A stretch of 64,000 nt of DNA from Hydrurus foetidus. Taxonomy: Eukaryota. The stretch is from assembly GCA_900617105.1 (NCBI GenBank), contig UYFQ01000001.1, forward strand, positions 4,898,001-4,962,000. Direction: 5' to 3'. The position numbers and the translations under genes are program-made. Of this stretch, positions 1 through 64,000 are shown in pieces (the stretch's first letter is position 1; each line of letters starts with the position of its first letter). The notes beneath the pieces are model-generated. The model was not told where the DNA came from. It saw nothing but the letters and a program-made list of their open reading frames with translations, and searched no databases.

Positions 1-875
1 CTCAGGGGCGATGTAGACATCTTAAAAAAAGCATCAGCATTCTTCGCCCGGGAACTAAAGTGAGCTGCCAACTCGTTGAAGACTTGCAAAAGAACGCTTG
101 CCCCAGCGTCGCTGTCAGTCAGGCGTGCCGTGTCCTTGGAGTCAGCCGCTCAGGCTACTACGCACACGTGGCAACGCACAAACAACGCCTGGCCGAGCCG
201 TTGCTGTGTGCCGCAAGCGTCCACCTCAAAGCGGCCTTTGCAGCTGGCCAAAAAGCCTATGGCAGCCGCGGACTGCGAGCCGCGATGGCCGAGCGCGGTT
301 TGGCTATGGGCAGACACCGCATACGCACCTTGATGCGGATCAATGGCTTGCAGCCTGTTTGGCGACGCAAGTTTGTTCATACGACTGATAGCAAACATGC
401 GATGGCTATCTCGCCCAATGTGCTGAATCGGCAGTTCGCGCAAGATCGTCGGCTGGGCGATGGCCCCCAGCATGCCTGCTGGTTTGGTGTGCACAGCGTT
501 GCAAATGGCCATCGTTCAAAGAAACCCGGCACCGGGGCTGATCGTTCATTCAGACCGGGGCACGCAGTATGCCAGCGCTGAGCATCAAGCTTTGCTTGCC
601 CAACATGGCTTGGTGGGCAGCATGAGCCGCAAGGGCAATTGCTGGGACAACGCGGTGATGGAGCGCTTCTTCTTGAATCTGAAAATGGAGCGGGTTTGGC
701 ACAAGGACTATGCCAACCACACAGAGGCTGCAAACGATATTGCTGACTACATTGTTGGCTTTTACAACTCCGTCAGGCTGCACTCAAAGCTGGGCAACAT
801 GTCACCCAACGCTTTCGAGCGTGAATCGACATCTAAAAAATCTATCGAACTGTCCGAAATTACTTGACCACTACA
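1..875 (+). mobile_element. IS3-family insertion sequence, right part (left end outside window), internally deleted
   Basis: End of orfA (..DILKKASAFFARELK*, stop 61-63), A7 slippery run at 24-30 leading by -1 shift into the orfB frame, rve-type motifs HSDRGTQY and GNCWDNAVMERFF, right end ..TTGACCACTACA ending in CA at 875. Confidence 0.9.
60..867 (+). pseudogene. IS3 transposase OrfB, frameshifted by an internal deletion at ~436-441
   Basis: Frame of 60 reads YGSRGLR..VLNRQFA; RKIVGWAMAP..HSDRG continues in another frame; the WxxDxTY segment with the first catalytic Asp is missing. Confidence 0.85.
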
Positions 876-1085
876 GTTTGAGAAGAATAAAAATCCGTCA
901 TCTCGCAGCTCTAGCAGGACCCGGCTTACCGTCTGTGAGGGTGTTTGTCCAACACTAGAAGTATCCGCAGTGATTTTTGATAATTCTTGTTTTAGAAATT
1001 GGTCACGCTCAATTCGAATAGTGAAATTTTTAATCGCGTATCTCTCCAAACCAGCTTTAACTGCTTGCTGCCAAGTCAATCGCAT
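876..1085 (-). pseudogene. 5' fragment (~70 codons) of a gene interrupted by the IS3; winged-helix-like N-terminus of a possible nuclease
   Basis: ORF 1085->876 (MRLTWQQAV..TPSQTVSRVLLELRDDGFLFFS) runs directly into the IS end; the LRDxGxLxF pattern resembles HTH domains of Dam-replacing/HNH proteins. Confidence 0.55.
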
Positions 1086-1234
1086 ACACGCTTCTTTTTT
1101 TTACGCCCAAACTGAAATCTGCAGCTATCGTGCGTCGCTAAAAACGGCTGGACTCAATCTAGAAATTGCAGAATACGTCCTGCCCGTAAGTCGTCTGTGT
1201 TCGAACGAGCGTTCAAGTTGTCATTTAACAATCA

Positions 1235-1252
1235 CTACTCCCACTCAATTGT
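1235..1252 (-). repeat. Distal att site: displaced copy of the guaA 3' end
   Basis: Minus strand ACAATTGAGTGGGAGTAG = T-I-E-W-E-stop; shares TCCCACTCAAT (1239-1249) with the guaA end (54033-54043). Confidence 0.9.
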
Positions 1253-1265
1253 TTCCAATGCCTGC

Positions 1266-1329
1266 AAACCCGCATGAATACAGGCTTTCTCTGTATGGGA
1301 CATCTAATTTACCGTCATATTTACCGTCA
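1266..1329. promoter_or_regulatory. Putative integrase arm-type sites and accessory motif inside the distal end
   Basis: TTTACCGTCA at 1308-1317 and 1320-1329; AAACCCGCATGAATACAGGCTTTCTCT at 1266-1292; both motifs recur at 53759-53933. Confidence 0.7.
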
Positions 1330-1714
1330 AAAAACAAACGCTTTGACTGGCGCGGGAGATGCACTCGGTTTGTGCGGCGACTACTCTTCCACATCAATCA
1401 TCAACTATCGAGGGGGTCTGGAACCCCATCGGAGTCATTGCATCCTACGTTTTTCCACTCAAGGACAAGTATAAAGCAACGATTTCTCATTACCAAACGC
1501 TATACATCGAGCGTATTCCAACCCATGAAACCCAAGGTCAAACGCATGCCTGCGCCAACAACTCTCTTCTTGGCGCGGCCCATGGCGACTTTCACGATTG
1601 AATTTTTACTGTTACATTTTACGCTGAATTCGTCTCCCAGGGGGAAACAAGCTTGCCGCTAGATATCGTTAGTGTTATATTTACTGCGCATTACGTTTCC
1701 TTTAGGGGCGCAAA

Positions 1715-2551
1715 TTGAGCGTAAAATATCACTTGCAAACAAAGACGCTAGGCCCACGGGCAGCGCAGCTCTTCACTGAGCTGAATGAACTGCACCGGTC
1801 TACGTTCACGCTGGCGGATGTCGGCTCGATCACCGGCTTGACGGCTGCTGCTGCCCGCAATCTCGTGCACAAGGCTCAGCAGCGAGGCTTGGTGACGCGA
1901 CTGAAGCCCGGTTTGTACAACCTCGTCCCCTTCGAACTCGGCCGGGCCACTGAGCACATCGACAGCCCGTACCTGATCGCGCGTGAACTCGCCGGTGCCG
2001 CGCCCTACTTCCTGTCGCACGGCACCGCGCTTGAACTGCACCGCATGGTGACGCAGCCGAACTTCACCGTGTATGTGTCATGTACGCGGCGCGTGCGTCC
2101 GCAGACGGTCGGTGGCTATGACTTCCGGTTTGTCCACATCACTGCGGAACAAGAATTCGGAGTCATGAAGCACTGGATCGACAAAGAGCGCTTCGTGATG
2201 ATCAGCGACATGGAGCGCACGATCATCGACGGGCTTCGACACCCGGCATTTGTCGGTGGCATTACCGAAGTCGCCAAGGGCTTATGGATGAAGCGGGACG
2301 TACTGAAAGTCGAACGGCTGGTGGACTACGCACAACGCCTCGGCGTCGGCGCCATCGTGCGCCGCCTCGGCTACCTGCTGGAACACTATGGCCTCGCCGA
2401 TGCGTCGGCGATGGAACAATTGCTCGGCATGCTGACGGCAACGTACCAGCGCCTTGATCCACTACTCCCCCCCGAAGGGGCATTCCTCTCACGTTGGCGG
2501 CTCCAGCTCAACGTGACTCCTGAAGAACTCGATACCGTAAGGCTTGGCTAA
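1715..2551 (+). CDS. abiEi: Type IV toxin-antitoxin antitoxin, AbiEi family
   Basis: N-terminal wHTH (LVTRLKPGLY), YFLSHGTALELH, SDMERTIID, RRLGYLLE; stop overlaps the start of abiEii; TTG start uncertain. Confidence 0.88.
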   Translation: MSVKYHLQTKTLGPRAAQLFTELNELHRSTFTLADVGSITGLTAAAARNLVHKAQQRGLVTRLKPGLYNLVPFELGRATEHIDSPYLIARELAGAAPYFLSHGTALELHRMVTQPNFTVYVSCTRRVRPQTVGGYDFRFVHITAEQEFGVMKHWIDKERFVMISDMERTIIDGLRHPAFVGGITEVAKGLWMKRDVLKVERLVDYAQRLGVGAIVRRLGYLLEHYGLADASAMEQLLGMLTATYQRLDPLLPPEGAFLSRWRLQLNVTPEELDTVRLG

Positions 2552-3393
2552 TGATTCCACAACGCAATATCTCCCTGATCTCGAACACGCTGATGAGCGC
2601 CGGCGGGCGGCGCATTCCCGAGGCCGTTATCGAACGCGATTACGTGCTGGCTTGGTTCCTGACCGGTCTGGCCGGTCATCCGCTGCGCGAGGTACTGGCA
2701 TTCAAAGGTGGCACGGCCCTGCGACGTTGCTGGTTTGAGGACTATCGGTTTTCGGAAGACTTGGACTTCACGCTGACCCGTCCGATCACCCTCGAAGATA
2801 TTCTGGCAGGGTTAGCCGAAATCTTTGCGGCGGTTGAGGCCGCGTGCGGCTTGCGGATCGCATTCGACCGCGAAGACCGCCACAGCCACCAGAACAGCCA
2901 CACGTTTTATCTGCGCTACCAGGGGCCACTGCCCGCTGCAAACGACGTGAAGGTTGATATCACGATCACCGAAGTCCTGTGCTTCCCGCTGCAAGATCGC
3001 CCGATTCATCGCATCTACGATAGCTTTGACGATTTACCCGAAGGGCCAACCTTGAAGGTCTATGCCATCAAGGAAATCGTGGTTGAAAAGCTGCTGGCAT
3101 TGAGCGACCGGGCGCGCAATGAACCGCGCGACTTATACGACCTCTGGTATCTATTCGGTTCTACGGACTTGCGCGTAGCGGAAATACGCGTCGAACTCGA
3201 TGCCAAGTTGGCGCTGCGGCAGCGCGTCGTCGCAGGCATGGAGCAGGCAATCGCCGCCAAGGAAGATCGTCTGCGGCGACTCTGGACTGCCCGCCTCGCG
3301 CACCAGATGAACCAACTGCCGCCGTTCGATGATGTCTTTCGGGAAGTGCTGCGCGCGGTTCGCGCTGCCGACTTGCCGAAGGCGGGTGGGTGA
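2551..3393 (+). CDS. abiEii: Nucleotidyltransferase toxin, AbiEii/DUF1814 family
   Basis: ERDYVL, FKGGTALRR, RFSEDLDF, EKLLAL, RDLYDL motifs. Confidence 0.93.
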   Translation: MIPQRNISLISNTLMSAGGRRIPEAVIERDYVLAWFLTGLAGHPLREVLAFKGGTALRRCWFEDYRFSEDLDFTLTRPITLEDILAGLAEIFAAVEAACGLRIAFDREDRHSHQNSHTFYLRYQGPLPAANDVKVDITITEVLCFPLQDRPIHRIYDSFDDLPEGPTLKVYAIKEIVVEKLLALSDRARNEPRDLYDLWYLFGSTDLRVAEIRVELDAKLALRQRVVAGMEQAIAAKEDRLRRLWTARLAHQMNQLPPFDDVFREVLRAVRAADLPKAGG

Positions 3394-3581
3394 TCAGTTA
3401 GCGCTCTACATGCGGCAACAAAATCTGTATGTTGTCAGCAGGTACACGATATGTGCGTTGGTTCGCGCTTATCGCAGATTCTCAATAACTTTCTCAACAT
3501 GCGGAAAGGCGCACCGTTCAGCAACGAGCCTGCGCCAGTCGGCGCGGTGCATGCAGAGTTTGGCGAGCCTGTACGAACGGA

Positions 3582-4376
3582 TCAATCACTTTTTGCTGCC
3601 GGCTTTGAGGCACGCTTCCGTGGAGCCGCAGAAGGCAGGGACGACAGGCATTCGAACAAGCGCTCTGCATACACAAACCCCATGCGGCGCACGGCTTCCT
3701 TGTCGAAATAGAAGGCCCATGCGACAAACAACGCGAGAGAAATGAGGAGCGTCAAACCGGCAGCAAGACCGGGGTCCACGAGGTTGACTGGTGCAAAGTG
3801 TGGCGGAATGACTTGCAAGGCCTTCGCGATCAGTAGCCCGTAGACGACGCCGAAGATACATGCGAGCATCCCGACCGGCTTCATCGCAAGCATGTTGCGA
3901 TGAAAACCATAGGCGATGTTCTCCTTGAGCAAGAGCTGTTTGTCGCCACGCGTGAGTTCGCGAATCCGCCTGGTAGCTCCAATATAAATATCGTCAGCCT
4001 TGGCCGGGTCTGCAATCTCCTCCTGCGCAGTCGGCATGACGATGCCCAACTTGGCCACAATAACAGCGTGATAACGCTGCTTGCTGATACTGTCCAGGAA
4101 CGTATCGCGGTGGCGCAACGCAATGGTGGTCGGCATTCCACCCCATTCTTTCACCAACGTTTCTTCCAACTTTTTGCCTCGGCCACGCGCCACGCTGGCC
4201 AACGCATAGATGGCACCACACCCCCCAAGCAAACCAATAACGCCAGTGAGTACGGGATGCTTCGCGCCGTAGACGCACAATAGTGGCACAAGCAACGGCA
4301 GCGCGACCAGCAGACCAGGAATCACCCGTGCTTTTCGTTCGTACGGGTCCTTGATGAGTTCGAGAATGGCTGTCAT
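3582..4376 (-). CDS. Uncharacterised membrane protein, about 4 TM helices, downstream of the WYL gene
   Basis: Two hydrophobic hairpins flanking a soluble domain (WGGMPTT..LR, ENIAYGFHRN); starts 6 nt after the WYL stop. Confidence 0.8.
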   Translation of the reverse strand: MTAILELIKDPYERKARVIPGLLVALPLLVPLLCVYGAKHPVLTGVIGLLGGCGAIYALASVARGRGKKLEETLVKEWGGMPTTIALRHRDTFLDSISKQRYHAVIVAKLGIVMPTAQEEIADPAKADDIYIGATRRIRELTRGDKQLLLKENIAYGFHRNMLAMKPVGMLACIFGVVYGLLIAKALQVIPPHFAPVNLVDPGLAAGLTLLISLALFVAWAFYFDKEAVRRMGFVYAERLFECLSSLPSAAPRKRASKPAAKSD

Positions 4377-4382
4377 GGTGGA

Positions 4383-5285
4383 TTAGGTTTGGGCCGTCAA
4401 AGCATCGATGTATGGCTGAATTTCGGCGCGGTTTTTCAGAGTGATCTGCTGTGCAAGAGGGTCTGGAGCCTCGTTGGTGTGTAGGCCGAGGCGCCTCAGC
4501 GTGTAGTACAGAAAAGCCTGGCGACACTGAAGTAGTACCTGCCCCTCTTCCATGCCGTAGTCCAATTCCAGGACCCGCTTCTTAGCAGGCGGCAAATCTG
4601 GATGCGGCGCAAGTACCAGTGTCAGCACCGTCTGCCAGTGCGAGTCCATACTTGGATCTGCATCACTTAACTCAAATCCCGCTATATTGAGGATGCGAGC
4701 GAGCACAAAATCGCTGAAGCGCTGACGCTTGTGACAGTAGGCCCGCACATGCCAACGAAAGCCGTCATTGCCTAGTGCATGCGGCGATAGCAGGCGTTCG
4801 GACTCATCCAAGGAAGTCATCGACTGGTAACTGACGCGGACGGCCAGCTTTTCCCGTATCGCTTTGACCAGCGACTCTACCGTCTGCTCGTTGATCGTGC
4901 GCCATGGCGACGGTGCCCAGTCAATCTCGGGCGGCGATCCGATGAAGCTGGTAGCTGACTCCATGATGCCCGTCTTCGTCGCAAGTAACTCCGACAAATA
5001 GCGCCGCGCCGCGCTACTCTGGTAGAGCGCACGGAAGTCTTGTGTTGCGACATAGGTTTTCGAGCTTTTATCATAGACCAAGTTTGTCGGCGCCAGCTCG
5101 GTGTACTTGGCTATGTCGAGAGAGGCTTGTGGAATCGACAGACCAAAATATTCAGTCAGATCCATTCGGTTAATGCGCCTCTCCCAGCGCAGACGAAAGT
5201 CGATGAACTGGAGCCGACGTTCTAAGCCCCAGGTCGTTCCTTTGGGAACAATGAGGTCAAGGTCGGAAGTGGGTTTCTCTTGCAT
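4383..5285 (-). CDS. WYL-domain transcriptional regulator, CapW/BrxR-like
   Basis: wHTH RLQFIDFRLRWERRINRMDL..QASLDIAKY; WYL domain YQSMTS..LSPHAL..RWHVRAYC..FSDFVLARI; start taken at ATG 5285 because the longer ORF overlaps the divergent gene. Confidence 0.9.
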   Translation of the reverse strand: MQEKPTSDLDLIVPKGTTWGLERRLQFIDFRLRWERRINRMDLTEYFGLSIPQASLDIAKYTELAPTNLVYDKSSKTYVATQDFRALYQSSAARRYLSELLATKTGIMESATSFIGSPPEIDWAPSPWRTINEQTVESLVKAIREKLAVRVSYQSMTSLDESERLLSPHALGNDGFRWHVRAYCHKRQRFSDFVLARILNIAGFELSDADPSMDSHWQTVLTLVLAPHPDLPPAKKRVLELDYGMEEGQVLLQCRQAFLYYTLRRLGLHTNEAPDPLAQQITLKNRAEIQPYIDALTAQT

Positions 5286-5325
5286 GAGTTTATGGATATA
5301 AAAAGTAGACTGATCTAAAAAATAA

Positions 5326-5344
5326 GCGTATATTAAATATACGC
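5326..5344. promoter_or_regulatory. Perfect palindrome in the divergent promoter; putative WYL-regulator operator
   Basis: GCGTATATT-A-AATATACGC, directly followed by -10-like GATAAT (5345-5350), in a 91-bp AT-rich gap. Confidence 0.75.
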
Positions 5345-5376
5345 GATAATTCTTTGGCCGTCCACCGGAAATACTT

Positions 5377-6570
5377 ATGCCTACCACCCTTACCTTCTTC
5401 CCTGTCGATAACGGCGACATGACCCTCATCAAATTCGGTGACACCGATGCCACCACATTGCTGATCGATGTAAACATTCGACAGGACGCTGATGATCCTG
5501 ACGGCGAGGCGCGCGATGTAGCCAAGGACCTGCGAGATCGCCTGAAAAAAGATACGAATGGCCGTCCCTATGTGGACGCTTTCCTATTGAGCCATCCGGA
5601 CCAAGACCACTGTCGAGGTCTGACGCAGCACTTTCATCTTGGGCCACTCGGCGAGTACCCAGATGACAACAAGGACTACAAGGACAAAAAGATCGTGATT
5701 CGTGAGGTCTGGTCTTCACCCATTGTCTTTCGCCGCGCGAGCAAAACGCACACGTTGGGTGCCGACGCTACCGCGTTTAGTTCGGAGGCCCGGCGGCGCG
5801 TCAAGATGAACCGTGACAAGAGCTTCGCGGTGGGCGATGGCGACCGTATTCTGATCATGGGCGAAGACATCGACGGCAAGACCGATGACCTGAGCCCTAT
5901 CTTGAAGAAAGTGGATGAAAGTTTTTCAACGATCAACGGTAAGCAGTCCGCATTCTTCTCGGCCTACCTCTTGGCCCCGCTGGATGCGCAAGACGATGAA
6001 GAAGAGGAAGAGTGTCTCGTCAAAAATCAATCTAGCGTGATTATGAATATCACACTTGCCGCCGATGCGCAGACCCCCGACGGCGCGAAATTCCTGACAG
6101 GCGGCGATGCCGAAGTATTCATTTGGAATCGCCAGTGGGCACGCCACAAGGACGAACCAGAGGTGCTTGAGTACGATCTCATGCAGGCGCCGCACCATTG
6201 CTCCTGGCATTCGCTTTCCTATGACAGTTGGTCCAAACTTGGCGAGAAAGTTCAGATCGACGCGGATGCTCGAAGTGCGCTATCGCAAACCCGAAATGGA
6301 GCGATCGTGGTGGCAAGTTGCAAACCGATTGCCGACGACGATAGCGATCCGCCGTGTACACGTGCGAAGCGCGAGTATGTGGCGATCGTGAACGACGCGA
6401 AAGGCGCGTTTTACTGCACGGGCGAATACCCTAACGCCAAGGCGGTGGAGCCGCTCGTTTTCACCGTGACCTCCCAGGGTGTTCAGCCTCCTTCCAAAAA
6501 AGAAACCGGGTCGAAGGCTGCCGCTGTAATCACTTCGGCGCGCACGCCAATGCCGCACGGAACGCGATGA
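5377..6570 (+). CDS. Metallo-beta-lactamase-fold hydrolase (ComEC-like nuclease fold) with C-terminal PHG-TR tail
   Basis: FFPVDNGD, LSHPDQDHCRG, NQSSVI, GGDAE, APHHCSW motifs; ATGA overlap with the next gene. Confidence 0.88.
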   Translation: MPTTLTFFPVDNGDMTLIKFGDTDATTLLIDVNIRQDADDPDGEARDVAKDLRDRLKKDTNGRPYVDAFLLSHPDQDHCRGLTQHFHLGPLGEYPDDNKDYKDKKIVIREVWSSPIVFRRASKTHTLGADATAFSSEARRRVKMNRDKSFAVGDGDRILIMGEDIDGKTDDLSPILKKVDESFSTINGKQSAFFSAYLLAPLDAQDDEEEEECLVKNQSSVIMNITLAADAQTPDGAKFLTGGDAEVFIWNRQWARHKDEPEVLEYDLMQAPHHCSWHSLSYDSWSKLGEKVQIDADARSALSQTRNGAIVVASCKPIADDDSDPPCTRAKREYVAIVNDAKGAFYCTGEYPNAKAVEPLVFTVTSQGVQPPSKKETGSKAAAVITSARTPMPHGTR

Positions 6571-8822
6571 CAGGTGCCGTTGCCGACGCTATCCATCAAC
6601 TAAATCGGCACCGGGGACTCGCCCGAGTCAGTGAGCCGTGCTCGTCGGGCACGGCCACGGTGATCGAAGTTGACGTAGAAGTCGAATTGCCGAGCAGATG
6701 CCGCCAGGACGGCGTATCCGCCACGGGCGTTCGTTCCATCGAGACCTGTTCGCTATTTTTCGACAATGACTGGCCCCTCTCGGCACCGCGCGTCTTCCTG
6801 CGCAAGGATTTTCCGCTCAACCTGCCGCACATCAACCCTCATCGGGCTGGGCAGCTTGTTTCGCCGTGCCTGTTTGAGGGATCACTGGACGAGTTGCTGC
6901 ATCGGTTTGGTCTGGACGCCATCGTCGATCAATTGATCAATTGGCTGCACCAGGCAGCGGCTGGTACGCTGATCGATCTGGAGCAGGGATGGGAGCCTAC
7001 GCGCCGCGACAGTTGCCCATCAAACGTTGTATTCAGCGCGGAACGTGTCGTAGCCTCAGCGCCTACCGACGGCTCCATCTTGTTAGTCAACGCGGGCTAC
7101 ATAACAATGGACGGTGGCTTGTACGCGATCCTCAACACCGAGCTAACCGCACAGATCGATCCCGTCTTCGATCAAGTGGTCCATGATGATCAGTTGGGAA
7201 AATGGGGTCGCGGTCACGCGTCAGCTTTCATTTGTCGTGCACCAGTAGTGCGGGGCCAGCCTCACATAGTCGGACACTATCAACCGGAGACAGTCGTTGA
7301 TATCAACACGCTTCTTGAGCGGACGGCCGAACTGGGTATCAACCGGACCTCACTGGCGCAGGGTCTGGATAGCTATTACAGCCGTTCCATTTTGGATATG
7401 CAGCAAGATCCACGGACATGGACACATGGCTTGTATGCGATCGTGGTCCTTGTTGTGCAGCGACCAGTGTCGCTTGTCGGCTCACCCGGCAGGAGCACCG
7501 AGGTGCTGCCATATGTTGTTCGCTATGAATACTCCGCACAAACGCCCTTCGAACATAAGGCGACGGTACATCCTGCTTTTCACGCGCATGCGCTTTCGCC
7601 CCAGCTATTGGCCCGAACATCCGGCCTGGCATCCGCCGACACTTCGAAGCCGCTGGTGATACTCGGCTGCGGAAGCCTCGGTTCGAAGATCGCGTTACAC
7701 CTCGGACGTGCTGGGTTCGGCGCGATGACGTTTGTCGACAACGAATCTATGTCACCTCACAACGCGGCACGACACGCACTTGTCGAGCCTATTTCGGTCC
7801 TAGCGCCCCCATGCAAGGTGACACTGATGAAGACAGCGTTTGAGGCCTTGTCGCATGTCCAGATACGCGCCTTCGATGTGGATGCGGTTGCTGTCTTTGC
7901 CGATCCTGTTCAGTTCAGCAGAGCAGTTCCCCAGGATGGCGCGCTGATCGTAGATGCGACGGCATCGCTCAAGGTACTTGCATCAGAAACGTTATCGGTT
8001 GCAATGAACGAATCCGCCGCGCGCTTGGCGCGCGTGGCGCTGTATGGCCAGGGACGCTGTGCCGTGGTTCTGCTGGAGGGATGTAGCCGCTCAGGCCGTG
8101 TCGATGACCTGACCGCCTTCCTGTTCGAACACTGCCGACACGAGATTGCGCTTCGGGCGGGCGTAGCTGGGGACGGTTCCGACCCCACACGCGTTTTTGT
8201 CGGGGACAACTGCCGTTCGCTGACGGCGCCAATGTCCGACGCCACCGTTTCGCGCGCGGCAGCGATGGTGGGCCTGCAACTGGAACGTTGGCTGGTGGAC
8301 GGCCTTCCGGTGGAGGCCAGGCTTTGTGTCGGTGTCGCCGACGCTTCGGGCGTTGGAATGTCTTGGATCAGTACGGCACTCGGTCCCACTACCGTGCTGG
8401 ACGTGGTGGACGACGGAGGCTGGAAGATTCGTGTATTGCATCCAGTGGTTCAGGCCATCCACGCTGATGCCATCCACTGGAGTCCGAAGGAAACCGGAGG
8501 CGCCTTACTTGGTCGAATCTCTCACGAGAATCGCACCATCACCATTGCTGGCATTGTCAACGCGCCGCCGGACAGCATCAGGGAGCCTGCGCGTTTCGTT
8601 CTCGGCACAGTTGGTTTGGTCCAGGGTTTGCGCGAGGCGCATGGAAACTCTGTTGGCTATCTCGCCTTCATCGGAACCTGGCACAGCCACCCACAAGGCG
8701 GGCCTCATTCGGGCATCGACCGCGAGACGTTGCGCAACATCGCAGAGAACGCCGGCGGCCTGCCGGCGGTATCGCTGGTATGGACGCCCACGGGATTCAC
8801 CTGCGCCGTAGACCGGTGGTAA
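6567..8822 (+). CDS. E2-E1(ThiF)-JAB fusion protein (Cap2/Cap3-like ubiquitin-transferase and isopeptidase)
   Basis: E2: P..APRV.LR.DFP..LPHINP..PCLF; E1: LGCGSLGS, D..M.PHNAARH, DATAS, GDNCRSLT.PM; JAB: ETGGALLG, GTWHSHP, S..D. Confidence 0.9.
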   Translation: MTGAVADAIHQLNRHRGLARVSEPCSSGTATVIEVDVEVELPSRCRQDGVSATGVRSIETCSLFFDNDWPLSAPRVFLRKDFPLNLPHINPHRAGQLVSPCLFEGSLDELLHRFGLDAIVDQLINWLHQAAAGTLIDLEQGWEPTRRDSCPSNVVFSAERVVASAPTDGSILLVNAGYITMDGGLYAILNTELTAQIDPVFDQVVHDDQLGKWGRGHASAFICRAPVVRGQPHIVGHYQPETVVDINTLLERTAELGINRTSLAQGLDSYYSRSILDMQQDPRTWTHGLYAIVVLVVQRPVSLVGSPGRSTEVLPYVVRYEYSAQTPFEHKATVHPAFHAHALSPQLLARTSGLASADTSKPLVILGCGSLGSKIALHLGRAGFGAMTFVDNESMSPHNAARHALVEPISVLAPPCKVTLMKTAFEALSHVQIRAFDVDAVAVFADPVQFSRAVPQDGALIVDATASLKVLASETLSVAMNESAARLARVALYGQGRCAVVLLEGCSRSGRVDDLTAFLFEHCRHEIALRAGVAGDGSDPTRVFVGDNCRSLTAPMSDATVSRAAAMVGLQLERWLVDGLPVEARLCVGVADASGVGMSWISTALGPTTVLDVVDDGGWKIRVLHPVVQAIHADAIHWSPKETGGALLGRISHENRTITIAGIVNAPPDSIREPARFVLGTVGLVQGLREAHGNSVGYLAFIGTWHSHPQGGPHSGIDRETLRNIAENAGGLPAVSLVWTPTGFTCAVDRW

Positions 8823-8888
8823 CGAAGAGCGGGATAGCCAACACTTCGCCGCACCTGCTCAAAAACCAAGTTTAAAGAAGGAGGAGCT

Positions 8889-9746
8889 ATGCCTGGTCAG
8901 ATGGTTCTGCGAATCTGGGATGTCGCCCACGGCGCGTGCGCCATGCTGACCCACCACCATGACGGTCGCGATGGCCGCATCGCGATGATTGATTCGGGAA
9001 GCACGGTTGGCTGGAATCCCAGCACCTGCATTCGCAACGGTTTGGGGCGCTCAACGCTGGACTACTTGTTCATCACGAATGCTGACCAGGATCACATGGA
9101 CGACTTGCAAGGGTTGTGGGAAGAGAATATCGCGGTGACAACACTGTTCCGCAACCCCAGCTACACCGGCGAAGACATGAGACGTCTCAAGCGGCAGAGC
9201 GGGCCGCTCACCAACGATGCGCAGCGGTACACGTCTGCCTGCGAGGTCTACAACCAGCCCGTGACCGAACCATTCAACGCCTACATGGGCGGCATCACGG
9301 CGACCACCTTTTGGAACAACTACCCTACGTTCCAGAGCACGAACGATCTCAGCCTGGTGATCTTCATTCAGTACGCAGGTGTGAAGATACTATTTCCCGG
9401 CGACTTAGAGAAGCCTGGCTGGAGGGCATTGCTGCAGCGTCCAGATTTTTGCGCCGAGCTGCACAACCTTGACTTCCTCGTGGCATCTCATCACGGGCGC
9501 GAGAACGGTTTCTGTCCTGAACTATTCAACTATTGCCGCCCCGATGCTGTGATCATTTCAGATAAGCCCATTGAACATGAGACTCAACAGACGGTGCCAG
9601 ACTACCGCGCGGTGATGGGGCGCGGGGTATCTGTCAGAACGACCAACAAGAGGAGACACGTGCTCACGACGCGGCGCGACGGCTGGATACAGATCACAGT
9701 TTTCGACAATGGTTGGTATGCGTTCGATACGGAAAAGCGAGGGTAG
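8889..9746 (+). CDS. Second MBL-fold (ComEC/Rec2-like) hydrolase
   Basis: Strong RBS GAGGAG; WDVAHG, IDSG, TNADQDH, NDLSLV, FPGDLE, ASHHG, TTRRDGWI motifs. Confidence 0.85.
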   Translation: MPGQMVLRIWDVAHGACAMLTHHHDGRDGRIAMIDSGSTVGWNPSTCIRNGLGRSTLDYLFITNADQDHMDDLQGLWEENIAVTTLFRNPSYTGEDMRRLKRQSGPLTNDAQRYTSACEVYNQPVTEPFNAYMGGITATTFWNNYPTFQSTNDLSLVIFIQYAGVKILFPGDLEKPGWRALLQRPDFCAELHNLDFLVASHHGRENGFCPELFNYCRPDAVIISDKPIEHETQQTVPDYRAVMGRGVSVRTTNKRRHVLTTRRDGWIQITVFDNGWYAFDTEKRG

Positions 9747-10106
9747 GTACCGAGGTCATATTTGCAGTAGCGTAAATATTGATATTTGATTTCACGCGTC
9801 CCGGCGTTGCCGCCGTCGGGCTCGCGGGCGTTGCCCCGCGACTCGTGCCGAGTCACGGCCATTCGGCATTGATCCCTGACGCCTCCGGACCTTTGGGCCT
9901 GCGCACGCCGCTTGCCGTTAAGGCGGTGGAGTGTGTGGGGTGGTCTTGCTGTTCCCTTCAATGTACCACGCCGTTCTCGCCGTCAAGGGCTGCGCGTGCC
10001 CTGCACGCTGGCGTCCATGCGGCCGTCTGCGACCCCTGACTGCTTGCGCTGCGGCGTGTTCCTCCGGTTCCAGGCAATTCCGCCCGATTCGGACTGGAGC
10101 ACGATC

Positions 10107-10613
10107 ATGTCGCAACTTCCTCATTCTCTCGATTTTTCCCTTCTCGTTCGCGATGTCACGGGCGACTACCGTCCTGCCAACGCCGACGAAGTGTTGCAGG
10201 CGGCGCAGCGTGTACTCGCAGGACAAATGCGCGACTGCGAAGTCCTGAACTCGCCGCAGGTGGTGCGCGACTTCCTGAGGGTGAAGCTGGGCGCGCTGGA
10301 GCACGAGGTGTTCGCCGTCATCCATCTGGATGCACAGAACCGTGTCATCGAATACGTCGAGATGTTTCGCGGTACGGTAAGCCAGACATCGGTGTATCCG
10401 CGCGAGGTGGTCAAGGAGTCCCTGGCCAGAAACAGCGCTGCGTTATTGCTGGTGCATAACCATCCGAGCGGTTCAACCCAACCGTCGCGCGCCGACGAGA
10501 TGCTCACGCAGGCGCTGAAGTCGGCACTGGCGCTGGTGGACGTGCGAGTGCTGGATCACCTGATCGTCGCTGGTGGCGACATCCTGAGTTTTGCCGAACG
10601 CGGGCTGTTGTAG
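10107..10613 (+). CDS. radC: RadC/JAB-domain protein (ICE core gene)
   Basis: EHEVFAV, VYPREVVK, HNHPSG, SRAD, VRVLDHLIV; GGAG RBS before ATG 10107. Confidence 0.93.
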   Translation: MSQLPHSLDFSLLVRDVTGDYRPANADEVLQAAQRVLAGQMRDCEVLNSPQVVRDFLRVKLGALEHEVFAVIHLDAQNRVIEYVEMFRGTVSQTSVYPREVVKESLARNSAALLLVHNHPSGSTQPSRADEMLTQALKSALALVDVRVLDHLIVAGGDILSFAERGLL

Positions 10614-10617
10614 CCCG

Positions 10618-10639
10618 AGGGGGCATTGCCCCCTTTTTT
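10618..10639 (+). terminator. Intrinsic terminator after radC
   Basis: AGGGGGCA-T-TGCCCCCT stem followed by a T run. Confidence 0.7.
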
Positions 10640-10824
10640 GCTGCGGCCTTGACGTCCGGTAAAGGCTGCGCGCTGCGCTTGCCTCCAGGGGTCGGCTGAC
10701 GCCCACCCCGCCGCGCAGGCTTGGCGCCCCACAGGACCGCCGAACAGGCTGCGCCTGATCGGCCAGCACACAACGTCGATTGCGCGCCACGCGCTTTGCC
10801 CACTTCCAGTCAGGCGTGCTTGCT

Positions 10825-11160
10825 GCACGCAGGGGCGCTCGCCGCGCGGCGTTGGTTTCAGCGCATCCCCTGGCCCATTGGCCGCTGTTCGTCTTTCCCC
10901 AAGTTCATCGCTTTCTCCCGCGACCTTAGCCTGCGGTGCCTGGCCGTCAAGGCGCGCAGGGCCGAGTCCTCGCTGCGCTGTGGGCCGCACCAACCCTGCG
11001 CTTCTTCCTTGACGGCCAATCCCTCGCAGACCCGGTTTTTCGCGGGCGATGAACTCAGGAAAGACGGCGGCAAACAGGGACCGACCCAGGTCTCTGCGCC
11101 GAACCAACCAAAGCCACAACGGGCTCCGAATCTTGGAATCCGGTCAGCTTTGAAACCACA
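10825..11160. repeat. 336-bp direct repeat, copy 1; long nested hairpin leader of DUF932
   Basis: Aligns without gaps to 12488-12823 (offset 1663) with few mismatches; internal inverted arms. Confidence 0.92.
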
Positions 11161-11183
11161 GCTTCAATCACAGGAGAAAGACC

Positions 11184-12011
11184 ATGCAACTCAGTTCCCG
11201 TTTCGCTTCCCGCTCCCCCGTGCTGCGCGCTGATCATCCGCTGTCAGATGACCAAATCCGCACCGTGGCTCCGTCCATCTTTGCCGAGGACAAGCACGCA
11301 AGCCGCTCTGACCGTTACAGCTACATAGCAACCGGCGCGGTTTTGTCCGAACTGCGCAAGGAAGGATTCCAGCCCTTTATGGTGTGCCAGACTCGTGTTC
11401 GCGATGAAGGCAAGCGCGAGCACACCAAGCACATGGTGCGACTGCGCCATGCCGACCAGATCAATGGCGCGGAGGCCAACGAAATTATTTTGCTGAACTC
11501 GCACGATGGCACCAGCAGCTATCAAATGTTGGCGGGCATGTTCCGCTTCGTCTGCAAAAACGGCTTGGTGTGCGGCGACACCGTGGCCGATCTGCGCATC
11601 CCGCATAAAGGCGATGTGGTCGGGCAAGTGATCGAAGGCGCGTATGACGTGCTGGATGGTTTCGACCTTGTGCGCGAGCGCCGCGACGAGATGCGCGCCA
11701 TTACGCTCGACCGAGGCGAGGCCGAAGTGTTTGCCCATGCGGCGCTATCTCTCAAGTACGACGACCCGGCCACGCCCGCACCGATCACCGAATCGCAGCT
11801 ATTGACGCCGCGCCGCCGCGATGACGACCGGCCCGACTTGTGGAGCGCCTATAACCGCGTGCAGGAGAATTTGACGCAAGGCGGGTTGCACGGACGCACC
11901 GCCACCGGACGCAGGCACAGCACCCGGCCCATTCAAGGTATTGACCAGAACGTCAAGATCAACCGGGCTTTGTGGATGCTGGCCGAAGGCATGAAGCGGC
12001 TCAAGGCTTGA
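11184..12011 (+). CDS. DUF932 (DUF945-like) family protein
   Basis: APSIFAEDKHASRSDRY, HTKHMVRLR, LLNSHDGTSSYQM.AGMFRFVCKNG; standard ICE/plasmid leading-region gene. Confidence 0.88.
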   Translation: MQLSSRFASRSPVLRADHPLSDDQIRTVAPSIFAEDKHASRSDRYSYIATGAVLSELRKEGFQPFMVCQTRVRDEGKREHTKHMVRLRHADQINGAEANEIILLNSHDGTSSYQMLAGMFRFVCKNGLVCGDTVADLRIPHKGDVVGQVIEGAYDVLDGFDLVRERRDEMRAITLDRGEAEVFAHAALSLKYDDPATPAPITESQLLTPRRRDDDRPDLWSAYNRVQENLTQGGLHGRTATGRRHSTRPIQGIDQNVKINRALWMLAEGMKRLKA

Positions 12012-12487
12012 CCGGCTGAATCAACGAGGGGGCGCAATGCCCCCTCGACATTGGAGGCACACGGGGCAACGGCGGACGGCCAGGCCGCCGCGCGCCCATC
12101 CGTTCAGTCTGGGCGCGCGGCGGCGGCGGTCGCTACGCGACCACTCGATGGCTGTAGGTATTCGCCATGGTTGGCATGGGGAACCAGCCGATAGGTGCCA
12201 GATGCTTCGCATTGGGTAGTTCGGCAATCCTGCCTGAATTATCTTTGCGTCTCCCGGCATAGCCGGGCCGCGCTGTCGTGCGTGGCATCGAGCCGCCATA
12301 GCGTCTCGCCCCTCTCGGGCTTTCATCGTTCCCTCCCTGCGGTCGGCTGACGCCTGCGCACTGCGTTTGCGCTCCAGGGGATCGGCTGGACAGCCCATCC
12401 CCGCCGCACTCTGTTTGGCGCCCCTGCAATGCCGCCGAACAGGTGGCACCTGATCGGCCAACAGCCATCCATCCAGGCGTGCCGCTG

Positions 12488-12823
12488 GCACGCAGGGGCG
12501 CTCGCCGCGCGGCGTTGGTTTCAGCGCATCCCCTGGCCCATCGACCGCTGTTCGTCTTTCCCCAAGTTCATCGCTTTTTCCCGCGACCGTAGCCCGCAGT
12601 GCCTGGCCGTCAAGGCGCGCAGGGCCGAGTCCTCGCTGCGCTGTGGGCCGCACCAACCCTGCGCTTCTTCCTTGACAGCCAGTCCCTTGCTGGCCCGGTT
12701 TTTCGCGGGCGATGAACTCAGGAAAGACGGCGGCAAACAGGGACCGGCCCAGGTCTCTGCGCCGAACCAACCAAAGCCACAACGGGCTCCGAATCTTGGA
12801 ATCCGGTCAGCTTTGAAACCACA
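12488..12823. repeat. 336-bp direct repeat, copy 2; hairpin leader upstream of the ParB-like gene
   Basis: Near-identical to 10825-11160. Confidence 0.92.
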
Positions 12824-12921
12824 GGAGAGCGCGCATGCAGATACCGACACCGTGAATCGATAACGAGTTTTTTCAACCTTTTTTTGTTTTCAACTTCCCG
12901 CAAGGGATAGGAGCTATCACC

Positions 12922-14928
12922 ATGAACACCATTACCCATCAAGAAACCCAAGCACTGCACGCGGCAGTTTTTACCCCTGCCGCAGCTACCATTGCGGCCT
13001 ACGACCTGCTGCTGATTCCGCTGTCGCAGTTGCGGCCTTCGAGCCGCAATGTGCGCAAGAGTGGCTGCGCGTCGATTCCCGAGCTGGCATCGAGCATTGC
13101 CCGCGTCGGTCTGCTGCAAAATCTCACCGTCACCGCATCGAGCGACGGTGAGCATTACGAAGTCGTCGCAGGCAAGCGGCGTCTGGCAGCGTTGAAGCTG
13201 CTGGCGAAGCGGCGCAAGCTTGCCAAGACCCATGAAGTGCCTTGCCTGTTGGTGCCGGATGCGTCGGCACGTACCGTGAGCCTGACCGAGAACGTGCAGC
13301 GCGAAGCGATGCACCCCGGCGAGCAGTTCGAGGCGTTCGCCGCGTTGGTGGCCGAAGGTCGGCCTGTCGAAGATATTGCCGCCGATTTTGGTGTAACACC
13401 GCTTGTGGTGCAGCGCCGTTTGAAGTTGGCGAATGTGTCGCCGCGCCTGCTGGCCGACTATCGCGCCGACACTGTCACGCTCGACCAGTTAATGGCGCTT
13501 GCCATCACGGACGACCACAGCGCACAGGAGGCGGCGTTCTATGACGCGCCGCAGTGGCAACGCAGTGCGCAGGCGCTGCGCGAACACCTGACCGAACGCG
13601 AGATCGACGCCACGCGCGATGCGCTGGCACGCTTCGTCGGCATCGACGCTTACGAGGCCGCAGGCGGTGGGGTGCGGCGCGACCTGTTCTCAGACGACAC
13701 ACGGGGCGTATTCCTCTCCGATGCGGCATTGCTGGACACCTTGGCGCGCGACAAACTTGCAGCCGCTGCAGACAGTGCCCGTGCGGAAGGTTGGGCATGG
13801 GTCGAAACCGTGCCGCGCATCACATCGGCAGAACTGCACGGCTTCCAGCGTGCCCGCCGTGACCGGCGCACGCCAAACAAGACCGAGGCCAAGCGCATCG
13901 CCAAGCTGCAATCGCGGCAGCAGGCCATTGACGACAAGCTGAATGCCGACGATGCCGAGGACATCGCGGAGGAAGAAGCATCTGCCCTCTACGAGGAAAG
14001 CGACAAACTTGGTGCGGAACTCGACATCATCGAGCAATCGCTGTTGGTGTTTGCACCCGAGGTGCTGACGATGGCCGGGGCTATCGTGGCCGTCGATCAC
14101 GCGGGCGAAATTGCCATCCATCGCGGCCTGTTGCGTGAGAGCGAGGCCAAGGCATTGCGGGCACAGGAACGGCAAGGCATGCAGGCTGGTGGTGATAGCG
14201 AAGGCGAGGCACAGCAACCAACCACGCCGAACATTTCCGAGAAGCTGGCGCGGCGCTTGAGCGCACATCGCACGGCGGCGCTGCAAGCGGAAGTCGCCCG
14301 CCATCCGCAAGTGGCACTCGTGGCCGTGGTGCATCGCCTCGCGCTGTGCGTGGTGGTCGATGGCTACCGCTCGGACGATTCGCCGATCAACATCAGCGCT
14401 TCGCCGCAAGATGGACTTGATACATTTGCGCCAGACGTGGCGCAGTCGCCCGCCCTGATCGGCTTGCGGGAAGTGCGGCAGGCGTGGGCGGCACGCCTAC
14501 CCAGTGACCCGGATGCACTGTTCGCTGAACTGATGGCGTTGCCCCAGCCGGAACTGCTGTCGTTGCTGGCGGTGTGCGTAGCTGCGACGGTGGGCGCGGT
14601 CACGCCACGCGAAGACACGTTGCCTGCATCCGCACTGGCGCAGGCGGTAGGCCTCGACATGCACCCGTGGTGGACACCAACCGCCGAAGGCTACTTCGCC
14701 CATGTGTCGAAAGCCGAGGCCATCGAGGCGGTGCAGGTGTTCGCGCCGGAGCATGCGGCGCGGCTCGCCAAGCTCAAGAAGAACGATCTGGCCAGCGAAG
14801 CGGAACGGCTGGCGGTCGGCACGGGCTGGCTGCCGGTGATGTTGCGGGCAGCGGTACAGGAGGCACCAGCAGAAACGCACCCGGATGCTGAGACGGACGA
14901 GTCAGCAAGTGAATTAGTAAGCGAATAA
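12922..14928 (+). CDS. Large ParB/Spo0J-domain protein of ICEs
   Basis: NVRK, LASSI..VGLLQNL, VVAGKRRLAAL, SLTENVQRE, HTH IAADFGV. Confidence 0.88.
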   Translation: MNTITHQETQALHAAVFTPAAATIAAYDLLLIPLSQLRPSSRNVRKSGCASIPELASSIARVGLLQNLTVTASSDGEHYEVVAGKRRLAALKLLAKRRKLAKTHEVPCLLVPDASARTVSLTENVQREAMHPGEQFEAFAALVAEGRPVEDIAADFGVTPLVVQRRLKLANVSPRLLADYRADTVTLDQLMALAITDDHSAQEAAFYDAPQWQRSAQALREHLTEREIDATRDALARFVGIDAYEAAGGGVRRDLFSDDTRGVFLSDAALLDTLARDKLAAAADSARAEGWAWVETVPRITSAELHGFQRARRDRRTPNKTEAKRIAKLQSRQQAIDDKLNADDAEDIAEEEASALYEESDKLGAELDIIEQSLLVFAPEVLTMAGAIVAVDHAGEIAIHRGLLRESEAKALRAQERQGMQAGGDSEGEAQQPTTPNISEKLARRLSAHRTAALQAEVARHPQVALVAVVHRLALCVVVDGYRSDDSPINISASPQDGLDTFAPDVAQSPALIGLREVRQAWAARLPSDPDALFAELMALPQPELLSLLAVCVAATVGAVTPREDTLPASALAQAVGLDMHPWWTPTAEGYFAHVSKAEAIEAVQVFAPEHAARLAKLKKNDLASEAERLAVGTGWLPVMLRAAVQEAPAETHPDAETDESASELVSE

Positions 14929-14935
14929 GCAAGAT

Positions 14936-14966
14936 ACCCCGGCGAGTTTCCGCCGGGGTTTTTTTT
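14936..14966 (+). terminator. Intrinsic terminator after the ParB-like gene
   Basis: ACCCCGGCG-loop-CGCCGGGGT followed by T7. Confidence 0.8.
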
Positions 14967-15583
14967 GCGCGTCGCGCGCGGCAGGTATGCCGCGCGCGTT
15001 TTAACAGCCGACAACCCCAACCAATTCCCAAAAACGCGCCCCGCCGCACAGGCGGGACGCCGGAGTGCGACAGCTTTGCTGCGCGCGCTTGTGCAATGAC
15101 GCACCACCCCCAACGCTGCCGGGCAGCGTCGCCAGAAACGACTGCGGCTCACCGGCAGGCCGTCCACCTTGCCCAGAACCATCCACACCGCAATCGATCA
15201 AGCCCGCGCCAGTGCGCGGAGAGCGTGCATCCTTGGTGATTCGGAAATGACCTTGATGATGAATGGGTGCGTGGCGGCGCAGCGCCTGTGCTGAGATGCC
15301 GGAGCCATGCTGCCTTCCGGTGAGGATCGCACCCAACGGCGGCCTTGACTTGTCGTGAATCCTGGCGCGGCAGCGGCTGCGCCTCGGGCTTCATGGCTGC
15401 AACCGTCCGGCGCAACGATTTTCCCCGGCACGGTGTGCCTTCCTCGCGCAACAAAATCGCCGCGCCTCCCGGTCCTCCACTGCGTTGCGGCCGCTTTGCG
15501 GTGCAGCCCGCCCGTACCTCGCCCTTTGGATCACCGACAAGGCCGCGATGGGCGCGACCTTGATTCACCGAAAGGAAATCATC

Positions 15584-15889
15584 ATGGCAAACATCGGCAT
15601 CTTTACCGCACAAAACGACAGCTTCACCGGCACGGTTCGCACCCTGACGCTCAACGTCAAGGTCAAATTCGTTCCCAACACCAAGGAAAGCGACAACGCC
15701 CCGGACTACCGCATCGTCGCCGGCAACTTCGAGATCGGCGCGGCGTGGAAGAAAGTCAGCAAGGCGGAACGGCCCTACCTGTCGGCAACCCTGGATGACC
15801 CGTCGTTCCCGGCGACCATCTATGCCCGCCTGGTCGAAGGCGAGGTCGGCGCGCACAATCTAATCTGGTCGCGCAGCAAGGGCGACTGA
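15584..15889 (+). CDS. DUF736 family protein
   Basis: MANIGIF..GTVRTLTL..APDYRI..EIGAAW..LDDPSF; AAGGA RBS; GC hairpin plus T run after the stop. Confidence 0.88.
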   Translation: MANIGIFTAQNDSFTGTVRTLTLNVKVKFVPNTKESDNAPDYRIVAGNFEIGAAWKKVSKAERPYLSATLDDPSFPATIYARLVEGEVGAHNLIWSRSKGD

Positions 15890-16664
15890 TCATCGCCCTC
15901 GACGCCCCGCCCATCTGGCGGGGCGCTTTTGCGTTCACCATCAGCGGCCCGCGCATCGCAGCGCGGGCCGACTAATTTGATGCACCGAATCGCTGATTGG
16001 CGGAGTACGGAATTGCGTGGAACCGCACTTCCGTAATCGTGCTTGAGCACAAAGCCGCTTCTACGGATTGTCGGTTCTGTAGTTTTACGGAGATGCGTAA
16101 AACCGGTTCTACGTTTTCATGAGTTTTGGCAACGACACATTTCCGGTTCCACGAATCCTTGTGCACCAGCATTGAAGTCCATCGTGCGTCCCCGGCGATG
16201 CCGGGCCACGCTGTCGTGCTGCGCATCAAGCCGCCGATGGCGTCTCGCCCCTTCGGCTTCCATTGCTGACGCCTCCGCGCTGGATGGCGCTGCGCGCTAC
16301 GCTTGCCCTCCAGGGATCGGCTTGACGCCCATCCCCGCCGCGCTGTGCTTGGCACCCCTCACAATGCGCCGAACAGGCCGCGCCTGATCGGCCTGCAAGA
16401 CCTCCTGTACTCCTGCGCCATCGAACCTGGTCTGATGCCGACGCTGTTCATCGCAGCGTTGCGGCGCTTCATGACGGCGCCACTCTTGTCGTGCATGGCC
16501 GCATCACCGACCGGACAGGCAGCGCAGCTTGGCGCACGCCGCACGCCCGTCAACCCCCGGCCCGCGCCAGCTTCGCCCGTGTTGGGGGTGTGACGGCCGC
16601 GCTATGCGCGTGCGCCAGACACGCAGCGCTCCGATCGGGAGCGTCCATTCAAGGAGTTGCAATC

Positions 16665-17009
16665 ATGAACCTCATCACCGAAACACTGCGTGCGCAATTG
16701 CTGGCCAACGGCCAGCAATCCCTCGACAACGAAGCCTTCGACCCACCGCCCGTCGTCAAGTTGTTCACCCCAGACGCGGGTGCCACCTGGCTGCTCACCG
16801 AGATCGACCCGGACGACCACGACCATGCCTTCGGACTCTGCGACCTGGGGCAAGGCTTCCCGGAGCTGGGCTATGTGAGTCTGGCCGAGTTGCAATCAGT
16901 GCGCGGCCGTCTTGGTCTTCCGATTGAGCGGGATCTGCACTTCGTTGCCACGAAGGCAATCAGTGCCTATGCGCAAGAAGCGCGCCGCGCGGAGCGTATC
17001 GTGACGTAG
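16665..17009 (+). CDS. DUF2958 family protein, copy 1
   Basis: PVVKLFTPDAGATWLLTE..FGLCDLG.G.PELGYVSL.EL..ERDLHF; AAGGAG RBS. Confidence 0.85.
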   Translation: MNLITETLRAQLLANGQQSLDNEAFDPPPVVKLFTPDAGATWLLTEIDPDDHDHAFGLCDLGQGFPELGYVSLAELQSVRGRLGLPIERDLHFVATKAISAYAQEARRAERIVT

Positions 17010-17317
17010 CCGTCACACGGGCGCTGCCGCCAGGCAGCGCTCTTTAGTTACCTATTTTCCCCTCCGGGCCTGGATTGGTGCTCATTTTCTGGTTTTCCCG
17101 CTTGAACTTGTGGCGGGCGTGCCTATTCTGAAAGACGCATCTACTGAAATCATGGTTTCCGTACTGACGTAATTGCCAATACGTGTGCCCACGGATTCAG
17201 TGGAATCCGCTATGGCAATGTGACGAATAAGCACACTTGACCATTCAAACTTTGACTCATCGGCGCGTTTGCGCAAAACTAATGTTCCGTTGAACGTAAC
17301 CACTTGCGCCAGCGACC

Positions 17318-17665
17318 ATGAAACCACTCATCACCGACGATCATCACGTCCAGTTGCTGGACAACGGCGCCGGCGCCGCGCGCGGCGAGAAGCGCGACCC
17401 GCTGCCGGTTGTCAAGCTGTTCACCCTGGACGCGCATGCGACCTGGCTCTTGACCGAACTCAGTCCCGCCGACGGCGACACCGCTTTCGGCCTGATCGAC
17501 CTCGGTATAGGTGCGCCGGAACTCGGCCATGTGCGCTTGTCCGTCCTGGAAGGCATTCGCGGACCACAGAATCTTGCCGTTGTACGCGATTTGCATTTCA
17601 TGCCAAAGCGGCGACTCTCCGAATACGCCCGGCTGGCCCAGGCCGACGGATCGATCAACGACTGA
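17318..17665 (+). CDS. DUF2958 family protein, copy 2
   Basis: PVVKLFTLDAHATWLLTE..FGLIDLG.G.PELG.V.L..RDLHF. Confidence 0.83.
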   Translation: MKPLITDDHHVQLLDNGAGAARGEKRDPLPVVKLFTLDAHATWLLTELSPADGDTAFGLIDLGIGAPELGHVRLSVLEGIRGPQNLAVVRDLHFMPKRRLSEYARLAQADGSIND

Positions 17666-17945
17666 TCGCCCTCGCGCGCCCAGCGCGATACGGCATCGCT
17701 CTGCCAAACAGACTGGCACTGCTGAGTGCGGCACCGCACAGATTGAAACGCGCAGACGGGCTATTTTGAGGAAACTCAACAGGCGTGTGGATTGCGCTGG
17801 GTGCGGTGCGAATACTCGGCCCGTTGCTGGCGACCTTACTTCAATTGCAAACCTTGTTGACTCGTAGCGGTCGAAGACCGACGTGGTCTTGCCCGCCGTA
17901 TTCCCATGGCGATTAAGTTCCTTCTACCCGAGAGGAGTTTGCGCC

Positions 17946-18689
17946 ATGGCAGAGTCGAGCACGATTCACTGGCATCCCAGTGCGGCATATCTGTATGTCC
18001 TGCACCTGGACGGCCCCGCGCTGGCTTGGGAATACCTGCGACGCAACCCGGAATACCGGCGTGCCTGGCAACGCCACCGACGCCAACCGCAGCACGATGC
18101 GCTTCGCTGGGGCTTGCGCCTGCTGGAAGATCCGGCACGCGATGCACGCGACGCGTACCCCGATTGGTTTCCTGATCCATCCTCGGTAGTCCAGGTCTAT
18201 CCCGATGCCGATCCCACGGCCGATGCGCTGCTGTTCCAGCTCTGGCGCTTTCCCGGCCGCAAGCATCTGATGCACGACGGCAAGCGCCTGGTGCTGACCA
18301 CTCAGATTGTCAATCGCATGCTGCGCATGGCGATATCTCCCGCGCTGGAAGACGGCATGGCTTACGCCTATGCCGTGCGCGCCGGTTGCAAGCTCTCCGA
18401 GCGCTGGCGCGTCATCGAAGGCGAGCTGGCGTTGCTTGACACCGCAAAGCTGCACCTCACTGCAATCACCACCGGCCGACCGGGCCGCGCGTCAATGCTC
18501 CACATGCGCACCCTGCAGGCGCTCGACGGCACGCTGGCCGGCGCTTCGCAGCGCGGCGTGGCCGAAGTGTTGTTCGGCATCGCCGCCGTTACCGAACACT
18601 GGTACGACGGCGACCTGCGCGCCCAGGTCCGCCGCTTGATCCGGCGCGGACAGACGTTCATGGGTGGTGGATACCACCGGCTACTCTAA
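17946..18689 (+). CDS. DUF6499-DUF2285 (FseA-like) transcriptional activator
   Basis: AWEYLRRNPEY N-terminal motif and LQALDG..GAS.R.VA..LFG C-terminal HTH in one frame; GAGGAG RBS. Confidence 0.8.
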   Translation: MAESSTIHWHPSAAYLYVLHLDGPALAWEYLRRNPEYRRAWQRHRRQPQHDALRWGLRLLEDPARDARDAYPDWFPDPSSVVQVYPDADPTADALLFQLWRFPGRKHLMHDGKRLVLTTQIVNRMLRMAISPALEDGMAYAYAVRAGCKLSERWRVIEGELALLDTAKLHLTAITTGRPGRASMLHMRTLQALDGTLAGASQRGVAEVLFGIAAVTEHWYDGDLRAQVRRLIRRGQTFMGGGYHRLL

Positions 18690-18704
18690 CTCGGCAGGGC
18701 CGTA

Positions 18705-18739
18705 CAGGGACGTTCGCGCGGCGACGCAAAACGTCCCTG
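18705..18739. promoter_or_regulatory. 10-bp inverted repeat upstream of the RdfS-like gene; candidate activator box
   Basis: CAGGGACGTT-N15-AACGTCCCTG, perfect arms. Confidence 0.55.
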
Positions 18740-18823
18740 CACAACACGCCTGACTTTCCCGAGACTGCTTCCATCCGGCGGCGATTGCTTCGCCGGCGAT
18801 CCTGACCGATGGAGGCACATGCC

Positions 18824-19117
18824 ATGAGACCCGAACCGCTACCGCCGCACCACGTACCCACAGCCACACCCACCGCCGCCCAGCAGCCGGCGCGTTACCT
18901 GACCAACAACGAAGCTGCTGAATTCCTGCGGCTGTCGCCGCGCACGCTGGAAAAACAGCGCGTCATCGGCGGCGGGCCGCGCTTTCGCAAGTTTGGCCGG
19001 CGCGTGATGTACGCCGTTATCGACCTCGAAACCTGGGCCGATGCACGCAGCTTTGAGATGACGTCCGATCCCGAATACGCCGAACAACACACCGCGCGCC
19101 GTCCCGGCGTGCGGTGA
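18824..19117 (+). CDS. RdfS-like excisionase/HTH DNA-binding protein
   Basis: YLTNNEAAEFLRLSPRTLEKQRVIGGGPRFRKFGRRVMY; GGAGG RBS; sits between DUF2285 and repA. Confidence 0.85.
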   Translation: MRPEPLPPHHVPTATPTAAQQPARYLTNNEAAEFLRLSPRTLEKQRVIGGGPRFRKFGRRVMYAVIDLETWADARSFEMTSDPEYAEQHTARRPGVR

Positions 19118-19139
19118 TCGGCGATGGACACCGTCACCA

Positions 19140-20030
19140 ATGGCCATCGGGCAACTCGGTCACGATCCGCAGCGCGAGCAACTCGAACTGTTCCAGGCCT
19201 TCTCCGGCGAGCTACCGGCACGCGATGCGCAAGACCTGATGGCCTACCCGTTCTTTTCATTGGCCAAGACCAAGCGCACGGTGCCGATCGACTTTCGCAC
19301 CAGCAGCGTGACCGTGCGCGTCGAAGGCACGGCCGAACATGGTCTGGCGACGATATGGGATGCCGACATCCTGATCTGGGCAGCCAGCCAGATTGTCGAG
19401 GCGCGCGATGCGGGGATTCGTTCGTCGAGGCTCATGGCGGCCACACCCTACGAGATTCTGCGCTTCATCGGGCGCGGCACGTCGCTGCGCGACTACCAGC
19501 GCCTCAAGGCTGCGCTGGATCGATTGCAGTCTACCAGCATAGCCACATCCATTCGCCAACCCAATGCGCGGCGCCTGCATCGCTTCTCGTGGATCAACGA
19601 ATGGAAGGAGCGTGCGGACGGCCAAGGCCGGCCGCTGGGGATCGAGTTGATCCTGCCGGATTGGTTCTATGCCGGTGTATTCGAGGAAAGCCTGGTACTG
19701 ACGATCGACGCCAACTACTTCCGCCTGACCGGCGGTATCGAACGCTGGCTGTATCGACTGGTGCGCAAGCACGGTGGCTGGCAGCGGGACGGCTGGCGCT
19801 TCGACTTCCCGCACCTGCACCGCAAGTCCGGGAGTATGGCGCGCTTCAACGACTTTGCCTACGACCTGCGTTGCATCGTGGCGCGGCAACCCTTGCCGGG
19901 CTACGCGCTCGCCATCCTGCGGCCCCGGGGCGGGCCGGAGGTGCTGACCTTCCGCGCCGTGCCGTCCACGGCACCGCTGCGGCCCGGTGGCAGCTTCAAT
20001 GCCGGTTCAATGCCTGTGGACAAACGGTGA
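19140..20030 (+). CDS. repA: Replication initiator protein A (RPA family)
   Basis: RDAQDLMAYPFFSLAK, GLATIWDADILIWA, YFRLTGGIERWLYRLVRKH. Confidence 0.88.
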   Translation: MAIGQLGHDPQREQLELFQAFSGELPARDAQDLMAYPFFSLAKTKRTVPIDFRTSSVTVRVEGTAEHGLATIWDADILIWAASQIVEARDAGIRSSRLMAATPYEILRFIGRGTSLRDYQRLKAALDRLQSTSIATSIRQPNARRLHRFSWINEWKERADGQGRPLGIELILPDWFYAGVFEESLVLTIDANYFRLTGGIERWLYRLVRKHGGWQRDGWRFDFPHLHRKSGSMARFNDFAYDLRCIVARQPLPGYALAILRPRGGPEVLTFRAVPSTAPLRPGGSFNAGSMPVDKR

Positions 20031-20210
20031 ATGCGTTCGTGCTATCGGGAGTAGAAATCCTCGTGCTATCAGGCGCAGTGCTGTCGTGCTGTCAGGAGTG
20101 CGAACGCGTCGCAAAGCCTTGCGCAGAACGGGTTTCGGCCTTTCCTAACTTAGGTTCTAACTTTGAATCTATAAAACTAACGATAAGAAGCCCGCGCGCG
20201 CTGTGGACAA
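20015..20210. other. Putative oriV
   Basis: Three iterons TCGTGCT(A/G)TC(A/G)GG at 20037, 20061, 20084; AT-rich CTAAC repeats ~20145-20181; DnaA-box-like TGTGGACAA at 20015-20023 and 20202-20210. Confidence 0.7.
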
Positions 20211-20235
20211 GTCGGCGGGCAGGAGGGACCACATC

Positions 20236-20874
20236 ATGATCATCGCACTGTTGAACCAGAAAGGCGGGGTCGGCAAGACAACCCTCGCCACGCACATCGC
20301 CGGTGAGCTGGCAATGCAAGGCAGCGCCGTGATCCTGATCGATGCCGATCCCCAAGGTTCGGCACTTGATTGGACACAGCGCCGTAGCCAAAACAGTTTG
20401 CCCAGGTTGTTCGGGGCAGTCGGTCTGGCCAGGGAAACACTGCATCAGGAGGCGTCAGAACTCGCCAAGCGCTGCGATCACATCGTGATCGATGGCCCGC
20501 CCCGAATCGCCGCCCTCGCGCGCTCCGCGCTGCTCGCGGCGGACCTGGTGCTGATTCCCGTGCAACCAAGTCCCTACGACGTGTGGGCCAGCGCCGAGAT
20601 GGTGTCGCTGATCCGCGAAGCGCAGGTGTTCCGGCCAGCGCTGCGCGCGGCCTTCGTCATCAACCGGCGTGTCAGCACCACGGTGATCGGGCGCGAGGCA
20701 CGCGGTGCACTCGCCGATCAACCGCTACCCTCGCTGTTGTCGGAGGTTCGGCAACGCATCGTGTTCGCCGACAGCGTGGCTGCCGGCCGACTTGCCCGCG
20801 AACTCGACGCCGACAGCATCGCTGCACGCGAGATCGCGGCGCTCGCCGATGAAGTATTGAGGATGGCGCGATGA
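20236..20874 (+). CDS. parA: ParA-family partition ATPase
   Basis: NQKGGVGKTT deviant Walker A, IDADPQGS, IDGPP. Confidence 0.93.
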   Translation: MIIALLNQKGGVGKTTLATHIAGELAMQGSAVILIDADPQGSALDWTQRRSQNSLPRLFGAVGLARETLHQEASELAKRCDHIVIDGPPRIAALARSALLAADLVLIPVQPSPYDVWASAEMVSLIREAQVFRPALRAAFVINRRVSTTVIGREARGALADQPLPSLLSEVRQRIVFADSVAAGRLARELDADSIAAREIAALADEVLRMAR

Positions 20875-21116
20875 AGAACAGCAAACGGGTTGCCATTGGA
20901 GCGCGTCCGCCTGCCGACCCGCATGCCGATGCATGGGTACGCCAGGGCGACGGCGCGGACATCGGCAAAACCGATCTCTACACCGCCAGGCTGACCATCG
21001 ACGTGACGCCGGCGCTACGCGCCCGCATCAAGGTTGACGCCTTTACACGCGGCATCACGGTGGCCGAGATGCTGCGCGGTCTGTTGGAACATGAATTCCC
21101 GGAGAAGCAGCCATGA
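20871..21116 (+). CDS. Small ribbon-helix-helix partition protein (ParG-like)
   Basis: ARLTIDVTPALRARIK..TVAEMLR; ATGA overlap with parA. Confidence 0.75.
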   Translation: MKNSKRVAIGARPPADPHADAWVRQGDGADIGKTDLYTARLTIDVTPALRARIKVDAFTRGITVAEMLRGLLEHEFPEKQP

Positions 21117-21646
21117 ATGCACTGCCGCAAGCGGCCAGCAACGCGCCGCCGATATCACATCCCGTGCTATCAAACGCCACGAATAACATGCCGCTGACGC
21201 GCGTGTCGCTGGCGTTCGTCGAACGTCGGATCAACCTCTATCTGCGCTTCGGTCATCCAGTTCGTGAGCTGCGGCTGGACCGCTGGCGGTGCTGCGCGCT
21301 GTTCCTACCTGCCGCGTTGTTCTGCCGCGTGCGCTGGGAGTCCAACGACTACGGCACGACGCGCTGGCAACTCATGGTGCTGCAAACCTGCACGCCACTC
21401 GATGCGGTGCAGCGCATCGCTGGCATCCAACCTGGTGCGCGCCTGTTGCTGCACGCCGAAGGCGAACAGCAAGTGCAGTTAGTCCTGCCGCAGATCGACG
21501 TCATCGAAGCGCTCGGCATCAATCCGGTGACCGTGTCGCCCGCGTACTGGCGCACGTTCGGCAACCGGCTATCTGCGCGGCTACCACTACCGGCTTATTC
21601 GGTCGAGCGGCATGCAGCTTACCTCGCGGGCGAGGTGATGCGATGA
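21113..21646 (+). CDS. DUF2840 family protein
   Basis: LYLRFGHP, RVRWESNDYGT, VSPAYWR; conserved position before traF. Confidence 0.8.
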   Translation: MNALPQAASNAPPISHPVLSNATNNMPLTRVSLAFVERRINLYLRFGHPVRELRLDRWRCCALFLPAALFCRVRWESNDYGTTRWQLMVLQTCTPLDAVQRIAGIQPGARLLLHAEGEQQVQLVLPQIDVIEALGINPVTVSPAYWRTFGNRLSARLPLPAYSVERHAAYLAGEVMR

Positions 21647-22152
21647 ACGGCCGTCGTGTTGTAGTCGCGCTATTCACCAGCCTCGGCATCGCTGCGCTTG
21701 CCTGGCCGTCGCTGCACACATCACTGGCGCGCATCGTCTACAACCCCAGCGACAGCGTACCGCCTGGCTGGTATCGCATCGGCCCGCCTGAATCGCTGCA
21801 CGTTGGCAGCTTTGTGCTCGTCCGACTTCCGGCAGACACCGCCGCGCTGGCTGCGCAGCGTGGCTATCTGCCTGAGCACATCCCGCTGCTCAAACGCATC
21901 GGCGCGATGTCACCGCAGCAGGTGTGCATCGAGAAGCACATCGTTCGCATCGACGGCATGCCGGTGGCCAGCCTCCATGCAACAGATGGCCGTGGCCGTC
22001 CACTGTCGGCATGGCAGCAATGTCGGGGGCTTCACGATGGTGAGTTGTTCCTGCTCAGTGCAATCAATCCGGCATCGTTTGACAGTCGGTACTTCGGTCC
22101 CGTAGCTGTCTCCGCCGTGATCGGCAGCGCGCAACCTTTATGGACGTGGTGA
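21643..22152 (+). CDS. traF: S26-family pilin-processing peptidase TraF
   Basis: YNPSDSVPPGWY, LLKRI, SFDSRYFGP; ATG 21643 overlaps the upstream stop. Confidence 0.88.
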   Translation: MNGRRVVVALFTSLGIAALAWPSLHTSLARIVYNPSDSVPPGWYRIGPPESLHVGSFVLVRLPADTAALAAQRGYLPEHIPLLKRIGAMSPQQVCIEKHIVRIDGMPVASLHATDGRGRPLSAWQQCRGLHDGELFLLSAINPASFDSRYFGPVAVSAVIGSAQPLWTW

Positions 22153-22312
22153 ACATGGAACAGACCATGATCGTGCAGCGCTGCATACCGTTCTTCGTGC
22201 AGTCTCGCTGCAAATCGTGTGCACCACGGCCTGCGGCTGGGGTGCTTCACCCGTGCAGACAATCGCAGCCAGACCGTCGGGGCCGGTCGCGTCAGCGATC
22301 GGGAAAGGCGGA

Positions 22313-22347
22313 GGGCAAGATAAAAGGGGCGGCACGTACCGCGCCGC
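22313..22347 (-). other. Putative oriT (MOBP/RP4-type nic site with adjacent inverted repeat)
   Basis: Minus strand TATCTTG^CCC (RP4 nic is TATCCTG^C); inverted repeat GCGGCACG-TAC-CGCGCCGC at 22329-22347; lies between traF and the relaxase. Confidence 0.65.
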
Positions 22348-22488
22348 AATGGCAGTCTGCACGTGGGTTTGACACGGCACGGCGGCTTGCAGCCAGCGTG
22401 CCGTTGTGGAGCGCAAAGCCGGACGGGCTCAAGGTTTCTCGTGTGCCGTCTTCGATGCGGCACGCCACCCTACGATGGAGCTGGTGTC

Positions 22489-24447
22489 ATGGCCTCGCGT
22501 GACGACGACCGTCTGCGCATCAAACCGGGGGCACCTAAGCGCCCGGATGGATCGCAAAGCGGCCAGCGCGCACAGCGCTTTGTATCGAAAGTCCTGAAGC
22601 AGGTCTCGAAGGCCGGAGCGAAGACCTCGGGCGGGCGCGGAGCGCGTCCCGCATCGACCTTCGGACGGGGCCGCGTGGCGTCGGGCATGGCCGGCCGCAC
22701 GCTGGGAGCCAACGCGCGGCGGGTGATCATCAAGTCTCGTTTTGTGGTGCTGAAGAAGGTTGGCGCCAATTCCGTATCGACACACCTGCGCTACATCGAG
22801 CGCGACGGCGTGACGCGCGATGGAGAGCGAGGCCAGGCCTACGGCGCCGAGACCGACACGGCTGACCTCAAGGCCTTCGAGGAACGCGGCAAGGGTGATC
22901 GCCACCAGTTCCGTTTCATCGTCTCGGTGGAAGATGCCGGGGAGTTGGAAGACCTGCGCGGTTACACGCACGAGTTCATGCAGCGCATGAGCACCGACCT
23001 GGAAACACGGCTGGACTGGGTGGCTGTCGATCACTGGGATACGGACAATCCGCACACGCACATCGTGCTGCGCGGGCACGCCGGGATTGGTCGAGGAAAG
23101 GGCCAAGACCTGGTGATTGCGCCGGACTACATGGCGCACGGTATGGGCATGCGCGCCAGCGAACTGGCGACCGAATGGCTGGGGCCGCGCACCGAACTGG
23201 ATATTCGGCAGGGGCAGTTACGGGAGGTCGAGCAGGAGCGGCTGACGAGTTTGGATCGGACGCTGTTGCGGCAGGCCAGCGCGGATATCGTGGACCTGAC
23301 CCAGCAGCCCAACGACCGACAGTACCAAACCGTTTTGCGTGCCCGGTTGCAGCGGTTGGAGGCGATGGCGCTGGCCGCGCGAATCGACGCAAACCACTGG
23401 CGGCTATCCCCGAACATGCAACAGACATTGACCACCATGGGCGAGCGCGGCGACATCTTGCGCACAATGCACAAGGCCTTGCGGGGCGAGCAGCGGGAGT
23501 TGGTACTGGAAACTGCGCCGGCAACGCCAGTATTGGGCCGCATCGCCGCCAAGGGTCTGGCCGACGAACTTAATGACCGAGGCTATATGGTGGTGGATGG
23601 CATCGACGGCCGCGCGCACTATGTCCGCCTGCCGGTTGGCGCGGACCTGGCCGCGCTGCCGGTGGGTGGCATCGTGGAAATGAAGCCTGCCGAACGGGAA
23701 CGAGCGGTAGACCGCAACATCGCGGGTATAGCGCGTGAAGGTCTCTACCGCAGCGCCGACCATCTTGTCCAGCTTCGACAAGAAGGTGCCGCAGACCCAC
23801 AAACTGCGGTCGATACCCACGTGCGGCGACTCGAAGCGCTGCGTCGCTCCACAGTGGTGGAGCGCATGGCCGACGGCGTTTGGCGCATACCGCCTGACTT
23901 CTTGTCACGCACGCAAGCGCACGATGCGCAGCGGGCCGCAGGGGGCACTATCGAACTGCGTTCGCACCTGTCTATCGAACAGCAAGTACGCGCCCAAGGC
24001 GCAACATGGTTGGACCATCAAATGGTGGGCGACGCGAAAGACCTGTCGCCACGGGGCTTCGGCGTCAAGGTGCGTGATGCGTTGCAAGGGCGAGTCAGTT
24101 TCCCCGTCGAGCAGGGCTTGGCCGAGGGGCGCGGCCCGCGCGTGGTTTTAGCGCGCAACTTGCTATCTACCTTGCGCGACCGGGAATTGGTTGCGGTGGG
24201 CAAAGTGATCCAGCAAGAGACCGGGCTGGCCCACCGCCCGCTGCGCGATGGCGAGCGCGCAGACGGCATTTACCGCCGCTCAGTGCAGCTCGCCAGCGGT
24301 CGGTTCGCGATGCTGGACGACGGCATGGGTTTCAGCCTAGTGCCGTGGCGGCCGGTAGTTGAGCAACGGTTAGGGCAACAAGTGGCTGCAATCGTCCGTG
24401 GGTCATCGGTCACCTGGGATATAGGGCGGCGGCAGCTTGGCCGATAG
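22489..24447 (+). CDS. VirD2-like relaxase with DUF3363 C-terminal domain (RlxS-like)
   Basis: HLRYIERDG (motif I Tyr), FRFIVS, HWDTDNPHTHIVLRG (HUH), LASGRFAML. Confidence 0.92.
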   Translation: MASRDDDRLRIKPGAPKRPDGSQSGQRAQRFVSKVLKQVSKAGAKTSGGRGARPASTFGRGRVASGMAGRTLGANARRVIIKSRFVVLKKVGANSVSTHLRYIERDGVTRDGERGQAYGAETDTADLKAFEERGKGDRHQFRFIVSVEDAGELEDLRGYTHEFMQRMSTDLETRLDWVAVDHWDTDNPHTHIVLRGHAGIGRGKGQDLVIAPDYMAHGMGMRASELATEWLGPRTELDIRQGQLREVEQERLTSLDRTLLRQASADIVDLTQQPNDRQYQTVLRARLQRLEAMALAARIDANHWRLSPNMQQTLTTMGERGDILRTMHKALRGEQRELVLETAPATPVLGRIAAKGLADELNDRGYMVVDGIDGRAHYVRLPVGADLAALPVGGIVEMKPAERERAVDRNIAGIAREGLYRSADHLVQLRQEGAADPQTAVDTHVRRLEALRRSTVVERMADGVWRIPPDFLSRTQAHDAQRAAGGTIELRSHLSIEQQVRAQGATWLDHQMVGDAKDLSPRGFGVKVRDALQGRVSFPVEQGLAEGRGPRVVLARNLLSTLRDRELVAVGKVIQQETGLAHRPLRDGERADGIYRRSVQLASGRFAMLDDGMGFSLVPWRPVVEQRLGQQVAAIVRGSSVTWDIGRRQLGR

Positions 24448-24454
24448 ACGCACA

Positions 24455-26530
24455 CTACTCATTGGCTGAGATTTTCAGAAAAGTTACCTCAAACGCCTTG
24501 CATTGGCGGAACTGTTGCAACCGGTTAGCAAAGGCAAAGGCATCATTCATATCGTAGTGCTGGAAAACATCAATCCCGCGATCCAACAGGACTTTCCAGC
24601 CATGGTCTGTGACGATATGGCGCGCATGGATGGTGCCTGACGTGTCATATGCCCAAGTGAACTCGATGCCAACCGCCGATGACGACTCCGTGATCTTCTC
24701 TAAGTACTCCCGCTGCTGCACACCTTTGAATTCGTCCTCACGGGTAATTAAGTGAAACTTAATGTCGTCTTCCTTGTTCTTGACCTTGGCGACGGTTTCC
24801 AGCAACTCCATGAGATTACGCACTTGGTGAAACAGTCGAATGTATGCGTCTGTTAGCGTGATCGTTTTGGCACCCCGTAGATAAGGGCCAAACAGGCGCT
24901 CGAATGAAAGACCACGCTGGTTTTCCTGAAAGGTTAGGTGCTGTTCGGTCAGTTCTTCAGCGACGACTTTGGCCAGACGGGACGTCGTGGGTTCCAGCGC
25001 TGATGCATCAACTTGCGGAGAACCTTCATCATTGACGGTAGGTTCTGAGCCATCGCCAACAACACGGTTGTAGTGGCCCGGATATTCGCTTTCTTCCAGC
25101 GTCGTAACCGCGTATGACTTACCGGCTTTGTCTTCGTAGACGAACCGAACTTTTGAATAGGTCGCGTCGATCCGCATGAGCTGATCTTTAACTCGCTTGC
25201 GGCCCTCGATAGCGCAGCGCAAAAGTTCTTCGACCTCTTCTTTTGATGCCTCGCCCTGCGGGTAGATGATCTTCATCAGACCAGAAAAGGTCTTGTTGAT
25301 ACCGTCACGGTCGCGTGTGGAAATGTCGGACGCCAACGTGAAATGCTGCGTGTAGCGGTCCGAAAAGTCATGGTTCCGCAGTGCGCGCAGAATTTCCGCC
25401 AGATAGTCCACGATGAAGCCGTACCCGCTGGAGAACATCTCGCCACGGATGATGTCCATCTCCCAGCCGGGGATGTAGTAATGGATGCGGTCCAGGAAGG
25501 CGGAGTCATGAAATTTCTCGGGCAGCGGATCAAACAAGTCTGTGTGCTTGAGCATATGCGGCACCGTGTGTTCGGTGTTCCCAACAAAGACCATAGACGC
25601 TTCCGCGCCCAATGTCTCCACGCCACGCGAAAACGACTTGTTCGCCATATAGTTCTTCATGATGTCCACCAAGGACTTGTCCACACGCTTCTGCTTGCCT
25701 GCGAACTCATCAAAAGCGACCACATCCCAATATCCGACCAAGCCAATTTTTCCTGTACCGTTATGGACGAACAACTTGGGCACCGTCACTTCACCGCCCG
25801 AGATCAGCATTCCGTGCGGTGAAAACTCTGAGTAGATATGCGACTTGCCGGTACCCTTAGGACCCAGCTCGATCAGGTTGTAGTTGCGCTCGCAAAATGG
25901 AATCAACCGGACAAGCTGACTAAGCTTGTTCCGTTTGCCAAACATTTCCGGGTTAAAGCCTACGCTCTGAATCAGCAAGTCGATCCACTCGTCGGTGGTG
26001 AACTGCTTGCGTGCTGTCAGATAACTATCCATGTCAAAGCTCGACATTTGGATTGGCTTCAGCGACCCCATGATCCACGGACTGGCGGTCTTTTCCTCCG
26101 TGAACGCATATTCCACATCGGCGATGCACCACACGCCACTGACCAAGAGCTTAGGATGTTTCTTGACGGTGGCAGAATCAACCACGACATTTTTCACACC
26201 AAGATTCGCAAACTCGGCTTCATACGCATCGGTCTTGTCATTGAGCGATACGCTCACACGATCGATGACTTTATGGCGGCCTTTTTCTTTGATAGTCGAG
26301 CGGACCAGTCCAGATTCATTGCGGTGAACATAGTGCTTTGCCAAGACGTCCTTCACCGTCTCGATGCCGGTCTGGATCGTGGCTTCGTCGTTGGTGGCGC
26401 AGTATTGGCCCAGCAAGTATTCCAGGACGTATGACGGCACAATCGCGTTGCCCTTGACCGTTTTCACAAGGTCTTTGCGGACCACAAGACCAGGGAAGTG
26501 CTGGTTTATTTTTTGGTCAAGTGTACTCAT
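24455..26530 (-). CDS. brxL: BREX BrxL AAA+ protein with a C-terminal PLD-like (MITD1-C-like) domain
   Basis: VPSYVLEYLLGQYC, ELGPKGTGKSH, VAFDE, DSAFLDRIH; C-terminal DAYIR..HQ..N and IHARHIVTDHGW..LDRGID. Confidence 0.88.
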   Translation of the reverse strand: MSTLDQKINQHFPGLVVRKDLVKTVKGNAIVPSYVLEYLLGQYCATNDEATIQTGIETVKDVLAKHYVHRNESGLVRSTIKEKGRHKVIDRVSVSLNDKTDAYEAEFANLGVKNVVVDSATVKKHPKLLVSGVWCIADVEYAFTEEKTASPWIMGSLKPIQMSSFDMDSYLTARKQFTTDEWIDLLIQSVGFNPEMFGKRNKLSQLVRLIPFCERNYNLIELGPKGTGKSHIYSEFSPHGMLISGGEVTVPKLFVHNGTGKIGLVGYWDVVAFDEFAGKQKRVDKSLVDIMKNYMANKSFSRGVETLGAEASMVFVGNTEHTVPHMLKHTDLFDPLPEKFHDSAFLDRIHYYIPGWEMDIIRGEMFSSGYGFIVDYLAEILRALRNHDFSDRYTQHFTLASDISTRDRDGINKTFSGLMKIIYPQGEASKEEVEELLRCAIEGRKRVKDQLMRIDATYSKVRFVYEDKAGKSYAVTTLEESEYPGHYNRVVGDGSEPTVNDEGSPQVDASALEPTTSRLAKVVAEELTEQHLTFQENQRGLSFERLFGPYLRGAKTITLTDAYIRLFHQVRNLMELLETVAKVKNKEDDIKFHLITREDEFKGVQQREYLEKITESSSAVGIEFTWAYDTSGTIHARHIVTDHGWKVLLDRGIDVFQHYDMNDAFAFANRLQQFRQCKAFEVTFLKISANE

Positions 26531-26543
26531 GGGAGTCTGTCCC

Positions 26544-29042
26544 TCAGAAATCAAAATCACTGGTGAAAGAGCGCCGCACTAAATAACGCAGCGATTTGTA
26601 TTCTTTGTAATGGCTGGTACCTGCCAGCTTTTCGTCAAGCCGTAGCACAACCTCTTGCCCGTTGGCCTCATCCGCTTTGCGGGTCAATACCAAGCGAACA
26701 TGCGACTCGCGGTCGCGCGGGTTCTCTGACGCCAGATCAAACGTCAGTTCGTGGCTATCGGAGATCAAGTCACCCGAATGGGTGTAGATGCCGGCCCGCA
26801 ATGTGCGTGCTTGTATCTTGTCTGTCACGGCCTGCGACTGATACATCACCACAGCGAGCTGACCCGATGTGATCGTCGACGTCGTTCCGCGCAATATGTC
26901 CACGTCAACTACAGACAAATCACTCTGCCGCTTCTTGTTGATCTTAACGACCGGAATCACCAACTCCTGCAAGGTGGCACCCCCATGCACAAAGCGGCTC
27001 CCAGAACCTTGCAAACGCAGGCGGTGGATGGATTTCGGAATTTGCACTTCGATGTCGCCGGTCAAACCCAATTGAACCGACGTGAATGACTTCAGACTGG
27101 TATTCTCTTTCAGACCACGGCCCAGCACAAAGCGTCGATCACGGTAAAGAATCGAATCACCCTCTACATCGCCTGCCAGAAAATCACTTTCTGCCAACGT
27201 GCGGTTCTGGTAAATGAAACCGTGGTCTGCCGTCACCAACAGGTTGCTGGCGTTGGCACTGGTCAGTTTTTTGATCACCCGCAGGAGCTCTTGCAGTGTC
27301 TCTTCGGCGGCATTGAACACGCGCTCTTCGGTGTCTCGCGTATCGCCGGTCTTGTCGATCAGATTGTGATAAATGTAGACTACATCGGTATCGCGCAACA
27401 GGGTGCGCGTGTCTTCCTTACCCATCTCAAGTAAATCTTTGGCCTGAATTGCTTTCCCAATTTTTCCATCGATCTTATTTAGAATTTTGTTCCGATTGTC
27501 CGTTCCACGGGAGCTTTGGCGATCAACTTGTACGCCGCCAGATTCGTCTGCGGTCAGCGTCAGTTCCTTGTTAGGCAACAGTGCTGCCATACCCAATTGG
27601 GTGTAGCTTGGCAGCATGGACAATGCTGGTTCAATGTCGGCATCAAAACGATCCTCTTGGCGGATCAAGGTCAGAAGCTCTTCGCCAACCTCGTAACGGA
27701 ACGCGTCCGAAATGATGACGTAGACCTTGTTGTCCTTTTCAAGAAATTGCTGAACGTAGCGCGTAAAAAAATTACGCTGCAAGGGCACAGGCGGTGCATC
27801 CCAGTGCCGCGCGTCATCCACAAATGCCTGCCAACGGTTGTTCAACTTCAACAGATAGCTGTTGGTGTACAGGTTCTCGATCTGCTCGGCGAGGCTAGCC
27901 ATCAGCGAGGCCTGGCCCGCGCTGCGAATGTGAAAGATGAACTTGCGATAGAGCTGGTCTAACCTAAACCAAGACTGGCTGTAGCGTAAAACGCCATCGG
28001 CCAAGGAATCCATCGCCAGCGTGGATTCATCAAGAGCGCGAATAAACTCTGCCGCCATCTCAAGTGCACCATAAAGATTCGCAAAATTAGCGTGCCAGTG
28101 GCCCTGACGACGCAGGCGAACCCACTGCGCTACATCAGTGGCAGACACCGTGCGTGCGGTCACCTGCTGGACCAAGTCTGAAATGATTTTCTTGTCAATC
28201 AAACGAAAGTAATCCAGCTCCATCAAACTGCGGAAGTCTCGTTTCGCCAGGTCTTGCTCGATGCCCAATGCATCGGCACATTCCGTCGACAAAGTTTCAA
28301 AGCAGGTTTCATATTGGCGGCTGTCTTTCCAGCGCTTCAAAAACACCAAAGCATCGGCAGATAGCTTGACCGTACCCTCCGTGCCCAAGGCATAGCACGA
28401 CTTAAATAACTCCACAACAAAGTCGCGTATGGTTGGCGTTTCAGATATGTAGCCATAGGATCGCTTCATCTGCTCCCACAAAATGCCGTCCAAACTGCAA
28501 CGATGGATCAGTTTCGCTTTATCGTCTTTGTCTTCGGCCAATTCGGCCAACAGAGATTCCAGCACCGAATCAAGGCGCGGCTCCGCACCGGTACATACAG
28601 CAAGCATCTTCAGGCGCAATTCTCCCTGCGTGTCGTCAGGCTTCAGCCATCGCTTCAATGCTTCCTTGCGTTTGCCGGCCTTGAAAAACTCGACATGCGC
28701 CTGCGCTACATTTGCAAACTCAATACCCAGTTCCAACTCAGCCAGCCACAAAGCCACCTGATCGGTACGAAACTCATCATGGGCGAGCTGCACATCCAGC
28801 AGCCAGTTGTCCAAATCGGCCGGCTGTGGTCCCGGCTTGTAAATCAGGAACTTGCTCTCCGGCTCATCACGCAAGATGCGGTGCTTGATGCCAAACTCGT
28901 TGTTGGCAATCTCCAGCTTCTGCACACCGGGCAGTACCAGCGCGTCAAAGTCGGAGCGCAACTCTTCCTTGGTGTCGTACCAGAAGACAATGCGAGTTGC
29001 TTCAAATTTTTTGGCCAGCGCCAGGGTAATGCGGCTTTCCAT
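26544..29042 (-). CDS. pglZ: BREX alkaline-phosphatase-fold protein PglZ
   Basis: RIVFWYD, IISDAFRYEVG, LPSYTQLGMAALLP, TADHGF, FVHGG. Confidence 0.95.
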   Translation of the reverse strand: MESRITLALAKKFEATRIVFWYDTKEELRSDFDALVLPGVQKLEIANNEFGIKHRILRDEPESKFLIYKPGPQPADLDNWLLDVQLAHDEFRTDQVALWLAELELGIEFANVAQAHVEFFKAGKRKEALKRWLKPDDTQGELRLKMLAVCTGAEPRLDSVLESLLAELAEDKDDKAKLIHRCSLDGILWEQMKRSYGYISETPTIRDFVVELFKSCYALGTEGTVKLSADALVFLKRWKDSRQYETCFETLSTECADALGIEQDLAKRDFRSLMELDYFRLIDKKIISDLVQQVTARTVSATDVAQWVRLRRQGHWHANFANLYGALEMAAEFIRALDESTLAMDSLADGVLRYSQSWFRLDQLYRKFIFHIRSAGQASLMASLAEQIENLYTNSYLLKLNNRWQAFVDDARHWDAPPVPLQRNFFTRYVQQFLEKDNKVYVIISDAFRYEVGEELLTLIRQEDRFDADIEPALSMLPSYTQLGMAALLPNKELTLTADESGGVQVDRQSSRGTDNRNKILNKIDGKIGKAIQAKDLLEMGKEDTRTLLRDTDVVYIYHNLIDKTGDTRDTEERVFNAAEETLQELLRVIKKLTSANASNLLVTADHGFIYQNRTLAESDFLAGDVEGDSILYRDRRFVLGRGLKENTSLKSFTSVQLGLTGDIEVQIPKSIHRLRLQGSGSRFVHGGATLQELVIPVVKINKKRQSDLSVVDVDILRGTTSTITSGQLAVVMYQSQAVTDKIQARTLRAGIYTHSGDLISDSHELTFDLASENPRDRESHVRLVLTRKADEANGQEVVLRLDEKLAGTSHYKEYKSLRYLVRRSFTSDFDF

Positions 29043-29044
29043 CT

Positions 29045-32000
29045 TCAATCCTCAGTAGCGTCCAGCCCAACTATCTTTTTCAGCGCCGCACCAAACTTGC
29101 CGTAGTTTGCCTTCACACCGTTATCCAGATCAATCTCTAGCTTCTGGGTTGCCAACGGGTAGAGCACATCACGCTCATAGCCCTCCAGCTCGACGATGTT
29201 CTTTTTCAGGATTTCGATTTCCTTCAGCGCCTTGGTCTTCTCACCGGACGACGCGCTGCCGCTGATGCTCACCTGGTCCAAATGGCTCTTTCGTGCGGCC
29301 AACTTTGTACGGAACTCGCGCAAGTAGTCGTTCAGCACCACGCTCACCGTGTCCGGGCGGTAACGGTGCATATAAATCAAAGCCTTGAAGCTACCTTTAG
29401 GGCTTGAGAACAGCCAGTATATGGGTCGTTTCTTGTAGCGCTTGACGTGGTCGGTGTAAAACTCGTTGAGAAAATAGTCGCGGATCGGTAGCGGCTTGCC
29501 CTTCTTGCCCAACGCGGTTTCGATGAAGCTCAGGTTTTCTTCGTAATGCTCGTCGCCGAAAGACACACGCAGGAACTCGCGGAAGCGGTTGGTTATATCG
29601 TCGGTGAACCAGTCACCGTCGAGCAGCGGAATCACGTTGTTCTCGTCAGGCGCAAAGCGCGGTTGCGGCACTTGGAGCAGATAGTCCGCCAGCGTTTCGC
29701 TCTGGTTGGCGAGGATAAGCCCCGGCTTGTCGAGGCTGTAGCGGCCAAACATGCAGCCAACGGCGTAGGATATGAGCTCGCACATCGTGTCGGCACGCAG
29801 CGTATCTTCCAACGTTTGCTCACTTTTTTCACCACCATAGCGGTAGTGCGGATTGCAGGTCACGGTGATTTCAGTGAGCGGAACTTCCGGAGTAAGTTCG
29901 TCTTGTAAGCCGTAGGCTTCGATAAATATGCGATTGTTTTCTTCCTCCAGACGTTGCACGTTTTGTGTTGTCGCAAGCCATTGTGCGCGGAGTTTAGTCC
30001 AAGTAGATTGAAGACAAGATTGGCCGTGCGTATCTTGCAGTAACGAACTCATAGAAAAGCCCCAAGACGTCTCAAACGAATTCCAATCGTCTTTGGACAA
30101 CTGCGCAAGTGCAGACGCATTTTGACTGATGGAGTCTCGCCCACTAAATTCAAAATTGGAAGGGAGTTTGGCTATGTCACCGGGTTGATAATTTAGCGTT
30201 GAGCTAATGAAGTTAATCAATGGAATAATGATGTTACTGTTCAAATATGCAGTAATTAACGGATGCAGTCGTTGGTCATGCGCAAATAGAGAAGATCCAG
30301 CATTGTCGAATAGCGAACATGACGAAAATCGCGCTGATGTTTTTCCCGAGGTTAATGCGTTCCAAGTCACACCGTCTTTAAAGATGTAATCTAGGTTGTA
30401 GTTGTGCGAGCGCACTTTTCCAGTTGTCGGGTCGGAGAAGTTACGTATCTCCTCTCCGTCATTTTTCCAATTCACCAAATACTCTAGGTTCCCGTACCAC
30501 TTTCTGAAATCGCCGCCTTTTTGATATGGAAACCACTTGAGGCCGGAGCCAATAGCCTTTTGCCTAGAGTCAACAGTCCTTCCGAAATAATCATTCGAAA
30601 CCTCGTACCAAAACCGGAGAAATTTTCCATTGTCAGCAGTGGCCATTCCCAATCTGGTGTCAGCTACTTCGCCAATTTTCTTGGCACCAAATAGTTGAAT
30701 CATTGCGTGACTAGCCCAATAGGCAATCGGGCTACCGGGTATTTTCTGAAAGTCGGCGTTAGCAGCACGGTGATGCCAGCCACATTCGCGGTTGCGAACA
30801 GCTTCGCGCAACAATCGATCTTTAGCAGCCTCTGATGAACCATCGATCAAACGCAAAAAATCACCTTTAAACTCACGATGCGGAGCGTTTTCGAGGACGA
30901 ACGCCGTGGTGGACACCACCTCGCCACCGATACTGTCAAATGCACGGGGCCCAAGATGCGCCATTGAACAGAACGTTTTGTTGTTGAGCAGATTAGTACG
31001 CAATTTTTCGAAGGATGACAGGAACATCCAGCTCTGCATTGTGATCATGCCGACAGCGCCCTGCTTAACGGTTAGATCGAGATTGCGCTCAATGAACATG
31101 GCGAACAGGTCGGCCTTACTGTCTGGGTACTTTTCCTTGCCCCATGCTTGGAGCCGTCCGTTCATTCCCCCACTACCCATATAAGGCGGATTCGCCACCA
31201 CTACCTGATAGCGCTCGCTTAGATATTCCGCTTGATCGAGTACACGCAGCATATCCTTATGGACGTGTTCCAGCAGCAACTGGCTGCCGATGCCTTTTTC
31301 GGCGAACGCGCGGCGCAGTTCGGCATAGTCCATCATCACCGGGCGAATCAGCGAGCCAAAGTTGTCGGCCTCCTCGAACTCAGTAAGCAGCGTGCGCAGC
31401 TTGGCAGTGAATAGGTCGCGCCCAACGACTGCCACATAGGCATCCAGGTCATGCGGATCGATCTTGGTCCGCCTCAACACGCAGATATTCGGCTGGATGC
31501 GCTTGTTGAGGAAACGCCGCTGCTTGCCGCGTGCCTTCATAGTTAGAGCAAAAGCGGCCAATTCGGCGGCCCGCTCGTCGATCTCGATACCGTAGAGGTT
31601 GTTGGTAAGTATCTTCTCTGGAATCTCAGCCGGATCGGCGCCTTCCTCCTCGTAGATGGCATAGAGCAGGTCGAAGGCGTAAGTGAGCATGTGACCGGAA
31701 CCACAGGCCGGGTCACACAGCTTGATGTCCTCGGGCTTGGCGATGTGCAAGAAATCGACAATAGACTCCTGTGGCGCGATGTAATAGTCCATCTGCTCGG
31801 CCAACCGTGAGTTCGGTCGGTTGAGCAGCCACAAGCGACCGAGGGAGTTTTCAACCAGGTAGCGCACGATCCAATGCGGGGTGAACAGTTGGGTGGCTGC
31901 GGGGATGTTTTCCGGGGTGATCTTCTTGTTCTTCTTCAGTCCTTCGAAAACTGCGTCCTTTTTCTCGGAGATGTAGAACTGATAAAGCCAGCCGATGACC

Positions 32001-32584
32001 TCTACGTCCCGGCAGGCATCCGGCGTCATGGCCTCACGGGTGTAGGCGAGGATGGAGTTGCCGGAGAGCAGATCGTCCGGCATCAGCAGTTCGGTAAAGT
32101 CAGCGATCCGCTCGAAGAGGTAGGGCATAGCACGGTGGAAGTCGTTACACGCGGCCACAACTAGAAGACAATAGGCTTCTTGCTGCGGGTCACGGCTAGT
32201 TGCACTTTCGTTCAGCAGTGCAATGACCTGCTGGCGTACCTCGGACGGTACCATTTCTTCGTCGAGGTGACCCATCTTTGCCTCGGCCAGAATCTCGGGC
32301 TGGAACTGCCCTTCTACGGGCGACACCACGCCAATCCGGCTGTACCTGTTCACGTCCATGAAGCGTAGCGCGCAAAAGCGGTTGAACCATGTGTAGGCTA
32401 CTTTCTCGATCACCTGCTCTTCACTAGTATCTCTGATCTGTTTTTCCAGATCTTGCACCGCGTTGCCATTCTCTCGCCGCGCGGCACTGTCGCTGCCCAA
32501 TACCATGCCCATCTTGGCTGCGACTTGTTCCCTCAGTGTGCGGCGGGCATATTGGGCGAAGCGCTTTAGCTTAGTGGTTTCCAT
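29045..32584 (-). CDS. pglX: BREX-1 adenine-specific DNA methyltransferase PglX (BrxX)
   Basis: AYTWFNR, IPAATQLFTP, DPACGSGH (SAM-binding), NPPY (catalytic), YKKRPIYW. Confidence 0.95.
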   Translation of the reverse strand: METTKLKRFAQYARRTLREQVAAKMGMVLGSDSAARRENGNAVQDLEKQIRDTSEEQVIEKVAYTWFNRFCALRFMDVNRYSRIGVVSPVEGQFQPEILAEAKMGHLDEEMVPSEVRQQVIALLNESATSRDPQQEAYCLLVVAACNDFHRAMPYLFERIADFTELLMPDDLLSGNSILAYTREAMTPDACRDVEVIGWLYQFYISEKKDAVFEGLKKNKKITPENIPAATQLFTPHWIVRYLVENSLGRLWLLNRPNSRLAEQMDYYIAPQESIVDFLHIAKPEDIKLCDPACGSGHMLTYAFDLLYAIYEEEGADPAEIPEKILTNNLYGIEIDERAAELAAFALTMKARGKQRRFLNKRIQPNICVLRRTKIDPHDLDAYVAVVGRDLFTAKLRTLLTEFEEADNFGSLIRPVMMDYAELRRAFAEKGIGSQLLLEHVHKDMLRVLDQAEYLSERYQVVVANPPYMGSGGMNGRLQAWGKEKYPDSKADLFAMFIERNLDLTVKQGAVGMITMQSWMFLSSFEKLRTNLLNNKTFCSMAHLGPRAFDSIGGEVVSTTAFVLENAPHREFKGDFLRLIDGSSEAAKDRLLREAVRNRECGWHHRAANADFQKIPGSPIAYWASHAMIQLFGAKKIGEVADTRLGMATADNGKFLRFWYEVSNDYFGRTVDSRQKAIGSGLKWFPYQKGGDFRKWYGNLEYLVNWKNDGEEIRNFSDPTTGKVRSHNYNLDYIFKDGVTWNALTSGKTSARFSSCSLFDNAGSSLFAHDQRLHPLITAYLNSNIIIPLINFISSTLNYQPGDIAKLPSNFEFSGRDSISQNASALAQLSKDDWNSFETSWGFSMSSLLQDTHGQSCLQSTWTKLRAQWLATTQNVQRLEEENNRIFIEAYGLQDELTPEVPLTEITVTCNPHYRYGGEKSEQTLEDTLRADTMCELISYAVGCMFGRYSLDKPGLILANQSETLADYLLQVPQPRFAPDENNVIPLLDGDWFTDDITNRFREFLRVSFGDEHYEENLSFIETALGKKGKPLPIRDYFLNEFYTDHVKRYKKRPIYWLFSSPKGSFKALIYMHRYRPDTVSVVLNDYLREFRTKLAARKSHLDQVSISGSASSGEKTKALKEIEILKKNIVELEGYERDVLYPLATQKLEIDLDNGVKANYGKFGAALKKIVGLDATED

Positions 32585-32589
32585 TGTTC

Positions 32590-33150
32590 TTATGCTCCGG
32601 GCTTAGGTACAGCCAATGAGATCGGGATAACAGTGGTGGAACTCGCGCTAAGACGCGTAACCGGCCACTTCGGAAAGTTTTCGTTCCAAGTATCGATGTT
32701 GAAGACCTGACAGTTCTCGACAAGCTGGCGCTGCCATCGTGGGGTCGGCATTCCCATGGGGGGCAATTTTTTCGCAATCTCGTCCGACAGGCTCAGCAAA
32801 AGTGCGGGCTCCAGTGTGACGAGGCTGATGTAATGGATTGGCTTATTGACCTTGCCTTCCGCCCAGCGGTAGACAAATGAGTCGATGAACTTCGCGGCGA
32901 ACGTGCCGCTTAAGGTGCCGTCATTCAATTCGCCGAAAAACTTTGCCAGTCCTTTTGCCTGCGCATTGGGATTGCCGGGGTCTTTCACCTCTACGAAGAC
33001 CCAGGCCTCAACCATTTCCACAACAAAATCAACCCTATGCATGACGCTGATGCCGTGAAAATTCGGCAAAGTGGGCTTAATCTGATCAAAGATAAGGCCA
33101 TCTACGGCGTTGGTGAAGTCAAAAGACAAGTCGCGTTCTGCAAGCTTCAT
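32590..33150 (-). CDS. Hypothetical protein with PD-(D/E)XK nuclease-like motif
   Basis: VDFVVE..VFVEVKD pattern; start overlaps the ATPase stop. Confidence 0.65.
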   Translation of the reverse strand: MKLAERDLSFDFTNAVDGLIFDQIKPTLPNFHGISVMHRVDFVVEMVEAWVFVEVKDPGNPNAQAKGLAKFFGELNDGTLSGTFAAKFIDSFVYRWAEGKVNKPIHYISLVTLEPALLLSLSDEIAKKLPPMGMPTPRWQRQLVENCQVFNIDTWNENFPKWPVTRLSASSTTVIPISLAVPKPGA

Positions 33151-34226
33151 TTGCCCAGGTTCCCCATCTTCAGGCGAACCTGTTCTTTGGTGAGATCGTT
33201 GAAGGTATCAGCAATTGCGTTTGGCGTGATGGCGAGATAGTCGTCAGTGGATTCGAGCTTAACCTCACCGGTATCGGAGTCTCTGTAGAGGGCGTGGAAG
33301 CGAACGTGATCACCCTTTCCCTTGTCCTGGAGCAGATCGAACCACTTCAGCAGCACATAGTCGTGGGTGGCCAGCACGATTTGTTGCCCGTTGCGGGATA
33401 GCTCTAGCAGAATTTGAACCAACAACTTCATCAGTTTAGGGTTCATGTTGGTTTCGGGCTCGTCCCAAAACAGCGGACCACTGACTCCGGGTTGTATGCT
33501 GCCGGTTTGCAGTAGTCGAGCCAACATGCCGATCTTTCGAAAACCTTCGGCTATGACGTTTGCGGAATACTCGGCATCGCCGGCTTTGAAGGTGACGTTC
33601 CCGCCGCCGTAAAAAACGAAGCGTCCGTCGCAAATAGTTTCGATCTCCGCCACCGCCCACTTTGATTTTTCGTGCAGGGTTTCAGGACGCACTTCGGGCA
33701 AATCGAGACGCACACAAATGTCTTGGTAGGTTTGGTCGAAAGACAGCCCGTAGGTCTCGTAAAGGCTGACGAACCCTTTCATGAATGACAGGACTTCTTT
33801 GGTCGGAATAAAAACTGGTGCTTCGTTATATTCGGTATAGCGACGACTCTCGTCAACGACAACGGACTTTGAGTTAGTGCTGAAGCTCACGCCAATGCTC
33901 TGATCGCTGGCGAATGTAGCCTTGATTTCGGCACGGTCGGTGCCCGCACCATGCAGCCGCAGCTTGCCCAGTTTGGCTTCCAGCGGCATGAAGACGCTCA
34001 AGAGCTTTTGCGTTACGGCGGCGACCACTGCCTCATTGCTAGGGTCAGCCTTGACTTCACGAGTACGCAAAGCGGATGCCAAGGCATAACTAGCCTTCAG
34101 CAAATGGGTCTTGCCAGTGCCGTTCTCGCCAATGATGATATTGATCTTGGAAGAGAAGTTGATGGCCTGATCACCGCTCAAATTAGCGAACTTGGTAAAG
34201 TTTTTGAGTTCCAGTTTTTCAATCAT
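33147..34226 (-). CDS. ABC-type (AAA_15/AAA_21-like) ATPase
   Basis: LELKNF, Walker A GENGTGKT, signature-like AEGFRK, Walker B/D-loop LFWDEPETNMNP, H-loop ATHD; TAAGGAG RBS. Confidence 0.9.
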   Translation of the reverse strand: MIEKLELKNFTKFANLSGDQAINFSSKINIIIGENGTGKTHLLKASYALASALRTREVKADPSNEAVVAAVTQKLLSVFMPLEAKLGKLRLHGAGTDRAEIKATFASDQSIGVSFSTNSKSVVVDESRRYTEYNEAPVFIPTKEVLSFMKGFVSLYETYGLSFDQTYQDICVRLDLPEVRPETLHEKSKWAVAEIETICDGRFVFYGGGNVTFKAGDAEYSANVIAEGFRKIGMLARLLQTGSIQPGVSGPLFWDEPETNMNPKLMKLLVQILLELSRNGQQIVLATHDYVLLKWFDLLQDKGKGDHVRFHALYRDSDTGEVKLESTDDYLAITPNAIADTFNDLTKEQVRLKMGNLGK

Positions 34227-34235
34227 GTTGACTCC

Positions 34236-37200
34236 TTAAATTTGCACGCGTTTGCCGTCGCTGATGGCCTTGAGCAAGGCTTTGCGCATGGATTCCACAT
34301 AGCGCTCAACGTCGCTTGCATCTGCCAGCCAAGCTTTGTCAAAATCCACTCGGATATTACGACTGGGCACATACTCAACCTTTGGTTCCTCTAGCGTTCC
34401 TGCCTCGTTGACAGTGGTGGCTGCTGCTGCGGCACCCGTGACTGGGGGCTTGGCCGGTGCTGGCTTGGCCCACGTAGACAAGCGCGATAGCAAGCGCTGG
34501 TATTCGTCGTCTTCAAAGCGGCGCAAAGTGTCGCGTATGACCGCGATCAATTTTTGCTGTGCGATGCTCTGCGTACAGCGCTCAAACGGACCGACGATTT
34601 GCATCTGTTGTTCCGTAGACAGTGCGATGAATTCCGCCATGCTACGGGTGCGTCGCGCCAGCGTTTCGACAGCGGTTCGCGCGGTTTCGATCTCGATGCT
34701 AATTTGCCCAGCGATCTTGACTTGCAGGGCATCAACCAGTGCTTTGACCTGCTGCATCCGACTACCTTTGAAACATTCTGCGTCAGTGAGTGCCGAGCTG
34801 AGCTGGGCGGCTTCTTCGCTGTGTATGTAGGCGAAGTTTGGCTCCTGGCTTTGCACGAACTTGCGGGCCTCGACGAAAATGTCTTTCTGCGCGCCGTTCA
34901 TGAATTTTCGGATCGGGTCGATGACCTTTTCCTTCAAGTCCAGCAAAGCATCTTCTTGCCGCGCCAATTCTGTCAGATGCCATGTGTAGGGTTTGTCGCT
35001 GACTTCCTTGAGCGTATCCAAAACCGGCTTGAGTGCGGCCAAAAACGGGTATTGAATGACTTGCGCAGCCAGCAGGTTCAGGTCAGTGTGCAGTTGCTTG
35101 AACGCCGCTTCCGCCTCCTTGCCTAAGGCCTTGGCTTCGCCAGCACCAGCGGGGGTGTCAAAAAAGTCCGCAAAGAACTCTCTCAACGCCCGGACTTGAG
35201 AAGCGGTGTAATCGACCTGTGGTTCGAGGACGACAGTTCCATGGCCATGCGTGTTGCGGAGGGCACGTTCCAGATCGTCGTCTTCCAATACGTTGCCATC
35301 CATGCGCACTTCTATTTTGCTTCTGGCACAGAGGTGCGCCAAGATGCAAAGGACTGCCGCGAAGTGCCAGCCGTAAGGTTTGCGTTCGAATTTTTCTAAT
35401 AGACTCTTCAGCGTGGTTCTAACACCTCCACGGCTGTTGCTCTGAACAAAGGCCAGCATTTCTTGCTCGGATTCTGCAAGCGAAGTGACGATCTCGTGTG
35501 ACGCACTCAAGAATCTGCTTATATCGTTTTCTGCGTAGGCGAAGCCGCGCAGCATCCGTAGATTGGGGTATACCCGCTGGATCAGCTCGTAGAAACCTTT
35601 GGTAAGCCGCGTTTGGGCCTCTTCTGATCCAACGTCTAAGTCACCGCCAGAAATGATGAGTTTGGCTTTTCCCAAAAGCGATTGCACGAGAATCTGCAAA
35701 TCGCTATGCCGTTCGCGGTTCTGGAAACCTTTGTCGGTAAGAATCCGTTTGACGTTATCCTGCTGGGTGGTGGAGACAGTCTGTCGGATGTATTTTTCGG
35801 TACGCTTGTACATCAACAGGTCGCGGACAAGTTGATCGTCGGGCGGCATTATCACAAGTAGCTCGTCGCGTCCCATGCTTTGCATGCGCAGAATGGTTTC
35901 GCTACCTGCGTTTTCGTAGAAGGGGCTGATGACGTGAATTGCCAGTTCGTATTCGCGGCCTTGTAGTTTGTCATCGAGCTTGCGGGAAAAAGGATAATCC
36001 TGCCCGCCGCGGTTGCCGTTAGGCTCAAATCGGATCTTCCTGTTCTTAATGACACTGTCGAAGATCAATTTTTCAAGTTCGCTGCTAACTTCTGAAGATT
36101 CAACGTCGGTGTTCTTGATCTCCTGCTCGACGTCTTTTTCTTCGTCCGTCAGGTATTCATATAGCTCACCATTGCGCTGAATATACGTTTGCTGCTCCAG
36201 CAGGTTCAGCGCTTCTTCAACCTTCTTACGCATCTGTGGCAGGTCTTGGTTAAAGCTTTCCAGCATCAGCACGCACAGGTTGCGCAGCGTGGGCTTGAAT
36301 TCCTTGACGTACTTCACGAGAAAGAGGGTTTTCAACAGCTTAATGGCAAATTTATTATCAACCTGATTCTCGGCATTGATGATGGCCCGCTGAATATGTG
36401 ACTTCAACGCAGTCCGAATGCCCTCAAACATCAGGTCGAACGTGGCTAAGTGCCCCAGTTGATGACCGCTGATCTGTTTGGCAACCTCTTGGAATACGCC
36501 GAGCATGGAGCGCTCACCCACCGAACTGTGCTTACCTTCAAAGCCGTTGTGCTGAGACAAGCTCTGGATGGCTGACTGGAATAACCCGAACTGGTAAGGG
36601 ATGAACGGATAGCAATGTATGAAGTGATCACGGTCTTGAAAGTTGCGGTAGCTCTGCGAGCCATCCGCAAAGTCGAATAGTGTTTTGAAGTTGTTCGACT
36701 GCTGGTGGTATACGTCCGTGAGCAAGCCGATGCCTTCATCATTTTTCATCAGCAGGCGCTTTTGAATAACTTCAGCCACATCGGCGCTGGTAAGCTTCAT
36801 TCGGTTGGAAAAGCGAGCTTGAATTTTTGTGAAATCGTTGCTCTGCTGCTTGCTCATTTCGCCCACAACCGTGGACATGTCTTCTTGGGCGGTGACAATG
36901 ACCCATGCACGGCCATTGCACTTAGTGGCAAGACTCTCGGCAATGGTTTGCAGGTTGGTCATGAGTTTGACGTTGTCAGCGATATATTGCCCCACCTCAT
37001 CCACAAAGAAATTCAGACGGAAGTTGGCTTGCCGTTTGTCGAGAAAAGCTTTGACCTGATTCGCGAAATCTTCAATCGAGACGCGATATTGGCTGCGGTA
37101 CTTGTCCAGGATGCCTGCTGCGTCTGCGTCAGCATCTCCCGTGGCCACGGCATAGGCGCGGGCGATGTTTTTGGATTCCAGTAACGCTTGCTCGCGACCA

Positions 37201-37769
37201 CGTGGCCAGTCCCGGCCAGAAATATCTTGGTAGGCTGTTTTGAATGCGTCGTAAAGGCCGCGGCTGTCCAGATCACGTTCGAACTGCGCAATATGGCCTT
37301 GTTTGCCGTAGTAGCCGCAGGTTTCATCAAAAACCTTGACGAACACGGACAGCAACGCGTCCATCTGCGTCTTGCTGATGACGTCGGCTTTTTGGTCAAT
37401 GTTGAACAGAATACTTTGCGCCGGGATGCTGACGGCACGCTTCAAATCACCACGCAAAATCTCGTTCTCGCCGCACTTGGTCAAGAACAAGTCCAACGCA
37501 TCCACGCCATCAATCGTGCGGTTTTCCAAGAGCAACGCCAGCATCTTAAGCAAGTGCGACTTTCCTGAGCCGAAAAAACCAGAGATCCAAACGCCGTTGG
37601 CACCTTCATAGTTGTTGTAGGCATCAAGAAATGCTTCAAGACGCTTTTCAACCTCGTTGGTCAATACGTATTCCTCAAGCTCAAGGCGCAGGCTTGCTTC
37701 GTCGTCAGCTTTGATCACCCCTTCGATTGGACGATCAACCGGTTTTTTGAAAATGTCTTTTAGGTTCAT
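34236..37769 (-). CDS. brxC: BREX P-loop ATPase BrxC
   Basis: IEGVIKA, WISGFFGSGKSH, VDEVGQYI, VIVTAQE, YPFIPYQF. Confidence 0.95.
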   Translation of the reverse strand: MNLKDIFKKPVDRPIEGVIKADDEASLRLELEEYVLTNEVEKRLEAFLDAYNNYEGANGVWISGFFGSGKSHLLKMLALLLENRTIDGVDALDLFLTKCGENEILRGDLKRAVSIPAQSILFNIDQKADVISKTQMDALLSVFVKVFDETCGYYGKQGHIAQFERDLDSRGLYDAFKTAYQDISGRDWPRGREQALLESKNIARAYAVATGDADADAAGILDKYRSQYRVSIEDFANQVKAFLDKRQANFRLNFFVDEVGQYIADNVKLMTNLQTIAESLATKCNGRAWVIVTAQEDMSTVVGEMSKQQSNDFTKIQARFSNRMKLTSADVAEVIQKRLLMKNDEGIGLLTDVYHQQSNNFKTLFDFADGSQSYRNFQDRDHFIHCYPFIPYQFGLFQSAIQSLSQHNGFEGKHSSVGERSMLGVFQEVAKQISGHQLGHLATFDLMFEGIRTALKSHIQRAIINAENQVDNKFAIKLLKTLFLVKYVKEFKPTLRNLCVLMLESFNQDLPQMRKKVEEALNLLEQQTYIQRNGELYEYLTDEEKDVEQEIKNTDVESSEVSSELEKLIFDSVIKNRKIRFEPNGNRGGQDYPFSRKLDDKLQGREYELAIHVISPFYENAGSETILRMQSMGRDELLVIMPPDDQLVRDLLMYKRTEKYIRQTVSTTQQDNVKRILTDKGFQNRERHSDLQILVQSLLGKAKLIISGGDLDVGSEEAQTRLTKGFYELIQRVYPNLRMLRGFAYAENDISRFLSASHEIVTSLAESEQEMLAFVQSNSRGGVRTTLKSLLEKFERKPYGWHFAAVLCILAHLCARSKIEVRMDGNVLEDDDLERALRNTHGHGTVVLEPQVDYTASQVRALREFFADFFDTPAGAGEAKALGKEAEAAFKQLHTDLNLLAAQVIQYPFLAALKPVLDTLKEVSDKPYTWHLTELARQEDALLDLKEKVIDPIRKFMNGAQKDIFVEARKFVQSQEPNFAYIHSEEAAQLSSALTDAECFKGSRMQQVKALVDALQVKIAGQISIEIETARTAVETLARRTRSMAEFIALSTEQQMQIVGPFERCTQSIAQQKLIAVIRDTLRRFEDDEYQRLLSRLSTWAKPAPAKPPVTGAAAAATTVNEAGTLEEPKVEYVPSRNIRVDFDKAWLADASDVERYVESMRKALLKAISDGKRVQI

Positions 37770-37784
37770 CAAGCTGCTCTCGCT

Positions 37785-38393
37785 TTAAACTTCGTAATCA
37801 AAAATGTTGAACGCCCGGTAGTACTTGTCGTCCCGCAGACGGCCAAACAGCTCAAGGGCTGCGCCAGCTTCCAGTGAGTGCGTGTAAGCGCCGGGAAAAA
37901 ACATGACTGTCGGTTGATCTTTTGCCGTGCTCTGAAGGTTGTTTAGCACGTTATGTGAGCGGATGTACGGAAAAACCTCCGCCACACCGGATAGGAACAG
38001 CACGTCAAATTCATTGCGTTCAATCAATCCGGCAATGGCAGGAATCAAGTGCGCTTCGGGGTCCAGCATCCCTTGCAGCAGTTCCAGCAACTCAGGCTTG
38101 GAAACTGTGCTCTCCACTTCAAGAACCTGCTCCCATACACCGCGCTCTTTGAGCAGTTCAACTGAAAGGTCATAGAGATTCACGACAAGCACCCGCACGC
38201 CATTCTGACCAAGCTTGTTGGCAAGTTGCTTTTGAAGGCGTTCCATTTCTACTGCTTCAGTTGGCTTGAAAGGGCAAATGAAGAACGGCACTTCGGTGTA
38301 GCCCTTCATTAGCAAGAAACGCTGGCTACCGATGACAGCCAGCAAATGCTGGAATCGTTCTTGGAGAGAGCCTTTAGTCAATTCGCCCATCAT
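37785..38393 (-). CDS. brxB: BREX protein BrxB (DUF1788)
   Basis: VPFFIC, VFPYIRSHNVLNNL, MFFPGAY, YYRAFN. Confidence 0.92.
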   Translation of the reverse strand: MMGELTKGSLQERFQHLLAVIGSQRFLLMKGYTEVPFFICPFKPTEAVEMERLQKQLANKLGQNGVRVLVVNLYDLSVELLKERGVWEQVLEVESTVSKPELLELLQGMLDPEAHLIPAIAGLIERNEFDVLFLSGVAEVFPYIRSHNVLNNLQSTAKDQPTVMFFPGAYTHSLEAGAALELFGRLRDDKYYRAFNIFDYEV

Positions 38394-39007
38394 TGCGCCT
38401 TCTTACTTGACCGGAAACCAAGCACCGGAAATATGCGGATCATGTCAATTCCTTTTTGCGACACTAGCTCTTCCACATGCGGAGACAGCACAGCAGGTTG
38501 AATGGAGTTGCTGACTGAAATTAATTCCGCATCCCGGAGCATTCGAAATAAATTCTGGCGTAGCTTATTGCGGGTCATGGGGGTTATGGCATCAAGGTCT
38601 TCATGCCAATCCGCTTTTGCATTGAAGAACGCATCGAAATCTTGGTAGCTCACGTCATATCGAAGCGTCATAAAACGCTCCCGAATCACCTCGACAGCGA
38701 ATTCCTGGATAAAACGATAGCGGCAACATACGGCAAGCCAGAGAATATTTGCGCGCTCTTGACTAGAGCCGCGCGCAACCAATTCAAGAGCATCGTCGGT
38801 CAAAGTTTTTAGGCGCGATGAGATTTCGCGGTAAATGCGAGTCGCAGAACTTTGGGTTCTGGTCTGAAGCAGCCCTTGTTTCAGCGATTTTTCGCGAACG
38901 GCATCCCAATTCATTTCTTCCAAATACAGCAGGGCCACTTTTTCTGATTCCTGACAGAAAAGGCCCCCTGTAGTGAATGACATGCTGTATTTGGCTAAAG
39001 CGATCAT
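38390..39007 (-). CDS. brxA: BREX protein BrxA (DUF1819)
   Basis: YSMSFTTG.L, EISSRL, LWLAVC..Y.FI..F, KLRQNLFRML. Confidence 0.9.
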   Translation of the reverse strand: MIALAKYSMSFTTGGLFCQESEKVALLYLEEMNWDAVREKSLKQGLLQTRTQSSATRIYREISSRLKTLTDDALELVARGSSQERANILWLAVCCRYRFIQEFAVEVIRERFMTLRYDVSYQDFDAFFNAKADWHEDLDAITPMTRNKLRQNLFRMLRDAELISVSNSIQPAVLSPHVEELVSQKGIDMIRIFPVLGFRSSKKAQ

Positions 39008-39219
39008 TATTCTTCAATGACTGATTTGTTTTCGTTAGCACCACCAGCCTTGACCCAGAGATCAACTTCACTCTTCTGAAACTTCCAGAGCCGGCCAACG
39101 CGGTGCGCAGGCATGTTCATTTTGGAAATCCATGCGTAAATAGTGTCTTTGCTGACACCTAAATATGCGGCGATATCCTCTACCGACAACCAGCGATCCG
39201 ACATGGTGGCGTTTTCCAT
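39007..39219 (-). CDS. Excisionase-like HTH DNA-binding protein heading the BREX operon
   Basis: RWLSVEDIAAYLGVSKDTIYAWI..PAHRVGRLWKF; stop overlaps the brxA ATG by 1 nt. Confidence 0.85.
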   Translation of the reverse strand: MENATMSDRWLSVEDIAAYLGVSKDTIYAWISKMNMPAHRVGRLWKFQKSEVDLWVKAGGANENKSVIEE

Positions 39220-39803
39220 TTGTTAAGGTGGCGTAGCGAAACAATGCCGTAGGATTATACAGAGTTTGATCAATTTGAGCATGATTTGACCTGAATAGAC
39301 CAGCTTTGATACGCCATGGACGAGGCTTATTGTGGTTCGGCCACTGCCACAGCAAGAGTTTGTACGTCAGTCCACACGCCCACGCGGGGCAAGGTTGAGT
39401 TGATGAAGACGAGCGCAGCACGGGCGCGAGCGTTGTGGCATTGTTCGCCAACGCACTGGGCTTGGCCACCGTGGCAGGGTGGCAGGGTTGAACTCAACGC
39501 AGCGCGTCGGCCGTTCAAGAACCCGGCGTCAGCCTTTTGGAAACGTTTAGTTGCTAACAGACTGCTCGAACCGACGAACGATCAGCACTGAACGCAAATA
39601 ATCATCGTTGTACTCCCCTCTTAGCCGACCTTCGCCGGAGCAGGTTTGCTCATAGTCGCGGCGCCCCCAAACTTGTGATGCTTAAAACGGTGCCGTATCG
39701 GTGCCGCATCGAACCGTAACGATAGGCCGATCCTGATTCGCGTGTACCGCGCTGACGGCCCATCGAAATGGACTGAATCGAGAAATCACAAGAGGGGTAG
39801 CGC

Positions 39804-41795
39804 ATGGTGCCGACCGGCGTGCTGATTGGCCAGATCACAATGGTTTTCGCCACCACTTTGCTGGGGCTATGGAGCGCCACCCAGTGGACGGCGGCGGCAC
39901 TGGGATACCAGATGCGCCTCGGCGCGCCATGGTTCGACCTGTTTGGCACGCCGATCTATCACCCGTGGCGGCTGTTCGAGTGGTGGTACTTTTTTGATGC
40001 CTATGCACCTGATATCTTCGTGCGCGGCGGTGCCATTGCCGCGTGCAGCGGCTTAGCCGGTGCCATGGTGGCCGTCACCATGTCGGTGTGGCGCGCACGG
40101 CAATCCAAGCTGGTGACGACCTACGGTTCGGCGCGCTGGGCGCTGCCGGCTGAAATCCGCAGTTCCGGGCTGACCGGCCCTGCCGGCGTTTTCCTGGGCC
40201 GCAAAGATGGCGACTACCTGCGCCACGAGGGTCCCGAGCATGTGATGGCCTTCGCGCCCACCCGCTCCGGCAAAGGTGTCGGCTTGGTGGTGCCGACGCT
40301 GCTTTCGTGGCCCGGCTCCGCCGTGATCCACGACATCAAGGGCGAAAACTGGACCTTGACGGCCGGCTGGCGCTCGCGCTTCTCGCACTGCCTGCTGTTC
40401 AACCCGACCGATGCACGCTCGGCTGCGTACAACCCGCTGCTTGAAGTGCGGCGCGGCATGCACGAAGTGCGCGACGTGCAGAACATCGCCGACATTCTGG
40501 TCGATCCCGAAGGCGCGCTGGAGCGGCGCAACCATTGGGAAAAAACTTCGCACGCACTGCTGGTCGGCGCGATCCTGCATGTGCTCTACGCCACCGAAGA
40601 CAAAACGCTGCGCGGCGTCGCCAATTTTCTGTCCGATCCGGCCTGCCCGTTCGAGGTGACGCTGCACCGGATGATGACGACACGACACCTGGGCGAAACA
40701 ACGCACCCGGTGGTCGCATCAGCGGCGCGCGAGGTGATGAACAAAAGCGAAAACGAACGATCCGGTGTGCTGTCCACCGCGATGAGTTTCTTGGGCCTGT
40801 ACCGCGACCCTACGGTGGCCGAAGTCACCTCACGCTGCGACTGGCGCATCGCCGACCTGATTGATGCCGATCACCCGGTGTCGCTGTACCTGGTGGTGCC
40901 GCCTTCCGACATCAGCCGCACCAAGCCCTTGATCCGCCTGATTCTCAACCAGATCGGGCGACGCCTGACCGAATCGCTCGACGGTTCGGACGGCATTGCC
41001 CGACGCCACAAGCTACTGCTGATGCTCGACGAGTTTCCGGCACTGGGTCGGCTCGACTTCTTCGAGTCCGCCTTGGCCTTCATGGCGGGCTACGGTCTAC
41101 GGGCGTTCCTGATCGCGCAGTCCTTGAATCAGATCGACAAGGCCTACGGGCAAAACCATTCGATTCTTGACAACTGCCATGTGCGCATCGCATTTGCGAC
41201 CAACGACGAGCGCACCGCCAAGCGTATTTCCGAAGCATTGGGCACCGCAACCGAATTGCGCGCGCAGCGCAACTACGCAGGCCACCGGCTGGCCCCGTGG
41301 CTCGGCCATTTGATGGTATCGCGGCAAGAGACCGCACGGCCACTGCTCACGCCAGGCGAAGTCATGCAACTGCCACCCGACGAGGAGGTGGTGATGGTGT
41401 CCGGTCATCCACCGATCAAGGCGCAAAAAATTCGCTACTACCTGGATGCGAATTTCAAGACGCGCATGCTGCCGCCGCCGCCATTGCAACTCGGGCACTA
41501 CGCCGACGCACCGCCATTGCGGCCAGACGATTGGACCGGGCTGGCGATACCCGCCCCCGCTGCACCGACTTCCGGCTTGGCCATCCCCGCGCACGGCGGG
41601 GCCATCGACGACGGCGGCCACCAGCAGCAGCCGGAACTGTCCGAAGTCGTATTCACACCGGAACCAGAACACGCAGTGGACGACTTGGGCCTGTTCGATG
41701 ACGACGACTTGTCGTTGCCCACCCAGCTCGATCCACGCTTGCTACGCACGGCGCGGCTAGCCGCACTTGACCCTGATGACGGGATATCCCTATGA
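39804..41795 (+). CDS. traG: Type IV coupling protein TraG/VirD4
   Basis: YGSARWA, APTRSGKGVG, DIKGE, LMLDEF, AQSLNQI. Confidence 0.95.
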   Translation: MVPTGVLIGQITMVFATTLLGLWSATQWTAAALGYQMRLGAPWFDLFGTPIYHPWRLFEWWYFFDAYAPDIFVRGGAIAACSGLAGAMVAVTMSVWRARQSKLVTTYGSARWALPAEIRSSGLTGPAGVFLGRKDGDYLRHEGPEHVMAFAPTRSGKGVGLVVPTLLSWPGSAVIHDIKGENWTLTAGWRSRFSHCLLFNPTDARSAAYNPLLEVRRGMHEVRDVQNIADILVDPEGALERRNHWEKTSHALLVGAILHVLYATEDKTLRGVANFLSDPACPFEVTLHRMMTTRHLGETTHPVVASAAREVMNKSENERSGVLSTAMSFLGLYRDPTVAEVTSRCDWRIADLIDADHPVSLYLVVPPSDISRTKPLIRLILNQIGRRLTESLDGSDGIARRHKLLLMLDEFPALGRLDFFESALAFMAGYGLRAFLIAQSLNQIDKAYGQNHSILDNCHVRIAFATNDERTAKRISEALGTATELRAQRNYAGHRLAPWLGHLMVSRQETARPLLTPGEVMQLPPDEEVVMVSGHPPIKAQKIRYYLDANFKTRMLPPPPLQLGHYADAPPLRPDDWTGLAIPAPAAPTSGLAIPAHGGAIDDGGHQQQPELSEVVFTPEPEHAVDDLGLFDDDDLSLPTQLDPRLLRTARLAALDPDDGISL

Positions 41796-42277
41796 GCCGC
41801 ACACGCCTGAACCTTTTCATCGAACACGAGCACGCCAAGCGGCTCGACGAGTTGGCGACGATGAAGGGCTTGTCCAAGTCCTCCATCATCGCCGCTGCGT
41901 TGGCTTCGTTCCTGTCGCCCGACTCCGGCGACCAGCGCGAAGCGGCCATCGCCAAACGTCTGGACCGCTTGTCTCGCCAGCTCGACAAGCTGGAGCGGGA
42001 TCAGAACATCCTGATCGAGACGCTGGCGCTCTATGTGCGCTATTTCCTGACCGTCAGCACCCCGGTGCCAGAAGCGCACCAGGAAGCGGCACGCGCTCAG
42101 GGGCGCGCACGCTTCGAGCAGTTTATCGAACAACTCGGTCGGCATTTGCTGCGCGGGCGCAGCCTGGTCAAGGACATCGTCGAGGAAATGCAGCCCGACT
42201 CCAGCCAGTTCTTCGGCCAGCAAGAAAACGTTCACCCCGCAGCGCCTGCCGACGAAGCTGCGGGAGCACCGTCATGA
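41792..42277 (+). CDS. CopG/RHH-family regulator
   Basis: RLNLFI..SKSSII.AAL..L; conserved position between traG and trbB. Confidence 0.8.
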   Translation: MSRTRLNLFIEHEHAKRLDELATMKGLSKSSIIAAALASFLSPDSGDQREAAIAKRLDRLSRQLDKLERDQNILIETLALYVRYFLTVSTPVPEAHQEAARAQGRARFEQFIEQLGRHLLRGRSLVKDIVEEMQPDSSQFFGQQENVHPAAPADEAAGAPS

Positions 42278-43290
42278 GCAACCCACCGCGCGATCAGGGC
42301 TTGTCGGCCTCGCTGGCACTGGAACGTCGCGTGCGCATGCTGCGCACGGCGATGGGGCCGGACATCGCCAAGGCCTTGAACGACCCGGACGTGGTGGAAG
42401 TCATGCTCAACCCCGACGGTTCGCTATGGATCGATCGGCTGAGCAGTGGGCGCGAACCGCTGGGCGTCAGCCTCACGCCCGCCGATGGCGAACGGATCAT
42501 CCGACTGGTCGCCGCCCATGTGCGTGCCGAAGTGCATGCGGGCAAGCCGCTGTTGTCCGCCGAACTGCCCGAAACGGGCGAACGCTTCGAGGGCGCGTTA
42601 CCGCCCGTGACGCCGGGGCCGGTGTTCGCGCTGCGCAAGCGCGCGGTCAACCTGATCCGGCTCGACACCTACGTGGCCGACGGCATCCTGACCGAGGCGC
42701 AGGCGGCCTTCCTACGGACAGCCGTGCGCGAACGCCAGAACATCCTGATCGCGGGTGGCACCAGCACCGGAAAAACCACGCTGGCGAATGCCCTGCTCGC
42801 CGAGATCGCCGAAACCGGCGACCGCGTGATCGTGCTCGAAGACACGGTGGAACTGCAATGCACAGCACTCGACCATGTCCCGCTGCGCACTCGCGCGGGC
42901 GTCGTGACCATGGCCGAGCTGGTGCGCTCGACCCTGCGGCTGCGGCCGGACCGCATCGTCGTGGGCGAGGTGCGCGGCGCCGAAGCGCTCGACCTGCTCA
43001 AGGCTTGGGGCACCGGCCATCCGGGCGGCATCGCGACCGTCCATGCCGGTTCCGCAGCGGGCGCGTTGCTACGGCTGGAACAACTGATTCTCGAAGTCGC
43101 CGTGACCGCGCCACGCGCCCTGATCGCCGAGGCCGTGAACGTCATCGTCTACATCGCCGGTCGCGGCCATGCGCGCCGCGTGCAGGAAATCGCCCGCGTC
43201 ACCGGCTTCGACAGCCACGGCTACCAACTCAGCACGGAGCTGATGCCTTCCTTCCCTTCACTTTTATCAACACCCGGAGAACTGTCATGA
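42274..43290 (+). CDS. trbB: P-type conjugative ATPase TrbB (VirB11)
   Basis: EVMLNPDG, GGTSTGKTT, LEDTVEL, LRLRPDRIVVGEVRG, TGHPGG. Confidence 0.95.
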   Translation: MSNPPRDQGLSASLALERRVRMLRTAMGPDIAKALNDPDVVEVMLNPDGSLWIDRLSSGREPLGVSLTPADGERIIRLVAAHVRAEVHAGKPLLSAELPETGERFEGALPPVTPGPVFALRKRAVNLIRLDTYVADGILTEAQAAFLRTAVRERQNILIAGGTSTGKTTLANALLAEIAETGDRVIVLEDTVELQCTALDHVPLRTRAGVVTMAELVRSTLRLRPDRIVVGEVRGAEALDLLKAWGTGHPGGIATVHAGSAAGALLRLEQLILEVAVTAPRALIAEAVNVIVYIAGRGHARRVQEIARVTGFDSHGYQLSTELMPSFPSLLSTPGELS

Positions 43291-43664
43291 CACCTTTGCA
43301 CATTTCAAACACTTCAAACACTTCCGTAAATCCGCTTCTGCACAACGCCCGCCTTCAGGTCGGTATGCAGATCATCATCATGGTGGCGCTGTTGCTGTGC
43401 GTGGCGCTGCCTGCGCACGCAGCGGGCTCGAACATGCCGTGGGAGGCACCTCTGCAATCGGTGCTGGAGTCCATTCAGGGACCGGTGGCCCGCATCATCG
43501 CGGTGATCATCATCATTACCACCGGCCTGACGCTGGCGTTCGGCGACACCAGCGGTGGCTTTCGCAAGCTAGTGCAGATCGTCTTCGGCCTATCGATCGC
43601 GTTCGCCGCATCCTCGTTCTTCCTGACCTTCTTCAGCTTTGCCGGTGGAGCGGTGATCGCATGA
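43287..43664 (+). CDS. trbC: Pilin precursor TrbC (VirB2)
   Basis: AHAAGSNMPWE.PL..SIQGPVA, two hydrophobic helices, GGAV terminus. Confidence 0.92.
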   Translation: MTPLHISNTSNTSVNPLLHNARLQVGMQIIIMVALLLCVALPAHAAGSNMPWEAPLQSVLESIQGPVARIIAVIIIITTGLTLAFGDTSGGFRKLVQIVFGLSIAFAASSFFLTFFSFAGGAVIA

Positions 43665-43933
43665 ACGCGCTCCCTGCTGACGCACCTGGCTTTGAAGTGC
43701 CGCTGCACCGTTCGTTGACCGAACCCATTTTGCTGGGTGGCGCGCCGCGCACGGTGGCGATTGCCAACGGCACGCTGGCCGCTGCGGTCGGTCTCGGGTT
43801 GCAACTCTGGCTCCCCGGTCTTGCGCTGTGGATCGTCGGGCACTCGTTGGCGGTCTGGGGCGCGCGCCTGGATGCGCAGTTCATGGCGGTGTTCGCGCGT
43901 CACATCAAGCACCGCATGTTGTTAGACGTATGA
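43661..43933 (+). CDS. trbD: TrbD (VirB3)
   Basis: PLHRSLTEPILLGGAPR..NGTL. Confidence 0.92.
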   Translation: MNALPADAPGFEVPLHRSLTEPILLGGAPRTVAIANGTLAAAVGLGLQLWLPGLALWIVGHSLAVWGARLDAQFMAVFARHIKHRMLLDV

Positions 43934-43952
43934 GACCCACGGAGAACACGCC

Positions 43953-46385
43953 ATGATGCATCTTGCCGAATACCGCACGCGCCCGGCGCTGTTGTCAGAC
44001 TGGTTGCCCTGGGCCGGGCTGGTCGCGCCGGGTGTCGTACTTAACAAGGACGGCTCGTTCCAGCGCACGGCGCGGTTTCGCGGGCCGGACCTGGACAGCG
44101 CGACACAGGGCAAACTGATCGCCACGGCAGCGCGTTTGAACAACGCGTTGCGCCGGTTCGGTTCCGGTTGGGCGCTGTTCGTGGAGGCCGAACGGCGCGA
44201 AGCGGCCGACTACCCTGTGTCGGAATTTCCCGAGCCGTTGTCGTGGCTGGTCGATGAAGAGCGGCGCGCCGTTTTTGAGGAAGCCGATAGCCACTTCGAG
44301 AGCAAATATCACTTGACGCTGCTCTACCTGCCACCCGAGGAATCAACGGCCCGCGCCGCCAAGCTGCTGTATGAGAACAGCAAGGTCGAAGGCGTGGACT
44401 GGCGCGAACGGCTGGAGGGCTTCGTTTCGGAAACCGAACGCTTTTTCGGTTTGCTCGAAGGGGTGATGCCGGAGATCGCATGGCTTGACGATGGTCAGAC
44501 CTTGACCTACCTGCATGCCTGCGTGTCCACGCGCCGCCATTCGGTGGCCGTGCCCGAAGTGCCGATGCACCTGGATGCGCTGTTGGCCGACGAACCGCTG
44601 ACGGGCGGGCTGGCACCGATGCTCGGGGACCAGCACCTGCGCGTGGCGTCGGTGCGCGGGTTCCCGACATCGACCTGGCCCGGCCTGCTCGACGACCTCA
44701 ACCGCCTGGGCTTTGCTTACCGCTGGAGCACCCGCTTCCTGTGCCTGGACAAGGCCGAGGCGGAAAAGGAACTGACGCGGCTGCGCCGCCAGTGGTTCTC
44801 CAAGCGCAAGAACATCGTCGCGCTGCTGCGCGAAACCATCTTTCAACAGGAAAGCCCGCTGGTGGATTGCGATGCATCGAACAAGGCAGCGGATGCCGAT
44901 GCAGCATTGCAAGAACTGGGCAGTGACCAAGTCTCATTCGGCTACGTCACCGCCACCGTGACGGTTCTCGATACCGAGGCAACGGCCGCAGACGAAAAGT
45001 TGCGCGCAGTGGAGCGGACTATCCAGGGCCGTGGCTTCGTGACGATCCCCGAAACTTTGAACGCGGTCGATGCCTGGCTGTCGTCGATTCCGGGGCACGC
45101 CTACGCTAACGTGCGCCAGCCCATTGTCTCGACCTTGAATCTGGCCCACATGCAGCCGGTGTCGGCAGTATGGGCCGGTCAAGAGCGCAATGCGCATCTT
45201 GACGGCCCGCCGCTGATCGTGACCCGCACCGATGGTGCGACGCCGTTCCGGCTGGTCACGCACATCGGCGACGTAGGCAACACACTGGTGGTCGGTCCCA
45301 TCGGCATGGGCAAGTCGGTGCTGCTGGCCACGTTGGCCATGCAGTTCCGCCGCTATGCCGGGTCGCGCATCTTCGCGTTCGACATGGGGCGCTCAATTCG
45401 TGCCACCGTGCTCGGGCTGGGTGGCGAGCACTACGACCTGGGCGCAGATGGCGCTATCTCCTTCCAGCCACTGGCCCGCATCGACCAGGACAGCTACCGC
45501 GCCTGGGCCGCCGAGTGGGTCGAAGGACGTTTGATTCACGAAGGCGTGGCCGTTGGGCCAGATGTGAAGGACGCGGTGTGGTCAGCACTGAACAGTCTCG
45601 CCAGCGCGCCGCTCGATCAGCGCACCATGACCGGCTTGTCTGTGCTGCTTCAATCGAACGCGCTGCGGCAAGCACTGCAACCCTATGTGCTCGGTGGGGC
45701 ACACGGAAAGCTGCTCGATGCCGACCATGACCGGCTGGGTTTCGCCGACGTGCAGTGCTTCGAGATGGAAGAACTGATGCACAGCAAGGCGGCTGCGCTG
45801 GCCGTGCTGCGCTACCTGTTCGCGCGCTTCGAGGAACGTCTTGATGGTGCTCCAACACTGTTGATCCTTGATGAGGCATGGCTGTTCCTCGATGACCCGG
45901 TATTCGCCGCGCGCATTCGCCAGTGGCTGAAGACACTGCGCAAAAAGAATGTGTCGGTGATCTTCGCCACGCAATCGCTGGCGGACATCAAAGATTCCAG
46001 TATTGCGCCAGCCATCATCGAGAGCTGCGTGAACCGAATTTTCTTGCCCAATCCGCAGGCGACCGAACCGCAGATTCGCTCAATCTACGAAGGTTTCGGC
46101 CTCAATGCGCGGCAGATCAATATCGTGGCGACCGCCCAGCCCAAGCGCGATTACTACTACCAATCGCGCCTCGGCAACCGGGTCTTTGATTTGGGGCTTG
46201 GGCCGGTGGCGCTGGCATTTGCCGGTGCAGCCAAGCCCGAAGACCAACGCGCTATCGACACAGTGTCCGCGTCGGTGCCGCCAGCGGACTTTGCAGCCGC
46301 CTGGCTGCGCCATCGCGGCCTCGACTGGGCCGCAGACCTGATCCCCTCTTACCCGTCGTCCCCCTTCACACCCCAGGAGAAGTAG
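43953..46385 (+). CDS. trbE: Conjugative ATPase TrbE (VirB4)
   Basis: VLNKDGS..RGPDLDS, GPIGMGKS, LILDEAW, LRKKN..FATQS. Confidence 0.95.
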   Translation: MMHLAEYRTRPALLSDWLPWAGLVAPGVVLNKDGSFQRTARFRGPDLDSATQGKLIATAARLNNALRRFGSGWALFVEAERREAADYPVSEFPEPLSWLVDEERRAVFEEADSHFESKYHLTLLYLPPEESTARAAKLLYENSKVEGVDWRERLEGFVSETERFFGLLEGVMPEIAWLDDGQTLTYLHACVSTRRHSVAVPEVPMHLDALLADEPLTGGLAPMLGDQHLRVASVRGFPTSTWPGLLDDLNRLGFAYRWSTRFLCLDKAEAEKELTRLRRQWFSKRKNIVALLRETIFQQESPLVDCDASNKAADADAALQELGSDQVSFGYVTATVTVLDTEATAADEKLRAVERTIQGRGFVTIPETLNAVDAWLSSIPGHAYANVRQPIVSTLNLAHMQPVSAVWAGQERNAHLDGPPLIVTRTDGATPFRLVTHIGDVGNTLVVGPIGMGKSVLLATLAMQFRRYAGSRIFAFDMGRSIRATVLGLGGEHYDLGADGAISFQPLARIDQDSYRAWAAEWVEGRLIHEGVAVGPDVKDAVWSALNSLASAPLDQRTMTGLSVLLQSNALRQALQPYVLGGAHGKLLDADHDRLGFADVQCFEMEELMHSKAAALAVLRYLFARFEERLDGAPTLLILDEAWLFLDDPVFAARIRQWLKTLRKKNVSVIFATQSLADIKDSSIAPAIIESCVNRIFLPNPQATEPQIRSIYEGFGLNARQINIVATAQPKRDYYYQSRLGNRVFDLGLGPVALAFAGAAKPEDQRAIDTVSASVPPADFAAAWLRHRGLDWAADLIPSYPSSPFTPQEK

Positions 46386-46387
46386 CC

Positions 46388-47116
46388 ATGAAGAAAACCT
46401 TACTTGCCATCGCCGCCGCCGTTCTCGTGACCGCCATGCCCACTGCGCAGGCGCAGTGGGTCGTGATCGATCCGACCAATCTCGTGCAGAACATCATGAC
46501 GGCCGCCCGCGCGTTGGAGCAGATCAACAACCAGATCAAGCAGCTTCAGAACGAGGCGCAGATGCTGATGAACGACGCCAAGAATCTGACCAGTCTGGAC
46601 TTCAGCGCACTTAATCAGCTACGTGCAGCACTGTCCGCGACGAACCAGCTCCTGCAACAGGCGCAGGGGCTGGCCTTCAACCTGTCGCAGATGGAAACCG
46701 AGTTCGCGCGGCTCTATCCCAATGCCTATTCCGCCTCCACGTCGGGTAGCCAGATGTCAACCGACGCCCGCACGCGCTGGCGCAATTCGTTGGAGGCGCT
46801 GCGCACCGCGACCCAGGTGCAGTCGCAAGCAGTACAGAACTTCGCATCCGACGAGCAGACCTTGACCGACCTCGTGAACCGCAGCCAGTCCGCCGTTGGC
46901 GCGCTGCAGGCCACGCAGGCGACGAACCAATTGCTGGCACTGCTATCCCGCCAAACCATCCAGGCGCAGCAGCTCCAGATCACGCAGGACCGGGCCAGCG
47001 CGCTGGAACAAGCACGGCAGGTCGCAGTCCAAGAGCGTGCGCGTGAAGTGCGCCGTCGCTTCCAGGGCGATGGCACTCTCTACACGCCGACCACGATCAA
47101 CTTCCATAACCCATGA
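46388..47116 (+). CDS. trbJ: TrbJ (VirB5)
   Basis: Signal peptide, VIDPTN, QINNQI.QLQNE, GALQA.QA.NQ. Confidence 0.92.
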   Translation: MKKTLLAIAAAVLVTAMPTAQAQWVVIDPTNLVQNIMTAARALEQINNQIKQLQNEAQMLMNDAKNLTSLDFSALNQLRAALSATNQLLQQAQGLAFNLSQMETEFARLYPNAYSASTSGSQMSTDARTRWRNSLEALRTATQVQSQAVQNFASDEQTLTDLVNRSQSAVGALQATQATNQLLALLSRQTIQAQQLQITQDRASALEQARQVAVQERAREVRRRFQGDGTLYTPTTINFHNP

Positions 47117-47126
47117 GGACTCGACC

Positions 47127-47390
47127 ATGAAGACCCTTGTCACCGTTACCGCCTGCACCCTGCTACTGGCCGCGTGCAACAAGCCGGCACCCACCGAGTC
47201 CGTCGAATCGCTGATGGCCAATCCCGAACGACTGAAGGATGTCCGCGCCCAGTGCAAAGCCGACCACGCCAAGGTCGGCGATGCGCTATGCACGATGGCC
47301 GCCGAGGCCACGCGGCGGCGCTTCATGGGCAGCGGCACGCCGTACACGCCCGCGCCATCGGCTACGCCACCGCCTACACCAAAGGACTGA
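47127..47390 (+). CDS. Entry-exclusion lipoprotein (TrbK/EexN-like)
   Basis: Lipobox LAAC; ESVESL.ANPERLK..R.QC; located between trbJ and trbL. Confidence 0.82.
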   Translation: MKTLVTVTACTLLLAACNKPAPTESVESLMANPERLKDVRAQCKADHAKVGDALCTMAAEATRRRFMGSGTPYTPAPSATPPPTPKD

Positions 47391-47393
47391 GCC

Positions 47394-48755
47394 ATGAACG
47401 ACTTGTCGGTCATCGACCACTTCCTTGATGTTTTCTCGCGCTACATCGACTCGGGTTTCGGGTTGCTGCATGGTGAGGTAGCGTTTCTCACCGCCACGCT
47501 GGTGGTGATCGACATGACGCTGGCCGGACTGTTCTGGGCCATGGGCGGCGAAGAGGTCATCGGCAAGCTGATCAAAAAAACGCTATACGTCGGTGCCTTC
47601 GCTTTCATCATCGGCAACTTCAACAATCTGGCGGGCATACTGTTTCGCTCCTTTGCCGGGCTCGGGCTGGTGGCGTCGGGTTCCACACTGACGCAAGCGC
47701 AGTTTCTACGACCGGGTGTACTAGCCAAGGTCGGCGTCGATGCGGCACGGCCCATCATGGCGCAGATCAGCGACATGACCGGCTTCCCGGAAGTGTTCGC
47801 GCACCTTGATGTCATCGTGGTGTTATTCCTTGCCTGGCTGGTGGTGATCATCAGCTTCTTCGTGTTGGCGGTGCAGCTTTTCGTCACGCTGATCGAATTC
47901 AAACTGACCACACTCGCGGGCTTCGTGCTGGTGCCGTTTGCGCTATGGAACAAGACGGCATTTCTGGCCGAGCGCGTATTGGGCAACGTGGTGTCGTCGG
48001 GAATCAAGGTGCTGGTGCTGGCGGTCATTGTGGGAATCGGCACAGGACTGTTTGCACAGTTTCAGGTGCCGCCCGGCACCGAGCCATCCATTGATTTGGC
48101 GCTGACCATCATGCTGGCCTCGCTGGCGATGCTGGGACTGGGAATCTTCGGGCCGGGGATTGCGACCGGGCTGGTGTCGGGCGCACCACAGCTCGGCGCT
48201 GGCGCTGCGGCCGGAACGGCGCTGGGCGTCGCTGGGTTGGCGGTGGCCGGTGGTGCCGCTATCGCATCAGGTGGCGCAGCGGTTGCGGCGGGAGCGCGCA
48301 TGGCGCCGGGTGCCGCGCGCGCGGCCATCGGCAGCGCCGCTTCGGCCGGACGTGCAACCAGCTCTATGGCAAGCGGTGCGAAGTCCGCTTACCAGGCCGG
48401 TGCAGCGGCATCGGGCGGTAGCGGCGTTCGCGCCGCTGGCGCTGGCCTCGCCAATGTAGCCAAGAGCGGTGCCGGTGCTGTCGGCCAACGCGTCGCAGCC
48501 GGTGCGAAAGCGGTCAAGGACCGCGTAGCGAATTTCGTTGCGGAGGCTGCTGCGCCTGCGGCGGCAGCCGGCACACCCGAATCAGCCGAATCGACTGACG
48601 CCAAGCCCCCTGCGGGCGAGCCCGCTTGGGCCAAACAAATGCGGCGCAAACAGCAGGCAAGCAGTGCGGTCTCGACGGCGGCGCACACGTTGCGCTCGGG
48701 CGACCACGGTGGCAGCGGCGCCAGCCCGAGCCTGCGCGATGAATCCAGCACTTGA
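47394..48755 (+). CDS. trbL: TrbL (VirB6)
   Basis: YIDSGFGLL, LIEFKLTTLAGF, several TM helices, Ala/Gly-rich tail. Confidence 0.93.
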   Translation: MNDLSVIDHFLDVFSRYIDSGFGLLHGEVAFLTATLVVIDMTLAGLFWAMGGEEVIGKLIKKTLYVGAFAFIIGNFNNLAGILFRSFAGLGLVASGSTLTQAQFLRPGVLAKVGVDAARPIMAQISDMTGFPEVFAHLDVIVVLFLAWLVVIISFFVLAVQLFVTLIEFKLTTLAGFVLVPFALWNKTAFLAERVLGNVVSSGIKVLVLAVIVGIGTGLFAQFQVPPGTEPSIDLALTIMLASLAMLGLGIFGPGIATGLVSGAPQLGAGAAAGTALGVAGLAVAGGAAIASGGAAVAAGARMAPGAARAAIGSAASAGRATSSMASGAKSAYQAGAAASGGSGVRAAGAGLANVAKSGAGAVGQRVAAGAKAVKDRVANFVAEAAAPAAAAGTPESAESTDAKPPAGEPAWAKQMRRKQQASSAVSTAAHTLRSGDHGGSGASPSLRDESST

Positions 48756-48780
48756 CGCTAACCCTTGAGGAGAAAAATTC

Positions 48781-49488
48781 ATGCTATTCAAACGACCCCA
48801 GGTGCGCTACTCGGAAACGCCCGAGCCTGTCACCCCTTACCAAGCCGCTGCGCAGGTCTGGGATCAGCGTATCGGCAGCGCCCGCGTGCAGGCGAAGAAC
48901 TGGCGGTTGATGGCCTTCGGCTGTCTGTCGCTGGCATTGCTGATGGCGGGCGGTCTGGTGTGGCGCTCAGCGCAATCCATCGTCACGCCGTATGTGGTGG
49001 AGGTGGCCGCCGGTGGCCAGGTGCGCGCGGTCGGCGAAGCGGCGACGCCGTACAAGCCGAACGACGCGCAGATCGCCTACCACCTGGCGCGCTTCGTCAC
49101 TGACGTGCGTTCGCTGTCGATCGATCCGATCGTCGTGCGCCAAAACTGGCTCGAAGCCTACGACTACACGACGGACAAGGGTGCCGCCACGCTGAACGAC
49201 TACGCACGCACCAACGATCCATTCGCGCGCATCGGCCAGACCTCGACGGCGGTGGAGATCACCAGTGTGGTTCGCGCCAGCGAATCCTCGTTCCAGGTGC
49301 GTTGGATCGAGCGTAACTATGCGAACGGTTCGCCCTCGGGCACCGAGCGCTGGACCGCCATGTTGTCCGTGGTCTTGCAGCCACCGCGCACCGAAGAACG
49401 GCTGCGCAAAAACCCACTGGGAATCTATGTCAACGGCCTGTCCTGGAGCCGTGAACTCGACGCAACTGAAGGAGTGAAGAAACCATGA
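48781..49488 (+). CDS. trbF: TrbF (VirB8)
   Basis: TPYQAAAQVWD.RIG..AKNWR, NPLGIYV. Confidence 0.93.
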   Translation: MLFKRPQVRYSETPEPVTPYQAAAQVWDQRIGSARVQAKNWRLMAFGCLSLALLMAGGLVWRSAQSIVTPYVVEVAAGGQVRAVGEAATPYKPNDAQIAYHLARFVTDVRSLSIDPIVVRQNWLEAYDYTTDKGAATLNDYARTNDPFARIGQTSTAVEITSVVRASESSFQVRWIERNYANGSPSGTERWTAMLSVVLQPPRTEERLRKNPLGIYVNGLSWSRELDATEGVKKP

Positions 49489-50498
49489 AAACACAAATCC
49501 GCATTGTCGCTTTGGCGTTGATCCTGAGTGCCACCGTGGCAACCGTCACCGGTTGCGCCACGCATGGACATTCGCCACCTGACATCACGTTGGATGAATC
49601 TGTCGCCGCGCACGCGTTGCCTGAGCCACCCAAACCCATCGAGGTAGTCGAGGTGCCGAAACCGCTGCCGCTGCCCGAGCAGTTGAAGTCCTTGCGCAAC
49701 GCACCCGAGGACAAACCGGCAACCGAATCGCCCGATGAGAAAACTCGCGTGGCGCGCGCCAATGCCGAAGCGCGCGTCGCCCCCAGCCGCGAGGGTTACA
49801 TCAACGCTATCCAGGTCTGGCCTTATGCAGACGGCGCGCTGTATCAGGTCTACACCAGTCCCGGCCGCGTCACCGTCATCGCCTTGCAGCAGGGCGAAGA
49901 GCTGGTAACGGTCTCGGCCGGCGACACTGTGCGCTGGATCGTCGGTGACACGGCCAGTGGTGCGGGGGCCAGCCTGCGTGTGAACATCCTTGTGAAACCC
50001 ACACGGGTGGGTTTGAAGACGAACCTGGTCATCACTACCAATCGCCGCACGTACTTGCTCGAACTGTCTTCGACGCCGCAGGCGTGGATGGCCTCCGCAT
50101 CGTGGGACTACCCGAAGGACCGCCTGCTGGCCTTGCAAAAGCAAGCGCAACAGGCTCAGACGGCAGCGCCAGTGGACTCGGGCTTATCGCTGGAGCAGAT
50201 CAAGTTCCGCTACGCGATTTCCGGTGACAGCCCATCGTGGAAGCCGCTGCGTGCCTTCGACGACGGCGAACGGGTATACATCCAGTTCCCGGCCGGCATC
50301 GCGCAGGGCGAGTTGCCGCCGCTGTTCGTGATCGGAGCGCAGGGGGATGGCCAGCTCGTGAACTACCGCTTCCGCTCGCCGTACTACGTGGTGGATCGGT
50401 TGTTCGGTGCGGCCGAGTTGCGGCTGGGCGCTGACAAGGCTGCCGTTGTTCGCATCGAGCGCACCGATGGTGTGGGCAGCGCGGCACGGAGGCATTGA
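49485..50498 (+). CDS. trbG: TrbG (VirB9)
   Basis: GDTVRWIVGD, TNLVITTNRRTY, P.RAFDDG, LPPLFV, VNYR. Confidence 0.93.
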   Translation: MKTQIRIVALALILSATVATVTGCATHGHSPPDITLDESVAAHALPEPPKPIEVVEVPKPLPLPEQLKSLRNAPEDKPATESPDEKTRVARANAEARVAPSREGYINAIQVWPYADGALYQVYTSPGRVTVIALQQGEELVTVSAGDTVRWIVGDTASGAGASLRVNILVKPTRVGLKTNLVITTNRRTYLLELSSTPQAWMASASWDYPKDRLLALQKQAQQAQTAAPVDSGLSLEQIKFRYAISGDSPSWKPLRAFDDGERVYIQFPAGIAQGELPPLFVIGAQGDGQLVNYRFRSPYYVVDRLFGAAELRLGADKAAVVRIERTDGVGSAARRH

Positions 50499-50500
50499 GC

Positions 50501-51754
50501 ATGAGCACGCCCGCCACGCCACCACCAACTGGGTCGAATAAGGCCGACCCGGACACCATGGCTCTGCGCGCTTCGCCGCGCCCGGTCACGCGACTGAACC
50601 GGCGCATGCTGGCCGTCCTTGCGGGAACGCTGGGTGCGGTCGTCTTGGGCGGCACACTGTGGTCGCTGCAATCGCACAAGCGCGAGCGCAACACGGCCGC
50701 CGAACTCTACAACGTAGACCGTGTCTCGCATGCCGAGAACCTCGACCAATTGCCCAAGGATTATTCCAAGGTGCCGGTAGCTGCCAAGCCGGTGCCCGTT
50801 TTGGGCGAGCCACTGCCGGGCGACTTGGGTCCGGCCATAGTGGCACAACGTAATGCGGGAGCGCCTGCGCAGACTGGGCGCATTGCGCAGCCGGGCGATG
50901 CCGAAGAGGCCGCACATTCCGGGGTTTTCTTTCGCAGCGGTGCGGTCAAGGCGGCAGCGTCGCCCGCTGCGACTACGGCCATGCCCGAGTCGGTATCTGG
51001 CAACCAGCCATTCAATCCGATGGCTCCTGCGGTCGCTGCGGCGCAGCCGACCGACCCGACAGCGGTGCAAAACCGGCAGGATCAGAAGCAGGCGTTTGTC
51101 GCCAATGGCGGCGACACCGCGACCCGCAATCCGGCCAGCTTGCAACTGCCAGCCTCTCCCTACCAGGTGATGGCGGGCACCATCATTCCGGCAGCGCTGG
51201 TGACGGGCATCAATTCCGATCTGCCGGGGCAGGTCATCGCCAACGTCACCGAGGCGGTCTACGACACGGCGACAGGTCGCTTCCTGCTGATTCCGCAGGG
51301 CTCGCGCCTGATCGGCCGCTACGACAGCCAGGTCTCATTCGGTCAGCGGCGCGTGTTACTTGTATGGACGCGGTTGATCCTGCCCGACACCTCTTCCATT
51401 TCGCTCGACCGCCTGCCCGGTATCGACCCGGCGGGTTATGCCGGACTGGAAGATGGTGTTGATTGGCATTGGGATCGCATTCTTGCTGGTGCAGCGTTGT
51501 CCACGCTGCTCGGAGTCGGTGCCGAACTGGCTGCGCCTGATCGCACCGGCAGCGATAGCAAAATCATCATTGCCACCCGCCAGAGCGGGCAGGACACAGT
51601 GAACCAGGTCGGTCAGGAAATCACCAAACGCAATGTGAGTATTCAGCCGACGCTCACTATCCGGCCCGGCTTTCCGATGCGGGTCATGGTGAACAAGGAT
51701 CTGATCCTGCGGCCATATCAACCGCTGTTCTTTCAGAGGGGATCATCGCAATGA
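50501..51754 (+). CDS. trbI: TrbI (VirB10)
   Basis: AGTIIPAAL.TGINSDLPG, LIPQGSRLIG.Y, PTLTIRPG. Confidence 0.93.
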   Translation: MSTPATPPPTGSNKADPDTMALRASPRPVTRLNRRMLAVLAGTLGAVVLGGTLWSLQSHKRERNTAAELYNVDRVSHAENLDQLPKDYSKVPVAAKPVPVLGEPLPGDLGPAIVAQRNAGAPAQTGRIAQPGDAEEAAHSGVFFRSGAVKAAASPAATTAMPESVSGNQPFNPMAPAVAAAQPTDPTAVQNRQDQKQAFVANGGDTATRNPASLQLPASPYQVMAGTIIPAALVTGINSDLPGQVIANVTEAVYDTATGRFLLIPQGSRLIGRYDSQVSFGQRRVLLVWTRLILPDTSSISLDRLPGIDPAGYAGLEDGVDWHWDRILAGAALSTLLGVGAELAAPDRTGSDSKIIIATRQSGQDTVNQVGQEITKRNVSIQPTLTIRPGFPMRVMVNKDLILRPYQPLFFQRGSSQ

Positions 51755-51978
51755 GTACGACCACCAACAAGCTGCGGCTGGGGCCGCTGCCGACCAAGAC
51801 TGAGACAGTCAAAATCACCATTGCGCTCACCACCGCGTTGAAGACCGACTTGGAACGCTACGCCGCGCAACATGCTCAGACCTACGGCGAGCCGATTGAT
51901 GCCACGACGCTGATCCCGCACATGCTCGAAGCGTTCATGGCGCGGGACCGCGGCTTCAAGAAGATCACGGCGAAGTGA
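51751..51978 (+). CDS. DUF2274 family protein
   Basis: KLRLGPLP..DLERYA..LIPHML..FM..DRGF; typical last gene of the trb operon. Confidence 0.82.
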   Translation: MSTTTNKLRLGPLPTKTETVKITIALTTALKTDLERYAAQHAQTYGEPIDATTLIPHMLEAFMARDRGFKKITAK

Positions 51979-52129
51979 TTCACAACCGCGCCGCGTGAGC
52001 GCAATCGGAATACGCTCATGCACGCCTGAGCGAGTTTTCAATAGATGCCGGAAAGATCACCATCACAGGACCGTATTTATATCGGCGGTTGCAATGCACG
52101 CAGCAACTGCCCTGCTGATGGAGAAGATC

Positions 52130-52501
52130 ATGAACAAAGCAGATCGAAGTTTGCAGGCCGCGAGGTCGAACAACGACTCTGATGCAAACGACCTGCACGG
52201 CATGCCGCTACCACGACTGATCGCGCCGAATATCTTGCCGTTCCGACGCACGATCCGCCGTCCCGAGTTGCGACAAATCGTGCCTCTGGCCGACACCACG
52301 ATCTACGACATGGAACGGCGCGGTGAATTTCCGCGCAGGTTCAATCTAACCGCACGCTGCGTGGTGTGGGATTTGACGGAGGTAGAGGCATGGCTTGATG
52401 CGCGCCGCCAAGCTTCCGACAGCGCGCAGATAAAACGAGCCCCCTCGCCGGACGTGCGTCAGCGCAAGCACCGCCCCGTCAAAGCAACGCCTGTGTCGTG
52501 A
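52130..52501 (+). CDS. alpA: AlpA-family regulator / recombination directionality factor
   Basis: IRRPELRQIVPLADTTIYDMERRGEFPRR..VVW..EVEAWL; convergent with and overlapping the integrase 3' end; start uncertain. Confidence 0.82.
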   Translation: MNKADRSLQAARSNNDSDANDLHGMPLPRLIAPNILPFRRTIRRPELRQIVPLADTTIYDMERRGEFPRRFNLTARCVVWDLTEVEAWLDARRQASDSAQIKRAPSPDVRQRKHRPVKATPVS

Positions 52502-53735
52502 TGATCTTCATCGACGGGGGCAGCAACGTCGGGGTGTGCGATTCGCCGGCCACCCAGGCGTCAACCATGTCGGCCCACTCTTGCAGCATGTGGCGGCGCT
52601 GCTCGGCGTATTCAGCCTTGTTGTAGATGCCGCGTGATGAACGGCCATCTTCGTGGGCAAGACACTTCTCGATCCAGTCACTGTTGAAGCCCAACTCGTT
52701 GAGGATGGTCGAACCGGTGCGGCGCAGGTCATGCACAGTGAAATTTTCGATTGGCAGACCCTTCGCTTTCGACCGCTCCACGACTATCTGCCCGACACGG
52801 TTCAGCGTGGCGTTCGACATACACTTGTCGCCGTCATAGCGCGAAGGCAACAGGTATCTTGAGCCACCGGCGCAGGTGCGCAGCGCGATCATGATGTCGA
52901 GCGCCTGCTGCGACAGGTAGATGTTGTGGACCTTGCCGGCCTTCATGCGGGCTTTTGGGATAGTCCACAGTGCTTTCTCGAAATCGATCTCATCCCATGT
53001 CGCGTGGATCAGTTCGCCTTTGCGCACCAGCGTGAGCAAGATCAGCCGCAGACCCAGTTTGATGGTCGGGTACGAAGCGACGTACTCCAACTGCTTGAGC
53101 ATGATGCGTATCTCGGACGGCGACAGCGCTCGATCCCGTGCCACGAAAGTGGCGATCGACGATGGTCCAACGTCGTCGGCAGGGTTGGCCACCTTCTCGC
53201 CATGCAAGATGGCAAAACCGTAGATTTGCTTGATGATGTCGCGAACATGGATTGCCGTTGCTGGCGCTCCCCTCCCCTTCACCTTGTCGCACAGATCGCG
53301 CAGGTCATCAGGACTTATCTCGCTCAGCAAGCGGCTCTTGAACACAGGCAGGATGTCCCGGTCAAGGATGCTCTTGCGCATCGACCGCGTGCTGTCGGCC
53401 ATCCGCGCACCCTCGTACCACTCGTCGGTAAATTCCTGGAAGGTTTTGGCGTCCGAAAGGCGCCTCTTCTCTCGCTGCTTTTCCTGCGCCGGAGACTGTC
53501 CTTCCGAAACTGCCCGCTTCGCGTCGATGCACTTTTCGCGTGCACGGGCCAGCGACAGACCGCCTGGCCCATAACGGCCAATCGTCAGCGTTTCGCGCCT
53601 GCTATTGATCCGGTAGTCATAACGGAACGTGACGGTACCCGCCGTCGAGACCGTCACATACATGCCATCCCTGTCCGTCACCTTGTAGGGCGCATCCTTG
53701 GGTTTGAGATTCTTCAGTGCGGTATCGGTCAGCAT
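52479..53735 (-). CDS. int: P4-like tyrosine integrase
   Basis: Arm-binding N-terminus MLTDT..K..YKV.D..G.Y, catalytic VRKGE, MK, HDLRRT, LAH, IYN.AEY. Confidence 0.95.
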   Translation of the reverse strand: MLTDTALKNLKPKDAPYKVTDRDGMYVTVSTAGTVTFRYDYRINSRRETLTIGRYGPGGLSLARAREKCIDAKRAVSEGQSPAQEKQREKRRLSDAKTFQEFTDEWYEGARMADSTRSMRKSILDRDILPVFKSRLLSEISPDDLRDLCDKVKGRGAPATAIHVRDIIKQIYGFAILHGEKVANPADDVGPSSIATFVARDRALSPSEIRIMLKQLEYVASYPTIKLGLRLILLTLVRKGELIHATWDEIDFEKALWTIPKARMKAGKVHNIYLSQQALDIMIALRTCAGGSRYLLPSRYDGDKCMSNATLNRVGQIVVERSKAKGLPIENFTVHDLRRTGSTILNELGFNSDWIEKCLAHEDGRSSRGIYNKAEYAEQRRHMLQEWADMVDAWVAGESHTPTLLPPSMKIITTQALL

Positions 53736-53758
53736 GGTGTCCTCCTGAGAACGGCAAT

Positions 53759-53983
53759 TTTACCGTCAACGACTCAAAAGACACAGAATGCTCTGAAACC
53801 CCCATGAATACTAGCTTTTTCTCTTATTTTTTACCGTCAGAGCCGAAAACAGTCAGACGGTAAATATTTTTAGATGACTTGCCTAGCTTTCATTACCGTC
53901 AGGATTACCGACAAAAAGATTCGCTTGCCGTCAATAGATGCCGATAGCTTTCGCGGTATAAACTTATATAAATCAATAAGTTA
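53759..53983. promoter_or_regulatory. Integrase arm-type repeats and IHF site at the guaA-proximal end
   Basis: TTACCG(T/A)CA-like copies at 53759, 53830, 53892, 53904, 53924, inverted copy 53855-53864; AATCAATAAGTTA (53971-53983) matches IHF consensus WATCAAN4TTR. Confidence 0.72.
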
Positions 53984-54028
53984 AGTTACTTTCCCGATAG
54001 TCCACGAAAGCTGCTGAAAGACCTAAAA

Positions 54029-54046
54029 TCATTCCCACTCAATCGT
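54029..54046 (-). repeat. Proximal att site forming the guaA 3' end
   Basis: ACGATTGAGTGGGAATGA; direct repeat of 1235-1252. Confidence 0.9.
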
Positions 54047-55738
54047 CGCGGGCGGCTTGCTGCTGACGTCGTACGTCACCCGGTTGATGCCGCGCACTTC
54101 ATTGATGATGCGACTGGACACTTTTTTGAGCAGCGCGTAAGGCAGCTCGGCCCAGTCGGCTGTCATGAAGTCGCTGGTTTGTACGGCGCGCAGGGCGACC
54201 ACGTAGTCGTAGGTGCGGCCGTCGCCCATGACGCCTACGGATTTGACGGGGAGGAAGACTGTGAAGGCTTGGCTGGTGGCTTCGTACCAGTTTTTTGGGG
54301 TTTTGGGGGAGATGGGAGCGGGTACAGGGATGCCCTCACCCCTGCCCTCTCCCGCTTGCGGGAGAGGGAGTAACGCGGGTGCAACGTATGGAAAGTTGCG
54401 GAGTTCTTCTATGAAGATGGCGTCGGCTTTGCGCAGCAGGTCTGCGTAGTCTTTTTTGACCTCCCCCAAAATACGCACGCCCAGACCAGGGCCTGGGAAG
54501 GGGTGGCGGTAGACCATGTCATGCGGTAGTCCTAGCGCCACACCGAGTTCACGCGCTTCGTCTTTGAACAGTTCGCGCAGCGGCTCAAGCAGTTTTAAGC
54601 CCAGTTGTTCGGGCAAGCCGCCTACGTTGTGGTGGCTTTTGATGACCACTGCTTTTTTGTTTTTACCGCCACCAGACTCGATGACGTCTGGGTAAATGGT
54701 GCCTTGGGCTAGCCATTTGACATTGATATCTGCTCCGTTTTTAGTAGCTGCTTGCGCCCGGATTATCTGGGCTTGAGCCTTAAATACCTCTACAAATTCA
54801 CGCCCAATGATCTTGCGTTTGGCTTCTGGCTCGCTCACGCCTTTAAGGTGGCCGAGAAACTGTGCTTCAGCATCGACCCGAATGACTTTTGCATGCAGCT
54901 TGCCGATAAACATGTCCATCACCATGTCGCCTTCGTTTAACCGCAGCAGGCCGTGGTCCACAAACACGCAGGTCAGTTGGTCGCCAATGGCGCGGTGAAT
55001 CAGCGCCGCAGCGACTGATGAATCCACCCCGCCTGACAGGCCCAAAATGACTTCTTCATCACCGACTTGCTGGCGGATTTTTTCAACCGCTTCTTCGATG
55101 TAGTCGCCCATGATCCAGTCGGGGCGGGTGCCGCAAATGTCTAAAACAAATCGGTTCAAAATCGCCTGGCCCTGGGTGGTGTGCGTGACTTCAGGGTGAA
55201 ACTGCACCGCGTAAATCTTGCGCACTTCATCAGCCATGCCGGCAATGGCGCAGCTGCTGGTTGATGCCATCAATTTAAAGCCGGGCGGCATGGCGGTGAC
55301 GTTGTCGCCGTGGCTCATCCACACGTTCATCATGCCGTGGCCGTCTGCCGTAGTGAAGTCGGCAATGCCATCGAGCAACTTGGTGTGGCCGTGCGCACGC
55401 AGCTCGGCGTGGCCAAATTCCCGCTTATGACCGCCTTCAACCGTGCCGCCCAGCGCTTCAGCAATGGCGTACATGCCAAAGCAAATGCCGAGTACCGGAA
55501 TGCAAAGTTCAAACACGGCTTTGGGCGCGCGCAGGGTGTCGTCTTCCCACAGCGATGCGTGGCTGCCTGACAAAATCACGCCTTTGAGGTTGCCGTCTTT
55601 GGCGTAGTCGCGTACCCAGTCGTCCGTCACATCGCAGGGATGGACTTCACAAAAAACATGGGCTTCGCGTACGCGGCGGGCGATGAGTTGGGTGACTTGG
55701 GAGCCGAAGTCTAGGATTAGGATTTTCTGGTGTTGCAT
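54029..55738 (-). CDS. guaA: GMP synthase (glutamine-hydrolysing)
   Basis: [44 protein letters not shown]. Confidence 0.98.
54333..54370. repeat. REP-like palindromic element inside guaA
   Basis: CCCTCACCCCTG-CCCTCTCCCGC-TT-GCGGGAGAGGG-AG, perfect 11-bp stem; translated as [13 protein letters not shown]. Confidence 0.8.
54731..54787. repeat. 57-bp dispersed element, copy inside guaA
   Basis: Ungapped alignment to the reverse complement of 60716-60772 and 63157-63213. Confidence 0.78.
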
Positions 55739-55746
55739 GAATGACT

Positions 55747-56169
55747 TTAAAAATCTAAACAGGTAGCTCCGGCTTTTATAGCCGCAACTTTCAATTTTTT
55801 GTCCAGTGTGGCTAAAGTAGCTTTGCGGCGTAGCGCAAGCTCTAGGTAAGTAGCGTCGTAAAAACTAACCTTGTGAATAAAAGCCAACTGCGCGATGGCG
55901 CTTTGCAGCGCGGCTGTGGGTAATGCATCAACAATTGGTTTTGGATAGCGCAGAGCAGCCAGGTGATCATCCATATCGTCCAGACTGAACCAACCCGCCT
56001 TGCAATACTTGAGCAATGCGCTACCGCACTCCCATAGCCACAGCGCAGGAACATGCAGCGTTGATTTGCCTGAGTACCCAGCCAGGAACAGACTGTCGGC
56101 GGCTTGCGGGTGTTCTTGTTTGACTATCCATTGCACAGCTACTGAGGTGTCAACAACGACGTGATTCAT
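55747..56169 (-). CDS. vapC: PIN-domain (VapC-like) toxin
   Basis: [32 protein letters not shown]. Confidence 0.9.
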
Positions 56170-56183
56170 GTCAGGAATTCATG

Positions 56184-56450
56184 TCAATATCTACGGCCAG
56201 CGTCGCGCGCTGTACGCCAGTCCATTGGCGAACCGGGTTTCACCTTTGACCGAATCCGTGTCAGTAAAGCCGTCGCTTCGGCGTTTTTCAACAATTGAAG
56301 ATCGTCTGCTGACGGGTCATCTTCTTTATCCAGGATGATGCGCGCTACTCGCTTGCCATGCCGCGTTAAGACGACCTCGTCACCCTCTTCAACCGCGTGA
56401 ATCAACGCAGAAAAATTATTCTTGGCTTGGTGGATGGCAATGGTTTGCAT
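56184..56450 (-). CDS. Phd/YefM-family antitoxin
   Basis: AKNNFSALIHAVEEGDEVVLTRHGKRVARI. Confidence 0.9.
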   Translation of the reverse strand: MQTIAIHQAKNNFSALIHAVEEGDEVVLTRHGKRVARIILDKEDDPSADDLQLLKNAEATALLTRIRSKVKPGSPMDWRTARDAGRRY

Positions 56451-56501
56451 AATTCTGGCCCAAATTAAAATATAGCCAGATTATAGCAATCCATACAGAC
56501 C

Positions 56502-58136
<1,635 letters not shown>

Positions 58137-58144
58137 CTAGGTGT

Positions 58145-58690
58145 ATGAAACTTATTCCGCACTTCAAGACTTGGGTTGCTGCCGTTTTCTGCATCACGTT
58201 CGCCGCCGTGGCCAGCGCGCAGTGGCAATGGATTGGCAAGGACGGGCGCAAGGTGTTTAGTGACCAGTCACCACCGCCTGAAATTCAGGAAAAAGACATC
58301 CTTAAACGGCCGGGCGGCGCTCGCCTTCCAGCTGCCAACACACCCGTAGCGGCCGCTGATACCGCAACGCCCGGCAAGCCAGCAGCCGCAGCATCCGCCC
58401 CAGGCGCCAAAGCAAGTGCACCAAAAATATCAGGCAAAGACTCTGAGCTAGAAGCCAGAAAGAAGAAAGCTGACGAGGAAGAAGCTGCCAAGAAAAAGGC
58501 AGAGGCAGACAAAGTGACAGCAGCTAAAGCCGACAACTGCAACCGCGCAAAAAGTGGGCTGACAACGCTGCAGTCAGGCATACGAATGTCTTCTGTTAAT
58601 ACCAAGGGCGAACGCATTGTGATGGACGACTCAGCCAGAGCCCTGGAGACCAAACGTGCGCAAGAAGTTATCGACAGCAGCTGTAACTAG
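58145..58690 (+). CDS. DUF4124-domain exported protein
   Basis: Signal peptide, QWQW..KDGRKVFSDQ.PP, Ala/Pro linker, coiled coil with two Cys. Confidence 0.82.
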   Translation: MKLIPHFKTWVAAVFCITFAAVASAQWQWIGKDGRKVFSDQSPPPEIQEKDILKRPGGARLPAANTPVAAADTATPGKPAAAASAPGAKASAPKISGKDSELEARKKKADEEEAAKKKAEADKVTAAKADNCNRAKSGLTTLQSGIRMSSVNTKGERIVMDDSARALETKRAQEVIDSSCN

Positions 58691-58707
58691 GGCGCACGCC
58701 GCCTTTA

Positions 58708-59055
58708 TCAATAGCCTTGCTTGGCTCCCGTGCGGGTCTTAGCGAACAAGCCTGCTCCCTTTGTGCCCTGCTTTGCAAACCGCTCGCGCCGGGCGGTTTT
58801 CGGGTCAACCTTGAGCGGTCGATAAATTTCAAGACGATCCGCAGCGCTTAACACGTGAGCGGACCTTACCCGCTTGCCCCACACACCAAAACGAGTCTTG
58901 CTGATGCCCAAGGCCAAACTGTCTGCAGGCAGACTGGCCTGCCACTGCGCAATCGCCTCTGCTACCGTTGACCCGTGCGCAACGTGCATCGCAAACTCCT
59001 GCACCACTCGCGGTGCTGGGCTACACGCCAATACGATGTGAAGTTGCGCGGCCAA
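58708..59055 (-). CDS. rnfH: RnfH/RatB ubiquitin-like protein
   Basis: GVWGK..L...DRLEIYRPL.VDPK.ARR.R; follows ratA; TTG start inferred. Confidence 0.87.
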   Translation of the reverse strand: MAAQLHIVLACSPAPRVVQEFAMHVAHGSTVAEAIAQWQASLPADSLALGISKTRFGVWGKRVRSAHVLSAADRLEIYRPLKVDPKTARRERFAKQGTKGAGLFAKTRTGAKQGY

Positions 59056-59074
59056 GTGTGCCCTTCCAAGCCGG

Positions 59075-59515
59075 TTAGTCGTATACCTGCGTGGCGCGCT
59101 TAACGAAAGCATCTACGAGGCTGCCTGCTATTTTGTCAAACACCGGCCCTACAAGCGCCGCCAGTGCCGCGTTGTCAAAGTCGTAGTTCAGGCTGAAAGT
59201 AACCCGGCAAGCGCGCTCGCCGCCGTTGCCAATTGGCGTGAAGTCCCAGGTTCCGTCGAGCTTTGAAAACGGCCCGCTGACCAATTGCAGTTTGACCTGA
59301 CTGTCTTGCTGGTGCGCGTTTCGGGTGGTAAAACTTTGCTTGATCCCGGCCATCGACAAGCCAACCTTGGCCGTCATCCCGTCTGGCACGGTATCCAGCA
59401 CGGTGGCTTCGTCGCACCACGGCAAAAATTGCGGGTAACTGGCCACATCGGTCACCAAGGCAAACATTTCAGCTGCGGTGTACCAAATTAAAACGGACTT
59501 GTTAACAGTTTTCAT
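59075..59515 (-). CDS. ratA: RatA/CoQ10-like START-domain protein
   Basis: MFALVTDV..YPQFLPWC, SFTTRN, GPF..L.G.W.F, DAFVKRA; divergent from smpB. Confidence 0.92.
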   Translation of the reverse strand: MKTVNKSVLIWYTAAEMFALVTDVASYPQFLPWCDEATVLDTVPDGMTAKVGLSMAGIKQSFTTRNAHQQDSQVKLQLVSGPFSKLDGTWDFTPIGNGGERACRVTFSLNYDFDNAALAALVGPVFDKIAGSLVDAFVKRATQVYD

Positions 59516-59569
59516 ACAATCTAGGGTTGCGCACGATTGTATTGGTCGATGGCAACCTTACTTAACGCT

Positions 59570-60136
59570 ATGGCCACCAAAGACCCCTCCCAATCGTCAC
59601 GACCGAAAAAACCCGACGCCGTTTCGTCGGGTAAATCAAAAGACAACCGACCAGTCAAAGTATCAGCCAAAGCGGCTGCGGCCGTTACGCGCATTGCCGA
59701 CAACAAAAAGGCAATGTTCAACTACCACATTGAAGAACGCTTTGAAGCCGGCATGGTGCTCGAGGGCTGGGAAGTTAAATCGGTGCGCGAAGGCAAAGTG
59801 CAGCTGACTGATGGCTATGTGGTGATCCGCAATGGTGAAGTGTTCATCATTGGCTGCCAGATTAACCCGCTGGGCACTGCGTCAACACACGTCACACCCG
59901 ACAAGGTTCGCACCAAAAAACTCTTGATGCACAAGGCTGAAATAAAGCGGCTGATGGGCAAGGTTGAGCAAAAAGGCTTCACGCTGGTGCCGCTAAACCT
60001 GCACTGGAAAGCCGGCAAAATCAAGTGTGAAATTGGCTTGGCCAAGGGCAAAGGCGAGCACGACAAGCGCGACACTATTAAAGACCGCGAGGGAAAGCGG
60101 GAAGTTGAACGCGCCATGAAGTCCAGGGCGCGTTGA
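59570..60136 (+). CDS. smpB: SsrA-binding protein
   Basis: IADNKKA.FNY, EAG.VL.GWEVKS.R, RTKKLL.HK.EI, LAKGK..HDKR; start uncertain. Confidence 0.96.
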
Positions 60137-60291
60137 TGAATTCAAGTTTCGGGCGTTTATGTGCAAAAGAGGGCGTCGTTGGGCGGTGCTCGCAATCCTC
60201 ACGTACAAAATAACGCATTGGTACGTTGCGGTGTGCTCCGCTCCGGCCGCCTAACAACTCATCTCGAAACTTGAATTTCTAAACGCGCCCT
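60125..60291. mobile_element. 167-bp MITE-like palindromic element overlapping the smpB stop
   Basis: 27-bp terminal inverted repeats (60125-60151 / 60265-60291, 24 of 27 matching); no coding capacity. Confidence 0.78.
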
Positions 60292-60315
60292 AAAAAGCAC
60301 AAACAGGTAAGCCAG

Positions 60316-61443
60316 TCAACTCAAGCCCCGCAGCGGGTGCGAGTCTGCAACCCAAGGGCTTGCAAAGTAAGCGTCTGCCATTCCCGGTTTTACGTCTTCA
60401 ATGCTCGCCGGGTTCCACTTTGGCGCGTAATCCTTATCCACCGCCAAAGCGCGAATGCCCTCAACGGTTTCACTGAGTACGCCAGGACGCAAGTGAAAAC
60501 AGTTGTCAATCAGGTCGCGCTCCATGCGCAGGTCGTCGGCCAGGCTCAGACTGCGCGCTTTGCGGATTAACTCCAGCGTAACGTGCAGCATCAGCGGAGA
60601 GCGTTTGCGCAGCGTAGCGGCTGTCTTTTTGGCCCAGGCGTCTTCTTTGGCTTTTTCAAGGCTGTCGACAATGTGTTTGACGCGTAAAAGGCCGAAATGA
60701 GCATCAATTTGAGCATGTTTTAGGCCTGTAGCGCTTATTTTATGGGCGCGAGCAGCTCCTAAATAAGTAGCATTCCAATCGTCGAATTCTGTCTCGCCCA
60801 ACTGGTCCCACATGGCTGGCTGGCTTGCTGCGTCTACACGCACATCGGCCAGGCCGAAAGCCAGCGCTTCATCAGCGCCAATCACATCGCCCGTCAGCGC
60901 CAGATACTCGCCAACGCTGCCCGGGCAACGGCTTAAAAAATACCCGCCGCCTACATCTGGGAACAAGCCAATATTGGTTTCAGGCATGGCCATTTTGGTG
61001 TGCTCGGTCACGATGCGGACTTTGGACCCTTGCGATATGCCCATGCCGCCGCCCATCACCACGCCGTCCATAAACGCAATGTAGGGCTTGGGGTAAGTGT
61101 GAATCAGGTGGTTAAGCGTGTATTCCTCAGTGAAAAAAGCATCAAGGTCAGGGTCATTGGCCAACGCTGCCTGGTGCAAAAATCGGATGTCGCCGCCCGC
61201 ACAAAAGCCGCCGAAAAGCGCTTCAGGTGTGCCCGGCTGGCCGACTTTGTTGCTGCCGCGAATGGCCACCACCGTGATGCTCGGGTCATCGCGCCAAGCG
61301 AGCAATGCAGTCGTCAAGTCACGCACCATGGCAAGGGTTAAGGCGTTAAGCGCCTTGGGCCGATTCAGCGTGATCAAGCCTGCGTTGCCGCGCTGCTCAA
61401 ACAGCACGTCGCCGTTGCTAACTAACTTGTCAAATTTAGCCAT
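60316..61443 (-). CDS. Enoyl-CoA hydratase/isomerase family, 3-hydroxyisobutyryl-CoA hydrolase-like
   Basis: LNRPKALNAL, FCAGGDI, MDGVVMGGGMG, AMPETNIGLFPDVG, EGIRALAVDKD. Confidence 0.92.
   Translation of the reverse strand: MAKFDKLVSNGDVLFEQRGNAGLITLNRPKALNALTLAMVRDLTTALLAWRDDPSITVVAIRGSNKVGQPGTPEALFGGFCAGGDIRFLHQAALANDPDLDAFFTEEYTLNHLIHTYPKPYIAFMDGVVMGGGMGISQGSKVRIVTEHTKMAMPETNIGLFPDVGGGYFLSRCPGSVGEYLALTGDVIGADEALAFGLADVRVDAASQPAMWDQLGETEFDDWNATYLGAARAHKISATGLKHAQIDAHFGLLRVKHIVDSLEKAKEDAWAKKTAATLRKRSPLMLHVTLELIRKARSLSLADDLRMERDLIDNCFHLRPGVLSETVEGIRALAVDKDYAPKWNPASIEDVKPGMADAYFASPWVADSHPLRGLS
60716..60772. repeat. 57-bp dispersed element, copy inside the hydratase-family gene
   Basis: Ungapped match to 63157-63213; translated as ATYLGAARAHKISATGLK. 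Confidence 0.8.
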
Positions 61444-61468
61444 ATTGTTTTCAATTCCATTTTTCTAA

Positions 61469-62383
61469 TCAACTTTTTTTCCATCCCAGCAGCTCATTGG
61501 CCACCAGCGCGGCAACAACAAGCCAGCCACCCCAAAGCACGTTGGGGCCAGGCACTTCGCCCGCGCCTACCCAGGCCAGCAGAATTCCAAACACCACCTC
61601 CAACAAAGACAACAATGACATTTCAGGCGCATTAAGCAGCCGAGCGCAAAGAATCGCCAACACACAAGGAACAGCCAATTGCATCAAACCCAAGGTGCCG
61701 AGTAGCAGCATATCGTGCGGCGTTGCGACCAATGGCAGCGACAGCGGTAGCGCCACGATGGTGGAGATAACCGCACCTATAAACACCGCAGGCATCAGAT
61801 CCACATCGCTGCCGTGGGTATGGCTGTATTGCTGCAACGTCCAGTTGCTGGCAGCGGCAATCGGCACCATCAGAGCCACCAACATGCCGGTAATTTGACC
61901 AGAGAAATCAAGCTGCCCCGCGTAAATCCACACCATGCCAATACTGGCCACCACGATAGCCCACCAGGTACGCGCAGCAATAGCTTGCCCAATGAATGCT
62001 CTGGCCAAAAGCGCTGTAAGTAAAGGCGCCAGCGCCATCACCACCAGCACGTTAGCCACGGTGGTCAGCGTTAGCGCGACCATGTAGGCGGTGAACATAA
62101 ACGCCCAGCAAACGCCTGAGAGCCAAAGCGTTTTACCGCCAGTAAAGAGCAGCGAGAATACCTGTCGTCCACGCAGCATTGGCAAAATAATCAACAGCGA
62201 CACAACCGTAAAAAAGCTGCGCCAAAAAGTCAGCTCAAAGCCTCGGGCCGCCTCTAGATGCCGCGACACCACGCCAGCGGTTGACCACAAAAAGGCGACC
62301 AGCACCATCAGCAGCACGGCGCGGCGGTGCGTTAACCACGCCGCGCCAACTGCAGGCGGCGTGCGAGTGTCAGTGGCCTGCAA
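61469..62383 (-). CDS. DMT/EamA-family transporter
   Basis: About 10 hydrophobic segments, [18 protein letters not shown]; start uncertain (TTG overlapping the apt end). Confidence 0.85.
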
Positions 62384-62963
62384 AATCGAGCAAGGTAAAC
62401 AACTGCAGTCCAGCAGCCCTGAGCTTGGCTGAGCCCTGCAGCTCGGGCAAATCAACAATGGCCGCGCCTTCCATCACCGTGGCGCCCAGCCTTTCAAGCA
62501 GCTTTTTACCGGCCATCATGGTGCCGCCGGTGGCGATCAAATCGTCAATCAACAGCACTTTGTCGCCGGGCTTGACTGCATCGGCATGCAGCTCAACAGT
62601 GGCACTGCCGTACTCAAGCTCGTACGTTTCTTGCACGGTTTTAAAAGGCAGCTTGCCCTTTTTGCGGATGGGCACAAAACCCACGTTCAGCTCGTAGGCC
62701 ACCACCGCCCCCAAAATGAAACCGCGCGCATCTAACCCAGCCACCACATCAGGGCGCAGCGCCGGGTCCATGTAGCGATGCACAAAAGCATCGATCAGCA
62801 CCCGAAACACCTTGGGGTTTTGCAACAGCGGCGTGATGTCGCGGAACTGAACACCCGGCTGCGGCCAATCAGGCACGGTGCGAATGTGCTTGCGCAAATA
62901 AGCGCCGTAGTGAAAATCGTCGCGCGCCTCAAAAGGCTCTGTTGGGGTTGCAGGTGTTTGCAT
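62370..62963 (-). CDS. apt: Adenine phosphoribosyltransferase
   Basis: [48 protein letters not shown]. Confidence 0.96.
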
Positions 62964-63156
62964 GGAAAGCCAGGTCAAAATCGTGTCGGTGTCTATTTTG
63001 CCTTGACCAGCTTGGCGGTATCGCAGCAAGCGCCCAAAATACTCCGCAAAAATTCTTTGAGGGGTGTGAGTCGTGGCGCTAACATCGATAGTTGCGATGG
63101 ATGCAACCACTGCCCAAGTTGGGCTGATTAGGGACTATTTTTGCTATTTTTAGAAG

Positions 63157-63213
63157 TATTTTAGAGCTGTAGACCAGTGAAATCGGGCGCGAGCAGCTTC
63201 TAATTAAATAGCA
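63157..63213. repeat. 57-bp dispersed element, intergenic copy
   Basis: TTTTAG..CTGTAG-N12-GGGCGCGAGCAGCT.CTAA.TAA.TAGCA shared with 60716-60772. Confidence 0.8.
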
Positions 63214-63223
63214 ATAGGCAAGA

Positions 63224-63640
63224 CTACTTCGGCTTGAATTGAACCCCGGTCATCGCCTTTAGCCCGCCATCCTGCGTGTACAAGGTTGCACCAAAAGACT
63301 GTGCGGTTTGCCAGATGAGCGCATCGGCCATCGCCAGTTTGTGGGTAACTGATACTTTGGCTGCGGCGAAGTAATGATCCGGCGCAAGTTGAACCACGCG
63401 GCTTTTTTGCATCATTTCCAACACTTCAAGCGCCGCCTTCTCACCTTGGGTGATCAGCATGCGTTTACCCACCTCATACAAGCACAGCGCGGGGACAATC
63501 AGGTTGCCTGTGTCCAGCAAGGCTGCTTCAAAGAAATCAGCATTTACGCCGCCCGTGACGTATTCCAACCAGCCGCAGGAGTCAACCAGTGCTAACGTGG
63601 CTGCGGGCTTGCGTTTCAATGAACCCGGCGTATTGGCCAC
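63224..63640 (-). CDS. vapC: PIN-domain (VapC-like) toxin
   Basis: LVDSCGWLEY, LYEV, LAMADALI, LYTQD. Confidence 0.88.
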   Translation of the reverse strand: MANTPGSLKRKPAATLALVDSCGWLEYVTGGVNADFFEAALLDTGNLIVPALCLYEVGKRMLITQGEKAALEVLEMMQKSRVVQLAPDHYFAAAKVSVTHKLAMADALIWQTAQSFGATLYTQDGGLKAMTGVQFKPK

Positions 63641-63643
63641 AGC

Positions 63644-63850
63644 TCAAATCCGGTCAGCATCACGTACAACGCAAGTATCCATACCCGGCCAGCGCCCACG
63701 AAGGCTCGCCACTGTCTTCTCAGGAATGAACTCAACCTTGTCACCATTCAATTGCACCTGCATCCGCTGGCCAGAGACCAGATTCAAGGCACGACGAATG
63801 TCTTTGGGTATGACAACTTGAAATTTTGGGGAAAGTGCTACGGTGGACAT
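63644..63850 (-). CDS. AbrB/MazE-family antitoxin
   Basis: LSPKFQVVIPKDIRRALNL..G; directly upstream of the PIN gene. Confidence 0.9.
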   Translation of the reverse strand: MSTVALSPKFQVVIPKDIRRALNLVSGQRMQVQLNGDKVEFIPEKTVASLRGRWPGMDTCVVRDADRI

Positions 63851-64000
63851 AGTTTTACACTTAATTTAGTTTTACGATTGGCAATCGTAGCACAAAAATT
63901 AAATAGCGGGTTGCTTGAAGGCTAGGCGTATCGAAACTGGAGACTAAGTTTTGTAAACAATTCCATGGCGAATGACGCTCAGCGTCACCACCTACGACTC

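Follow-up and report, generated by a model that had tools for sequence, protein, structure and literature searches.

The 64,000-nucleotide stretch of DNA analyzed here, hereafter referred to as the window, carries at positions 3582-9746 a five-gene locus that is, as judged from its sequence, an intact copy of the named anti-phage system 6A-MBL. In the reading that we favor, and consider probable, the metallo-β-lactamase MBL1 serves as the equivalent of ubiquitin, a CapW repressor controls the locus, and a mobile module composed of a membrane protein (4TM) and a second metallo-β-lactamase (MBL2) operates at the inner membrane. The features of the window are as follows.

1715-3393, plus strand: AbiEi/AbiEii type IV toxin-antitoxin pair (Pfam, PADLOC), converging on the 4TM gene
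3582-4376, minus strand: 4TM gene, an uninterrupted ORF of 264 residues
4383-5285, minus strand: WYL gene (CapW/BrxR-type wHTH-WYL repressor, by sequence), 300 residues
5326-5344: inverted repeat, perfect 9-bp, putative CapW operator
5377-6570, plus strand: MBL1 (6A-MBL enzyme) gene, 397 residues
6567-8822, plus strand: E2-E1-JAB fusion gene (Cap2-Cap3-like), 751 residues
8889-9746, plus strand: MBL2 gene, 285 residues
10107-24444 and 39804-51751: radC, DUF932, parB, RlxS-like relaxase, TraG, and Trb genes, the backbone of an ICE
24458-39007, minus strand: BREX-1 system, with BrxC, PglX, PglZ, and BrxL over cut-off
52482-55738, minus strand: integrase beside guaA

Each of the five ORFs is present, without interruption, on the strand assigned to it in the preliminary description, and the overlap proposed there to couple MBL1 to the fusion can be read as ATGA at 6567-6570. 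The fusion contains the Pfam domains Prok-E2_A (residues 6-163), ThiF (363-445), and Prok-JAB (626-732). It scores 548.3 bits against NCBIfam NF058523 (6A-MBL_cap2_3; cut-off 320), and MBL1 scores 428.7 bits against NF058524 (6A-MBL_enzyme; cut-off 220), so that the earlier assignment to the 6A-MBL type holds. The PADLOC E1-E2 and JAB models likewise match the fusion, the nearest sequence in the PDB being that of Cap2 (7to3, E 7e-20). Across aligned relatives of 18-87% identity, the E2 residues His88 and Cys101 (SPCL), the E1 residue Cys549 (GDNC), and the JAB residues Glu642, His706, His708, Ser715, and Asp718 are each invariant (31/31). The catalytic residues of E1, E2, JAB, and the MBL are all intact in the window copy, and for the three ligase motifs this is what had been claimed. 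The ligase model was over its cut-off in 7/400, 6/401, 10/401, and 9/401 sampled genomes, these samples being overlapping ones that all contain genome G001. Three metatranscriptome runs contained, in contigs only, 6-13% of the sequence words searched for, which gives no evidence of expression.

As had been stated in the preliminary description, a CD-NTase and a free ubiquitin-like (Ubl) gene are missing: no Pfam, PADLOC, or NCBIfam model for the former, and no model for the latter, matched the 9-11 proteins scanned between positions 970 and 14925. There is neither room nor an ORF for a separate Ubl gene between the five genes, a point on which the locus differs from the Bil/Bub ubiquitin-like systems. 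The sole nucleotidyltransferase among the scanned proteins is the separate AbiEii toxin (2551-3393).

In the original description, operon 6a is an E2-E1-JAB triple protein that almost always adjoins a specialized metallo-β-lactamase (Iyer, Burroughs and Aravind 2006, PMC1779556); the system was named in van den Berg et al. 2024. A 2026 review lists 6A-MBL among confirmed anti-phage components, citing van den Berg et al. 2024 (PMC13276650), and a 2025 preprint counts it among jumbo-phage defences (10.1101/2025.09.30.679545). In these two sources, activity is reported for the family and not for the window copy. A full-text search of a literature collection found no mechanistic study of 6A-MBL, and the term "MBL" is absent from the Ledvina preprint. 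The single-chain E2-E1-JAB protein, the adjoining specialized MBL, the scores above both curated cut-offs, and the lack of both cyclase and Ubl are shared with 6A-MBL; whereas two genes make up the operon as defined in 2006 and as covered by the curated models, this copy adds CapW, 4TM, and a second MBL.

How usual these additions are can be seen from a survey of 33 loci that were selected solely for their ligase and drawn from three sources (4 + 5 + 24). The five were hand-picked from 29 full-length plasmid matches, and the 24 were kept from 28 genome regions following the removal of two duplicates and two contig-end fragments. MBL1 adjoins the ligase in 30/33 loci. A 4TM-superfamily gene is found in 26, ten of which are without any second MBL, and a second MBL occurs in 16, all with 4TM. 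The WYL gene is observed in 11/33 and patatin in 3/33, the latter instead of 4TM; four loci contain neither 4TM nor patatin. The accessory slot, which may lie on either side of the core, is occupied by members of three subfamilies of 4TM and three of second MBLs. This distribution suggests that 6A-MBL usually has a third component, a membrane protein, which a definition by two genes leaves out. All five genes occur together in 9/33 loci, of which three nearly duplicate the window locus and two have ligases only 22% and 29% identical, and the layout is thus no rarity.

The preliminary description had suggested that two MBLs with WYL and 4TM might form an uncharacterized variant. This is not borne out: the core is a named and modeled family with reported anti-phage activity, and the association of 4TM, MBL, ubiquitin-like, and WYL genes was described in 2019 for the Csx27 family, according to the reviews PMC7642515 and PMC8209922. 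The 6A-MBL core is already known, and its extended neighborhood had been predicted, according to these reviews. The preliminary description did not recognize 4TM and MBL2 as a module of their own, which can be exchanged.

Three kinds of departure were encountered among the relatives. Loci L022 and L023 have an intact E2-E1-JAB ligase without an adjoining MBL1, the ligase being an orphan or serving another substrate. In L035, L036, L037, L111, and L123 a patatin-like gene follows the 6A-MBL core, replacing or adding to the 4TM module. Finally, in L062 (2598-6056) the MBL1 tail ends in GGGRYA, and after it come E2-E1 and JAB matches that are weak and split. We take this ending to resemble CD-NTase tails, and L062 is possibly a bridge between 6A-MBL and type II CBASS.

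MBL1 and its C-terminal tail

The model of MBL1 (pLDDT 86) is folded to approximately residue 370, and the tail delineated by residues 375-397 is disordered (pLDDT <50). The top structural match is the ComEC nuclease domain (9ic4; Z 23.9, rmsd 3.0, 257 aligned residues), followed by the phosphorylcholine esterase Pce (Z 21.4), with the next row at 16.3; Foldseek agrees with both. On the basis of this modeling, MBL1 is a ComEC/Pce-type metallo-hydrolase. Because the ComEC and Pce matches lie close together, there is room for a substrate other than nucleic acid.

The tail ends in PHG-TR, the glycine being Gly395. A [HAFY]G motif, the residue set of which was derived from MBL1 itself, lies no more than 10 residues from the C-terminus in 29/31 MBL1 proteins and in 2 of 82 control proteins from the same loci (among them 0/7 MBL3, 0/16 4TM, 0/9 c5, 0/12 WYL, and 2/35 ligases). 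In an alignment of 22 MBL1 rows, ten end exactly at the glycine and 12 extend beyond it, the window copy by two residues. The aligned glycine of L035-L037 (3/22 rows) is positioned 13-16 residues before the end, and the column is thus probably misaligned, or atypical, in these three.

A co-fold of ligase residues 1-612 with MBL1 residues 10-395 gave a score of 0.75, as compared to 0.45 for the best of three controls; the mark applied to such scores is reached by 51/78 solved pairs and 2/108 mismatched pairs. Contact agreement between runs was at least 92%, and the partner pLDDT was 84. Note that the Cap2 complex has already been solved (7to3), and likeness to it may therefore raise the score. 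The predicted interface is formed by E2 residues 38-47 and 117-134 and by MBL1 residues 365-377 at the base of the tail. Placement of tail residues 378-395 in the E1 site is absent from the confident contacts of the co-fold, which contained a single E1 copy. The co-fold supports, but does not show, docking of MBL1 on the E2 domain. Given the conserved tail glycine, the invariant catalytic residues, and the co-fold, MBL1 is likely the modifier conjugated by the ligase via its glycine tail, as proposed in the preliminary description.

In type II CBASS, as described in PMC11153139, the tail of the CD-NTase terminates in Ala/Gly and becomes joined to lysine; one known target, in Bacillus, is the membrane-associated PspA, and Cap3 frees the CD-NTase on infection. 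The locus has in common with type II CBASS the E2-E1 architecture, the catalytic Cys pair, the JAB peptidase, and a candidate substrate with a flexible tail ending in a small residue. It differs in that the candidate substrate is an MBL hydrolase, the JAB is fused, the tail would, from its sequence, need trimming, and both a CD-NTase and a nucleotide-sensing effector are lacking.

The CapW-type regulator and the membrane module

The WYL gene product carries the Pfam WYL domain and matches PDB entries 7tb5 (E 8e-76), 7tb6 (CapW, E 1e-74), and 7t8k (BrxR, E 1e-42). In its 300-residue form the protein can be aligned to CapW over the full length; a 380-residue form with a TTG start, which overlaps MBL1, was rejected as not needed. 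By homology, the protein is a CapW/BrxR-type wHTH-WYL repressor. The spacer between its gene and that of MBL1 is 91 bp long, AT-rich, and contains the perfect 9-bp palindrome at 5326-5344. This palindrome is identical in L001-L003 and recognizable in L004, L013, L025, L027, L030, L038, and L040, and hence in 10/11 relatives shown. It covers the -10 box of each of two divergent promoter-like sites, at 5306-5334 (plus strand) and 5364-5336 (minus strand). These promoter calls are weak taken alone, given that five were found versus 3.2 expected. The palindrome is likely the CapW operator. Full-length similarity, divergent placement, and a palindromic operator-like site are thus shared with CapW/BrxR; the window member, unlike those, adjoins 6A-MBL rather than CBASS or BREX, and only one-third of the surveyed loci have a WYL gene. 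According to a preprint (10.1101/2024.11.21.623953), the triggers to which CapW/BrxR respond are infection or DNA damage.

The 4TM protein displays four hydrophobic peaks, which begin at residues 18, 42, 168, and 204, and its model is all-helical and confident (pLDDT 96). No Pfam, NCBIfam, or PADLOC family was over cut-off, the fold search of the model against the PDB gave no match at E≤0.001, and a sequence search gave chance-level matches only. The family search returned 2234 cluster representatives at E≤0.001. A direct Csx27 match was sought and rejected, with 0/128 family members matching PDLC01605 at E≤1. The connection runs instead through a third 4TM subfamily, to which both the window 4TM and c5, another 4TM type, link: three of its five proteins weakly match the Csx27 model (E 8.4e-4, 0.11, and 2.3e-4), and its five-sequence profile aligns to the window 4TM family over 209 columns (94.9%, E 4.5e-8) and to c5 (80%, E 1.4e-5). 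The weak matches of this profile among 9699 ORFs are nearly all 4TM or c5 proteins. Compared directly, the window 4TM and c5 profiles gave 1.3% and E 0.04, which is not significant. The window 4TM is thereby linked to Csx27, albeit indirectly, by a two-step chain of sequence profiles. The same two reviews relate that Makarova et al. 2019 found Csx27-family 4TM proteins together with genes of natural transformation, of the ubiquitin system, and of the WYL type, and predicted them to be ssDNA channels. Four predicted TM helices and the same gene company (ComEC-like, ubiquitin-system, and WYL genes) are features of the locus as well; it differs in being without Cas13b and in that its 4TM subfamily lacks a direct match to the Csx27 model. 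A lysine-rich 4TM tail was considered as a conjugation acceptor and rejected: in c5-type tails, for which lysines were counted, the mean is lower in 15 ligase loci (1.8) than in 11 ligase-free loci (2.55), and the idea is therefore without support.

MBL2, a ComEC-like metallo-hydrolase by its matches, has a hit to PADLOC PDC-M48B (E 4e-57), and its profile matches ComEC and Pce structures (best E 1e-6). The first metal His is replaced by Asn (TNADQDH) in 120/120 close homologues. Among the best 80 of 509 metagenome matches to MBL2, a 4TM gene is the neighbor in 70 loci (67 c5-type and three window-type), and 12 of the 21 loci having 3 kb on both sides are without the 6A-MBL core. Similarly, seven of eight 4TM plasmid loci, picked mostly for their absence from the ligase matches and including Bacillus, Rhodococcus, and Staphylococcus plasmids, have an MBL neighbor and no ligase. 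From these two sets it follows that 4TM with an MBL is a free-standing module. The closest relatives with the window 4TM type (L004, L013, and L038) carry a different, 356-residue second MBL, and window-type MBL2 is normally paired with c5. With both parts usually having other partners, this locus is a small chimera; no c5 remnant was found beside its MBL2. Both alternative second-MBL types also match PDC-M48B models. The window differs from the PADLOC candidate PDC-M48 in that no PDC-M48A match was found among the proteins scanned; one PDC-M48A model gave nothing in five genomes, where the control likewise gave no match anywhere. The main text of the PADLOC preprint does not contain "M48", although its supplements may.

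Proposed mechanism and alternatives

In the favored reading, CapW would repress both divergent promoters at the putative operator until infection or DNA damage. MBL1 would then dock, as modeled, on the E2 domain, and JAB would trim two residues to expose Gly395, as suggested by the 10/22 relatives that end exactly at the aligned glycine. By analogy with Cap2/Cap3, E1 would adenylate MBL1, which would pass from Cys549 to Cys101 to a target lysine, and JAB would reverse the conjugation. The conjugation state may set where or when MBL1, a predicted ComEC-type nuclease or phosphodiesterase, acts on DNA, its presumed substrate. The Csx27-related 4TM would be the usual third component and likely the membrane site, and MBL2 an optional second nuclease, brought in alongside a membrane gene of this kind and probably left unconjugated. 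A more specific version, which we regard as distinctly unlikely, has the ligase fastening the MBL1 nuclease onto the Csx27-like 4TM to give an on-demand, ComEC-like channel-plus-nuclease that destroys entering phage DNA at the inner membrane. Were it true, a conjugation target of 6A-MBL would be known for the first time, the Csx27 family would have a function outside of CRISPR, and there would be a reason for the listing among jumbo-phage defences. As annotation the locus matters little, its family being named and modeled. Its worth lies in being an intact and compact system, carried by a mobile element, in which to study the conjugation target of MBL1, whether maturation requires that the fused JAB trim the tail, and the role of Csx27-like membrane proteins.

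The core and the 4TM+MBL2 pair might be two independent systems under one regulator, the pair merely hitch-hiking with no functional contact. The module does stand alone in the 12/21 and 7/8 loci given above, the curated family consists of two genes, and 4TM types are swapped across the ligase tree (12 changes on a quick tree, shuffled mean 15.2). Nevertheless, 4TM accompanies the core in most surveyed loci, the one slot is taken by any of three distinct 4TM subfamilies, and in the ten loci that lack a second MBL it is MBL1 that looks like the partner of 4TM; we consider hitch-hiking unlikely. That MBL2 is a second conjugation substrate by virtue of its terminal glycine seems very improbable. 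This glycine ends 115/120 close homologues, with variable residues before it, and the family has a conserved TExxG ending whether or not a ligase is present, but the glycine is kept equally in ligase-free (10/12) and ligase-bearing (8/9) well-flanked loci and was thus rejected as a sign of conjugation. MBL2 also lacks a long flexible tail, and the tail motif is missing from the alternative second MBLs (0/7).

A third possibility is CBASS-like signaling, whereby MBL1, primed by conjugation, replaces the cyclase, making or removing a small-molecule signal, with 4TM or patatin as the death effector. Patatin is a CBASS effector, and its occupancy of the slot in the three loci without 4TM, together with its flanking of the core in L111 and L123, fits a signal-effector arrangement. 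Also in its favor, a preprint (10.1101/2024.11.21.623953) classes the CBASS, Pycsar, and MBL pathways together, in that they conjugate "their respective signaling enzymes". Against this, the modeled fold of MBL1 is that of a hydrolase and lies nearest to ComEC, the 4TM family showed no nucleotide-sensor domain on scanning, and several unrelated MBL subfamilies are paired with this same 4TM where there is no ligase. We judge such signaling to be improbable.

The mobile element

The five-gene locus is flanked on one side by the AbiEi/AbiEii pair, which adjoins the 6A-MBL locus in relatives L003 and L019 as well, and on the other by radC, DUF932, and parB. The gene layout of the backbone is that of a Tn4371-like ICE; the locus is cargo of this element, the backbone of which bears three defence systems. 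Ligase copies of 95-99% identity were found in two different families and one unclassified genome, as expected of mobile cargo. No WYL regulator for the BREX-1 system was detected in the scan, and two unassigned ORFs (32593-33150 and 33150-34226) sit between brxC and pglX. The guaA ORF encodes a GMP synthase of 569 residues that the model matches in two stretches, which suggests an internal insertion. The non-coding segments at 10665-11161, 12246-12824, and 16185-16397 are repeated in the ICE backbone, with multiple cross-matches to L001/L002.
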